Shown: positions 1 through 42,707 of the stretch, one piece after another
How the letters are laid out: every line of letters starts with the position of its first letter
How positions within the stretch are numbered: position 1 is the first letter of the stretch
Virus record (IMG/VR): IMGVR_UViG_3300015050_000538
Location: 1-42,707 of that record
Length of the DNA stretch: 42,707 nt
Direction: 5' to 3' (one strand)
Origin: a virus
Taxonomy: Duplodnaviria > Caudoviricetes
Program-made: the position numbers and the translations under genes
Notes under the pieces: model-generated
Told to the model about the DNA's origin: nothing
The model's database searches: none
The model's input: only the letters and a program-made list of their open reading frames with translations

Positions 1-123
1 ACGCAGAAGTGTTCGCACTCTAAAAGAAAAAGCCCCAAGAACCTAAGAAGTTCAAGGGGCTTTTTTACGTCCATCTGATTCTTAATCCAGATTGTTTATC
101 ATGTAGTTCAGAGGGTCATCATC
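1..123. repeat. Terminal direct repeat, left copy (123 bp), identical to 42585-42707
   Basis: ACGCAGAAGT...GGGTCATCATC at 1-123 recurs exactly at 42585-42707; indicates a circular assembly or terminal redundancy. Confidence 0.95.
27..66. terminator. Bidirectional rho-independent terminator between the convergent late and replication modules
   Basis: AAAAAGCCCC-aa-GAAC-loop-GTTC-aa-GGGGCTTTTTT, with an A-tract and a T-tract on either side, between two convergent stop codons. Confidence 0.85.
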
Positions 124-3100
124 TCTGAGCTTGTCCATGAGAGCTTCTTTGCCACTCATATCAGTCTTGGCGATAGCTGACTTATAAGCAGACCGCCATC
201 CTGTTGGAGTGCCATTGTTTCTAAAGTACTCTTCGGCCCATCCTGCAATACGCTCAGAATCTACAGTACCGTTCCTGATAGCTGTCCGCAGTTTGTTAAC
301 CACAGCTTGTCTGTTGTCCCGGTCCACTGTTCCATAGTACTGGTTCAGATGCTGTGCCTCACGGAGCTTAGCTTCTTCCATAGGGCGCAAGGCCATCACC
401 CTAGCAATCATGCCTGTATTACTCCAGACCTCTTCAGCATTCTGTACAGTATTACCTGCCTTAGTCATGCTGTAGTCAGAAGCAAGTTCAGACATCCTAG
501 CCAGTGGCCGACTCATACTTTGCAGTGAGAGGGCCTGAAGAATAGCTTGGCCAGTATCCTGATCCCCGCTAGCTACTGCCTTGCCTACTGAGCCTACTGC
601 CTGCGCCATCTGAATAGCCATGTTAACAGCTACTACGTTATCAGCACCTGCTAGCACGTTAGGGAACCTAGGATCAACATCACCCCTAGTATAGAATGCA
701 GCACCAGTCAAGTTGCTTGGCATTCCATAAAGAGCAAAGCTAGCACCAGTATCTCCCAAGGCACGATAGGTTCCTGTGGTAAGGTCTACGTTCTCGTCCG
801 AGAAATTCTCTGCAATGGCCTTGCTTACGTAGTCAAAACCGGGCAGTGAGCTGGTTCCAAAGATCGTAGACTGCGCCATAGCTGCTTTCCCCAGCGTGCC
901 GAAATCACGCAGTTCTGCGGCCCGATAAACTCCCTGTGCAAGCGTCAGCATGTACGTTTGAAACAGGCCCATAGCCACGCCCATTGTCCCCTGAAAGAAC
1001 GCAGGTCGCTGAGACGCCGTGTAGTTTCCTAGTGCCTTATCCATGAAATCACGAGCAAAGATCGTAACTCCATTATCTCCAAGCTCAGGGTACAGACGCT
1101 TTGCCAGTGCTGCTCCAGTGTTCATCATGATCTTACGGCTGAACTGCTCAGAATTATCCGCAGTCCACGATGCCCACTCTACGACTTTAGAATCCAGTGC
1201 GTTCTCAATCTTAGCAATAGCGCCTTTCTCAAAACTGCGTGATGCACGCAGAACTTCCGAGGCCTCGGACACTAGTGGCTTGAAGTAGCCAAGCTTCTCC
1301 CACTTCTCATTGATAGACTTAAAGCGCGGAGAATTCATCTGCCGAATACCTTCGAACATGATCTGCGAAGTAGGAACTTTAGCAGTACCTCGTTGCACGC
1401 CCATGAAAGATTCTGGCATATTCTTAGCATTAGCCAAGGTAGTCAGAATAGGCATACTCATAAGGTTCACAATGGGGTGAGCCAGTTCCCCGAAGCGCAG
1501 AGCAATAGTAGCGGCAAGTGCGTTAGATGCTGTGATGATCCGCTTGCTAGTATCAGGCGTATCCAAGAGAGTAGAGACTCCATACTTCTCAATAGCTACA
1601 GCACGATCATAGACTTCGAATGGATTAACAACACCAGCCTTCTTCAGCTCCTTCTCAAACACCTCATAGTTAAAGCTCTTCATTGCCTCTGGATCAAGTG
1701 CCTTCTTCGAGGAGAAGGGATTCTTAAACCGAGGAGAAGCTGCTAGCTTAAAGGCTGTACCTACTGCATTAGCGCCCATAGACATGCCAACTTCAAAGCT
1801 CTTGTTAATGCTTCTCCAGCCCTCGTACTCACCGAGAGAAGGATTACCCAGCAACAAGTTCTTCATAGATGCAGCTGCATCCTTAGGAGCTTGAGTAATA
1901 CTCCTGACAAATGAGAGAGTCTGACCTTCTGTAGCAGCCTTGTTAATTACAGAGAAGTTATCCAGAGTATCTGTAATGTCCGAGAGTGCCAGATCAGCCA
2001 AGTTCCTTACTTGAGCATTGATGTAATGCTGATATCCACCAGCGGTCTCAGCCAGCACATCAGTAGAAATCTGAGGAATAGCTGAGGCACCAGTACCAGT
2101 CTTAGCCAAACCCAGATCAGCACGTTCCATTTGCACAGAATCAAGACGCCCATTGAGTTTACTCCACCATGCTTGATTATCTTTCTTGACAATAATCAGG
2201 TTCTCATTCTTCTGGAGCTCTGGGGAAAAGGTTCTAATAGCATCATCAAGCTCAGCCGCAGTCTTACCCCAGAGCATCTTGGTAGTATCAGCAGCACGAT
2301 CATGCACATAAGCAATGAACTTATCTACAGGATTAAAGGAAGGAATCCAGAGCCCAATGTCGCTAAGATTAGCAGAGCCAGTAATTCTCCGAGAGACAGA
2401 TGAGAGTTCATAAAGGTCTTTAGATGCCACTTGCATTTGCGTAAGAAGCTTATCCGCTGCTTCCGTCGCCACAGTAAATGGTTTGCCATTATAAGTTACC
2501 GGTTCAAGTACCATCACAGGCTTGCCGTCTTCTCCCAGCTTCTCAGCCTTCTGCCAGAACTGCTTATCCTTATAGGTTCTCCAACCTTTCAAGCCAGCGT
2601 TCAGGTTATGGGCCACAGAATATTCTGTCTTCGAGGCCAAATCCTTGGACACACCCGCCATAAATTCAGTGATAGGCTTTAGAGTAGTTGTCTCAAGATC
2701 GTTAGCTACTTTCTGGAAGTGCTTGCCTGCCATAGAGAAGATAGGGCCCAGCTCTCCCATATTCCTAGCTGCCTGATCAGCAGACGTGAGGAAACGATTA
2801 CCAGCTGCTTCGTTGGTAATCTTAGAGAGGTTCATCCGGGCAATATCAAAAGCCTGCTTCATATCTTCAAAGATGAATTTGCCAAGCTCTCGAACAGCAA
2901 GAGAGCCTGAGTTCATCATAGCCGCTGACTTAATAGCGCCATCAATGTTAGTCAGAGTACGGGCATTCAAGTTAGCAGCGCCTTGAGTGTAAGCTACTTT
3001 CTTCAAGTTACCTGCCAGCTCAATAGGCCTATTAGTAACGCGGTTAGCGGCATCTACATCAGCACTAGATTTGAATGCAGAAATCTCAGGAAGCTTCTTG

Positions 3101-4758
3101 AAAGTATCCACGCTACGATCAGAGGCAATAAACTGATTTACAGATGCTTCTGGGATATTAGCGCGCTTAGAGATAACAGTAGGAGGATAGCCTTTAGAAA
3201 TAAGAGAAGTAACAATAGCGTGCTTCTGCTCAGCCAGAGTATCTTTCAAGTCCTGCAAGGTAGCAGTGATACTAGTAGGACGAGTTACGCCATCTGCTGC
3301 AAGCGCGTCTTTACCTGCCAACTTTACAGTAGCAGAATTAGCAAGGTCTTGAGAAGTAGAAAGCCTAGAGATGATAGCTTGAACTTGAGGAACATCTCCA
3401 GGAGCAATCTTAGACTTGCTAAGGTACTCTACTAGCTTGGCGTCATCTAGTTTCTCGAAGCGCTTAACCCAAGCACCAAACTCAGCTTGTGTTGCTGCAG
3501 TAGATTTAGCAAGTGAGCTAAGGGAATATTCTACGTTAGGCACGAGACTGTTAGCAGGAAGCAAGCGATCAAGTTTCTTATCGTCGAGCTGAAGCGCTGC
3601 CATGCCAGCATAATGCTGCACGTCAGTAGAAGTACCGAACTGGCCAGTCTCAGGGAAGTACACAGATTTAACAGACTGCATCTCACCTGCTTTATTGACA
3701 GCCTTGAGTACAGGTTCTTTCATGAGCAGATTATTAATCTTGCCCATTGCCATAACTTCAGGAGCTTCGATATGCTTGATCTTTTCTACTCCCCAGAAAC
3801 CGGGACCAGCATTCATAGTGTCCATAAGCGCAAGCTTAGAAGGCTGATCTAGCTCTTTAAGCGCAGGATCAAGCATAGCTTCGAAGATCTCAAGCTGCTC
3901 CTTCTGCATCTCACGCTGAGTCTTAAGAGCATAGCCATAGGTAAGATCATCGAACTCAGTCTTACCAATCTCCTTACGAGCTTTGATGATGTTATCAAGA
4001 TTCTTGACATTCAAACCAAGAGTCTGCACCTTCGTAGCTTCTGGCATAGCTGGGCCAACAGGCTTAACTGCGCCAAGAATCTGCTGAAAGGTAGAAGTCT
4101 CTACTGCGGCTGTAGCCTTCCGAAGCTGGTAAGCATCAGAGATAAGACCAAAGGTCGAGCCAATGCCTCCGCCAAGAGCTACGCTCAAAGCAAAGTTAGA
4201 CACTGGGTCTTCCATGTAATCTTCCATGTAGCTATGAGCATTCATAGTACCCAGAATAGCAGCCTCAGCAGCCACAGCATCGGCAGTCTGATTAGCTACA
4301 GTCTTGCCACGCATACCCCAGATCAGCTGCTTGTACTTGGTAGAGTCCTTAGCGCCATTAGCAAAGAGCTCAGCTGCCGCAGCCACATCACGCTTCTTGC
4401 CTAGCGTAGTAAACCAGTTAACAGCCTTAGAGCCATTACGCATAGCATTCATACCCTTGACAGCCAAGCCGCCGGGCAGAATAGCGCCACCAATGAGAGA
4501 GGCAGTCTTAATAAGATCAGGATTCTCTTGATAGATCTTAAGAGCATCTCCGCTAATGCGGCCCAGAAGTTCTTCTGTTTGCACTTCATCAGTACCTGGA
4601 AGGGAGTTCCAAATAGATGCACCAATATCTACTGCGGTTGCAGTGACTCCACCAGTGATGGACTGAAGAATATTGGTTTGAGAATCAGAAGTATTGCTAA
4701 TGAGACCAGAATTAATCTCAGTATCGAAAGCTTCTTCACGTGGAAAAAGAGAATCCAT
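82..4758 (-). CDS. Large internal virion (DNA ejection) protein, 1558 aa
   Basis: Longest ORF, last gene of the structural operon; Ala/Gly-rich and helical with hydrophobic patches, the usual size and position of podovirus ejection proteins; function inferred from context. Confidence 0.65.
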   Translation of the reverse strand: MDSLFPREEAFDTEINSGLISNTSDSQTNILQSITGGVTATAVDIGASIWNSLPGTDEVQTEELLGRISGDALKIYQENPDLIKTASLIGGAILPGGLAVKGMNAMRNGSKAVNWFTTLGKKRDVAAAAELFANGAKDSTKYKQLIWGMRGKTVANQTADAVAAEAAILGTMNAHSYMEDYMEDPVSNFALSVALGGGIGSTFGLISDAYQLRKATAAVETSTFQQILGAVKPVGPAMPEATKVQTLGLNVKNLDNIIKARKEIGKTEFDDLTYGYALKTQREMQKEQLEIFEAMLDPALKELDQPSKLALMDTMNAGPGFWGVEKIKHIEAPEVMAMGKINNLLMKEPVLKAVNKAGEMQSVKSVYFPETGQFGTSTDVQHYAGMAALQLDDKKLDRLLPANSLVPNVEYSLSSLAKSTAATQAEFGAWVKRFEKLDDAKLVEYLSKSKIAPGDVPQVQAIISRLSTSQDLANSATVKLAGKDALAADGVTRPTSITATLQDLKDTLAEQKHAIVTSLISKGYPPTVISKRANIPEASVNQFIASDRSVDTFKKLPEISAFKSSADVDAANRVTNRPIELAGNLKKVAYTQGAANLNARTLTNIDGAIKSAAMMNSGSLAVRELGKFIFEDMKQAFDIARMNLSKITNEAAGNRFLTSADQAARNMGELGPIFSMAGKHFQKVANDLETTTLKPITEFMAGVSKDLASKTEYSVAHNLNAGLKGWRTYKDKQFWQKAEKLGEDGKPVMVLEPVTYNGKPFTVATEAADKLLTQMQVASKDLYELSSVSRRITGSANLSDIGLWIPSFNPVDKFIAYVHDRAADTTKMLWGKTAAELDDAIRTFSPELQKNENLIIVKKDNQAWWSKLNGRLDSVQMERADLGLAKTGTGASAIPQISTDVLAETAGGYQHYINAQVRNLADLALSDITDTLDNFSVINKAATEGQTLSFVRSITQAPKDAAASMKNLLLGNPSLGEYEGWRSINKSFEVGMSMGANAVGTAFKLAASPRFKNPFSSKKALDPEAMKSFNYEVFEKELKKAGVVNPFEVYDRAVAIEKYGVSTLLDTPDTSKRIITASNALAATIALRFGELAHPIVNLMSMPILTTLANAKNMPESFMGVQRGTAKVPTSQIMFEGIRQMNSPRFKSINEKWEKLGYFKPLVSEASEVLRASRSFEKGAIAKIENALDSKVVEWASWTADNSEQFSRKIMMNTGAALAKRLYPELGDNGVTIFARDFMDKALGNYTASQRPAFFQGTMGVAMGLFQTYMLTLAQGVYRAAELRDFGTLGKAAMAQSTIFGTSSLPGFDYVSKAIAENFSDENVDLTTGTYRALGDTGASFALYGMPSNLTGAAFYTRGDVDPRFPNVLAGADNVVAVNMAIQMAQAVGSVGKAVASGDQDTGQAILQALSLQSMSRPLARMSELASDYSMTKAGNTVQNAEEVWSNTGMIARVMALRPMEEAKLREAQHLNQYYGTVDRDNRQAVVNKLRTAIRNGTVDSERIAGWAEEYFRNNGTPTGWRSAYKSAIAKTDMSGKEALMDKLRDDDPLNYMINNLD

Positions 4759-4774
4759 GATCTTATCTTTCTAG

Positions 4775-6775
4775 TTAATTGCCGAACAAGTCAGCGATAT
4801 CTTGAACAGTGAGTGCATTAGCTCCTGCACCCCAGACACTACGGTACCAGTCTGCCAGCTGGCCTTTTTCCTTAGCAGCTGCATCAATACGAGCCAGGAC
4901 TGCCGCAGAATCAATGCCACCAAACACACTCTTAGATTGCTGCTGAGCTGCTTGGCGAATAGCTTCTTTGAACTCAGAGTACTTCTTCAAGCTCTCAGGT
5001 CCAGTAGCAGCTCCTACATAAGCAGTCAGCACAGAATCAATATCAGTCTTACCTGAAGTAGTAAGAGCTGTTTGAGTGGCCGCTTGGATAGCAGGGTTAG
5101 GAATATTCCAAGTAGTCACATCAGCTGCAAACTTAGCAGTCTTCTGAGCTCGGAAGGCAGTCAATGCAATATCACTACGAAGACTAGCATACTCAGCCTT
5201 TTCTTCTTTAGTGGTACCAGAAGCCAGTGCATCGTAGCGTCCAATAGCTTTTTTACGAGCAGCTACCTTATCGCCAATAACACCTGAAGTAGTAGACATA
5301 GCCCATGCTTGAACAGCAGCTGGATCATTGGCCAAGCTCTGCATGGAGCGAATCTCTTGGTCAATAACATCAGGTGAGCGGCCAGTGGCTACTGCTTCTT
5401 CTTGCACAGTCAGGGCACGAGCCAGCTTATTTCCACGAGCAGCAAGCTTGATAATGTCAGCTGGGTCAGACTGAATGAGCTCTTTGAAAGCTGGGTCATT
5501 GGTCATCTGGCGCTGAAAGTAAGCTACCATCTCACCTTGGTTATCAGGCTTGTTAGCGAGCTCAGGGTTCAGCCGAGCCATAATCATCTTTTGCTCAGTA
5601 GAAAAGCTATCAAATCGCTCAGCATCTTGAATGTCTTTGATCTCTTTCTTACGCTCAGCCTGTGCACGAGTAGTAGCATCAAGACCTTCCTGCTTTCTCT
5701 CAAGCAAGTCAATACGCTTAAGATCAGCCTCGATGTTAGAAGCTGTTGAACTCAATCGTGCAGCACTGATGTTAGACTTCTTCCAGTCCTCTGCTACTTG
5801 ACGTGCTTGTGCTTCTGCCTGAGCTACCTCATTACGAAGAGCAGCAGTGTTCTTAGAATCGCCAATACCCGGCATATAACCGGGTTGATTCATATCAAGT
5901 TCCTCAGAAGCTTGCAGACGAATCCGCATAGCAGGAAGGCCTACTTTGTTAGCTGCGAAGGTAAGAGCCTGCGATTCAATACGAGCACCTTCTTCAGCTA
6001 GAGAAGTACGAGCTACAGCAGCCAAGCCCCTAGCTTCTTCAGGAGTCTTAGCATCTCGAATCTGCTGCTGCAAGGTATCCAAGGCTGCTGAGCCAGTAGC
6101 GCTCATAGGATTAAAGCCATAGACCTGACGCTGGCTCTGTGGAGTAGGCTTTCCATCAGCGCCCACATTAGACAGCATGACCTGGCCAGTCTTCTCATCA
6201 CGAGTAGCAGTAACTCCATGCTCAGAAGTGTACTGGTTAACACGATTAACACCTCCCTTGGTATTAGCAGTACCGTCACGATAGACGTCACGGAAGCCAT
6301 CATCTCCCAAGATTTCCTTACGAGCCTTAGGGTCTTGCAGAAGCTTATCTACATCACCTTGTACACCCGCATAAGCAGCATCAATAAACATGCGCTCTTC
6401 TGGAGTTACAGGTTTATTGTAATCCCCATTGCCCATAGAGGGAGCTGCTGGAGTAGCCATAGGACCAGTCTGGCCCATTCCATTCAGAAGAGCACGGGCT
6501 GCTTCTACGGAATCAATCTTTCCAATGTCAGCCTGAAAGAATTGTCCAGACGCACGGAAGAGTGGATCAACTGCTACAGGAGCTCGTTGCCCACGATTAG
6601 TTTGACCCATGGCTCCAAGAAGAAGCTCAGCCTCACGAGATGACGTAAGATTCATAGGATCTGCTTGCATAGCAGTAGGAGAAGCCATCGAGCCAGTCTG
6701 GCCAATAGCCGACAGAAGCAACGCAACCTCCTGAGGATTACGTGCTTGCCCAAGAAGTTGAGTAATATCTGTCAT
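4775..6775 (-). CDS. Internal virion/ejection protein, 666 aa, with N-terminal repeats
   Basis: Ala/Gln-rich coiled-coil-like sequence, directly upstream of the largest virion gene; AAGGA RBS. Confidence 0.55.
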   Translation of the reverse strand: MTDITQLLGQARNPQEVALLLSAIGQTGSMASPTAMQADPMNLTSSREAELLLGAMGQTNRGQRAPVAVDPLFRASGQFFQADIGKIDSVEAARALLNGMGQTGPMATPAAPSMGNGDYNKPVTPEERMFIDAAYAGVQGDVDKLLQDPKARKEILGDDGFRDVYRDGTANTKGGVNRVNQYTSEHGVTATRDEKTGQVMLSNVGADGKPTPQSQRQVYGFNPMSATGSAALDTLQQQIRDAKTPEEARGLAAVARTSLAEEGARIESQALTFAANKVGLPAMRIRLQASEELDMNQPGYMPGIGDSKNTAALRNEVAQAEAQARQVAEDWKKSNISAARLSSTASNIEADLKRIDLLERKQEGLDATTRAQAERKKEIKDIQDAERFDSFSTEQKMIMARLNPELANKPDNQGEMVAYFQRQMTNDPAFKELIQSDPADIIKLAARGNKLARALTVQEEAVATGRSPDVIDQEIRSMQSLANDPAAVQAWAMSTTSGVIGDKVAARKKAIGRYDALASGTTKEEKAEYASLRSDIALTAFRAQKTAKFAADVTTWNIPNPAIQAATQTALTTSGKTDIDSVLTAYVGAATGPESLKKYSEFKEAIRQAAQQQSKSVFGGIDSAAVLARIDAAAKEKGQLADWYRSVWGAGANALTVQDIADLFGN

Positions 6776-6784
6776 GTTGTTTCC

Positions 6785-7132
6785 TTAACGCATTGTGTTT
6801 TTAACAGCACCTACCAAGCCTTCGCCAACTCCTAAGAAGCCTTGAAGTACCTGATCGATAGAAGGAGTAGAGCGACTACGGCCATCAACAGCTTTATAGA
6901 GCTGATAAGGGATTACAGATGCAGCAATAGGAAGAGCCATTAGAGGGTTCTCCATAGTTGCTTCTCTTGCAAACGCTCTGTGCTCATATGGACTAATCAG
7001 ATTCTGCTGCTCACTAGGCACTTTAGATCGTGCACTATAGAGTAGAGAGTGCGGAATCTGAGCTAAGTCCTTGCTGGTAAGGGAAAGCAGAGCTTCTGCA
7101 ATCCCGTCCGCAGTTCCTAGGTTGCGATCCAT
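6785..7132 (-). CDS. Hypothetical protein, 115 aa (late module)
   Basis: Fills the gap between flanking genes; AAGGAG RBS upstream. Confidence 0.7.
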   Translation of the reverse strand: MDRNLGTADGIAEALLSLTSKDLAQIPHSLLYSARSKVPSEQQNLISPYEHRAFAREATMENPLMALPIAASVIPYQLYKAVDGRSRSTPSIDQVLQGFLGVGEGLVGAVKNTMR

Positions 7133-7141
7133 AGCAGCTCC

Positions 7142-7921
7142 TTAGAAGGTGAATCCGCCGCCGTAGAGATTATTGATGCCGGGAACATCATTAAGACTCT
7201 GACTAGGGCCAAGACCTTTGACAATCTTAGCAACAATCTGGTCATCACTACGAGCAGGGCCAAAGCTAGTAGGAGCAGTAGTACGCTGAGTATTTGCATT
7301 AGCCAGAATACCACCGGGGCGAAAGAAGAAGCTATCCGTAGAAGGCATTCCCAGCGTAGAATCTGTGCGTCCGCCAGAAGCTCCAGTAGAACGACCTCCG
7401 CCACTTCCAGCTGCCCCTGTAGTATCAGCAGTCTGCTCAGACTCAGAAGCTTGCATCAGCTTGATAGCGTTCAGGATAGCTTCTGTGTTACCAGAATCCT
7501 GGCTCACCAAGCTAGCAAGAATCTGGCTAAGATTAGCACCGACCCCGCCATAACCTTGCACTGCTGCTACACCCTGAGCCGAGGCGGCTTCTGCTGCGCG
7601 AGCATTAGCATCATTAAGCAAGAGGGCTCGCATAGAGTTAGCAGAAGTACCAGATCCTTCCGCAGCCCGAGTAATGCTAGGAAGAGTCTTCTCCATAGCC
7701 TGACGCAGTGTCTGGGCAATAAGCCCCTGAGCATCTGCCAAAGCAGCTTCTGGACTAAAGCGTGCACGAAGGGCTTGGTTGGCGTTAATCTCTCCCCCAA
7801 TACGAGCCTCTCGCTGCTGCATATCAGCAGTGCCTCCAGCCATAAGCTGTTGCAAAAGGACAGACAAAGCGTCAGTGCTCTGCTGATTTCCATTAACAGT
7901 ACGAGTAGTTTGAGTAGCCAT
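7142..7921 (-). CDS. Putative small ejection/internal virion protein, 259 aa
   Basis: Ala/Gly/Ser/Gln-rich, follows the nozzle-like gene as in T7/P22-type gene orders; GAGG RBS. Confidence 0.55.
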   Translation of the reverse strand: MATQTTRTVNGNQQSTDALSVLLQQLMAGGTADMQQREARIGGEINANQALRARFSPEAALADAQGLIAQTLRQAMEKTLPSITRAAEGSGTSANSMRALLLNDANARAAEAASAQGVAAVQGYGGVGANLSQILASLVSQDSGNTEAILNAIKLMQASESEQTADTTGAAGSGGGRSTGASGGRTDSTLGMPSTDSFFFRPGGILANANTQRTTAPTSFGPARSDDQIVAKIVKGLGPSQSLNDVPGINNLYGGGFTF

Positions 7922-7926
7922 AATGA

Positions 7927-10779
7927 TTACCTCTTTCCTTGAATGATGCCACGATATTCCATGTAGCTAATATCAAAACGCCCACGAATCTCAATGTTGT
8001 GCCACTTGCCAGTAGGAAGACCGTTCAACTGAATGTTATCTTCATCTGTGTATGCTACAGATTTAGAGAATCCAGCTGTAAGATTCTTACCTTCCAGCGA
8101 GGCTTTCACAGTGACGATGCCAGTGCAAGGAGTCTTCATGTGAATTCTAACTTCTTCCAAAGCTGTCATGCCTTGGCGGTAATAACCTACTTTGCCGTAG
8201 GTAATGTAAGAGTCAGTAGGATAACCATCAAACAGTTTTAGAATCCCGCCTTCTTCTAACAGTCCACCCAGTATACCAAACCTAGCATATGATTGCTCCG
8301 ATGGACCAAAGGTGTTGATAGGCGAGTAATCAATCAACTGGCGGTGCCTTCCATTCTGCTTACCCCATTTCTTAAGATGCATGTCATAGACAAACATACC
8401 TTCGAAAGTAGGATAGTAAGGTTCTACTGAGCCATCCTGCAGAAAGAATGTACCACTGGGAATAGTAACAGACTGATCTGGCCAGTTAATAGTTACGTCA
8501 GGAGTACCAGGAATAATGAAAGGCTCAAAGGGCTCTGAGCAGAATGTCCCATCATCACTAATATCTACAGGATTCCCATTAGGTGCTTGCCTTGCATCTG
8601 ACCCAGCTGGGTAAGTAGCGGGCTCTGTACAATCTCCTGCGGGTAGAATGGTAGTGCCATCATCCCAGCCAGTAAGTTTGCAATAACCACTATCTGGTGT
8701 AGGGGCAATAGACTTCCCAATTCCTACGTTGTACACGTTAGTAGCTTTAGTAACCTGCCAACGATCTGGGATGGTGCAAACACCAGGACCTGTCACAGTA
8801 GCATCTACAGGGCACACAGTTAGCACGTTAGCACTTACTACAGTAGGAACGTTACCAGCAGTACCAAACACTTGATATGTGATTGGCTGTCCAGAACTAT
8901 TCGTAGCAGTGATACGGATATCATGAGTACCGCTAGGGATAGGAGTAGCTGGGAAGTCGGTATTCCACCTCAGAGTAATAGTAGCAATAGCATCAGTGCC
9001 AGTGTTAGTGGAACCTCCGCTACCAGATGCTTGCCAAGTAGTAGGGCCGTCATCATAAGGGACAACGTGAGAAGGTTCAAATACAGATCGCTCTGTCAAT
9101 GAGCCACGCATTCTAACGTTAATAGCGCCAATAGCATAGCGAGTCAGCCAGAATTCACAAGGACTCCAGCCGAATTGAGGCGGACTGTACTTAGTAACAT
9201 AGTCACCAAGATCACAGTTGTAGTTAACAGTAGTAGTCACTGCCGAAGATTCGTAGCGCTGCACTTGAGAAGAATGCCCACGACCGAGAATGGCACTCAA
9301 GTAACCTTTAAGAGCTGCATCTTCTAGTTGCCAAATAGCAGTCTGGGCTGCCACGAATCGTTCGATAGTCCAGCCACCTACTACATAGGCGTCTGAGCCG
9401 GCTACTTCGCGCTTATTAGTAGCATCCACTGAGGCACGATCAAGTGATCCTTCTGCGCCGGGGCTCATAGGATAAAGAGCACCTGAGGGCCATTGTGGGG
9501 CCGAGCAGGGAATAGTAACCCAGTTAATAGCATCTGGGTCACGGTTACCAGAATCGCTCAAGTAGGCAGTATAGACGGGACGGTAAAGCTTAGATGGATC
9601 CCCATCGCTAGGCTGCTGAAAAGCTCCGTTGCTAAGGCCATTAAAGATAGGACAGAAGCCTGAGCTACCTTTGGTCTGTGCATCTGCTATTGCATCAAAG
9701 ATGTTAAGATTGGCTCCCGGGAAAGTAATTGTAGTAGCAGGAATAATCTCATCCGAGAACTGTGGAATCCCGTTCACGAAATCAGGATCAAGTGAGCGAA
9801 TGCAAAGATACCGGCCCTCCATAAGATGCAAGTACTTAGGTCCTTCTGACTCGTTCAAGTAGTCTGTGACTTCAGGAACAATGATCTCAGGACGTGCATT
9901 CTCGATCTTAAACAGGCCAATATTGCTGTATGCGTAGTGGGTAGTATCTGGAATAGACGCCACGCACTGATCACGATAAGCAATACCTGCACCTGAGATA
10001 AGTGTAGTAGGTTTCCACTGGAACAGAGATTCTGACTGCTCTTGGATAAAGACAATGCTACGGGTAGCGTAGACAATGAAGCCATCACCATGGGGCCGGA
10101 TGTTTACAATACGACCCACAATAGCAGAAAACACCGAAGAACCAGCTAAGGTTTCCAGTGAAGGCTCAAAATCTTGGAAGTCATCGAGGTTAGACCATCC
10201 GATAGAATCAGCAGAGTCCCAGAAACCCAGCCTATTTCCAGCACGAAAGATTCCAAGCTGCCCATCCATATTGAGAAAAGTAGGAACCACACTAGACAGA
10301 GTGAAACCAGGAGCAGAAGCACTAGAAACAATCTTCTGATAACTTGCAAAGTTTTGGCGATAGAGATAAAGTTCATCATTGATGATCGTATAGCTCCATG
10401 CAAAATGATCTTTAGCAATGCGATCAAAAGGCATTGCCAGAGCTTGGGTCCACGCACCAGCAATATCAGCTGCCTTGTACCAGATGCCACTATCGCAGAG
10501 AGCAATCAGAATGTTCTCCATGGAGTTGTTCTGATAGATGAACACGTAATCTACCAGCTCCTCTAGTGCATCAATACCGAGAGTTTGATTGGTACCAAAG
10601 TAGCTACGATAGCCATAAGCAGTTGGCAGGAAGTTATAGCCCTGATAAGCCATGACAGGCACACGAGATTCAATATCTGTGCGCGAATACTCATGAAGGC
10701 TATCAGGAAATGCGTTAGGATTAACGGGAATGAATGTCCGAGTAACATCGATAAACCTAGTGTTTTGGTTATTAGCCAT
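7927..10779 (-). CDS. Tail nozzle/tubular protein B-like protein (beta-propeller) with a large central insertion, 950 aa
   Basis: Beta-rich N-terminus with nozzle-like motifs (GNRLGFW, IGWSNLDDF, IRPHGDGFIVYAT, FVYDMHLKKWG); positioned before the ejection genes; GAGG RBS. Confidence 0.6.
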   Translation of the reverse strand: MANNQNTRFIDVTRTFIPVNPNAFPDSLHEYSRTDIESRVPVMAYQGYNFLPTAYGYRSYFGTNQTLGIDALEELVDYVFIYQNNSMENILIALCDSGIWYKAADIAGAWTQALAMPFDRIAKDHFAWSYTIINDELYLYRQNFASYQKIVSSASAPGFTLSSVVPTFLNMDGQLGIFRAGNRLGFWDSADSIGWSNLDDFQDFEPSLETLAGSSVFSAIVGRIVNIRPHGDGFIVYATRSIVFIQEQSESLFQWKPTTLISGAGIAYRDQCVASIPDTTHYAYSNIGLFKIENARPEIIVPEVTDYLNESEGPKYLHLMEGRYLCIRSLDPDFVNGIPQFSDEIIPATTITFPGANLNIFDAIADAQTKGSSGFCPIFNGLSNGAFQQPSDGDPSKLYRPVYTAYLSDSGNRDPDAINWVTIPCSAPQWPSGALYPMSPGAEGSLDRASVDATNKREVAGSDAYVVGGWTIERFVAAQTAIWQLEDAALKGYLSAILGRGHSSQVQRYESSAVTTTVNYNCDLGDYVTKYSPPQFGWSPCEFWLTRYAIGAINVRMRGSLTERSVFEPSHVVPYDDGPTTWQASGSGGSTNTGTDAIATITLRWNTDFPATPIPSGTHDIRITATNSSGQPITYQVFGTAGNVPTVVSANVLTVCPVDATVTGPGVCTIPDRWQVTKATNVYNVGIGKSIAPTPDSGYCKLTGWDDGTTILPAGDCTEPATYPAGSDARQAPNGNPVDISDDGTFCSEPFEPFIIPGTPDVTINWPDQSVTIPSGTFFLQDGSVEPYYPTFEGMFVYDMHLKKWGKQNGRHRQLIDYSPINTFGPSEQSYARFGILGGLLEEGGILKLFDGYPTDSYITYGKVGYYRQGMTALEEVRIHMKTPCTGIVTVKASLEGKNLTAGFSKSVAYTDEDNIQLNGLPTGKWHNIEIRGRFDISYMEYRGIIQGKR

Positions 10780-10786
10780 AGTTACC

Positions 10787-11182
10787 TCAACGTGAACCTA
10801 ATTGACGACGAAGGCCCAAACCGGCCCATTTCTGAATATTCTGAATAGTGCACCAGCCGCTCTTGGCTGACAACGTTACGATGCGAGCATTGCCAACAGC
10901 AGGGAGCTTCATTGTAAGGATTACCCCTTCTGGGACAATGATACCACTGGCAATAGAACCTCCTGCTACTGGATGCGTAATAGCAGAGGCAAAGTCAATA
11001 ATCAGTGCAGTGGTGGCAAAGATCGATACCAGATCATATTCATCCGGAATATCAATGGCCACAGAACTAGAATGGGCCACTGGAATATACAAGAGCCCCT
11101 TAGGCCTTACAATGTCCAGTGGAATCGACTGAGCATCTTCTGTACTAAGTGGGTAAAGCTGAAGCTCAGCCGATGTAGCCAT
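10787..11182 (-). CDS. Hypothetical virion-associated protein, 131 aa
   Basis: Start overlaps the upstream stop (TAATG); beta-rich sequence. Confidence 0.65.
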   Translation of the reverse strand: MATSAELQLYPLSTEDAQSIPLDIVRPKGLLYIPVAHSSSVAIDIPDEYDLVSIFATTALIIDFASAITHPVAGGSIASGIIVPEGVILTMKLPAVGNARIVTLSAKSGWCTIQNIQKWAGLGLRRQLGSR

Positions 11183-11712
11183 TATGATTTCTCCGAAAGA
11201 TGATTGATAGTGGCATCCTTCTCTTTGCTGCTTCGAGTAGATCCAAACTCAAAGTTATAGATAGCATCGAGATAGCCGAGGAAGCGTCCAAGGATAAGAG
11301 TTACAACACCCTTAGCAAACTCATTGATGTTAGGATCTGACCACACAATGTAGAAGAGCCAGGCCACAATGGCAAAGGCCAAGATGAACATGATGTTAGC
11401 GCGATGATTATACTTGCCATTCGTAATGAATGCAGTATCCCGGATGCGGGCAGAATTAACATCAGCTAGATAGAGCTTTTCCATCTCAAGATCATTGGCA
11501 ATCATCATGATCTTAAACTCATAAGCTTTCTCCTGCGAGGAAGCAAAGATGGTAACAGCTTCTTCGATAGAGCCAGCACCCGAAACAGAGGTAGCTACTT
11601 CCTCAATTTTATCTAGCACAGATTTAGGAGCACCTGATTCCCCAACTCCTAAGAAGCGAAGGATAGAAGGTGCAAACTGAGCCAGAGCCAATACAGCAGG
11701 CAAGATAGGCAT
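11182..11712 (-). CDS. Putative holin (membrane protein next to the endolysin)
   Basis: Hydrophobic N-terminus plus two C-terminal TM segments (IMFILAFAIVAWLFYIVW; GVVTLILGRFLGYL) and an FEFGS-S-K tail typical of 3TM-holin-like proteins; AAGGA RBS. Confidence 0.6.
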   Translation of the reverse strand: MPILPAVLALAQFAPSILRFLGVGESGAPKSVLDKIEEVATSVSGAGSIEEAVTIFASSQEKAYEFKIMMIANDLEMEKLYLADVNSARIRDTAFITNGKYNHRANIMFILAFAIVAWLFYIVWSDPNINEFAKGVVTLILGRFLGYLDAIYNFEFGSTRSSKEKDATINHLSEKS

Positions 11713-11720
11713 GTTAGTCC

Positions 11721-12200
11721 TTAAGAATCAATAGCGCCATAGCGCAAGTTACCTGCAATTCTACGCATCCAACCGGCTCCATGTTGCTTCCAGTTCTTAA
11801 GCTTGGTCATGAACTCAATTCGCTCAGCATTGAAGCGTAGAATCTGATCAGTCTCACTCATAGTCTGCGAGGCAAGAAGAGAAGCCGGGCCGAAGTGGCC
11901 ATCATCAGCTACATCCAAAGCTCTCTGAAGAAGTCTGATAGATTGCGATATGCCAGAGTTAACTGCCGAGTCAAGTAGCTGGTAAGCCGTGCCATCATGT
12001 AAACGTTCCCCTTTAATAGGAAGCCAGAAGTCTCGAAGGTAGATTGCAACAGCCTGATCCCGTGTAAGATTTTTAATGTCTACGTTAGGGTAGCTACGTT
12101 TTGAGATGCCCCAATTAGTCTCACCGCCGGGATCATCAGGATCATTTACATAACCACCTTCATGGCCTAGAACTCGGTCAATGCATTTCTTAAAGTCCAT
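11721..12200 (-). CDS. Endolysin, glycoside hydrolase family 108 with C-terminal peptidoglycan-binding region
   Basis: HEGGYVNDPDDPGGETNWGIS catalytic motif, DSAVNSG, LQRALDVADDGHFGP and GWMRR; start placed at MDFKK. Confidence 0.9.
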   Translation of the reverse strand: MDFKKCIDRVLGHEGGYVNDPDDPGGETNWGISKRSYPNVDIKNLTRDQAVAIYLRDFWLPIKGERLHDGTAYQLLDSAVNSGISQSIRLLQRALDVADDGHFGPASLLASQTMSETDQILRFNAERIEFMTKLKNWKQHGAGWMRRIAGNLRYGAIDS

Positions 12201-12211
12201 GATGTTTCCTG

Positions 12212-13315
12212 TCATAGATACAGAGCACCAGTAGCAACTGCGCCACCAGTAGAGCCTGGGAAGTAAGCGGCACCAGCTCCTGTGCCAGAGATGAGACTAA
12301 GCTGAGCTGCGTTATATCGTTGCCCAGTCACAGTGAAACCTCCTAGCGTATAAGTCTGCCCCGGCATCATTGCATAAGAGCCACTGCCTAGTAGAATAAA
12401 CTGGTTAACTACCATGTTAGCAGTAAATGTAACTGTCAAAGTAGCATGATGTACTCTACCACCTTGCGATGCTGTGATATGGTTAGAAGTTGTACCTGAA
12501 ATGTTATAATTACCCATTGCGTAAATTATTGCACCAGAGGCACAGTTTATATGCGCAAGAGTTGCTACTCCGAAATCTAGCCCAGAATGATAGATTACAT
12601 TACCTACACCGTTAAGCCACAATGAGATTTGAGTGCAGGTAATCTTGAAGTTTTTAAGAATCCACTGAGCTGGCTTATCTCCAGGAATGTTAAAAGGAGC
12701 ACCACCTTGCAGTCTTCCGCAGATGAACGCTGAGGTACTAGCAGCTACGATATTAACATGCACGTTAGCCGGAGTTACTGCATTACCCTGAATGATAGGA
12801 ATCAAAGATCCTACAAATGGCTTAAGAATAGCCCCTGCTGCGTAGCTGCCATCTTTGATTTGGATAGTAACCTGATAGCCGGCAGTGTCTAGCGTATAAG
12901 CTACTACGTCTACTGCTTTCTGGATTGTAAGAAACGCACCACCAGCTGAGTCCGTAAGACCTGTATTAGCATCATTACCGTCTGTACGCACATAGTACGT
13001 AGTATCAGCAGCCAGAATAGTTCTACCACCCCCACCTCCGCCGCCACCTGTAGAAGCAATAACAGGATTAAAGGGATCAGTGTTATCTACAGTGATGTTA
13101 GCGCCTGCAACTACAGAAGACACGCCACCAATAGCCAACTGCCACGTAGGCCCTGTATGATCTACTAGATAATAGAAAGCATTATTATCAAGCTTACGAG
13201 CAAATTTGCCCTCATCATCAGCAGTGACAATGAGGGCATTAAGTGCGGTAGTATCTGCTACTTCCCAGTTCTGGATTCGGTGAACATCACCTAAGCCTAC
13301 GTCTTTGTGGAGCAT
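12212..13315 (-). CDS. Tail fibre/spike (receptor-binding) protein, 367 aa
   Basis: N-terminal anchor region, poly-Gly linker, then YYVRTDGNDANTG...FLTIQKAVD...IQIKDGSY, typical of the start of a beta-helix domain. Confidence 0.7.
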   Translation of the reverse strand: MLHKDVGLGDVHRIQNWEVADTTALNALIVTADDEGKFARKLDNNAFYYLVDHTGPTWQLAIGGVSSVVAGANITVDNTDPFNPVIASTGGGGGGGGRTILAADTTYYVRTDGNDANTGLTDSAGGAFLTIQKAVDVVAYTLDTAGYQVTIQIKDGSYAAGAILKPFVGSLIPIIQGNAVTPANVHVNIVAASTSAFICGRLQGGAPFNIPGDKPAQWILKNFKITCTQISLWLNGVGNVIYHSGLDFGVATLAHINCASGAIIYAMGNYNISGTTSNHITASQGGRVHHATLTVTFTANMVVNQFILLGSGSYAMMPGQTYTLGGFTVTGQRYNAAQLSLISGTGAGAAYFPGSTGGAVATGALYL

Positions 13316-13326
13316 ACTAGACTTTC

Positions 13327-13521
13327 TTAAACAGTATCGAGAGGCACAGAGTACGCATACGCTGTGAGAAGATCACCGGAGACAGTAGTGACTAAAGCTC
13401 CGGCAATCATAATTGGTTCGTACACTGGAACTAGGAAGCTATCACCGACAATATCAATGATCTCCGAAGGCTCCAGTGCACGAGTTAGGCTTTTAGCATA
13501 ATTAGGATCAGCCCATGACAT
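13327..13521 (-). CDS. Hypothetical protein, 64 aa
   Basis: Tightly packed between neighbours; GGAG RBS. Confidence 0.6.
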   Translation of the reverse strand: MSWADPNYAKSLTRALEPSEIIDIVGDSFLVPVYEPIMIAGALVTTVSGDLLTAYAYSVPLDTV

Positions 13522-13523
13522 GA

Positions 13524-13805
13524 TTATTCTCCAGATCGTTTAATAGCTTCTTTAACAGATTCACGGAAGATGAGCCAGAGGATACCAGCGGCAACGCTCA
13601 TCTTAGCAATCCACACTGAGCAATATTCCACCCAGCTCATTACCTTTAAGAAGCCCTTGATGTTTGTATACATCTCAAGAAGCTCCTTGTCTGCCTGCTC
13701 TCTGGTGGAAAGCTTATCCGTTATCTCTGTTAGTTGATCCTTAAGCTCATCGAATTTGCTGTCAATTTCTTTATCCGTCATGCTGATTACTTCGGGTGTA
13801 GTCAT
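13524..13805 (-). CDS. Small membrane protein with coiled coil and one TM segment (possible lysis/holin-like function)
   Basis: Coiled-coil-like N-terminus, then WIAKMSVAAGILWLIF; start may be 13781 (MTDKE). Confidence 0.55.
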   Translation of the reverse strand: MTTPEVISMTDKEIDSKFDELKDQLTEITDKLSTREQADKELLEMYTNIKGFLKVMSWVEYCSVWIAKMSVAAGILWLIFRESVKEAIKRSGE

Positions 13806-14346
13806 TGTTAAAGATCATAGCTGCATCAGTAGCCAGGGCAAAAGCCTTCTGCGAGGACTGAGCGTCGCCAATATCGTTAAAGATTACAGATGCTGCACGT
13901 TGCAATACAGCAGACCAGTTACCATTGAGCATCCAAAATGTAGGAGCTGCATCCGTGAGGATAGGGGGATACTTGTAATAGCCAAAGTCAAGAGCAGAAG
14001 CACTAGCTCGAAGCCTCACGTTAATAGAGTCACCTGAGATATACCACTTATCTAAGAGCTCGCAGTCCTTAGTAAGCTTCAGGCTAGTAACTTCATCTAC
14101 ATACTTCTTAAGGCCGCCATACTTGAGGTAGGAGACCTTGCGGAAGCGGGTAAGATCATCAATAGTGATGATAAGCTCAAAGCCAGCTGGTGCAATAGGC
14201 AATGAGACTTCTACCAGATCACGACGAAAATCTGATAGTGTTGAATAGTAGAGAACAGCAGCATTGACTTCACGGCGAATGTCAAGAATCTTATCTGGCC
14301 TCTTAGTCATGCTAATGATCTGTGTGACAATCTCCGTAAAGTTCAT
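13771..14346 (-). CDS. Head-tail adaptor / tail tubular protein A-like, 191 aa
   Basis: MNFTEIVTQI helical start, size and position two genes after the capsid; GAGG RBS. Confidence 0.55.
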   Translation of the reverse strand: MNFTEIVTQIISMTKRPDKILDIRREVNAAVLYYSTLSDFRRDLVEVSLPIAPAGFELIITIDDLTRFRKVSYLKYGGLKKYVDEVTSLKLTKDCELLDKWYISGDSINVRLRASASALDFGYYKYPPILTDAAPTFWMLNGNWSAVLQRAASVIFNDIGDAQSSQKAFALATDAAMIFNNDYTRSNQHDG

Positions 14347-14349
14347 GGC

Positions 14350-14694
14350 TTATTCCTCGCTAGGGATAAGAGCTACCAGACCGCGATCTTGCTTAAGCAG
14401 ATACGCAAGCAGCTTCTTTTCTTCTTCAGTCTCAGGGACCAGCACACCAAGCTTGTCTGGGTGGACTTTAGCACCAGAGTTGAGAATGAGATACTTCTGA
14501 CGCTGCATCAAGTAGGAGCCAGCTGGGTACTCTTTGTATGCATCAAGCATATTCTGAGTAATCTCTGGCTCAGGAGTAGGACTGGCGGTAGACTGGGAAA
14601 CAGAACCTTCTGCACCAGTGAGAATCTGAGGTTTCACAGCATCTTGTGCTGCTTTTTCGCGGGCCTTCTGGGCCAGCATATCTTGGAGAGACAT
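14350..14694 (-). CDS. Hypothetical protein, 114 aa (starts MSLQDM)
   Basis: AAAGGA RBS 6 nt before the ATG at 14694; the longer start in the ORF track runs through a hairpin. Confidence 0.7.
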   Translation of the reverse strand: MSLQDMLAQKAREKAAQDAVKPQILTGAEGSVSQSTASPTPEPEITQNMLDAYKEYPAGSYLMQRQKYLILNSGAKVHPDKLGVLVPETEEEKKLLAYLLKQDRGLVALIPSEE

Positions 14695-14710
14695 GATACA
14701 TCCTTTAATC

Positions 14711-14766
14711 AAAAGCCCTTCTACTCTAATTGTTCCCAGAGGAGCCAACTGGATAGAGTAGAAGGG
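14711..14766 (-). terminator. Long hairpin downstream of the major capsid gene (partial terminator or processing site)
   Basis: 13-bp perfect stem CCCTTCTACTCTA (14716-14728)/TAGAGTAGAAGGG (14754-14766), inner CCAG/CTGG stem, followed by CTTTT on the minus strand. Confidence 0.65.
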
Positions 14767-14796
14767 TGCCAAAACGGCTAACTCACCATGAACCTA

Positions 14797-16002
14797 TTAG
14801 GCGTCAGCAACACCTGCGGTCAAGCCATAGATCACTGCACAGGCGTAGGGGTTGATAAGCTCGACAGCCAATTCAGTCGTCAGCGAGCCGCCAACAGAAT
14901 CAGTACCGCTCTCAACAATCTTACCACCGGTGTTGTAATCTTCAGGCTTCGTATCGCGGCCATCCATGTAAGCCAGCTTGATAGCAGGCATGTCCAGAAT
15001 GACAGCCATACCCGAACGATCCAGACCATTCAGCAGAGGATGAATCACCAGATCCAGAGTACCTTGGTACATAGAGAAGCTGGTGTACTTCATACCGAAC
15101 TGGGTTTCGTTCTGCATAATCTGCACTTGGCCAGACTTACGACCAATGTCAGTGATGACCTTGATTGCAGTATTATCACCTACCAGCACTCGTCCCTTAG
15201 GATTGCCGACGTTAGCAGACGAAGTGAAGGCAGGCTCCACCAGCGTAACCAGCTGAGAATACGAAGTCGTAGAACCAGCGTTGTTGCTGTTCTCAGGTGC
15301 GTACTGCTCAATAGCATCCAAGATACCTTGGGTCGAGTGGATTGGAGTAGCTCCAGTCGTGTCCATCTTAGCCTGGCCCCAGATCAGAGCCGACTCAATG
15401 TCCACAGAATGGAAGCTCATGCAATCCTGACGGCTTTCAGCGATGTTGCTATAACCCATCTCAGCAACAGAAGCACGAGCAGTATCAGTCAGAGCCCAAG
15501 CATTGCGGAAGATCTGCGTGTAGTTAGGGACATACACCGTGGACATACGGCGGGCCGTAGGACGAGTAGAACCCTCTTCAAACGCAGTACCAACCTGAAT
15601 CCAAGGATCATTCAAGTTAATAGCAGCTGCTGCAACACGACCGAATGCACGGGTGATCGTAAGATCGGTACCGTTCACAACAGCCGTAACACGCACGTTC
15701 TCCAAGGTACGTGGATTATGCAGAACCATGCCAGCAGTGACGCCGACAGTAGAAGCAACCACAAGGGTAGTAGCGCCTACAAGGGCAGCAGCCGACACCA
15801 GCGTAACGAAGAGCATCGTCTTGCTGAAGTAGCCATGAGTAGAAGCCTTAGCCCGGCTGCGACCTGACATAGAAGTCAGACCGAAGATAGGCGCAGAGCC
15901 GTTAGGGAAACTACGCAGGATCTTGTCCGCAAACGAGCGGGCATTAAGTTCTGCGGGGTTGCCAGTATTGGTGTTAAAGACACCTTTTTGAAACACGGAC
16001 AT
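14797..16002 (-). CDS. Major capsid protein (HK97 fold; SU10/DUF5309-like), 401 aa
   Basis: NYTQIFR, DIESALIWG, TQGIL and VIHPLL motifs; strongly biased codon usage; follows the scaffold gene. Confidence 0.85.
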   Translation of the reverse strand: MSVFQKGVFNTNTGNPAELNARSFADKILRSFPNGSAPIFGLTSMSGRSRAKASTHGYFSKTMLFVTLVSAAALVGATTLVVASTVGVTAGMVLHNPRTLENVRVTAVVNGTDLTITRAFGRVAAAAINLNDPWIQVGTAFEEGSTRPTARRMSTVYVPNYTQIFRNAWALTDTARASVAEMGYSNIAESRQDCMSFHSVDIESALIWGQAKMDTTGATPIHSTQGILDAIEQYAPENSNNAGSTTSYSQLVTLVEPAFTSSANVGNPKGRVLVGDNTAIKVITDIGRKSGQVQIMQNETQFGMKYTSFSMYQGTLDLVIHPLLNGLDRSGMAVILDMPAIKLAYMDGRDTKPEDYNTGGKIVESGTDSVGGSLTTELAVELINPYACAVIYGLTAGVADA

Positions 16003-16029
16003 GATATTTAAATCCTATAAAGAATGAAC

Positions 16030-16785
16030 TTAGTTTGCATCAAAGTACTTGTCCCAATCGACTGACTGGTTCTGAGTATTCTGTTGCGGTTGATTTGCTT
16101 CGGGGTTGAGTGCGCCATAAAGATCAGCAACATATTGCTTAGCCGCTACTGCCACCTGTTGAGGTGACGCATCGGGATTAGCTGCTTGATACTTCTTAGC
16201 AATCTCCACCAGTTGTTGACGAACAATAGGGCTCTTAGCCCCGGCACCACCAGTAATCTCGCCCATAGTAAGTTCTTCACGAACAAGACTAGGGAGTCGT
16301 TTACCGTTGAATTCTTCGCGCATACCGACAAACTTATCTGTCATTGCGCTGCTATGCTGAAGTGAATTACGATAAGCTTCGCGGCCTACGTGATTCATGA
16401 TATCCATAAAAGACTTCATGTCACCGCCCATAGCCTTTTGCATGAGATCAGGTGACACGTTCTTGGTAAAATCCAATTGACCAGTAACAGTATCTAGTAC
16501 CTTACCATCAATAGAGAAGCTAGGAGCTACTTCTCCCTGCTTATTTGGATCATTAGTGAACATTGTAGCATAAGCAGCCATCGGATCTACAGCTTGATTG
16601 GAGCCGTTGACATTGCTGTTCGGAGTAGGATTACCATTAGGTTGCATACCCTGCTGCGATTGCGGCGCTGGAGTATTAGGACCTTGGCCGCCACCCGGCT
16701 GTTGGTTGTTCTGAGGCTGCTGATTGTTTTGAACAGGCTGTTGGGCTGGCTTAGTAAGACCTGCTGCTTCGAAGAATCCGGACAT
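16030..16785 (-). CDS. Capsid scaffolding protein, 251 aa
   Basis: Gln/Pro/Asn-rich disordered N-terminus and helical C-terminus; directly upstream of the capsid gene; AGGAG RBS. Confidence 0.65.
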   Translation of the reverse strand: MSGFFEAAGLTKPAQQPVQNNQQPQNNQQPGGGQGPNTPAPQSQQGMQPNGNPTPNSNVNGSNQAVDPMAAYATMFTNDPNKQGEVAPSFSIDGKVLDTVTGQLDFTKNVSPDLMQKAMGGDMKSFMDIMNHVGREAYRNSLQHSSAMTDKFVGMREEFNGKRLPSLVREELTMGEITGGAGAKSPIVRQQLVEIAKKYQAANPDASPQQVAVAAKQYVADLYGALNPEANQPQQNTQNQSVDWDKYFDAN

Positions 16786-16818
16786 GTTAAAGCTCCTAAA
16801 TTAAAGATGAGTTTGGCG

Positions 16819-17067
16819 TTAGCCGTTTTGTTTAGCTGATTCAAAGCTCAGAAGAGTATCAATAGTACTCAACTGCCCCTGCGCGTTAGCCAGACTGCGT
16901 AGATACTGTTCATCCGTCTGCCCAGCTCCAGGAGCCGAGAGTAGGATACCTTTGCCCACATTGTAGGCTAGGAGATGAAGATACTTTTGCACTGCAGGAT
17001 CAGAGAGTTTCTCCGCAATGATAGTCTCTTCAGTCTCACTTAGTGTTTGCTCAGGAAAGATGTTCAT
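16819..17067 (-). CDS. Small hypothetical protein between portal and scaffold, 82 aa
   Basis: ATGA overlap with the portal stop; helical sequence. Confidence 0.7.
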   Translation of the reverse strand: MNIFPEQTLSETEETIIAEKLSDPAVQKYLHLLAYNVGKGILLSAPGAGQTDEQYLRSLANAQGQLSTIDTLLSFESAKQNG

Positions 17068-19040
17068 GGCAGTGGTGCATTAGTTGGTTCAGTTGGAAGA
17101 ACAGGTTGCTGGCCTACGGCTCCTGTAAGGGCTTGAAGAGAAGCATCTTGCAAGCCAGGAGGAGCAGCAGCTGGTGGAGCCTTAGAAGGATCATACTCCT
17201 CAAGTCCTTTGACACCGCCAAGAGACATAAGATGGATAAACATTCCGGGAAGCATTTTACCAAACTCTGCCTGTAGAACCTGAGACTGCCCAATCATCTG
17301 CATACCAGTTCCGATCATATCGGTAGAGGCAAGCTTAGACTTAGGCGAGTATCCGTCTGCGATCTTGAAGCTAAGAGCGTGCTTACGAAGCTCATCAATG
17401 TTGATCTTAACAACCTCACCAGTCTTCTGAGATACGAGGTCCACATTCTCCCCATTCTGGAAGATGTTAAGAGTCATCATGGACTTCATAGGAGCAAAGA
17501 CCTGATACTCTAGCACAAGCGCAGGCAAGCGCAAGCGGTTATCAGCTCCACCCATCGTATCATTCCACTCCGTGACGCTCTTATTACCCTTCTGGAACTG
17601 GCCCATCTTGGCATTATTAAGACCGTGCAGCTCCTTAGAGAAGCCAATCATAGTCTGAGCATCTTGAATCGTAGACTCAGTACCTCGCATGTCAAAAGGA
17701 ATCTGCTTATAAACAGAATCCAGAGTCATTCCAGGAGTCAGGGGGTTAATGTTGACTGGAATCTTAGGAGCAGCAGCTCGAGAATTAACATCCTTGCCTT
17801 TAATAACGTTGCTGTTATACAGAGCACGATCAGAGACACTACGCCGAGCAGCCGCAAATCGGATGTTGAAGAGCTTAGCTGCACCATCTTGGAATGGAAT
17901 CTCTCCTTCAGCTACAGACTGAGTCTGATCACCAAAGCCATCTTCCATAGGCTGCCCAATAAGCATAGGCAGATAATCATAAGCACTGATGATCCTATGA
18001 GCGGCAACAACGTGCTGATTATTCACAACGACAATACGCCAGATTTGAGGAGTATTAGGTTGAGGGCTAACAATGCCATGATCAGCAGGGATAATGCGAG
18101 CATACAGCACCACCTTCTCGTACTGGTTGCCATAGGAAGGGCTACGTTTCTTAAGTGCACCGGTGCCACCAGCAGCATATGCATCCCAATCTACGCCACG
18201 CTTGTTGGTATAACCGTCTTTGCTAACGTATTCGCTGATCTGTGGGTTCTCAGTATAGACATTAGTGCCGTTATAAGTACCACCCAGATAGCCAGAATTC
18301 ATGGCTTCGGTGATATTAAATGCACGACCTTGCTTATCCATCTTGATCAGATACTTCTTCATCTGGGTCATGGAGATGCGCTCGATGTAGCCTACATAAT
18401 CACCATGCTCTGCCACGTCACCGGGGAGGACAGAAGCGTCACGGATGATGTTACGAGGATTGATCCGCTTCAGACGGTTAAAGAACTTGTCTTTATTCTC
18501 AAGAGCTCGGCCAGTTCCGCTGAGATAGTCACTAAGGGTGGAGTATTGGGAGATAGCATCCCAATCTACTTCCAGTCCAGAGTAGTTATATTTGACAGCA
18601 TCGCGCAGGAACATCAGCAGCTGACGAGCATAGCCACCAAGAGAAGCATGATCGTCCAGAAGAGTCTCTAGTTGCTCGGCCCATACACGAGTACTAGGAG
18701 ATGAGACAACAGGAAACAGAGGGCTACCAGTGCAAAAGACGTCAGCAAGGTACGCAACATAAGAGTCTACCTGAGATACAACAACAGGAGGAGTGATCTT
18801 ATCTCCAGTGTTGAAGATATCACAAGACATATCAGCAGCTCGCACGTCGACGCCACCGTCAGTCATGACAGCTTCTGCATCTCCAGTGTAGCGAGCGTAG
18901 GCTCGATCAATAATATCCATCTTCTCGTGGAGTTCTGTGCTGTTCTGAACATGATATTCAGTTACACGGCGCACGAAATTCAGGAGGGAATTCTGAGCTT
19001 CCTTCTTGATCTTGATGGAGTCAGTCTTTATTGTAGCCAT
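17064..19040 (-). CDS. Portal protein, 658 aa
   Basis: Directly after the large terminase; size and motifs (GQFQKGNKSVTEW, RRSVSDRALY) fit podovirus portals. Confidence 0.8.
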   Translation of the reverse strand: MATIKTDSIKIKKEAQNSLLNFVRRVTEYHVQNSTELHEKMDIIDRAYARYTGDAEAVMTDGGVDVRAADMSCDIFNTGDKITPPVVVSQVDSYVAYLADVFCTGSPLFPVVSSPSTRVWAEQLETLLDDHASLGGYARQLLMFLRDAVKYNYSGLEVDWDAISQYSTLSDYLSGTGRALENKDKFFNRLKRINPRNIIRDASVLPGDVAEHGDYVGYIERISMTQMKKYLIKMDKQGRAFNITEAMNSGYLGGTYNGTNVYTENPQISEYVSKDGYTNKRGVDWDAYAAGGTGALKKRSPSYGNQYEKVVLYARIIPADHGIVSPQPNTPQIWRIVVVNNQHVVAAHRIISAYDYLPMLIGQPMEDGFGDQTQSVAEGEIPFQDGAAKLFNIRFAAARRSVSDRALYNSNVIKGKDVNSRAAAPKIPVNINPLTPGMTLDSVYKQIPFDMRGTESTIQDAQTMIGFSKELHGLNNAKMGQFQKGNKSVTEWNDTMGGADNRLRLPALVLEYQVFAPMKSMMTLNIFQNGENVDLVSQKTGEVVKINIDELRKHALSFKIADGYSPKSKLASTDMIGTGMQMIGQSQVLQAEFGKMLPGMFIHLMSLGGVKGLEEYDPSKAPPAAAPPGLQDASLQALTGAVGQQPVLPTEPTNAPLP

Positions 19041-19047
19041 GATTTTC

Positions 19048-20562
19048 CTAGAATGGAGTGTTATCTAAGACAACACCGGGAGAGACAAGAAGGAGGTTTG
19101 CTTTTCGCAAGTTAGTGACCAGATGCCAATACTCAGCACGTACATCTAAGCCGTATGCTGTTGCATCTAAGATGTCATCTTTATTTTTGTCCTTGCCTAT
19201 TTTATACTTCATAGCCTGCCAAAGCCATACTGCTCGGGCCTCACTGTGAATGTAGTAATTGGAAGCAGTCACCTCTGCAACAAATAGACGGATACGCTGT
19301 TCTTTACTTCTGTTCTTATGCTTAAGAGGTACTACGGAGATACCAGTTAAGCCCCACAGTTTAAGATACTTGTTAACCCAGAAGAGAAGAGTCTGTTGAT
19401 AGGCAGCATCTTCAATGCCAATAAGAGAAGCACCATGCTTGAGGGCAAGACGCAGAGCCTCTAGAATAAGTTCCTCAGGGTCTTTGACTCCAGCATTGAT
19501 CTCTCGAATAGTGCCTTTGCCATCATAGACATAGTGGACTACAATGACGTTATCATCAGAAGAATCCCGGAAACCCGCAGGATCAATGGTTAAGAATACT
19601 CCATCTGGGATCTCTTCTTCGAACAGGTACGGAGAATCTGGAATGCTTCCATCTATTAGCGAACGACTACGAGAAATGGGATCATTCATAACCTCCGCAA
19701 ACCAAACATCAGCTTCTCCCAACTCCATATCGTGCATGTAGGAGTCAAGAAGCTCTTCCAGAGAATGCAGTTCTGGCCACAGTGGCTCACCGTTCTCAAG
19801 AATAGCGCCAGTGATAAAGGAGATCCACTTGCTGTTATTCTTAAGCTGAAACAACATGCAGTTCTCGGAGTACATGTTGCCTACGTAGATGATAAGACGA
19901 TCACCACGAGGGGCAATAATCTTGAACGTAGCTACTAGACGCTTACGAAACTTAGCAGACTCAGTAGGAGAGTCATCACATTCCTTAGTTTGTGCATCAT
20001 CACAGAAGATAAGGTCTGGCCTATTGTGCTTGACGTTGATACCACGAATAGCTGAGTCGGCTCCTTTGGCGGCAAGGATAATATTGCGACCATGGTAGAG
20101 GGCTTTCTTGAGTTCTTTGTTATCTGTAGAAAGCTGATCTGTCCAACGGCCATAAATTGCTTCAGCATTATCAGATCCTAACATCTCGGAGACGTCAGAT
20201 ACAAGCTCTTCTGCAAGAGGGCCATTAGCGCAGATGACCACAGCAAATGTGATCTTATCATAGGCAATAAGCCAAGCAATTAGGATCTTGATGAAGGTAG
20301 TTTTAGCATGACCACGCGGAAGCCCCAGCGCAAAACGCAGAATACGCTGCATTTGGGCCGGGGTCCTGTTTACAAGCATCTTAAAGATGGCTACATAGAA
20401 GGCAGGAAGAGCAGAAATAACGACAGTAGGCAGCATCATGGCTGCAAAGAAGTTAATATCTACTTTCCCACGCTCATAGGCCTCTGAAAGATCTACGGCA
20501 AGTGCGCTTACTTCTGCTTGTACTGCTTCTGTGGAGCCTTCAATAGCAACAAGCTCACTCAT
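19048..20562 (-). CDS. terL: Terminase large subunit, 504 aa
   Basis: Walker A-like LPRGHAKTT, IRG..RPDLIFCDD Walker B, nuclease motifs TIDPAG, GIED and KDDILDA. Confidence 0.93.
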   Translation of the reverse strand: MSELVAIEGSTEAVQAEVSALAVDLSEAYERGKVDINFFAAMMLPTVVISALPAFYVAIFKMLVNRTPAQMQRILRFALGLPRGHAKTTFIKILIAWLIAYDKITFAVVICANGPLAEELVSDVSEMLGSDNAEAIYGRWTDQLSTDNKELKKALYHGRNIILAAKGADSAIRGINVKHNRPDLIFCDDAQTKECDDSPTESAKFRKRLVATFKIIAPRGDRLIIYVGNMYSENCMLFQLKNNSKWISFITGAILENGEPLWPELHSLEELLDSYMHDMELGEADVWFAEVMNDPISRSRSLIDGSIPDSPYLFEEEIPDGVFLTIDPAGFRDSSDDNVIVVHYVYDGKGTIREINAGVKDPEELILEALRLALKHGASLIGIEDAAYQQTLLFWVNKYLKLWGLTGISVVPLKHKNRSKEQRIRLFVAEVTASNYYIHSEARAVWLWQAMKYKIGKDKNKDDILDATAYGLDVRAEYWHLVTNLRKANLLLVSPGVVLDNTPF

Positions 20563-20668
20563 TCTTAGCTTTCACTGTGGGTTTGAAGAGAGCTGCTAGT
20601 TTAGAGCTGGCCTTAAGAAGCGCAACTTGCTTATTTTCCGTAAGCGGAGACTTGGCTGGTACTTTCAT
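20555..20668 (-). CDS. Small basic hypothetical protein, 37 aa (MKVPAKSPLTENKQVALLKASSKLAALFKPTVKAKNE), not in the ORF track
   Basis: Read by hand; bridges terS and terL, and its stop lies just inside the terL start; weak RBS. Confidence 0.4.
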   Translation of the reverse strand: MKVPAKSPLTENKQVALLKASSKLAALFKPTVKAKNE

Positions 20669-21230
20669 TGGCTGAGGTTTCCAAAGAATTGGTTCTTGCG
20701 ACATTAGAGGCCTCGTCAAATTCATTCTGGCTATTTCTGAGAGTCATTTGAGCGAAGAGATTCTTAACTCCACCAGCAGACATAGGAGCCAGTGGCTTAT
20801 TATCTATAGCTACCACCTCAGACTTCTCGTTGAGAGTCATTACAGGAGCAGGGAGGATATGCTGAGGCAGGTAGATATGAGCAATTTGCGTAAGACCTCC
20901 TGCTGGAACAGCAGCTGCTGGGTGCTTACGCTTATAACGTGCATCATTAGCCCGAGTAACTGAGTCGAGGGCCTTAGTAAGGTCACCGATCTCAGCTCCA
21001 GCTAGCTCCTCATTCATCCGCTTGACGATATTATGCTCAAGAGACTGATAGCGGGACTCAAGCACCTCATCAGCTGGCTTCTGATTGGTGATAAGAGCCT
21101 GCTCAACCTCAGCTTTGAAGTTCTCATCTTTCATCAGCTGGCTGATATAGCCTGGGGAGCAGCCAAGAATAGTAGCTACATCAGCGGCTTTGAGCCCATC
21201 AGCTAGGTAAGCTTTGATTCGTTCTTTCAT
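20631..21230 (-). CDS. terS: Terminase small subunit (N-terminal HTH), 199 aa
   Basis: HTH-like LKAADVATILGCSPGYISQL followed by helices; upstream of terL; AGGAG RBS. Confidence 0.65.
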   Translation of the reverse strand: MKERIKAYLADGLKAADVATILGCSPGYISQLMKDENFKAEVEQALITNQKPADEVLESRYQSLEHNIVKRMNEELAGAEIGDLTKALDSVTRANDARYKRKHPAAAVPAGGLTQIAHIYLPQHILPAPVMTLNEKSEVVAIDNKPLAPMSAGGVKNLFAQMTLRNSQNEFDEASNVARTNSLETSANESTSQVSAYGK

Positions 21231-21867
21231 TCTTTTCTCCTAAGAGATTCCATTGAGAGGCCATAGCTTCTGCTATGCAAATACGGGTTCTACTGCGCTC
21301 TTTCTCTCTTCCAGCATAAGGACTGACCTCATGAGCTTCGTGGAATATCTCATCGTAATCTCTTCTTGTATGTGTTGTCTTGAGATTAGGAAGATTCTTG
21401 AGCCAGAGAGCAGCAGTCTTAGAATAAGGTTCACCAAACATCCAGGGCTGAAGAAGCTGATTAGGCTTTCCCAGCAGATCCATTGCAAGACCATGAGGCT
21501 TAGAGTTTTCAAGGCAGATTCTAGGAACAGGTGCATCCCAGAGAAGCTTGAAGAACTCTATACCTTCCTCGAATTCTTTCATTCTATCAGGATAATCTGG
21601 ATGCCTTCTTCTCTGTTCTTTAGGAAGAGCCGAATCTTCTGGGTGGTAGAACCAGCGGATACCAGCTAATGCATTGAATGTGCAGTAGGGAAAGCCGATG
21701 AGAAGATCCCAGCAACCTGGCTTAAGAAGTTCTCGCACATCACATTGATAATGGAAAGGAGAAGGGAGCTCAGACTTTCGTAAGTCACAGGAGAAGGCAT
21801 TATGGCCTCTTCTTCTAAAAGCATCACGTACTCTTCCGGAGAATTCACATGCTATAAGGATATTCAT
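21199..21867 (-). CDS. Short C5 cytosine DNA methyltransferase-like protein, 222 aa
   Basis: MNILIACEFSGRVRDAF (SAM-binding variant), SCDL, WDLLIGFPYCT (motif IV variant), LEN (motif VI), QPWMFG and KTAALWL; start placed at MNILIAC. Confidence 0.75.
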   Translation of the reverse strand: MNILIACEFSGRVRDAFRRRGHNAFSCDLRKSELPSPFHYQCDVRELLKPGCWDLLIGFPYCTFNALAGIRWFYHPEDSALPKEQRRRHPDYPDRMKEFEEGIEFFKLLWDAPVPRICLENSKPHGLAMDLLGKPNQLLQPWMFGEPYSKTAALWLKNLPNLKTTHTRRDYDEIFHEAHEVSPYAGREKERSRTRICIAEAMASQWNLLGEKNERTNQSLPS

Positions 21868-21884
21868 AGGTGGCCCTTTCGAAC

Positions 21885-21929
21885 ATTCTATCACAGACCT
21901 TGGCCCTTTCTGCTACGCAGAGTATAGCA
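21885..21929 (-). promoter_or_regulatory. Candidate late promoters: two extended -10 elements
   Basis: Minus-strand TGcTATACT (21921-21929) and TGaTAGAAT (21885-21893), with no correctly spaced -35. Confidence 0.4.
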
Positions 21930-22051
21930 TCCTTCTAGGGAGAAACTGGATGACAAGCTGATCTGGTTGGAGGGATATTATAATGTATGTTTACAGAAAA
22001 GTTTAGAAAAATGCGGGAGAGAGTATTGATACACGCGCGCGCGGCAGGACC

Positions 22052-22080
22052 AAAAAAAAGCCTACCGGGCGGGGTAGACT
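22052..22080 (-). terminator. Rho-independent terminator closing the leftward early unit
   Basis: Minus strand GTCTACC-ccgccc-GGTAGGC followed by T8. Confidence 0.8.
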
Positions 22081-22115
22081 AATTCCTTCGAGCTAATGAG
22101 AAACCAGGCGGCTGC

Positions 22116-22310
22116 TTATTCTTCAATCAATTGCTTTATTCTAATCAACATCATCTTCTTATCTATTGCAGGCAATTGGCCATCATCAACTGCATTATCA
22201 ACATCAATTAGAAATGATTCCAATTGATTAAGCATAGTTAACTCACGCCTCATTAGATTATCTCGCACTGTGCGAGGAATCATTTTCCTTTGATAGATAC
22301 CGCGTGGCAT
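22116..22310 (-). CDS. Small early hypothetical protein, 64 aa
   Basis: GGAG RBS; third gene of a compact operon. Confidence 0.7.
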   Translation of the reverse strand: MPRGIYQRKMIPRTVRDNLMRRELTMLNQLESFLIDVDNAVDDGQLPAIDKKMMLIRIKQLIEE

Positions 22311-22324
22311 ATTCTATTCTCCAA

Positions 22325-22564
22325 TCAATTGAGGGTTTTCTTAATGGCATTCTTGAATGCAAGCTCATTAATTCGAGCGCATTCTAATTCAATTGCCTTT
22401 TGATTATCCGCCGTTTTAATTACCTTAACCTTAACCCATTCTCCTGATTGATCCATTTCAACGGCTTCAAACATTGCAATTGATTGCTCATAATCTCCGA
22501 ATTGAATTGAATAACCCGGATTGATATTATCAATTGCAATAACGGAATAATAAAGCTTGGACAT
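22325..22564 (-). CDS. Small early hypothetical protein, 79 aa
   Basis: AGGAG RBS. Confidence 0.75.
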   Translation of the reverse strand: MSKLYYSVIAIDNINPGYSIQFGDYEQSIAMFEAVEMDQSGEWVKVKVIKTADNQKAIELECARINELAFKNAIKKTLN

Positions 22565-22584
22565 AATTAGATTCTCCTGATTGA

Positions 22585-22749
22585 TTAGATAGGGCGACGC
22601 TTACCAAATGCAACAAAATAGAATAAGCCAATTGCAATACCGCGCTCTTCAAATGCAATAATTGCAGCGTCCTTAATACCAAATGCACGAATATCATCGC
22701 GGATCAAATCTGCCATTGTGATTGGCTTGGAAACTTTGCGCTTGGACAT
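22585..22749 (-). CDS. Small early hypothetical protein, 54 aa (MSKRKVSKPITMADLIRDD...), not in the ORF track
   Basis: Read by hand; GAGG RBS, directly downstream of the promoter at 22782-22811. Confidence 0.65.
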   Translation of the reverse strand: MSKRKVSKPITMADLIRDDIRAFGIKDAAIIAFEERGIAIGLFYFVAFGKRRPI

Positions 22750-22781
22750 AATAAACCTCTAAATAAGTTAGTGAGGCTTGC

Positions 22782-22811
22782 AGTATCTCATAGAAGTTTA
22801 GAAGCTGTCAA
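22782..22811 (-). promoter_or_regulatory. Sigma70-type early promoter
   Basis: TTGACA (22806-22811), 18-nt spacer ending in TGn, then GATACT (22782-22787). Confidence 0.75.
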
Positions 22812-22819
22812 CCTAGCAT

Positions 22820-22831
22820 CCGACGAACGGT
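22820..22831 (-). promoter_or_regulatory. AlgR-type box, copy 1 (ACCGTTCGTCGG)
   Basis: Contains the ACCGTTCGTC AlgR consensus, 8 bp upstream of a -35; identical 12-mer at 23685-23696. Confidence 0.55.
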
Positions 22832-22846
22832 CACGCACTTAGTCCG

Positions 22847-22880
22847 GCTTACCTGGCATCCTCTCAGCTTACCTGGCATC
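22847..22880. repeat. 14-bp direct repeat GCTTACCTGGCATC x2, 20-bp period
   Basis: Copies at 22847-22860 and 22867-22880. Confidence 0.85.
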
Positions 22881-22887
22881 AGACAAT

Positions 22888-22920
22888 AAAAAACCCGCCA
22901 GCTTCTCAGCGTGGCGGGTT
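22888..22920 (-). terminator. Rho-independent terminator after the 193-aa gene
   Basis: AACCCGCCA/TGGCGGGTT stem with a T-tract on the minus strand. Confidence 0.85.
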
Positions 22921-22944
22921 AGTAAGGAGAACTAAGCGAGTGGC

Positions 22945-23526
22945 TTAGAAGTCAGCAGTAGCAGAATCGCAGACTTCAAGGATGCTCTCGATAGGACGCT
23001 GATAACGCTCTAGCGTTTCCTCATCCAACGAGGTAGCGAACTGCTCAACATAGGCTTTCAGCTTACCCTTGTGATCGGGAGTAGCAAGCTCAAGAGCCGT
23101 CTTGTTGCTAAAGTAGCTCACCATAACCTTAACGGTAGCAGCAGACTTACCAAGGGTATTAGCCCACGTGGCGAAAGCTTCTTTGACTTCGCGGGCCAAT
23201 TGCAGCGCAGCACCGTTACCGCCACGCTCACCCTCAGCGCACAATTCCTCCCAATTAGTAGGAATCTTGAGGCCATCTTTAACTTCAGCAGTACCGGGCT
23301 TCAGTTTGTTACGAGCATTGGCTTTCACATACGCCAGCATAGCGCTTTGCACCCAGTTAGCAATATCGCTCTCGTAAGTGGGCAGACCGTCTTCTGTGCC
23401 TGTCACTTTAGCACCTGCAACGACTGCTGCAATATCCGTCAAGACTGGCACCACAATAGGCACTTCACCTTGTTTCTCATATTTGCCACCAACTTTTTTT
23501 GACACTGCAATGATAATGTTTTCCAT
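22945..23526 (-). CDS. Monocistronic early protein of unknown function, 193 aa
   Basis: Own promoter and terminator; AGGA RBS; ends in ...ATADF. Confidence 0.85.
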   Translation of the reverse strand: MENIIIAVSKKVGGKYEKQGEVPIVVPVLTDIAAVVAGAKVTGTEDGLPTYESDIANWVQSAMLAYVKANARNKLKPGTAEVKDGLKIPTNWEELCAEGERGGNGAALQLAREVKEAFATWANTLGKSAATVKVMVSYFSNKTALELATPDHKGKLKAYVEQFATSLDEETLERYQRPIESILEVCDSATADF

Positions 23527-23629
23527 GATATTTCCTAATAAGCTCTTAACACTAGAAGAAACAGTCTAGCCTGTTTGCTCTTATGAGCGGGTTGTTTATG
23601 GGCCGACTCTCGTCGTTGCCATGTGAGTG

Positions 23630-23657
23630 ATTCTACACCTGTTTTTGAGACTGTCAA
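23630..23657 (-). promoter_or_regulatory. Sigma70-type early promoter
   Basis: TTGACA (23652-23657), 16-nt spacer, TAGAAT (23630-23635). Confidence 0.7.
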
Positions 23658-23684
23658 CGGGTTTTTCTAGAAACTTCTTAGAAG

Positions 23685-23696
23685 CCGACGAACGGT
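23685..23696 (-). promoter_or_regulatory. AlgR-type box, copy 2 (ACCGTTCGTCGG)
   Basis: Exact repeat of 22820-22831, 27 bp upstream of the -35. Confidence 0.55.
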
Positions 23697-23754
23697 AGAT
23701 TCTGCGATAAGCGGTAGATTCTAGAAAGCTCTCACTCGATCACCCCCTCTCGAT

Positions 23755-24131
23755 TGTCAATTGGTCTTTTCGATCATGCCAGTCTCACTTATCCACCTAA
23801 TAGACCCCCCACAGTTTGCGCTGGCCATCCATCATCACCGACTAAATACAGATCGGGCTTCTAAGCTGTTAGCCATAAGCTGGAGTCTGGAAAGGAATAA
23901 ATAAGGGTATAGAAATTATTTAAGTAGAAAACAAAGAGAAAAATTTAAACTACACACATAAAAGACCTATTGCTTATCCTTCTACTCTTCGCAAGCTCAG
24001 AGCCTGAGATGCTACTTACAGAAGCTACTGAATAGGTTAGTTGGTCATAATAGGAATGTGGGTTCTACTGTGGGGGGTGGGATATGTAGATAACTGTAAC
24101 CGGCATGACCGACGGGACCGGGTGATTGACA
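23755..24131. repeat. Imperfect long inverted repeat around an AT-rich core; candidate replication origin
   Basis: Arms 23762-23815 and 24067-24120 align without gaps at 39/54 by hand count, including a perfect ACCCCCCACAGT; symmetry continues inward to about 23862/24020. Confidence 0.7.
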
Positions 24132-24190
24132 AAATCTATTGACTCCGTGACCTCGATTGAATAATACAATCACCACAATCCTCGAATCTG

Positions 24191-24199
24191 TGCTAATAT
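24191..24199 (+). promoter_or_regulatory. Candidate rightward early promoter (extended -10)
   Basis: TGcTAATAT about 60 nt upstream of the 24260 start; upstream TTGACA/TTGACT/TTGAAT hexamers are not at canonical spacing. Confidence 0.35.
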
Positions 24200-24259
24200 G
24201 TCAGAGCATATAGGAATCCCTATTGCCTAGCATATCATTCTAACCTCGGAGCTTATAGA

Positions 24260-25549
24260 ATGTCAGATACTTTCAAACATAATGCGTTTACAGCGTTCTT
24301 CTCGGATACGCGAAGCGATAAAGCAGCCCCCCATGATTCTATCAACCCAGAATCTAGCTCTTCTAAAGAGTCTGTTCCTGCTAATAACAAATTGGCTGAG
24401 ATAAACGCCAGAATCTCCGAGCGCACAGCTTCCCTCGTTCAGTATAATGCACAGCGTCAACGCTTCTCCAAAAGAATTAATCTTGCTAATAGCAATGAGC
24501 ATGTAGCCGCAGTCTGTGATTATACTGGTGCTGTAGTTGCTATCACCTTTCCTTCTATTCCGGGCCGCGTGTTCTCCTACTCTTCTCCACTAGCTGATCT
24601 AAGGAATGCTCGCGGATTGGCTCAAGAAGGCAAAGATTATCTTCGCAAGCTGGACATTCAAACTGCTGCTGCTGTCCTTATAACGCTGGCTGACGATTAT
24701 TCTCTTTTCCGTTATCAGCCTTCCGACAGTGGCGCACAAAAGAACGCTATTCTGCGAACAGTGGCCAAAGATATTCTAATTGATTCCATTCTCTTTATCG
24801 AAGAGTTTATCAATTCTAATAACTGCAACTGGATTCCACGGCTCTCTCTCATTCTCTCCGAGGAAATTATCCAAGGTGGCATCCAGCATAGAATGCAAGA
24901 GTGGCTTAAAGTATCTCTCGATGCTGTTTACAAGCCTGATGAAGAGTCTTATGAGGATGCTGCCACTAGAAGCATTAAAGAGAATCGCTCCTATGCTCAT
25001 AAGCCTGTAACTAATGCTGCAACTAAGCGCACAGCATTGGCTTTGCAGAAAGATTTTAGGCAATGGAAGCGAGAGTCTAAAGACATCATTATCGGCATGT
25101 CTTCTGATTCTACCATCAGCCCCAAGCTTAAAGGCTTCTTGCTTACTCTGATCTCTGACCAGAATCTGATGCTTGCAGACAATTCTAATATTGCTCTGAT
25201 CTGCGAGAAGCTGAATCAGATTGATTCTAAGGCTGCTAAAGAACTGGCTGCTAAGATTGTGTTCTTCCGCGCCAAGCTGCTGGATTCTGAAGAGTCTGAG
25301 TTCTCTAAGCCTGCAACTGAGACATTCTCTGCTCTTTCACCCGGCCAATATGTCGGTGATTCTAAAGCAGAAGATAATGAGTTCGCTGCTCCTACTGCTA
25401 CTCTAGTTGCTGCTGTTTCTGCTGCTCCTACTGGTCCTGTTCTTAGCTTCAAAGAGCGCATCATGCTTCTGAAAGCGCAGCAAGCTGCGGCCTCTTCCTC
25501 TTCTAATGTACAAACTTCTAAAGTGGAGAATGATGATGCTCCTTTCTAA
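24260..25549 (+). CDS. Hypothetical early protein, 429 aa (candidate replication initiator/loader)
   Basis: GGAG RBS; first gene right of the palindrome; helical body, disordered tail ending ENDDAPF; function is inference only. Confidence 0.8.
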   Translation: MSDTFKHNAFTAFFSDTRSDKAAPHDSINPESSSSKESVPANNKLAEINARISERTASLVQYNAQRQRFSKRINLANSNEHVAAVCDYTGAVVAITFPSIPGRVFSYSSPLADLRNARGLAQEGKDYLRKLDIQTAAAVLITLADDYSLFRYQPSDSGAQKNAILRTVAKDILIDSILFIEEFINSNNCNWIPRLSLILSEEIIQGGIQHRMQEWLKVSLDAVYKPDEESYEDAATRSIKENRSYAHKPVTNAATKRTALALQKDFRQWKRESKDIIIGMSSDSTISPKLKGFLLTLISDQNLMLADNSNIALICEKLNQIDSKAAKELAAKIVFFRAKLLDSEESEFSKPATETFSALSPGQYVGDSKAEDNEFAAPTATLVAAVSAAPTGPVLSFKERIMLLKAQQAAASSSSNVQTSKVENDDAPF

Positions 25550-25841
25550 TATCCTCCCAATGGCCTCTAACAACTGCAAAGAGCGCGTATCCTTCCGCAC
25601 AGTAGATAATGGTAAACTGCTGCCACATATTGCAGCTTCTTACTTGAAGCGTGTTACCATCAATCCCAATAAGCTGACTCTCAACATGTATCAGCAGGGC
25701 AATGGCTTCTTTGAAGTGCGCTTGGATATGAGAGATGCTGACAGCTTTGTTAATATCTCAGAACCAACAGAAGTTATGTGCTCATTTCAATTCTGGCACG
25801 ATGGTTCTAAGTTTGTTGTTATTCGTAAAGTACGGAGCTAA
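25536..25841 (+). CDS. Hypothetical protein, about 101 aa
   Basis: GGAG RBS at 25525 before tandem ATGs; exact start uncertain. Confidence 0.6.
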   Translation: MLLSNILPMASNNCKERVSFRTVDNGKLLPHIAASYLKRVTINPNKLTLNMYQQGNGFFEVRLDMRDADSFVNISEPTEVMCSFQFWHDGSKFVVIRKVRS

Positions 25842-25845
25842 TATC

Positions 25846-26283
25846 ATGATTCCTGCAAAATCTGTTTCAATGCCTTATCTCTTCCTTGAACTCTTAGAAG
25901 CTTCTGGCAGTGAAATGGCGCTTAACTTCTACAAAACTTCTATTGCCAATGGCTGGAAGTATTACGTAGTAGATCAGCGCCGTGGCGTATGCCGGCCTTC
26001 TGAAAAGGTAATTACAATACCTGCATGGCTTTGGAATCCAGTAGCTATGGCAGATAATCTCCGAGATACCCTCTGTGCCCAGACCAAGCAGAATTACAGG
26101 GTCTGGTATATTTGCCACGAAATGGCACATGCCATGGACTGGATTCGCAATAAGAAGATAGGACATGATGTTAGCTTTATGACCTGTCTTAAGCTTCTCT
26201 GCCCGCCAGAGGCTATTGGCTATGAATCAGGCTATCAGACTAAAACAGCACTGGCTTGCGGTATCGCACCAGACGACTTTTAA
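25846..26283 (+). CDS. SprT-like zinc metalloprotease, 145 aa
   Basis: RRGVC...ITI, CHEMAH (HExxH) and downstream GHDVSF; GGAG RBS before the ATG at 25846. Confidence 0.75.
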   Translation: MIPAKSVSMPYLFLELLEASGSEMALNFYKTSIANGWKYYVVDQRRGVCRPSEKVITIPAWLWNPVAMADNLRDTLCAQTKQNYRVWYICHEMAHAMDWIRNKKIGHDVSFMTCLKLLCPPEAIGYESGYQTKTALACGIAPDDF

Positions 26284-26292
26284 GGAAAAATA

Positions 26293-26487
26293 ATGTTCAC
26301 ACCTAATGAAGTTCAAATCCCCTGCAAGGTAGATGCTACTGGCTTTACTGACACAGTAGAAGTTGTACTGTGGAAGGTAAGAGGTAGTAAAATGTTCTAT
26401 CCAACCAAAATAGTAGCAGAATCCACTGCGCGTCAGATGGGCAAGACCTATTCTGATATCTACTTTGTTCGTTTTTATTCGGAGTAA
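26293..26487 (+). CDS. Hypothetical protein, 64 aa
   Basis: AAGGA RBS; packed operon. Confidence 0.7.
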   Translation: MFTPNEVQIPCKVDATGFTDTVEVVLWKVRGSKMFYPTKIVAESTARQMGKTYSDIYFVRFYSE

Positions 26488-26491
26488 TATC

Positions 26492-26719
26492 ATGGGTATG
26501 CAATGCCACTTCTCTCTTAATGATCTTCCAGCAGGCACCAAAGTAGTTAGAAGCTACTGCCCTGATTCAGAAACTGTCTCCTTCTACATAGCAGATAAGT
26601 TCTGGGTATCAGATGGTGATGGTAAGAATGTCTGGTTTGACATAGGCTCTGCTACTGATGAGCAAATGGATGCTCTCAGGTTTCTTGTTTTGTCTCGTAG
26701 CTGCTTTCAGTGTGCTTAA
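26492..26719 (+). CDS. Hypothetical protein, 75 aa
   Basis: GGAG RBS before MGMQCHF. Confidence 0.65.
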   Translation: MGMQCHFSLNDLPAGTKVVRSYCPDSETVSFYIADKFWVSDGDGKNVWFDIGSATDEQMDALRFLVLSRSCFQCA

Positions 26720-26730
26720 GGAGATAAGAA

Positions 26731-26925
26731 ATGACAACTTCTAAAGTAGAGCCCTTCAAAGAAGAGTATGAGCAAAAAGGATACGATGCTTGGATAGAAC
26801 AGTGGATAATCTGGGGCTACTCTCCTCCAGTATCTTCTTGTCCTGCTCGTTATATGCAGGATGGCTACAAGCGGTCAGCTTATCTCAGGGGCTGGCGTAA
26901 AGCAATGTTAGAAAACAAGGAATAA
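26731..26925 (+). CDS. Hypothetical protein, 64 aa
   Basis: AAGGAG RBS; KGYDAW...CP...AYLRGW pattern loosely recalls Rmf/CrpP-like small proteins. Confidence 0.65.
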   Translation: MTTSKVEPFKEEYEQKGYDAWIEQWIIWGYSPPVSSCPARYMQDGYKRSAYLRGWRKAMLENKE

Positions 26926-26927
26926 TA

Positions 26928-28868
26928 ATGTCTCTCGAAACTCTTTCCGCTCGCATCGTTGAGCATAACGAACAGCGCAATTCTATTGTCGCTAAGCTCC
27001 TTGCTTCTAAGCGTTCGGCTAATTCTTTCCATAAGGAAGAACTGGCTGGCCTGACAGAAGCACAGCAGCTTGCAGCTTTTGAATCCTCTATCGAACAGGA
27101 GCTAGAAGATCGTGCAGCGGATAAAATCGCTCGGCATGTAGAAGCTGCAAGCACTGGCCCTAAAAGCTTTCTCGAAAAGCTCCGCCTTCGTAAAGAAGCA
27201 GAAGCTCTCGCAGCAGAGGAAATGGCCCCAGAACCTGAGCCTGAGCGCACAGAACTGTCTAAAGGCATCCAAGAATCCTTCTCTCTAAACATTGTCCTTA
27301 ATGAGAAGCAGCTTGTAGCTAAGGACTTTGCATTCCAAGGCAAGAGCTTCTGTCTTATTGGACCAGCAGGGACAGGTAAGACTACAGCGCAGCGTGCAGT
27401 AGCTGGTGCTTTGCTAGAAGATGGCCGCCTTGAACTCAGTTCGTATAAATATACGGATATTGCCACTGGCTTTTCTAGTATGAAGGAAGCACCTTCTATT
27501 GCCTTCGTAGCCTATACCCGTAGGGCTGCTAGCAATATGCGCAAGGCTATTCATAAGGACCCGATCCTTGCTGAGAAGCTGAAGTTCAACATCATGACCA
27601 TTCATGCTCTACTAGAGTATCGGCCAGAAACCTACTGGGATTCTATGGAAATGAAAGAGAAGTTCCGCTTTGCTCCTACGCGCAATGCTGAGAATCCTCT
27701 GACCATTACCCACCTTGTGATCGAAGAAGCTTCTATGCTTGGACTTGATCTGTGGGACAAGCTCTACGATGCATTGCCTTATGATGTGCAGATCATCTTC
27801 GTAGGTGACATCAACCAGCTTCCACCAGTGTTCGGTCCTTCTATCCTGAACTATGCACTGACTCAGCTGCCTATCGTAGAACTCACAGAAGTTTACAGGA
27901 ACCAAGGTATTGTGCTTGAGAATGCTCATAACATTCTTAATGGCCGCAAGCTCTTAGAAGATAAGGACTTCCACATTGTGCGCGGTAAGAATCCTACGCA
28001 GCTTGGTCAAGGTAAGATGTGCAGCGTAGTTACTAACATGCTCAAAGTCCTCTCTTCTACCATTGGAGATGATGGTCTGCCAGAGTATGATGTAGAGAAT
28101 GACATGATTCTGTCCCCATTCAATAAACAGGGGGGACGTGGGGAGAAGTCTGATCTTCACCTTGGAACTAATGCTATGAATAAGTGGATTGCACAGTTCG
28201 TAGGAGAGAGGCGTGGTGCTATTGTTCATGAGATTATCGCAGGCTTCAATAAGCTTTACCTTGCAGAGGGTGATAAGGTCATGTTCAACAAAAGGGATGG
28301 CGTTATTAAAAGCATCAATAGGAACCTACAATATCATGGCAAAGAGCCGCAGCTTCCGGGTAAAGACCTTAGCCGTTTCGGCACTCGGCTACTTGGGGTG
28401 GATTCTGATCTTGATTTCGACGATATGGCCGGTGAGCTTGATTATTCTAACTTTTCTCTAGAAGCCCTAGAGGATGAGAAAGGAGAACGCAAACAGCAAG
28501 CTTCTCACTCCGTAGTTATCGACTATGGTGATGGCATGGAAGAAGAAGTTACAGCAGCAGGAGATTTCTCCGAGGCTTCTTTTACCCTAGGCTATTGCCT
28601 TACTGTTCACAAAGCACAGGGCTCTGAGTGGCGCAAGGTCTTTATCTTGCTTCACAAAGATCATGCCATCATGTTGTTCCGTGAATTGTTCTACACAGCA
28701 GAGACAAGGGCCAGAACTAAGGTCACTATCATTGCCAAGGACTACATTATCGATCAGGCTATTTCCAACCAAAGGATCAAAGGTAGCAGCCTGAAGGATA
28801 AACTTGCTTTCTTCAATTCTGGTATCAATGATACTGTTTCTGTAACATGCACTAAGCCTTCGGCTTAA
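26928..28868 (+). CDS. SF1B helicase, RecD/Dda-like, 646 aa
   Basis: GPAGTGKTT, TIHALLEY, IEEASM, GDINQLPPV, LTEVYRN, YCLTVHKAQGSEW and FYTAETRA motifs. Confidence 0.92.
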   Translation: MSLETLSARIVEHNEQRNSIVAKLLASKRSANSFHKEELAGLTEAQQLAAFESSIEQELEDRAADKIARHVEAASTGPKSFLEKLRLRKEAEALAAEEMAPEPEPERTELSKGIQESFSLNIVLNEKQLVAKDFAFQGKSFCLIGPAGTGKTTAQRAVAGALLEDGRLELSSYKYTDIATGFSSMKEAPSIAFVAYTRRAASNMRKAIHKDPILAEKLKFNIMTIHALLEYRPETYWDSMEMKEKFRFAPTRNAENPLTITHLVIEEASMLGLDLWDKLYDALPYDVQIIFVGDINQLPPVFGPSILNYALTQLPIVELTEVYRNQGIVLENAHNILNGRKLLEDKDFHIVRGKNPTQLGQGKMCSVVTNMLKVLSSTIGDDGLPEYDVENDMILSPFNKQGGRGEKSDLHLGTNAMNKWIAQFVGERRGAIVHEIIAGFNKLYLAEGDKVMFNKRDGVIKSINRNLQYHGKEPQLPGKDLSRFGTRLLGVDSDLDFDDMAGELDYSNFSLEALEDEKGERKQQASHSVVIDYGDGMEEEVTAAGDFSEASFTLGYCLTVHKAQGSEWRKVFILLHKDHAIMLFRELFYTAETRARTKVTIIAKDYIIDQAISNQRIKGSSLKDKLAFFNSGINDTVSVTCTKPSA

Positions 28869-28878
28869 GGAGAAAAGA

Positions 28879-29115
28879 ATGATTCTCAAAACCCTGCAAG
28901 GCTACAGCCTAAAAACTGTAGTGAAGAACTGGCCTAGCTTAGTCCCTAACGCAGTCTTTACTGAGCCACTTGATTATGTAAACAAAGAAGATTGGGAGAA
29001 ATTAGCATACCAACGTGATGCATATGGCACAGCAGAAGGTATGCTTTATGGACTCAGCGTAGACGAGCAACTTATGCTCATGGAATTTATCATCCTCTCA
29101 GAACAGGAGAACTAA
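28879..29115 (+). CDS. Hypothetical protein, 78 aa
   Basis: AAGGAG RBS. Confidence 0.7.
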   Translation: MILKTLQGYSLKTVVKNWPSLVPNAVFTEPLDYVNKEDWEKLAYQRDAYGTAEGMLYGLSVDEQLMLMEFIILSEQEN

Positions 29116-29116
29116 G

Positions 29117-29632
29117 ATGTCTGACTACCTCACACCGCGCCAAGTAGAAGTCTATGAGCGACTCATTAAGAAGCTTCTTCAGCAGCCTAACAAAGAATGG
29201 CCTGATCGTACAGACTTCAGTGAGTCTGAGTGGGAGATCATGTCTGCATTAGAAGTAGAAGCTAATCAGTTTATGAACACTTCTAGTTGGATGGCTTCTC
29301 ACGTCCGTGAGCTTATTCAAAAATCAAATAACATGATGCAAGTTAATGCGGTAGAAACAAGCCCCGGCCTTGAGCAGCAATGCACTATGGACAAGTCTAT
29401 TGCTACTGTCTATGCTCTTGTCAACAAGCTAGCTGCTACAGACTCTCTCTATTCTATCCTCCTTAAAATCTACGATCACCCTGACATTGCTTGTCGTGGC
29501 CATGAGAATCTCTGGATGATGGACATTCACATTGGCAATGCTATGCGCAACTATGCTGCTAACGAACGAGCTAACATCGTTGCATTCCTCAAAGGTTTTC
29601 CCCAACAATCGGAGCCCGGTAATGACTTCTAA
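29117..29632 (+). CDS. Hypothetical protein, 171 aa
   Basis: AGGAG RBS. Confidence 0.75.
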   Translation: MSDYLTPRQVEVYERLIKKLLQQPNKEWPDRTDFSESEWEIMSALEVEANQFMNTSSWMASHVRELIQKSNNMMQVNAVETSPGLEQQCTMDKSIATVYALVNKLAATDSLYSILLKIYDHPDIACRGHENLWMMDIHIGNAMRNYAANERANIVAFLKGFPQQSEPGNDF

Positions 29633-29828
29633 ACTGCTTGCATTAGCTGCTCTTGCAGCACTAGCTAACGTAAGAATTCAAGAAGGCGAGGTTATGCCAC
29701 TGCGTAGAGAATCTTTAATCGAAGGTCCTAAGTTTGGCTATGATCCAGTTAGGACCGCTCAGTACAAATCTGATAAACCTAAGGTACGCAGTAGTTCTTT
29801 CAAACGTAACAAAAGGAAAAGCAAATGA
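29622..29828 (+). CDS. Hypothetical protein, 68 aa (MTSKLLALAALAALA..., basic C-terminus)
   Basis: GGAG RBS; hydrophobic N-terminus. Confidence 0.6.
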   Translation: MTSKLLALAALAALANVRIQEGEVMPLRRESLIEGPKFGYDPVRTAQYKSDKPKVRSSSFKRNKRKSK

Positions 29829-29989
29829 CTTCTAAACTCAAGCCCCATGAAACATTTTCTGTTATCTCTAATGCTGGCCTTGTGCCGCAGAAGCAGCAGA
29901 CCTATACCCCAGGATTTAAGAACGATAAGAAGGTATCTATGCGCCTTGCTATCGAAGCTCGTAAACAAGAATGCAAGAGGAAGCAATGA
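29825..29989 (+). CDS. Hypothetical basic protein, 54 aa (MTSKLKPHETF...), not in the ORF track
   Basis: Read by hand; AAGGA RBS and ATGA overlaps at both ends. Confidence 0.6.
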   Translation: MTSKLKPHETFSVISNAGLVPQKQQTYTPGFKNDKKVSMRLAIEARKQECKRKQ

Positions 29990-30180
29990 ATGACAATAAG
30001 AGTGAGTATGTACGTTATCTACTCATAGGTAGGAATGGTAACAAGATACTGTCTGAAGCTGCCCTCATATTCTATCATTCAGAAGTTCCTGTATCCGACG
30101 CTATGATCTACATGAATATACTAGAAACTAAGGTAGCTAAGGTTGCGCCAAAGTTTACATTAAAAAGGAAAACATCATGA
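29986..30180 (+). CDS. Hypothetical protein, 64 aa
   Basis: GAGG RBS, ATGA overlap. Confidence 0.6.
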   Translation: MNDNKSEYVRYLLIGRNGNKILSEAALIFYHSEVPVSDAMIYMNILETKVAKVAPKFTLKRKTS

Positions 30181-30386
30181 GAGTCTTTACCTGTAATAAC
30201 TTCATCGGTCATAATCCCGTTGGCACTGCTGCTGTTGTCGTAGCTGATGATGTGCACGTAGCTAGGCAAATGCTTGTAGAACATTTACAGGCTATTGGCT
30301 TACCTCAGGGTACTCATAAGCTAGAGCTTACTCAAGTACGTACTGCTAAACCTACAACTGTTATTCTTACTAACGGGAACTACTAA
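30177..30386 (+). CDS. Hypothetical protein, 69 aa
   Basis: AAGGA RBS, ATGA overlap. Confidence 0.7.
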   Translation: MRVFTCNNFIGHNPVGTAAVVVADDVHVARQMLVEHLQAIGLPQGTHKLELTQVRTAKPTTVILTNGNY

Positions 30387-30387
30387 C

Positions 30388-30606
30388 ATGACCGCACTTA
30401 AAATTGCTGAGCAAGTAAACATGAGCCTTGTATTCTCTCCTTTCAAAGGTGCATGGGTTCTTATCACCACACTTCCTAATGAGCCAGCAGTAGAGGACGT
30501 TCTCACTATTGCACAGGCTGAATACTGGAAGAAAGCAGGAGTTCCTAACATGACTTCTGATGCGCACATGAAGATGATCCCCTCAATGCTGGATATTTTT
30601 TATTAA
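30388..30606 (+). CDS. Hypothetical protein, 72 aa
   Basis: Starts 1 nt after the previous stop. Confidence 0.6.
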   Translation: MTALKIAEQVNMSLVFSPFKGAWVLITTLPNEPAVEDVLTIAQAEYWKKAGVPNMTSDAHMKMIPSMLDIFY

Positions 30607-30613
30607 GGAGAAC

Positions 30614-30793
30614 ATGATGCTTGATGTTTTTGGTTTTATTGTTATTTGTTCTTTAGTAGGCTCGATGGGATACATTGGAGGCCGAGATGATGGTAAGAAA
30701 GAGGGTATGGAGATGCTGCATGCTCAAAAATATTCTTGCCAGACACTTCCGGATAAGACCATTCACTGCTGGGAAAACAAGGAGAATAAATAA
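30614..30793 (+). CDS. Small membrane-anchored protein, 59 aa (MMLDVFGFIVICSLVGSMGYIGG...), not in the ORF track
   Basis: Read by hand; AAGGAG RBS, N-terminal TM segment, C-terminal Cys pair. Confidence 0.65.
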   Translation: MMLDVFGFIVICSLVGSMGYIGGRDDGKKEGMEMLHAQKYSCQTLPDKTIHCWENKENK

Positions 30794-31200
30794 TGTTTCG
30801 TTCAGGTAAATACAGACACTTCCAAGATCCCAGAAATTGGCCTAATGAAAAGCTCAGAGAACTGTACAAGCAATCTGGTACAGACAAGGGCATGAAGATT
30901 GCTATTACCCGTGAGCTTAATGCTAGAGCTGGTAAGACTCCACTACACTCCCCGCAATCTAAGAGGCAACGAGCAATGCAATGGGCCATGATGAATGCTA
31001 ACAATAGCGTAGGTATTCTTCAGCGTGAAATCTATACTCTGTCTGACCTGTCTAAGTATGTTTCTTGTGCAGAAAAGCGTAAGATCAATGAGCATATTAT
31101 CCATGTCGAAGCTGCTATAGCTGCCTTGCAATTAGCTATCATTCGCAGCAAGAGGTTGTTTCCATCCAAGAAGTCCTTGAAGGAGAAAGAGAATGCGTGA
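30793..31200 (+). CDS. Hypothetical basic protein, 135 aa
   Basis: AAGGAG RBS, TAATG overlap. Confidence 0.7.
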   Translation: MFRSGKYRHFQDPRNWPNEKLRELYKQSGTDKGMKIAITRELNARAGKTPLHSPQSKRQRAMQWAMMNANNSVGILQREIYTLSDLSKYVSCAEKRKINEHIIHVEAAIAALQLAIIRSKRLFPSKKSLKEKENA

Positions 31201-31543
31201 CATTGATGATGATCCCATTGGTCCTAAGCCACTCACTCCCGGTATCTGGATTGCATTAGGTACTATCTCCTGGGATTCTTCTCGTATTGTTTGCAAGGAG
31301 CTATTCGATATAGACCATCAAGACCATAGCCGTCGTGCTTCTTCTCTCCCTCTTACCCTCTGCATTGTAGAGATTTGTTATGCACAAAGACAAAGTCTTG
31401 GCTTTGAGACTGCTGGCACTAGCAGCCATTTGTATTCTGCTATGGCTAGAATAGAACTGATCTGCAACTACTACACTATCGAAGAGCAAGAGGCTATTTA
31501 CAGGCACCTAGCTACTAGAAAAAAATCTCGATCACCCGGTTGA
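31193..31543 (+). CDS. Hypothetical protein, 116 aa
   Basis: AAGGAG RBS. Confidence 0.65.
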   Translation: MRDIDDDPIGPKPLTPGIWIALGTISWDSSRIVCKELFDIDHQDHSRRASSLPLTLCIVEICYAQRQSLGFETAGTSSHLYSAMARIELICNYYTIEEQEAIYRHLATRKKSRSPG

Positions 31544-31568
31544 CAAGTCAATCGATCACTGTTATACT
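31540..31568 (+). promoter_or_regulatory. Near-consensus sigma70 promoter for the middle/replication operon
   Basis: TTGACA (31540-31545), 17-nt spacer ending in TGn, TATACT (31563-31568). Confidence 0.88.
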
Positions 31569-31588
31569 TTCATATTCTGGAGTTACAA

Positions 31589-31834
31589 ATGCAACTTATT
31601 AAATCTTGGCTTGCCTTATTCAAGTCTCCTACTATCGAAGATGACGCAGAAGCTCAGGCTGCTCGTGCATCAGAAGATATTGCACAGTCCAATGCTACTA
31701 TCAAGCGGGCTGAGTATATCCGGCACATGGCAGAGTGGAAGCTTAAGGCAGTAGCTGCTTGGGCCACTTCTCAAGAACGCTCTGAGCGTGCATCTTCTTT
31801 CCTTGCTCGTGCTAATGGAGATAAAAATGGCTAA
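31589..31834 (+). CDS. Hypothetical protein, 81 aa
   Basis: GGAG RBS; first gene after the promoter. Confidence 0.7.
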   Translation: MQLIKSWLALFKSPTIEDDAEAQAARASEDIAQSNATIKRAEYIRHMAEWKLKAVAAWATSQERSERASSFLARANGDKNG

Positions 31835-32177
31835 TGAAATGCCTATTGATTTTGTCGATGACGACCCAGATGATAATGAATATTCTTATCGTCGTGTCCT
31901 CGATCTGCTGATGGAAAAGAAGGAGCTTATCCTTACCATCGAAGAGCCTTCAGCTAAGCCACTTAAAAGGAATCTTACTGCTCTTAAAAGCAGGGATGCT
32001 GCTAAGCTCAAAGGTGCTGGCCTCGAAGTTGGTGATGAGGTTCTAGGCTACACTGCTTATCCTACTAAGGAAGGCGATGAAGGCCACGGACCTAACATGA
32101 TTAAGCTCCACATTACTTACGGCCCACGTAAGACTGTGAAGATTCATAAGTTGGAGGTACCTGATAATGAGTTCTAA
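31827..32177 (+). CDS. Hypothetical protein, 116 aa (starts MANEMP)
   Basis: GGAG RBS. Confidence 0.7.
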   Translation: MANEMPIDFVDDDPDDNEYSYRRVLDLLMEKKELILTIEEPSAKPLKRNLTALKSRDAAKLKGAGLEVGDEVLGYTAYPTKEGDEGHGPNMIKLHITYGPRKTVKIHKLEVPDNEF

Positions 32178-32412
32178 GAAGCCCGGTCGCAAGGGTATTC
32201 CTTACAGCATGGATGCTGACATGGTACGCACTCACATAAGAGAGAAGATTGAAATTATGGGCGTCTCTATGCGGGAGTACGCTGATATGTGCGGCTACGA
32301 TCATACACATCTTTCTAGGGTCTTGAATGGTCATAAGGAACCTGGGTCTAAGATCTTAGCTGCTGAGGGAATGCACGCTGTTGTTTACTATGAATACAAA
32401 GAGGATGAGTAA
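32167..32412 (+). CDS. XRE/Cro-family helix-turn-helix regulator, 81 aa
   Basis: SMREYADMCGYDHTHLSRVLNGHKEPG matches the XRE HTH pattern; GGAGG RBS. Confidence 0.8.
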   Translation: MSSKKPGRKGIPYSMDADMVRTHIREKIEIMGVSMREYADMCGYDHTHLSRVLNGHKEPGSKILAAEGMHAVVYYEYKEDE

Positions 32413-32414
32413 TT

Positions 32415-32627
32415 ATGGCAAACTCTGAACTTTCCGCTATTGACCAAATGGCTGCTGATAAACAGAAGATCAAAGACCTATTCAATGCAGCTGATTATCT
32501 CAGTGCATGGGAGACTGGCTTTCTTCGCAGCATCCAAGGCCGGCTTGATCGTGCTTATCCTCTTTCAGAGAAGCAACGTGATTGTCTTGATAAGATGGTA
32601 GCTAAGGCTGCTGAAAGGTTTGACTGA
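32415..32627 (+). CDS. Hypothetical protein, 70 aa
   Basis: LSAWETGFLRSI...LSEKQ pattern seen in small phage helical domains. Confidence 0.7.
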   Translation: MANSELSAIDQMAADKQKIKDLFNAADYLSAWETGFLRSIQGRLDRAYPLSEKQRDCLDKMVAKAAERFD

Positions 32628-32803
32628 TGTACACACTCATTCTTCTGATCTACGTGGGTATGCTCTCCGATAAAGATAGCGTAGCTATTACAAGCATCCC
32701 GTTCCCTAACCAACAACTCTGCGAACAGGCAGGACAAGCTAGTAAGAAGCTAGTGCAGGGCACAACCAAAGCTCAGTCCTATGTTTGCGTTAAGTCTAAC
32801 TAA
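32627..32803 (+). CDS. Small secreted or membrane protein, 58 aa (MYTLILLIYVG...C...CV), not in the ORF track
   Basis: Read by hand; TGATG overlap, hydrophobic N-terminus, two Cys. Confidence 0.65.
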   Translation: MYTLILLIYVGMLSDKDSVAITSIPFPNQQLCEQAGQASKKLVQGTTKAQSYVCVKSN

Positions 32804-32814
32804 TAGGAAAGATC

Positions 32815-33441
32815 ATGGGACTTAAAGAAATCCTAGCAGCTAAGAAGGCTGCCGCACTTGCAGAAGAGGCTGCTAAAACCACCACGAAAGCAGAAGATGC
32901 GCCCAACAATCCTGACAGCCCTGTTGTCGAATCCCCGGTACTGGCCCCGCCCGTATCTGCCTTGGACTACGAGCCCGAAACTCCGGCAGCTACTAACCTA
33001 CCTGACAAGGTTCTGACCTTTGCTGAGAAGATGGCTCTTAAGAAGTCTGGTGTTGTTGCAGCTCAGGCTGTGCCTCAAGCACCTGCTAAGCAGCTCGGTC
33101 CAGTAGAAATTGACCCGGCTCTTATTCCTGAGAACCCAGAGGATGCACAGGCTTACGTAGACATTAAGACTAAGATTCATAATCTCGAAGCGATGTTCGA
33201 TGATGATCTTAAGAACGCAATGTCTGAGCTTAAGCAGGCTCTTAAGAAGAACCCTAATGCTACTGACCTCATGCTAGATGCTGATGTTGGCAAGATGGTT
33301 ACTGCTCTTCGGCGCATGACTCATGTGGCTCAGGTCGAAGCTACTACCAAGACCAAAGCTGGTAAGACTAAGACTGCTGTTAAGGTTAAGGATGTGCCTC
33401 TGACTAAAGAGCAAATCGAAGCAGCCTTCGACGAACTCTAA
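32815..33441 (+). CDS. Hypothetical protein, 208 aa, with disordered N-terminus and helical core
   Basis: AGGA RBS; strong codon bias. Confidence 0.8.
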   Translation: MGLKEILAAKKAAALAEEAAKTTTKAEDAPNNPDSPVVESPVLAPPVSALDYEPETPAATNLPDKVLTFAEKMALKKSGVVAAQAVPQAPAKQLGPVEIDPALIPENPEDAQAYVDIKTKIHNLEAMFDDDLKNAMSELKQALKKNPNATDLMLDADVGKMVTALRRMTHVAQVEATTKTKAGKTKTAVKVKDVPLTKEQIEAAFDEL

Positions 33442-33471
33442 AATAAAAGCAATTAGAAAGAAGGAATCACC

Positions 33472-33654
33472 ATGATTAAACACATCTGTCATTATCGGGA
33501 AGCTGCTGATTCTCCCCAGTGGGATGAAGAATTTGATGACAAGTCTGCTGCTGATAAGAAAGCTCTAGAAGTTTTTCTTAACGGTGGCATTGCTATTGTC
33601 ATTGAAGTAGAAGTTCCCGACTCCATTCAACTGTCCGTTCCAACGAAAGACTAA
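33472..33654 (+). CDS. Hypothetical protein, 60 aa
   Basis: AAGGA RBS. Confidence 0.6.
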   Translation: MIKHICHYREAADSPQWDEEFDDKSAADKKALEVFLNGGIAIVIEVEVPDSIQLSVPTKD

Positions 33655-33658
33655 GATC

Positions 33659-34171
33659 ATGACTGCACCTTTTAAGAAGTCTCCTAAGCCTGCTAAGCAG
33701 ATGCTCTCTAATGAGCAGACTATTTCGATGTTTGCTAACTGGGTTATGATGAACCCTTACGAGGACTATTCTCCTGTTCTTACAGCTATCAGCTCTGTAT
33801 ATGAGAAGGGCTTGATGGAATACAAAGCTATGGAGCCAGTAGCTGCTAAGGTTCCCATGCTGCATAAAGCACAAGAGCTTGTCCAAGGTGCTCGTCAATC
33901 AGACTACGGTGACAAGCTCCAGAACTTCACGCAGATTGCTATGCTGTTCCAAGGTGTTCTTGCTATGAAGCTCCAAGCTCAGGCTCGTATCACTCCAGAA
34001 GATGTTGCGATGCTCATGATGCAAGTCAAGCTGGCCCGTCTGGCTAAGTCCCCTGACCACTTTGATTCCATTATGGATGTGGCTGGATATGCTGCTTGCT
34101 TCTCGATGCTGCAAGATGAACGCGCTGCTGGCAAAGCTCTGCCGGGTGCATTGGTAGATCCTCGTGGCTGA
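33659..34171 (+). CDS. DUF6378-like domain protein (putative nucleotide-metabolism helical fold), 170 aa
   Basis: AQELVQGARQSDYG...NFTQIA...TPEDVAMLMMQVKLAR...HFDSIMDVAGYA. Confidence 0.75.
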   Translation: MTAPFKKSPKPAKQMLSNEQTISMFANWVMMNPYEDYSPVLTAISSVYEKGLMEYKAMEPVAAKVPMLHKAQELVQGARQSDYGDKLQNFTQIAMLFQGVLAMKLQAQARITPEDVAMLMMQVKLARLAKSPDHFDSIMDVAGYAACFSMLQDERAAGKALPGALVDPRG

Positions 34172-35060
34172 TAAGTTCGTACCGATTAGACTCTCCCACT
34201 CCACCTTAGAAGTCTTTGACCGCTGCGAGAGGCTCTTCCAATTGGAGAAGCTTCTGGTCACAGATTCTGTGCGTGATGAGAGTGCTGATCTTTCGCTTGG
34301 CACCGCATTCGGTGTGGGAGTAGCAGACTATCTAGTTTATCAAGACCAGCAGCAGGCCCTCTACCGGGCTTGGCTATCATACTGGCCTGAGATAGAGACT
34401 GATAAGAAGTCTATTCCCCACCTGACTGCGCTTCTAAACAAGTCCTTCCCATACTTGGACACGATGTTACGCGATTACGAGGTGCTACACTTCAATGGCA
34501 AACCTGCTGTAGAACTTAGCTTCCGTGTTAATATCAATTCCCATTATTACTACGTAGGTTACATGGACGTTGTTCTTAGGAACAGACATGATGGCACTGC
34601 GGTTGTAGTAGATGCTAAGAGTACAGCACTTCAGCTGCTTGATCTTTCTCCAGTCTATCAAAATTCTGGGCAGGGCTTGAGCTACTCCATTGTCCTTGAC
34701 CGGATTCTCGGAGAGAAGCTAAGCAACTATGCTGTAGGCTATTTCGTAGGGCAGCTAGGTAAGGATTTCAAGATTGAGATTAAGCCGCTGATCTTTTCTA
34801 AGACTCTGCTCGACCGTCTTAACTGGTTCATCCAGCTAGGCATGGACATTAAGAGACTAGAGTTTGCCGAAGAGATGGGCTTCTATCCAAGACGCGGTGG
34901 CTCTTGCCTAAAGTATAACCGCCCATGTAAGCATTTCGGTACTTGCACGCTGTCTGCTATGGACATTCCTAGAAACAGAGAGGAAGATATTATCGAGTAC
35001 GACTTTGTATTTGACCTCGAAGAACTTATTGATGACCACATCTCTCGTATCAACTCATAG
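34164..35060 (+). CDS. PD-(D/E)XK exonuclease, Cas4/AddB-like with probable Fe-S cysteines, 298 aa
   Basis: LSHS...C N-terminus, GYMD...VVVDAKS, Q..SY, and C-terminal C-x6-C-x5-C. Confidence 0.8.
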   Translation: MADKFVPIRLSHSTLEVFDRCERLFQLEKLLVTDSVRDESADLSLGTAFGVGVADYLVYQDQQQALYRAWLSYWPEIETDKKSIPHLTALLNKSFPYLDTMLRDYEVLHFNGKPAVELSFRVNINSHYYYVGYMDVVLRNRHDGTAVVVDAKSTALQLLDLSPVYQNSGQGLSYSIVLDRILGEKLSNYAVGYFVGQLGKDFKIEIKPLIFSKTLLDRLNWFIQLGMDIKRLEFAEEMGFYPRRGGSCLKYNRPCKHFGTCTLSAMDIPRNREEDIIEYDFVFDLEELIDDHISRINS

Positions 35061-35074
35061 AAAGGCAACGCCTT

Positions 35075-35305
35075 GTGGCAATTAAACTAATGACCACTGT
35101 AGAAGATGGCCTCGGTACAGTCGGCAAGTCTGTAGTAGCTGACACTGCTGAGGACTATGCCATTCTACAGACTATCTTCCAGCGTGCAGGTAATCTGTGG
35201 CCTGACGCTCCGCCTGCTGCAAAGCAGATTATCGATCTCGTAACCAATGGCAAGGTCATGCAAGACTATCGCCACGAAAGGAATAGTAATGGCACGAAAG
35301 TTTAA
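35075..35305 (+). CDS. Hypothetical protein, 76 aa
   Basis: GTG start with AAGG RBS. Confidence 0.6.
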   Translation: MAIKLMTTVEDGLGTVGKSVVADTAEDYAILQTIFQRAGNLWPDAPPAAKQIIDLVTNGKVMQDYRHERNSNGTKV

Positions 35306-35828
35306 TTTTGAGTTGGCAATCCTTGGCATGAACGCCATGTATAACCTTCCGATTGCACAGTACCCCTCAACTAAAGTTGAGATTACTTGGCAGATGCAGC
35401 ACTTTCCTAACAATGCCCCTAATCCGCGGGAGTACATTGTTAAGCGTCTTATTGATTTCTTTGCTGCGCCTAAGAGTATCCTTGCTGATGAGCTTAGTGA
35501 GCATGCAGAACTTGTAGAATTGATTCGATTTAAAGAAGATGAGATGGACTTTCTCGTGGGTCTTGCTGATCTTCTCGGAGACATTCAAGTCTACTGTGCT
35601 TCTGAGATGGCTCGCTTTGGTATCCCTAACGAGGAAGTTCTCAAGATCATTATGGAGTCCAACGAGAGCAAGCTCGGTGCAGATGGTAAGCCTATCTATA
35701 ATGAGCAGGGTAAATTCATGAAGGGACCTAACTACTGGAAGCCCGAGCCTAAGATTCGTGAGCTTCTCGTTAGTCTTTTGCCTGAGAATTCTCCTAGGTT
35801 CAATGATGAAGACCCTGCTCCTAATTAG
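35289..35828 (+). CDS. MazG-like/PRA-PH-family NTP pyrophosphohydrolase, 179 aa
   Basis: DELSE...LADLLGDIQVY...IMESNESKLGADGKPIYNEQGKFMKGPNYWKPE; start placed at MARKFNF after AAGGA. Confidence 0.85.
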   Translation: MARKFNFELAILGMNAMYNLPIAQYPSTKVEITWQMQHFPNNAPNPREYIVKRLIDFFAAPKSILADELSEHAELVELIRFKEDEMDFLVGLADLLGDIQVYCASEMARFGIPNEEVLKIIMESNESKLGADGKPIYNEQGKFMKGPNYWKPEPKIRELLVSLLPENSPRFNDEDPAPN

Positions 35829-35896
35829 TATTCTGCTGTTAGCAGGCTGTGGTGGTGGGGATTCAGAAGAGCCTATTACTTTTGAGAAAGACCGCT

Positions 35897-36217
35897 ATGA
35901 GCGACATTAAATACAATGATCCCTCCAACCCTGATCCTAACTCTCACTTTGAAGTAGCTATGAGTGAGGTAGTAGATGGCATGATTGCCAGAGAAGGCGA
36001 GGCTTACGCTAAGGCTGTGTGTACTCTCTTTAGTATCATCAATGTAGGAATGCATTCGATGGAATCTAAGATGGTGTCGCACCAAGTAGCACAGACCTAC
36101 TGCCTAATCGATCCAGTTAAGTACCAAATGGAAAAGCTGGAAGCTGATATGAAGATGCTATTCAAGTATCAGAACGAACATATACTAAGGACTACCAATG
36201 GACCTACTTCAACTTAA
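35897..36217 (+). CDS. Hypothetical protein, 106 aa (starts MSDIKY)
   Basis: In line with the operon and overlaps the next start; start uncertain. Confidence 0.6.
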   Translation: MSDIKYNDPSNPDPNSHFEVAMSEVVDGMIAREGEAYAKAVCTLFSIINVGMHSMESKMVSHQVAQTYCLIDPVKYQMEKLEADMKMLFKYQNEHILRTTNGPTST

Positions 36218-37133
36218 GAGGGCTACAGCTAGAGTTCAGCCTAATCATTCTATTCTCTTGTACGGTCCCCCTAAAGCTGGCAAAACAAAGCTGGTAGGCA
36301 CTGCGGCTAAGCTCAAAGAACTCAAGCGGATCTTCTGGTTTGACTTAGAGAATGGCGTAGAGACTCTGCTGAATGCTGGACTCACAGATGAGGAGCTGGC
36401 TAAGATCATCGTCATCAAGGTAGCAGATACTCGCAGTGAGCCTATTGGCATTGAGACTATTCTCAAGACGCTGACTTCTAAAACTCCTGTTGACCTTTGC
36501 GAACTGCATGGCCGAGTAGATTGCGCAGAATGTAAGAAGTCAGGCAGCGGCTTTATCAAGTTCCACTTAGGAGGTTGTACCCATGATGATCTTGTTGTCA
36601 TTGACAGTGGCTCTCAACTTGGCGATTCTGCTCTTGCCGCGGCTTGTCTTGGCAAACCCGGAATGTTTAAGCCGACTTTCGACGAGTATGGTATGGTTAA
36701 TAAATGGCTTGGTGATGTGTGCTCTGTTATTCAACAGTGCGCTAATACTAACTTCGTTGTCATTACTCATGAGGTAGCATTCGAAGATGACGAAGGCAAA
36801 GACAAGATCGGTCCCCTTATGGGCTCTAAGCAATTCTGCCAGAAGGTTGCTAAGTTCTTTGGTACCGTAGTCTATGTCCACAAGAAGATGAATAAGCACG
36901 TAGCTGGTTCTTCTTCCACATACCGAGGAGACTTGCTTACAGGTTCTCGTATTAACGTAGCATTGGAGAATTCAAAAGAACCTTCTATGTTTGATATTCT
37001 AGTATCCGGTGGAGTTCTCAAAGCTCCATCTGCTGACGCAGCTCAAGTTCCACAAGAACAGACGGCTGTTGAGAGCAAAGCTCCACTCTCATTGGCCGAG
37101 AGAATGGCAGCAGCTAAGGCTAAATCTAGTTAA
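36198..37133 (+). CDS. Sak4-like/AAA_24 P-loop ATPase (putative recombinase), 311 aa
   Basis: LLYGPPKAGKT, FDLENG, VVIDSGS and VVITHE; inserted CxxH...CxxC; located next to an SSB-like gene. Confidence 0.8.
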   Translation: MDLLQLKRATARVQPNHSILLYGPPKAGKTKLVGTAAKLKELKRIFWFDLENGVETLLNAGLTDEELAKIIVIKVADTRSEPIGIETILKTLTSKTPVDLCELHGRVDCAECKKSGSGFIKFHLGGCTHDDLVVIDSGSQLGDSALAAACLGKPGMFKPTFDEYGMVNKWLGDVCSVIQQCANTNFVVITHEVAFEDDEGKDKIGPLMGSKQFCQKVAKFFGTVVYVHKKMNKHVAGSSSTYRGDLLTGSRINVALENSKEPSMFDILVSGGVLKAPSADAAQVPQEQTAVESKAPLSLAERMAAAKAKSS

Positions 37134-37188
37134 CTAATCATTAACTCTCTGACTTTTCATTTCACTTTTACTTATCTTAGGAACTATC

Positions 37189-37665
37189 ATGTCTGACAAC
37201 AAAGCTCAAATCCTCGACCTCGACGCATTGCTTGATACCGATATGGGTGCAGTAGTTACGCTGCCCGATTACATTACGCCATCGAAAGGATTGTATCGTC
37301 TGAAAGTCACCGAAGCCGGTATCAAAGAACGCAAGGATAAGGACGGCAATAAGACTGCTAACCTGATCATCGTCTACAGCATTGTGGAAACGAAGGAATG
37401 TGATGAAGCACCATTCCCCAATGGCTCGCTGTTCTCAGATCGTTTCCAAGCAACTGAGGAAGGTCTGACCTACTTCAAGAAGCAGGCCATGAAGATCATG
37501 AATGAGCCTAGCTTGGACGGTGTGAAGATGCGTGATGTATTCGACGGCCTCGTAGGTATGGAGTTCGATTGCGCTATCACTGTGCGTAAGACGAAGGATG
37601 CTGCAAGCGGTAAAGAATACGAGAACATCTCTGTTCGCCCACTGCACGCTAATCCTGCTGCTTAA
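37189..37665 (+). CDS. Putative single-stranded DNA-binding protein (DUF669-like OB fold), 158 aa
   Basis: P-x-G-x-Y-x-L-x-V start, LVG..F...I...K...GKEYENI end; between the Sak4-like gene and the polymerase. Confidence 0.65.
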   Translation: MSDNKAQILDLDALLDTDMGAVVTLPDYITPSKGLYRLKVTEAGIKERKDKDGNKTANLIIVYSIVETKECDEAPFPNGSLFSDRFQATEEGLTYFKKQAMKIMNEPSLDGVKMRDVFDGLVGMEFDCAITVRKTKDAASGKEYENISVRPLHANPAA

Positions 37666-37682
37666 TCTAGCAGAGTAACGCA

Positions 37683-37719
37683 ACTGCCTTCTACTGGTCA
37701 CAAGCTGGTCGAAGGCAGT
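37683..37719 (+). terminator. Hairpin between SSB and polymerase (weak terminator or processing site)
   Basis: ACTGCCTTC/GAAGGCAGT stem extended by ACTGG/CTGGT; poor U-tract. Confidence 0.5.
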
Positions 37720-37763
37720 CTCATTTATTCTGGCCCCTCTCTACTACAACAGCTAAGGAAGTT

Positions 37764-40058
37764 ATGCGAGTTCTTCTGAACTACGAAAAATCCGAGAAGG
37801 ATTATCTTGGCGGCATAGCCTATATGTTCCGTCGTCTTGGCATCGATGCAGTATCCTCCTCTATGAACTTAACAATTGGCGAGCTTATGCATAAGGCTAA
37901 GCTGGCTGGTTGCTCTGCTATTGTGTGCTGCAATGAACAGACTCTCCGTTATCTTGTTCCGGGTGAAGCACCTACTGTAGATAAGTGGCGCGGTACAAGG
38001 CTTAACTTTGACTTCCCAACTATTATCATCAACAAGCTGGCTCACATGCATACTGTGCCACATGGTAATTGGTTGCTGGAACAAGACTTGAGAAAGCTTA
38101 AGAGCATCTATAGGAAACCTACGCCCTTTTCCTACAAGAAGATCCTTGACCGCTATGCAATGGCTTTTGTTCTAGAAGAACTCTCGCAAGCTATTGTTAT
38201 CTCCCACGACATTGAGACTAAGACTCTGCCCGGACCTACGGAGCTGGAGGGTGGACCTACGCTTATTACTTGCGCAGGCTGGACTGGCGTATTCGTAGAT
38301 GGTACGCTCAAGACTTATGTCCTTCCTCTCATTGATTATGACGGCGATCATTGGCCAGATGACAGAGACTATATTGCAGCCATTAAATTTATGCGCTCTG
38401 CCAATGCTCTCAGTATTGCCAAGGCTATGCACAATGGTATGTATGATGCAACGCATTTGATCCGCTATCATTGCGAACCACATCATTACACTCTCGACAC
38501 GATGTACTTGGCTCACTCTGAATACTCAGAGCTTCCTAAGAGCCTTGACTTCGTAGCATCCTACACCCTATACGATTACGTATTCTGGAAGGATGATGCA
38601 GAGCAGGCGGCTAAGAAGAAAGATCAAGAGAAGTATTGGGCATACAACGCTAAGGATACTTGGTACACTGCAAGGATTCTGATCGAGCAGCTTCGCAAGT
38701 CGCAAGCTTATACGTTCACCAACTACAAGAAGCAGTTCCCACTTGTCTACCCCTCACTCTATTCTAACTTCGAGGGCATCAGGATAGATCAAGAGAAGCG
38801 TATTGAGCTGCGTACAGAAGCTGATAAGAACTTGCAGAAAGCAATGACTCGCTTGCAGACAATGTTTGCAGACCCTAACTTTAATCCAGGTAGCTGGCAG
38901 CAGGTGGAGAAATATGTCTACGATGTATTCGGCGCGAAGAAGCCAAAGATCGGCAAGTCTAAGAGTGGCACGGACGAGAAGAACCTCAAAGCCGTATCAG
39001 AACAGCACCCACTGCTCGCAAGGATTTGTGAAGAAATCTTGGAATACCGTGGTAGTCAGAAGGCTATCGGAACGTACTATGACTTTCTACAATGGAAAGG
39101 TCGTCTACTGTGGGCTCTCAATCCGTTCGGGACAGATACTAGCAGAATGGCTTGCTCAGCTTCCAGCCTTTGGGTTGGAACCCAAGTTCAGAATATCCCA
39201 GGGTATGCTAAGCCTATGCTCATTGCCGACGAAGGATTTGAAATCTTCGAAGCCGACAATAAGCAATCAGAAGGAAGGACCACTGCCTATTGTTCTCAGG
39301 AAGAAGCTCTCATCGCAGCGCTGGAAGATGCTGAGAAAGACTTCTATCGTACGCTAGGAACCTTGTTCTTCAATATGCCTTACGAGGAAGTCTCTGACTT
39401 CTTCCGCAATAAGGTTCTTAAGAAGATTGTCCATGGTACTAACTACATGATGGGTGCAGGAACTTTCATTGAGAATATCGGTGCAAGGATTCTGTATCAG
39501 ACTGCTCAGAAGCTTGGACTAGAGATTGTAGATATTGTTAAGGCTAACAACAAGAAGCAGAGAACTCTCAAGGGTTTTGCTAAAGAACTTCTTGACCTTT
39601 ATCATGCACCTTTCCCACGAGTTCGTATGTGGTATCAGGAGATTAAACATGAAATCAAAACAACCGGCTTCCTTGTATCACCACTCGGTCAGACTAGAAG
39701 ATTCTTCGGTGATATTGATAGAAATCATGCTATGCTTAGAGGGGCAGTTGCACATCAACCTCAGCAGCTCTCCGTCGAGATTCTCAATAAGGGATTTGTT
39801 CGCGCTTACAGAGATATTGTCATCCCATCTGAAGGAGACTTTAGAATCAAAGCGCAGATCCACGACAGTATCTTTGGGCAGTGGCGCATCGACAGAAGAG
39901 ACGAGTTCGCAGCAAGACTTGCAGAGTGCATGTATAATCCCGTCAAGATTCACGGACGTACTTTAGTTATTCCTATTGACATTAAGTACGGACAGAATTG
40001 GGGTGAGGCTGACGAGAGCAATCCTAATGGAACTAGGAAATACAAAGGGCTGAAATGA
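37764..40058 (+). CDS. polA: Family A DNA polymerase with 3'-5' exonuclease and degenerate N-terminal UDG-like domain, 764 aa
   Basis: Exo motifs HDIET, HNGMYD and YNAKD; TSRMAC, QNIP, motif A ADNKQSEGR, motif B KKIVHGTNY, motif C QIHDS. Confidence 0.93.
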   Translation: MRVLLNYEKSEKDYLGGIAYMFRRLGIDAVSSSMNLTIGELMHKAKLAGCSAIVCCNEQTLRYLVPGEAPTVDKWRGTRLNFDFPTIIINKLAHMHTVPHGNWLLEQDLRKLKSIYRKPTPFSYKKILDRYAMAFVLEELSQAIVISHDIETKTLPGPTELEGGPTLITCAGWTGVFVDGTLKTYVLPLIDYDGDHWPDDRDYIAAIKFMRSANALSIAKAMHNGMYDATHLIRYHCEPHHYTLDTMYLAHSEYSELPKSLDFVASYTLYDYVFWKDDAEQAAKKKDQEKYWAYNAKDTWYTARILIEQLRKSQAYTFTNYKKQFPLVYPSLYSNFEGIRIDQEKRIELRTEADKNLQKAMTRLQTMFADPNFNPGSWQQVEKYVYDVFGAKKPKIGKSKSGTDEKNLKAVSEQHPLLARICEEILEYRGSQKAIGTYYDFLQWKGRLLWALNPFGTDTSRMACSASSLWVGTQVQNIPGYAKPMLIADEGFEIFEADNKQSEGRTTAYCSQEEALIAALEDAEKDFYRTLGTLFFNMPYEEVSDFFRNKVLKKIVHGTNYMMGAGTFIENIGARILYQTAQKLGLEIVDIVKANNKKQRTLKGFAKELLDLYHAPFPRVRMWYQEIKHEIKTTGFLVSPLGQTRRFFGDIDRNHAMLRGAVAHQPQQLSVEILNKGFVRAYRDIVIPSEGDFRIKAQIHDSIFGQWRIDRRDEFAARLAECMYNPVKIHGRTLVIPIDIKYGQNWGEADESNPNGTRKYKGLK

Positions 40059-41314
40059 CGCAGAACCCAATTAGGATAGGTGATGACTTTATTAGTTCTT
40101 ACATGCGTCTATGCGATCTCGATAATTCTGAGGCCCCGGCTATCTATCATAGATGGGTTTGTCTTAGTATTCTTGGTGCTTATATGGGGCGCAAGGTCTG
40201 GATAGACTTCGGTATCGGGCCAATCTATCCTAACCAATACATCATGTTGATGGGCTCACCGGGTACTCGCAAGGGTGCTGCTATGGCCATTGGCAGGAGA
40301 CTTCTAAAAGCTACAGGGTTCAATAGATTCTCAGCAGACAAGACTTCCAAAGAGCGTTTCCTTATGGACATGAAGCAGTTTGATCTGCCTACGAATGCAG
40401 CTCTTGAGGATGTAGAGGACCTAGCTTTCGGTGATCCTTCAGAATCTTATATCATGTCAGGAGAGTTTACAGACTTCATTGGCCAAGGTAACATGGATTT
40501 TATTACCCTCCTCACGAACTTGTGGGACAACCTAGGAGAATACACACATCCTAAGATTCAGGGTAAGAGTGTGATGGTGCACAAGCCTACTGTTAATTTG
40601 CTAGGAGCTAACACTCCTGATGGATTTGCACTGGCCTTTCCTCCAGAAGCTTTGGGTAATGGATTCCTTTCTCGTGTGATCCTTCTCCATGCTGATCCTA
40701 CTTCTAACAAGATCGCATGGCCTACTGCACCTGACCCACTTCTGCAAGCCACTCTCGCTAATAGGATGATCGAAGTAAAAGATTCCATTAGCGGGGAGAT
40801 TGTTGTAACCAAAGAAGCCAAGGCTATTGGCAAGGAGATTTATGACAACGAGATTCCAGTAGATGATCCTCGCTTTATCCACTACCAACAACGACGATTT
40901 ACTCATCTGCTAAAAGTATCCATGCTACTTGCAGTATTTGATATGTCTGATAAGATTCTTCCACTCCATATTAAGAGAGCTAACAGCCTACTAGTACGGG
41001 CTGAGAGAGTTATGCCTAGGGCATTGGGAGAGTTTGGTGCTTCGAAGTATTCTTCTGTAGCTGGCAAGCTGCTATCCCACCTAGCTAACTGCCATAAGCC
41101 GCAGAGCCCCGGAGAATTGTTCCGGGTTATCAGTAGAGACATTGGTAAAATGTCCGAGCTTGTTGATATTCTTCAGAACCTCAAACACTCTGAGAAGATA
41201 CAAGCTGTTAGCGTTGGTGGAAAGAGTGGGTACTTGCCCATGCATAAGCCCAAGAAGGAATGGCCTGAGCATCTTCTTGATAATAGTTGGTTAACTGAAC
41301 AGGAGCTGATATGA
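40055..41314 (+). CDS. DUF3987-like P-loop ATPase (putative replicative helicase) with C-terminal winged-helix-like region, 419 aa
   Basis: YPNQYIMLMGSPGTRKG, GEF, LTNLWD, PTVNLLGANTP and GFLSR motifs. Confidence 0.7.
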   Translation: MTQNPIRIGDDFISSYMRLCDLDNSEAPAIYHRWVCLSILGAYMGRKVWIDFGIGPIYPNQYIMLMGSPGTRKGAAMAIGRRLLKATGFNRFSADKTSKERFLMDMKQFDLPTNAALEDVEDLAFGDPSESYIMSGEFTDFIGQGNMDFITLLTNLWDNLGEYTHPKIQGKSVMVHKPTVNLLGANTPDGFALAFPPEALGNGFLSRVILLHADPTSNKIAWPTAPDPLLQATLANRMIEVKDSISGEIVVTKEAKAIGKEIYDNEIPVDDPRFIHYQQRRFTHLLKVSMLLAVFDMSDKILPLHIKRANSLLVRAERVMPRALGEFGASKYSSVAGKLLSHLANCHKPQSPGELFRVISRDIGKMSELVDILQNLKHSEKIQAVSVGGKSGYLPMHKPKKEWPEHLLDNSWLTEQELI

Positions 41315-42342
41315 ACGACGATATTAACGAGAACATAGATTACTTGAACGATGGGCTAGAAGATCTTCCAGAAGTTAAGAATCCTCTAGTAATCTACCAT
41401 GCTAATTGCGCTGATGGGTTCTCAGCAGCTTGGTGCTTCTACAAAGCACAAGAAGATTGGGGCGTAGACTTCGACTTTCATCCGGGAGTGTATAATGACC
41501 CTCCTCCAGATGTTACAGATCGTGTTGTTTATCTTGTTGATTTTAGCTATAAGCGAGATGTAGTCGAGAAGATGCTGGAGACAGCACAGAAGATCTACTT
41601 GATTGACCATCACAAGACAGCCATTGATGATCTCAATGGAATCGACAATGTTAAGCTTACGATGTATACTGATCTGGAACGTAGTGGGGCAATCCTTGCA
41701 TGGGACTATCTACACAACGCCAGCTTTATTACTGATGAGGGTGGCGTAGAGTTTCATGACTATACTCTTAAACCCGGCAACCCCGCTTATCAGAGTCCTC
41801 CTAAACTTCTAGAGCATGTGCAAGATCGTGACCTTTGGAAGTTTAAGCTAGGTGGTACACGAGAAATCTCGGCGAACATATTCTCCTATGAATATACCTT
41901 CGAGAATTGGGACAAGCTCATGAATGCTTCGGCTACTGAGCTTCTTGGAATGTGGAATGCTGGTGCTGCTATTGAACGCAAGCATCATAAAGATATTAAG
42001 GAGCTTCTGAATGTATGCCAACGCACCATGGAATTCATTATTCTTAGAGATGATCCATTCGAATCCGCTGGTCACAAGTATGCTGATAGCATTACTGTTC
42101 CTGTTGCTAGTCTGCCTTACACTCTTACTTCCGATGCTGGCCACGCAATGGCAGCAGCTCACAAGCAAGGGACGGAATTTGCTGCTTGCTATTGGGATAC
42201 TGCAACCCATCGTATCTTTAGCTTGCGCAGTTGTGATAATGGCATGGATGTTTCTGAAATAGCTAAATACTATGGTGGTGGAGGACATAAAAATGCAGCA
42301 GGCTTCAGAGTCCTCAGGGATCATCCACTAGCTAGGAGCTAA
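41311..42342 (+). CDS. DHH/DHHA1 phosphoesterase (NrnA/NrnB-like), 343 aa
   Basis: YHANCADG, LVDFS, IDHHKT, RSGA, QDRDLW, FSLRS and GGGGHKNAAGF. Confidence 0.9.
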   Translation: MNDDINENIDYLNDGLEDLPEVKNPLVIYHANCADGFSAAWCFYKAQEDWGVDFDFHPGVYNDPPPDVTDRVVYLVDFSYKRDVVEKMLETAQKIYLIDHHKTAIDDLNGIDNVKLTMYTDLERSGAILAWDYLHNASFITDEGGVEFHDYTLKPGNPAYQSPPKLLEHVQDRDLWKFKLGGTREISANIFSYEYTFENWDKLMNASATELLGMWNAGAAIERKHHKDIKELLNVCQRTMEFIILRDDPFESAGHKYADSITVPVASLPYTLTSDAGHAMAAAHKQGTEFAACYWDTATHRIFSLRSCDNGMDVSEIAKYYGGGGHKNAAGFRVLRDHPLARS

Positions 42343-42343
42343 C

Positions 42344-42607
42344 ATGGCAAATTCAAACGATCGTAGTTCCTACCAGAAGTTTGATCGTAATGCACTGAGT
42401 GAGCATTATCAGCGTAGCGATCACAATGACTTCGCAACTTCCTCAGAACTTAAGAAGCGTGCCTTCACAGGTTGGCGACATAATGCTATCGGTGAAGTTA
42501 TGGAACTCTGGGTACTAGGAGAAGTCAAGCGAGTTATCACCCCACAGATGTTCGGACTTGACAAGAACATTATGGAAAAGACTTACGCAGAAGTGTTCGC
42601 ACTCTAA
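42344..42607 (+). CDS. Hypothetical protein, 87 aa
   Basis: AGGAG RBS; ends at the terminator. Confidence 0.7.
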   Translation: MANSNDRSSYQKFDRNALSEHYQRSDHNDFATSSELKKRAFTGWRHNAIGEVMELWVLGEVKRVITPQMFGLDKNIMEKTYAEVFAL

Positions 42608-42707
42608 AAGAAAAAGCCCCAAGAACCTAAGAAGTTCAAGGGGCTTTTTTACGTCCATCTGATTCTTAATCCAGATTGTTTATCATGTAGTTCAGAGGGT
42701 CATCATC
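42585..42707. repeat. Terminal direct repeat, right copy, including the bidirectional terminator
   Basis: Identical to 1-123. Confidence 0.95.

Follow-up and report, generated by a model that had tools for sequence, protein, structure and literature searches.

A mirror-symmetric element with an AT-rich core in podophage genomes related to PaMx41: a possible phage-specific replication origin beside a putative genome end

Inverted initiator sites placed around an unwinding element are a familiar theme among replication origins, as in phage P4 ori1, archaeal oriC with its ORB elements, and the SV40 origin, with a G-string in archaea. Repeats on both sides of a functional site are also known from packaging: at P1 pac they flank the region of terminase cutting, and P1 packages its DNA by headful. 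The origin of the SaPI elements is described, in the available portion of a preprint, as a stretch of about 300 bp in which short iterons, three of them given as 7 nt plus AA, are oppositely disposed around an AT-rich region; the winged helix of a self-loading helicase binds these iterons, with one ring per side (bioRxiv 10.64898/2026.10.17.759575). For genome ends, T5 and SPO1 exemplify long direct terminal repeats with fixed ends and doubled coverage, according to the accessible part of the source (PMC5557969). The literature searched, which was short on subscription papers, holds no described origin or exact ends for the PaMx41/PaP2 phage group, nor an arrangement of the kind presented below; for long terminal-repeat phages, we found in it no description of a boundary inside a mirror-symmetric origin-like element, and it documents the copying of kilobase terminal repeats poorly. 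What is new here is the family-wide test of such a mirror element and its link to the genome end.

The DNA analysed, hereafter the window, is a whole circular contig of 42,707 nt with a 123-nt end overlap (1-123 and 42585-42707), and is a complete podophage genome. At the contig join, a two-way terminator-like hairpin lies where both gene arms converge. Packaging and virion genes occupy the minus strand to the left of the element, and genes for helicases, an exonuclease, a Sak4-like protein and DNA polymerase A occupy the plus strand to its right. Portal and large terminase group the window with Polaromonas phage Tiera, EBPR podovirus 3 and the Jamesmcgillvirus phages (Fredfastierviridae) PaP2, 119X and PaMx41, the last of which is a working model for anti-phage immunity. 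Jamesmcgillvirus and Tiera share gene order and both cis sites described below with the window, with portal proteins 36-50% and large terminases 41-63% identical, whereas the element region has no DNA similarity. A DNA search of that region against the phage collection gave no match, a search of bacterial genomes for the 193-aa gene found none, and neither an origin nor a terminal repeat is annotated in the Jamesmcgillvirus and Tiera sequence records examined. In PaMx41, PaP2 and G016, the module carrying gp01 has, as one cassette, the opposite orientation to that seen in the window, Tiera and most other relatives (L005 307-1950; L057 3360-4600), and in PaMx41 and G016 it is flipped between the core and the TATCAA site with both sites unmoved. 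Inverted terminal repeats or an assembly flip were rejected as explanations, as the records join cleanly.

The element (Table 1) is real. The preliminary description had aligned 23762-23815 with the reverse complement of 24067-24120 at 39 of 54 positions without gaps, and this pairing proves to be the best 54-nt inverted match in the whole window, equalled in none of 1000 shuffles; when the halves are aligned with gaps allowed, the score is 71, whereas the highest value among 1000 dinucleotide shuffles is 45. An inverted-repeat search of the window recovers the same arms, about 70% complementary with a 251-nt spacer. The inward continuation of the register was likewise borne out, with CACCGACTAA at 23836-23845, GCTTCT at 23857-23862, a coordinate sum of 47882 and the centre at 23941, and the AT-rich core noted there has the genome's lowest duplex stability over both 50 and 100 nt. 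The TTGACA hexamers with no matched -10 that were said to flank the element are present, and are not retained in all close relatives.

Table 1. Features of the window that bear on the element and on the putative genome ends
Feature	Position	Strand	Remarks
Second conserved site	21996..22042	-	GC-rich run, TATCAA, 19 nt, CTAAACTTTT; putative right genome end and/or late promoter
Putative left genome end	23965..23980	-	By analogy with eight Jamesmcgillvirus records opening 30-31 nt before the core A-tract
Putative direct terminal repeat module, about 1.95 kb	22026..23978	.	193-aa gene, three small ORFs, two promoters, two terminators; suggested by depth and record ends
Whole element	23755..24131		About 380 bp, mirror-symmetric
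Left arm	23755..23865	+	Array of degenerate ~9-bp repeats (GGTC/GATC-ATGCC type) at 23763-23798, then a C6 block at 23804-23815 and inner blocks as far as 23862
AT-rich core	23890..23970	.	Predicted unwinding element; lowest duplex stability in the genome
One-sided core motif, family-conserved	23939..23966	-	TATGTGTGTA-n-AAATTTTT on the minus strand
Right arm	24017..24131	-	Mirrors the left arm, with a G6 block at 24067-24078 and repeats continuing to about 24127
193-aa family-wide protein, PaMx41 gp01 homologue	22945..23526	-	No clear fold match
429-aa protein, first early gene	24260..25549	+	No clear fold match; acidic tail ending in Phe
DUF3987 AAA+ protein	40055..41314	+	Weakly MCM-like, likely C-terminal winged helix; candidate self-loading helicase
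Small terminase	20631..21230	-	Helix-turn-helix at its N-terminus; a candidate for reading the conserved core and end motifs
Sigma-70-like promoter (11/12) before the 193-aa gene	23630..23657	-	CCGACGAACGG box upstream, 23685-23695

For the family-wide comparison, 33 loci were gathered with a profile of the neighbouring 193-aa gene. The core was located by pattern in 19 loci and by eye in four more, counting the window, L038, Tiera and PaMx41, which gives a set of 23 genomes; outside it stand the same-species duplicates L007, L053, L055, L059, L063 and L023 (the last being the window's own record), the fragments L047 and L062, which do not contain the region, and seven loci with no match to the core pattern, which were tested afterwards. 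The core motif is one-sided and consists of TATGTGTGTA followed by an AAATTTTT tract, or of a shorter GGGTATTCAAATTTT variant. Around the core, 21 of the 23 genomes show significant mirror similarity (at most 7 of 300 shuffles), with 0/300 in 17 of them, and so do six of the seven loci initially left out (0/25 shuffles). Conservation among relatives, whose absence the preliminary description had held to speak against its reading, is found for the symmetry, which is significant at the equivalent place in 27 of 30 family genomes, and not for the sequence. The score is not significant in PaMx41 (30/300), L037 (67/300) and L039 (13/25), and in L049 the mirror centre is displaced from the AT minimum. 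Because the PaMx41 score is not significant and the TATGTGTGTA motif is absent from that phage, the equivalence of its element with that of the window rests on position and repeat polarity, with four CAAGGT units to the left and three inverted units to the right of the Jamesmcgillvirus record-start point; in PaMx41 coordinates the element takes in about 43250-43490 together with 1-300.

The arms are matched within a genome and differ between lineages. The best partner of a left arm is the right arm of the same genome in 17 of 23 cases, the exceptions being close kin, and the layout from outside to inside is a few repeats of about 9 bp, a G or C run, a short block and a spacer. Among the 46 arms, the best period is a lag of 9 in 22 and a lag of 8-10 in 36, and the pooled observed/expected ratio at lag 9 is 1.21, compared with 1.02 in flanking controls; this period is weak in the window's own left arm. 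A scan of 13 whole or near-whole records, which counts Aeromonas phage P5, where no element was located, places the element as the top genome-wide mirror centre in 8 and as the least stable 60-mer in 7, with second rank in 3 more, and no second origin-like locus was found in these scans. In P5, a distant relative, the least stable stretch (L036 32850-33160) is a palindromic AT run in a non-coding gap, around which no mirror arms were detected. The Tiera record 43928 (L004 4929-5073) has a perfect 72-nt tandem duplication within one element arm, possibly a leftover assembly overlap. Some 30 natural variants, with arms alike within a genome yet wholly changed between genomes, constitute a ready data set for studying the co-evolution of an origin and its reader.

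The 193-aa and 429-aa proteins, which flank the element, gave no fold match at E 0.001 (best Z 6.2; first Atlas hit 0.82). Both have short acidic tails with a final aromatic residue, and acidic tails ending in an aromatic residue are characteristic of single-strand-binding proteins. Exact CCGACGAACGG boxes occur at 22820-22830 and 23685-23695 and nowhere else in the genome. Both immediately precede a sigma-70-like promoter that points leftward, both are kept in close relatives, and they are likely an operator. The DUF3987 protein is found in 16 of 20 records and in all 10 that are near-complete; its family profile matches MCM3 at E 0.005, and its C-terminus gives weak matches to winged-helix families. 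No DnaG- or AEP-type primase domain was found in the 18 proteins scanned with Pfam (window 26928-42342), and the PHROG label "primase" sits on the DUF3987 protein. The helicase wing and helices show no co-variation with the arms (partial rho -0.06 and 0.13, 135 pairs), and two genomes with identical helicase wings have unrelated arms. The helix-turn-helix of the small terminase is conserved where arms are unrelated, and comparison of the arms with segments of the small terminase, 193-aa protein, 429-aa protein, large terminase and helicase gave weak co-variation, with rho of 0.0-0.4 confounded by kinship.

A second conserved site, TATCAA followed after 19 nt by CTAAACTTTT, is unique in each genome, is conserved as far as PaMx41 and lies between a terminator and the small terminase gene. 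The exact 25-nt spacing is kept in 20 of 23 loci, and a matrix of the site ranks it first genome-wide in 12 of 12 records, several of which helped to build the matrix. The site lies about 1.05-2.1 kb from the core, at a distance that varies with module content, and it could equally be a single late promoter of the activator type, a genome end, or both. A scan of the collection with the end motif returned 27 loci, 6 of them family members already in the set. Between the end motif and the small terminase, a DNA methyltransferase gene (21199-21894) is present in L001 and L009 and absent from L002 and L003.

Record ends and read depth connect the two sites. The DNA of PaMx41 is reportedly called linear and terminally redundant in its genome paper. 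The Tiera record ends directly after the conserved TATCAA (window equivalent 22025/22026); the accessible portion of the Tiera paper states that the reads were run through PhageTerm and the genome rearranged, and gives no end type for this phage (PMC9959647). On the other side, eight Jamesmcgillvirus records start 30-31 nt before the core A-tract, at a point that other records cross with neither gap nor overlap; these eight starts may all have been copied from PaP2. Partial virus records show no clustering of their contig ends at either the core or the TATCAA site. In public metagenome contigs of related strains, with one depth figure per contig, the ratio of module to neighbouring contig is 1.67, 1.76 and 1.92 in X3, X5 and X6 (three runs of one study), 1.84 in X2 (a second study) and 1.54 in X1 (a third study), and in X4 the module has a depth of 32.2 where 29.5 was expected. 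Depth over the module tracks the abundance of one strain, and contigs over the core stand at single level or lower. Because contig depth is not copy number, these ratios are a consistent hint and not a proof. In X1 and X5, the contigs over the left arm already show single depth, which a variable headful end fits as well as the loss of terminal reads does.

Phage Shea, whose genome has been called "terminally redundant" (PMC13348215), is given little weight in this respect because its library was tagmented, a caveat raised in the available part of PMC5557969. Shea is reported to persist as an episome, and its long-read assembly from carrier cells measures 41,534 bp, compared with the 43,333 bp obtained from virions; the difference is near the size of the putative repeat module (PMC13348215). 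Protein-primed or hairpin-telomere ends of the phi29 and N15 types, which call for almost perfect inverted ends together with a family B polymerase or for a palindrome with no gap, were also considered and set aside in view of the roughly 70% identity of the arms, the 251-nt spacer, the family A DNA polymerase and the assemblies that cross the junction.

Taken together, these features are best explained by a phage-specific origin at the inner boundary of a terminal repeat of about 1.95 kb, beside the left genome end, a reading to which we assign a probability of roughly 45%. The anatomy shared with the SaPI origin, together with the encoded DUF3987 AAA+ protein, suggests that such an origin is phage-specific, of SaPI type and likely helicase-loaded. 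The symmetric protein-binding blocks around an unwinding element proposed in the preliminary description are thus supported as an origin-like design, and the packaging site that it listed as an alternative is probably partly true, alongside the origin, because the element appears to border a terminal repeat of about 2 kb. The symmetry and its conservation, the periodicity of the arms, the low duplex stability, the depth step seen in relatives and the record ends are observations; origin activity, the reader protein and both cut positions are what we infer in the scheme that follows. A phage protein, most likely the DUF3987 AAA+ helicase acting through its winged-helix domains, would load one ring per opposed array; the AT core would be opened, and forks would depart both ways with no need for host DnaA. 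The position of the element on the repeat boundary suggests two further steps. In concatemeric DNA, copying of the terminal repeat would begin from this opened core, and terminase would make one cut some 30 nt away from the core A-tract, at about 23965-23980, and another at the TATCAA site, at 22025/22026. Each virion would then contain one intact origin 2 kb inside one end and half an element at the other end.

This scheme can be pushed further, to a dual-use chromosome end at which the mirror element serves as origin, as site of terminal-repeat duplication and as terminase cut, with arms that are rewritten together in each lineage and no matching change in helicase or terminase; we regard this full combination as speculative, with odds well against it. 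If true, packaging would halve the origin at one end and leave an intact copy 2 kb inside the other, and the joint rewriting of the arms would point to an unknown reader or to a sequence-independent symmetry rule. An origin on a repeat boundary is in any case a direct hypothesis for how kilobase terminal repeats are copied, and it comes with exact testable coordinates for origin and ends in a cultured phage.

The alternative that survives best, though still improbable, is that the element is an origin with no role in end formation, packaging starting from the TATCAA site and a headful cut with about 2 kb of redundancy falling near the element by chance. All of the origin-like anatomy suits it equally, Tiera suggests one sharp end only, the left-arm contigs of X1 and X5 stand at single depth, and the core does not repeat the end motif: a motif common to the two sites was considered and dropped, because the end-site matrix placed the core anywhere from 8th to 603rd when the same strand was scanned in 12 genomes. 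However, depth ratios of about 1.7-1.9 would mean that almost every molecule ends at TATCAA, which, going by the available text of PMC5557969, is unusual for a processive headful series. Eight records also start inside the element, and the distance between the two sites ranges from 1.05 to 2.1 kb with module content, both of which speak against this alternative.

Those record starts and the depth step would also be explained by a pure packaging or end-processing site, at which the opposed arrays would recruit terminase or an accessory protein for cutting in the AT core, with replication starting elsewhere, as would the one-sided conserved core motif, which gives a direction, and the lack of co-variation between helicase and arms. 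This reading appears unlikely, given that the small-terminase helix-turn-helix is conserved where arms are unrelated, that the genome scans hold no other origin-like locus, and that most genomes show no arm-like sequence close to the other end; such repeats were sought there and dropped, reaching at most 2/100 shuffles in only 4 of 41 flanks.

Pairing of the arms with each other, either as a single-strand fold-back or cruciform in repeat duplication or as an RNA hairpin, with template switching keeping them alike, is a very improbable account. The arms do evolve jointly with no particular sequence being kept, and each strand gives a better fold than its shuffled versions do (z -3.5 and -5.3). 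However, complementarity is only about 70% around a loop of about 250 nt, 395 of 659 arm mismatches are transversions, an apparent bias towards wobble changes disappears when composition is taken into account (p 0.70), and in L061, L064 and L065 a G-run on one arm faces a C-run on the other. With no sign of pairing kept through compensatory or wobble changes and no Rfam match, the features of a structured non-coding RNA are missing, and the long RNA hairpin that had been offered as an alternative is not supported.

The DnaA-box-like sites of the preliminary description were correctly placed, at 23789 (+) and 24093 (-) in mirror position with one mismatch each, but they do not hold as DnaA boxes: the window genome has 14 one-mismatch sites and no perfect box, and in four close IMG/VR relatives the least variable parts are the AT core and the flanking promoter regions, not these 9-mers. 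With no conserved boxes beside the unwinding element, the mirror element is not a DnaA origin, and it is probably not read by host DnaA. The switch of coding strand is true of the window and fails as an argument, because with the gp01 module inverted in PaMx41 and G016 the element lies between co-oriented genes, so that the switch is not its cause. Cumulative GC skew, which had been named as a check, follows the coding strand, with its minimum 1.7 kb off the element in the window; it is uninformative and lends an origin no support. A DnaA-dependent origin or a divergent promoter control region, for which two mirrored 9-mers where 0.12 would be expected per 380 bp and the promoters flanking the element might speak, can therefore hardly be maintained when only 4 of 23 genomes carry one-mismatch boxes inside the element, the window alone has them on both arms and its closest relatives have lost them, and when the element persists between co-oriented genes in PaMx41 and G016.

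Finally, the element with its putative role as origin and repeat boundary can be set against the known systems. Unlike P4 ori1, archaeal oriC and the SV40 origin, it has no separate Orc1/Cdc6-type initiator that we could find in this genome, and its arm sequence is not conserved family-wide. With P1 pac it shares short repeats on both sides of a region that terminase cuts in P1 and may cut here, but P1 packs by headful, the repeats here are lineage-specific, and GATC is not a family-wide feature. T5 and SPO1, so far as the accessible part of PMC5557969 describes them, resemble the present phages in what may be a roughly doubled depth over a module of early-type genes with strong promoters and in candidate fixed positions on both sides of the module, whereas the putative repeat here would be 1-2 kb long and would have one boundary inside a mirror-symmetric origin-like element. 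Compared with the SaPI origin as presented in the available portion of the preprint, the window belongs to a tailed phage with DNA polymerase A, and its repeats show much greater degeneracy and finish with a G/C run; it also has a conserved one-sided core motif, an apparent terminal-repeat border and no co-variation between helicase and arms. The SaPI origin lies directly downstream of the primase-initiator genes, whereas the element, at 23.9 kb, is 16 kb off the helicase gene at 40.1-41.3 kb, and because this position behind the pri-rep genes is not shared, the element is not a member of the SaPI class. It nevertheless appears to work like a SaPI origin: within about 300-400 bp it combines a central AT-rich region with opposed short repeats of a ~9-bp step, degenerate and weak in the window's left arm, in a genome whose DUF3987 AAA+ protein is weakly MCM-like and probably has a winged helix at its C-terminus.
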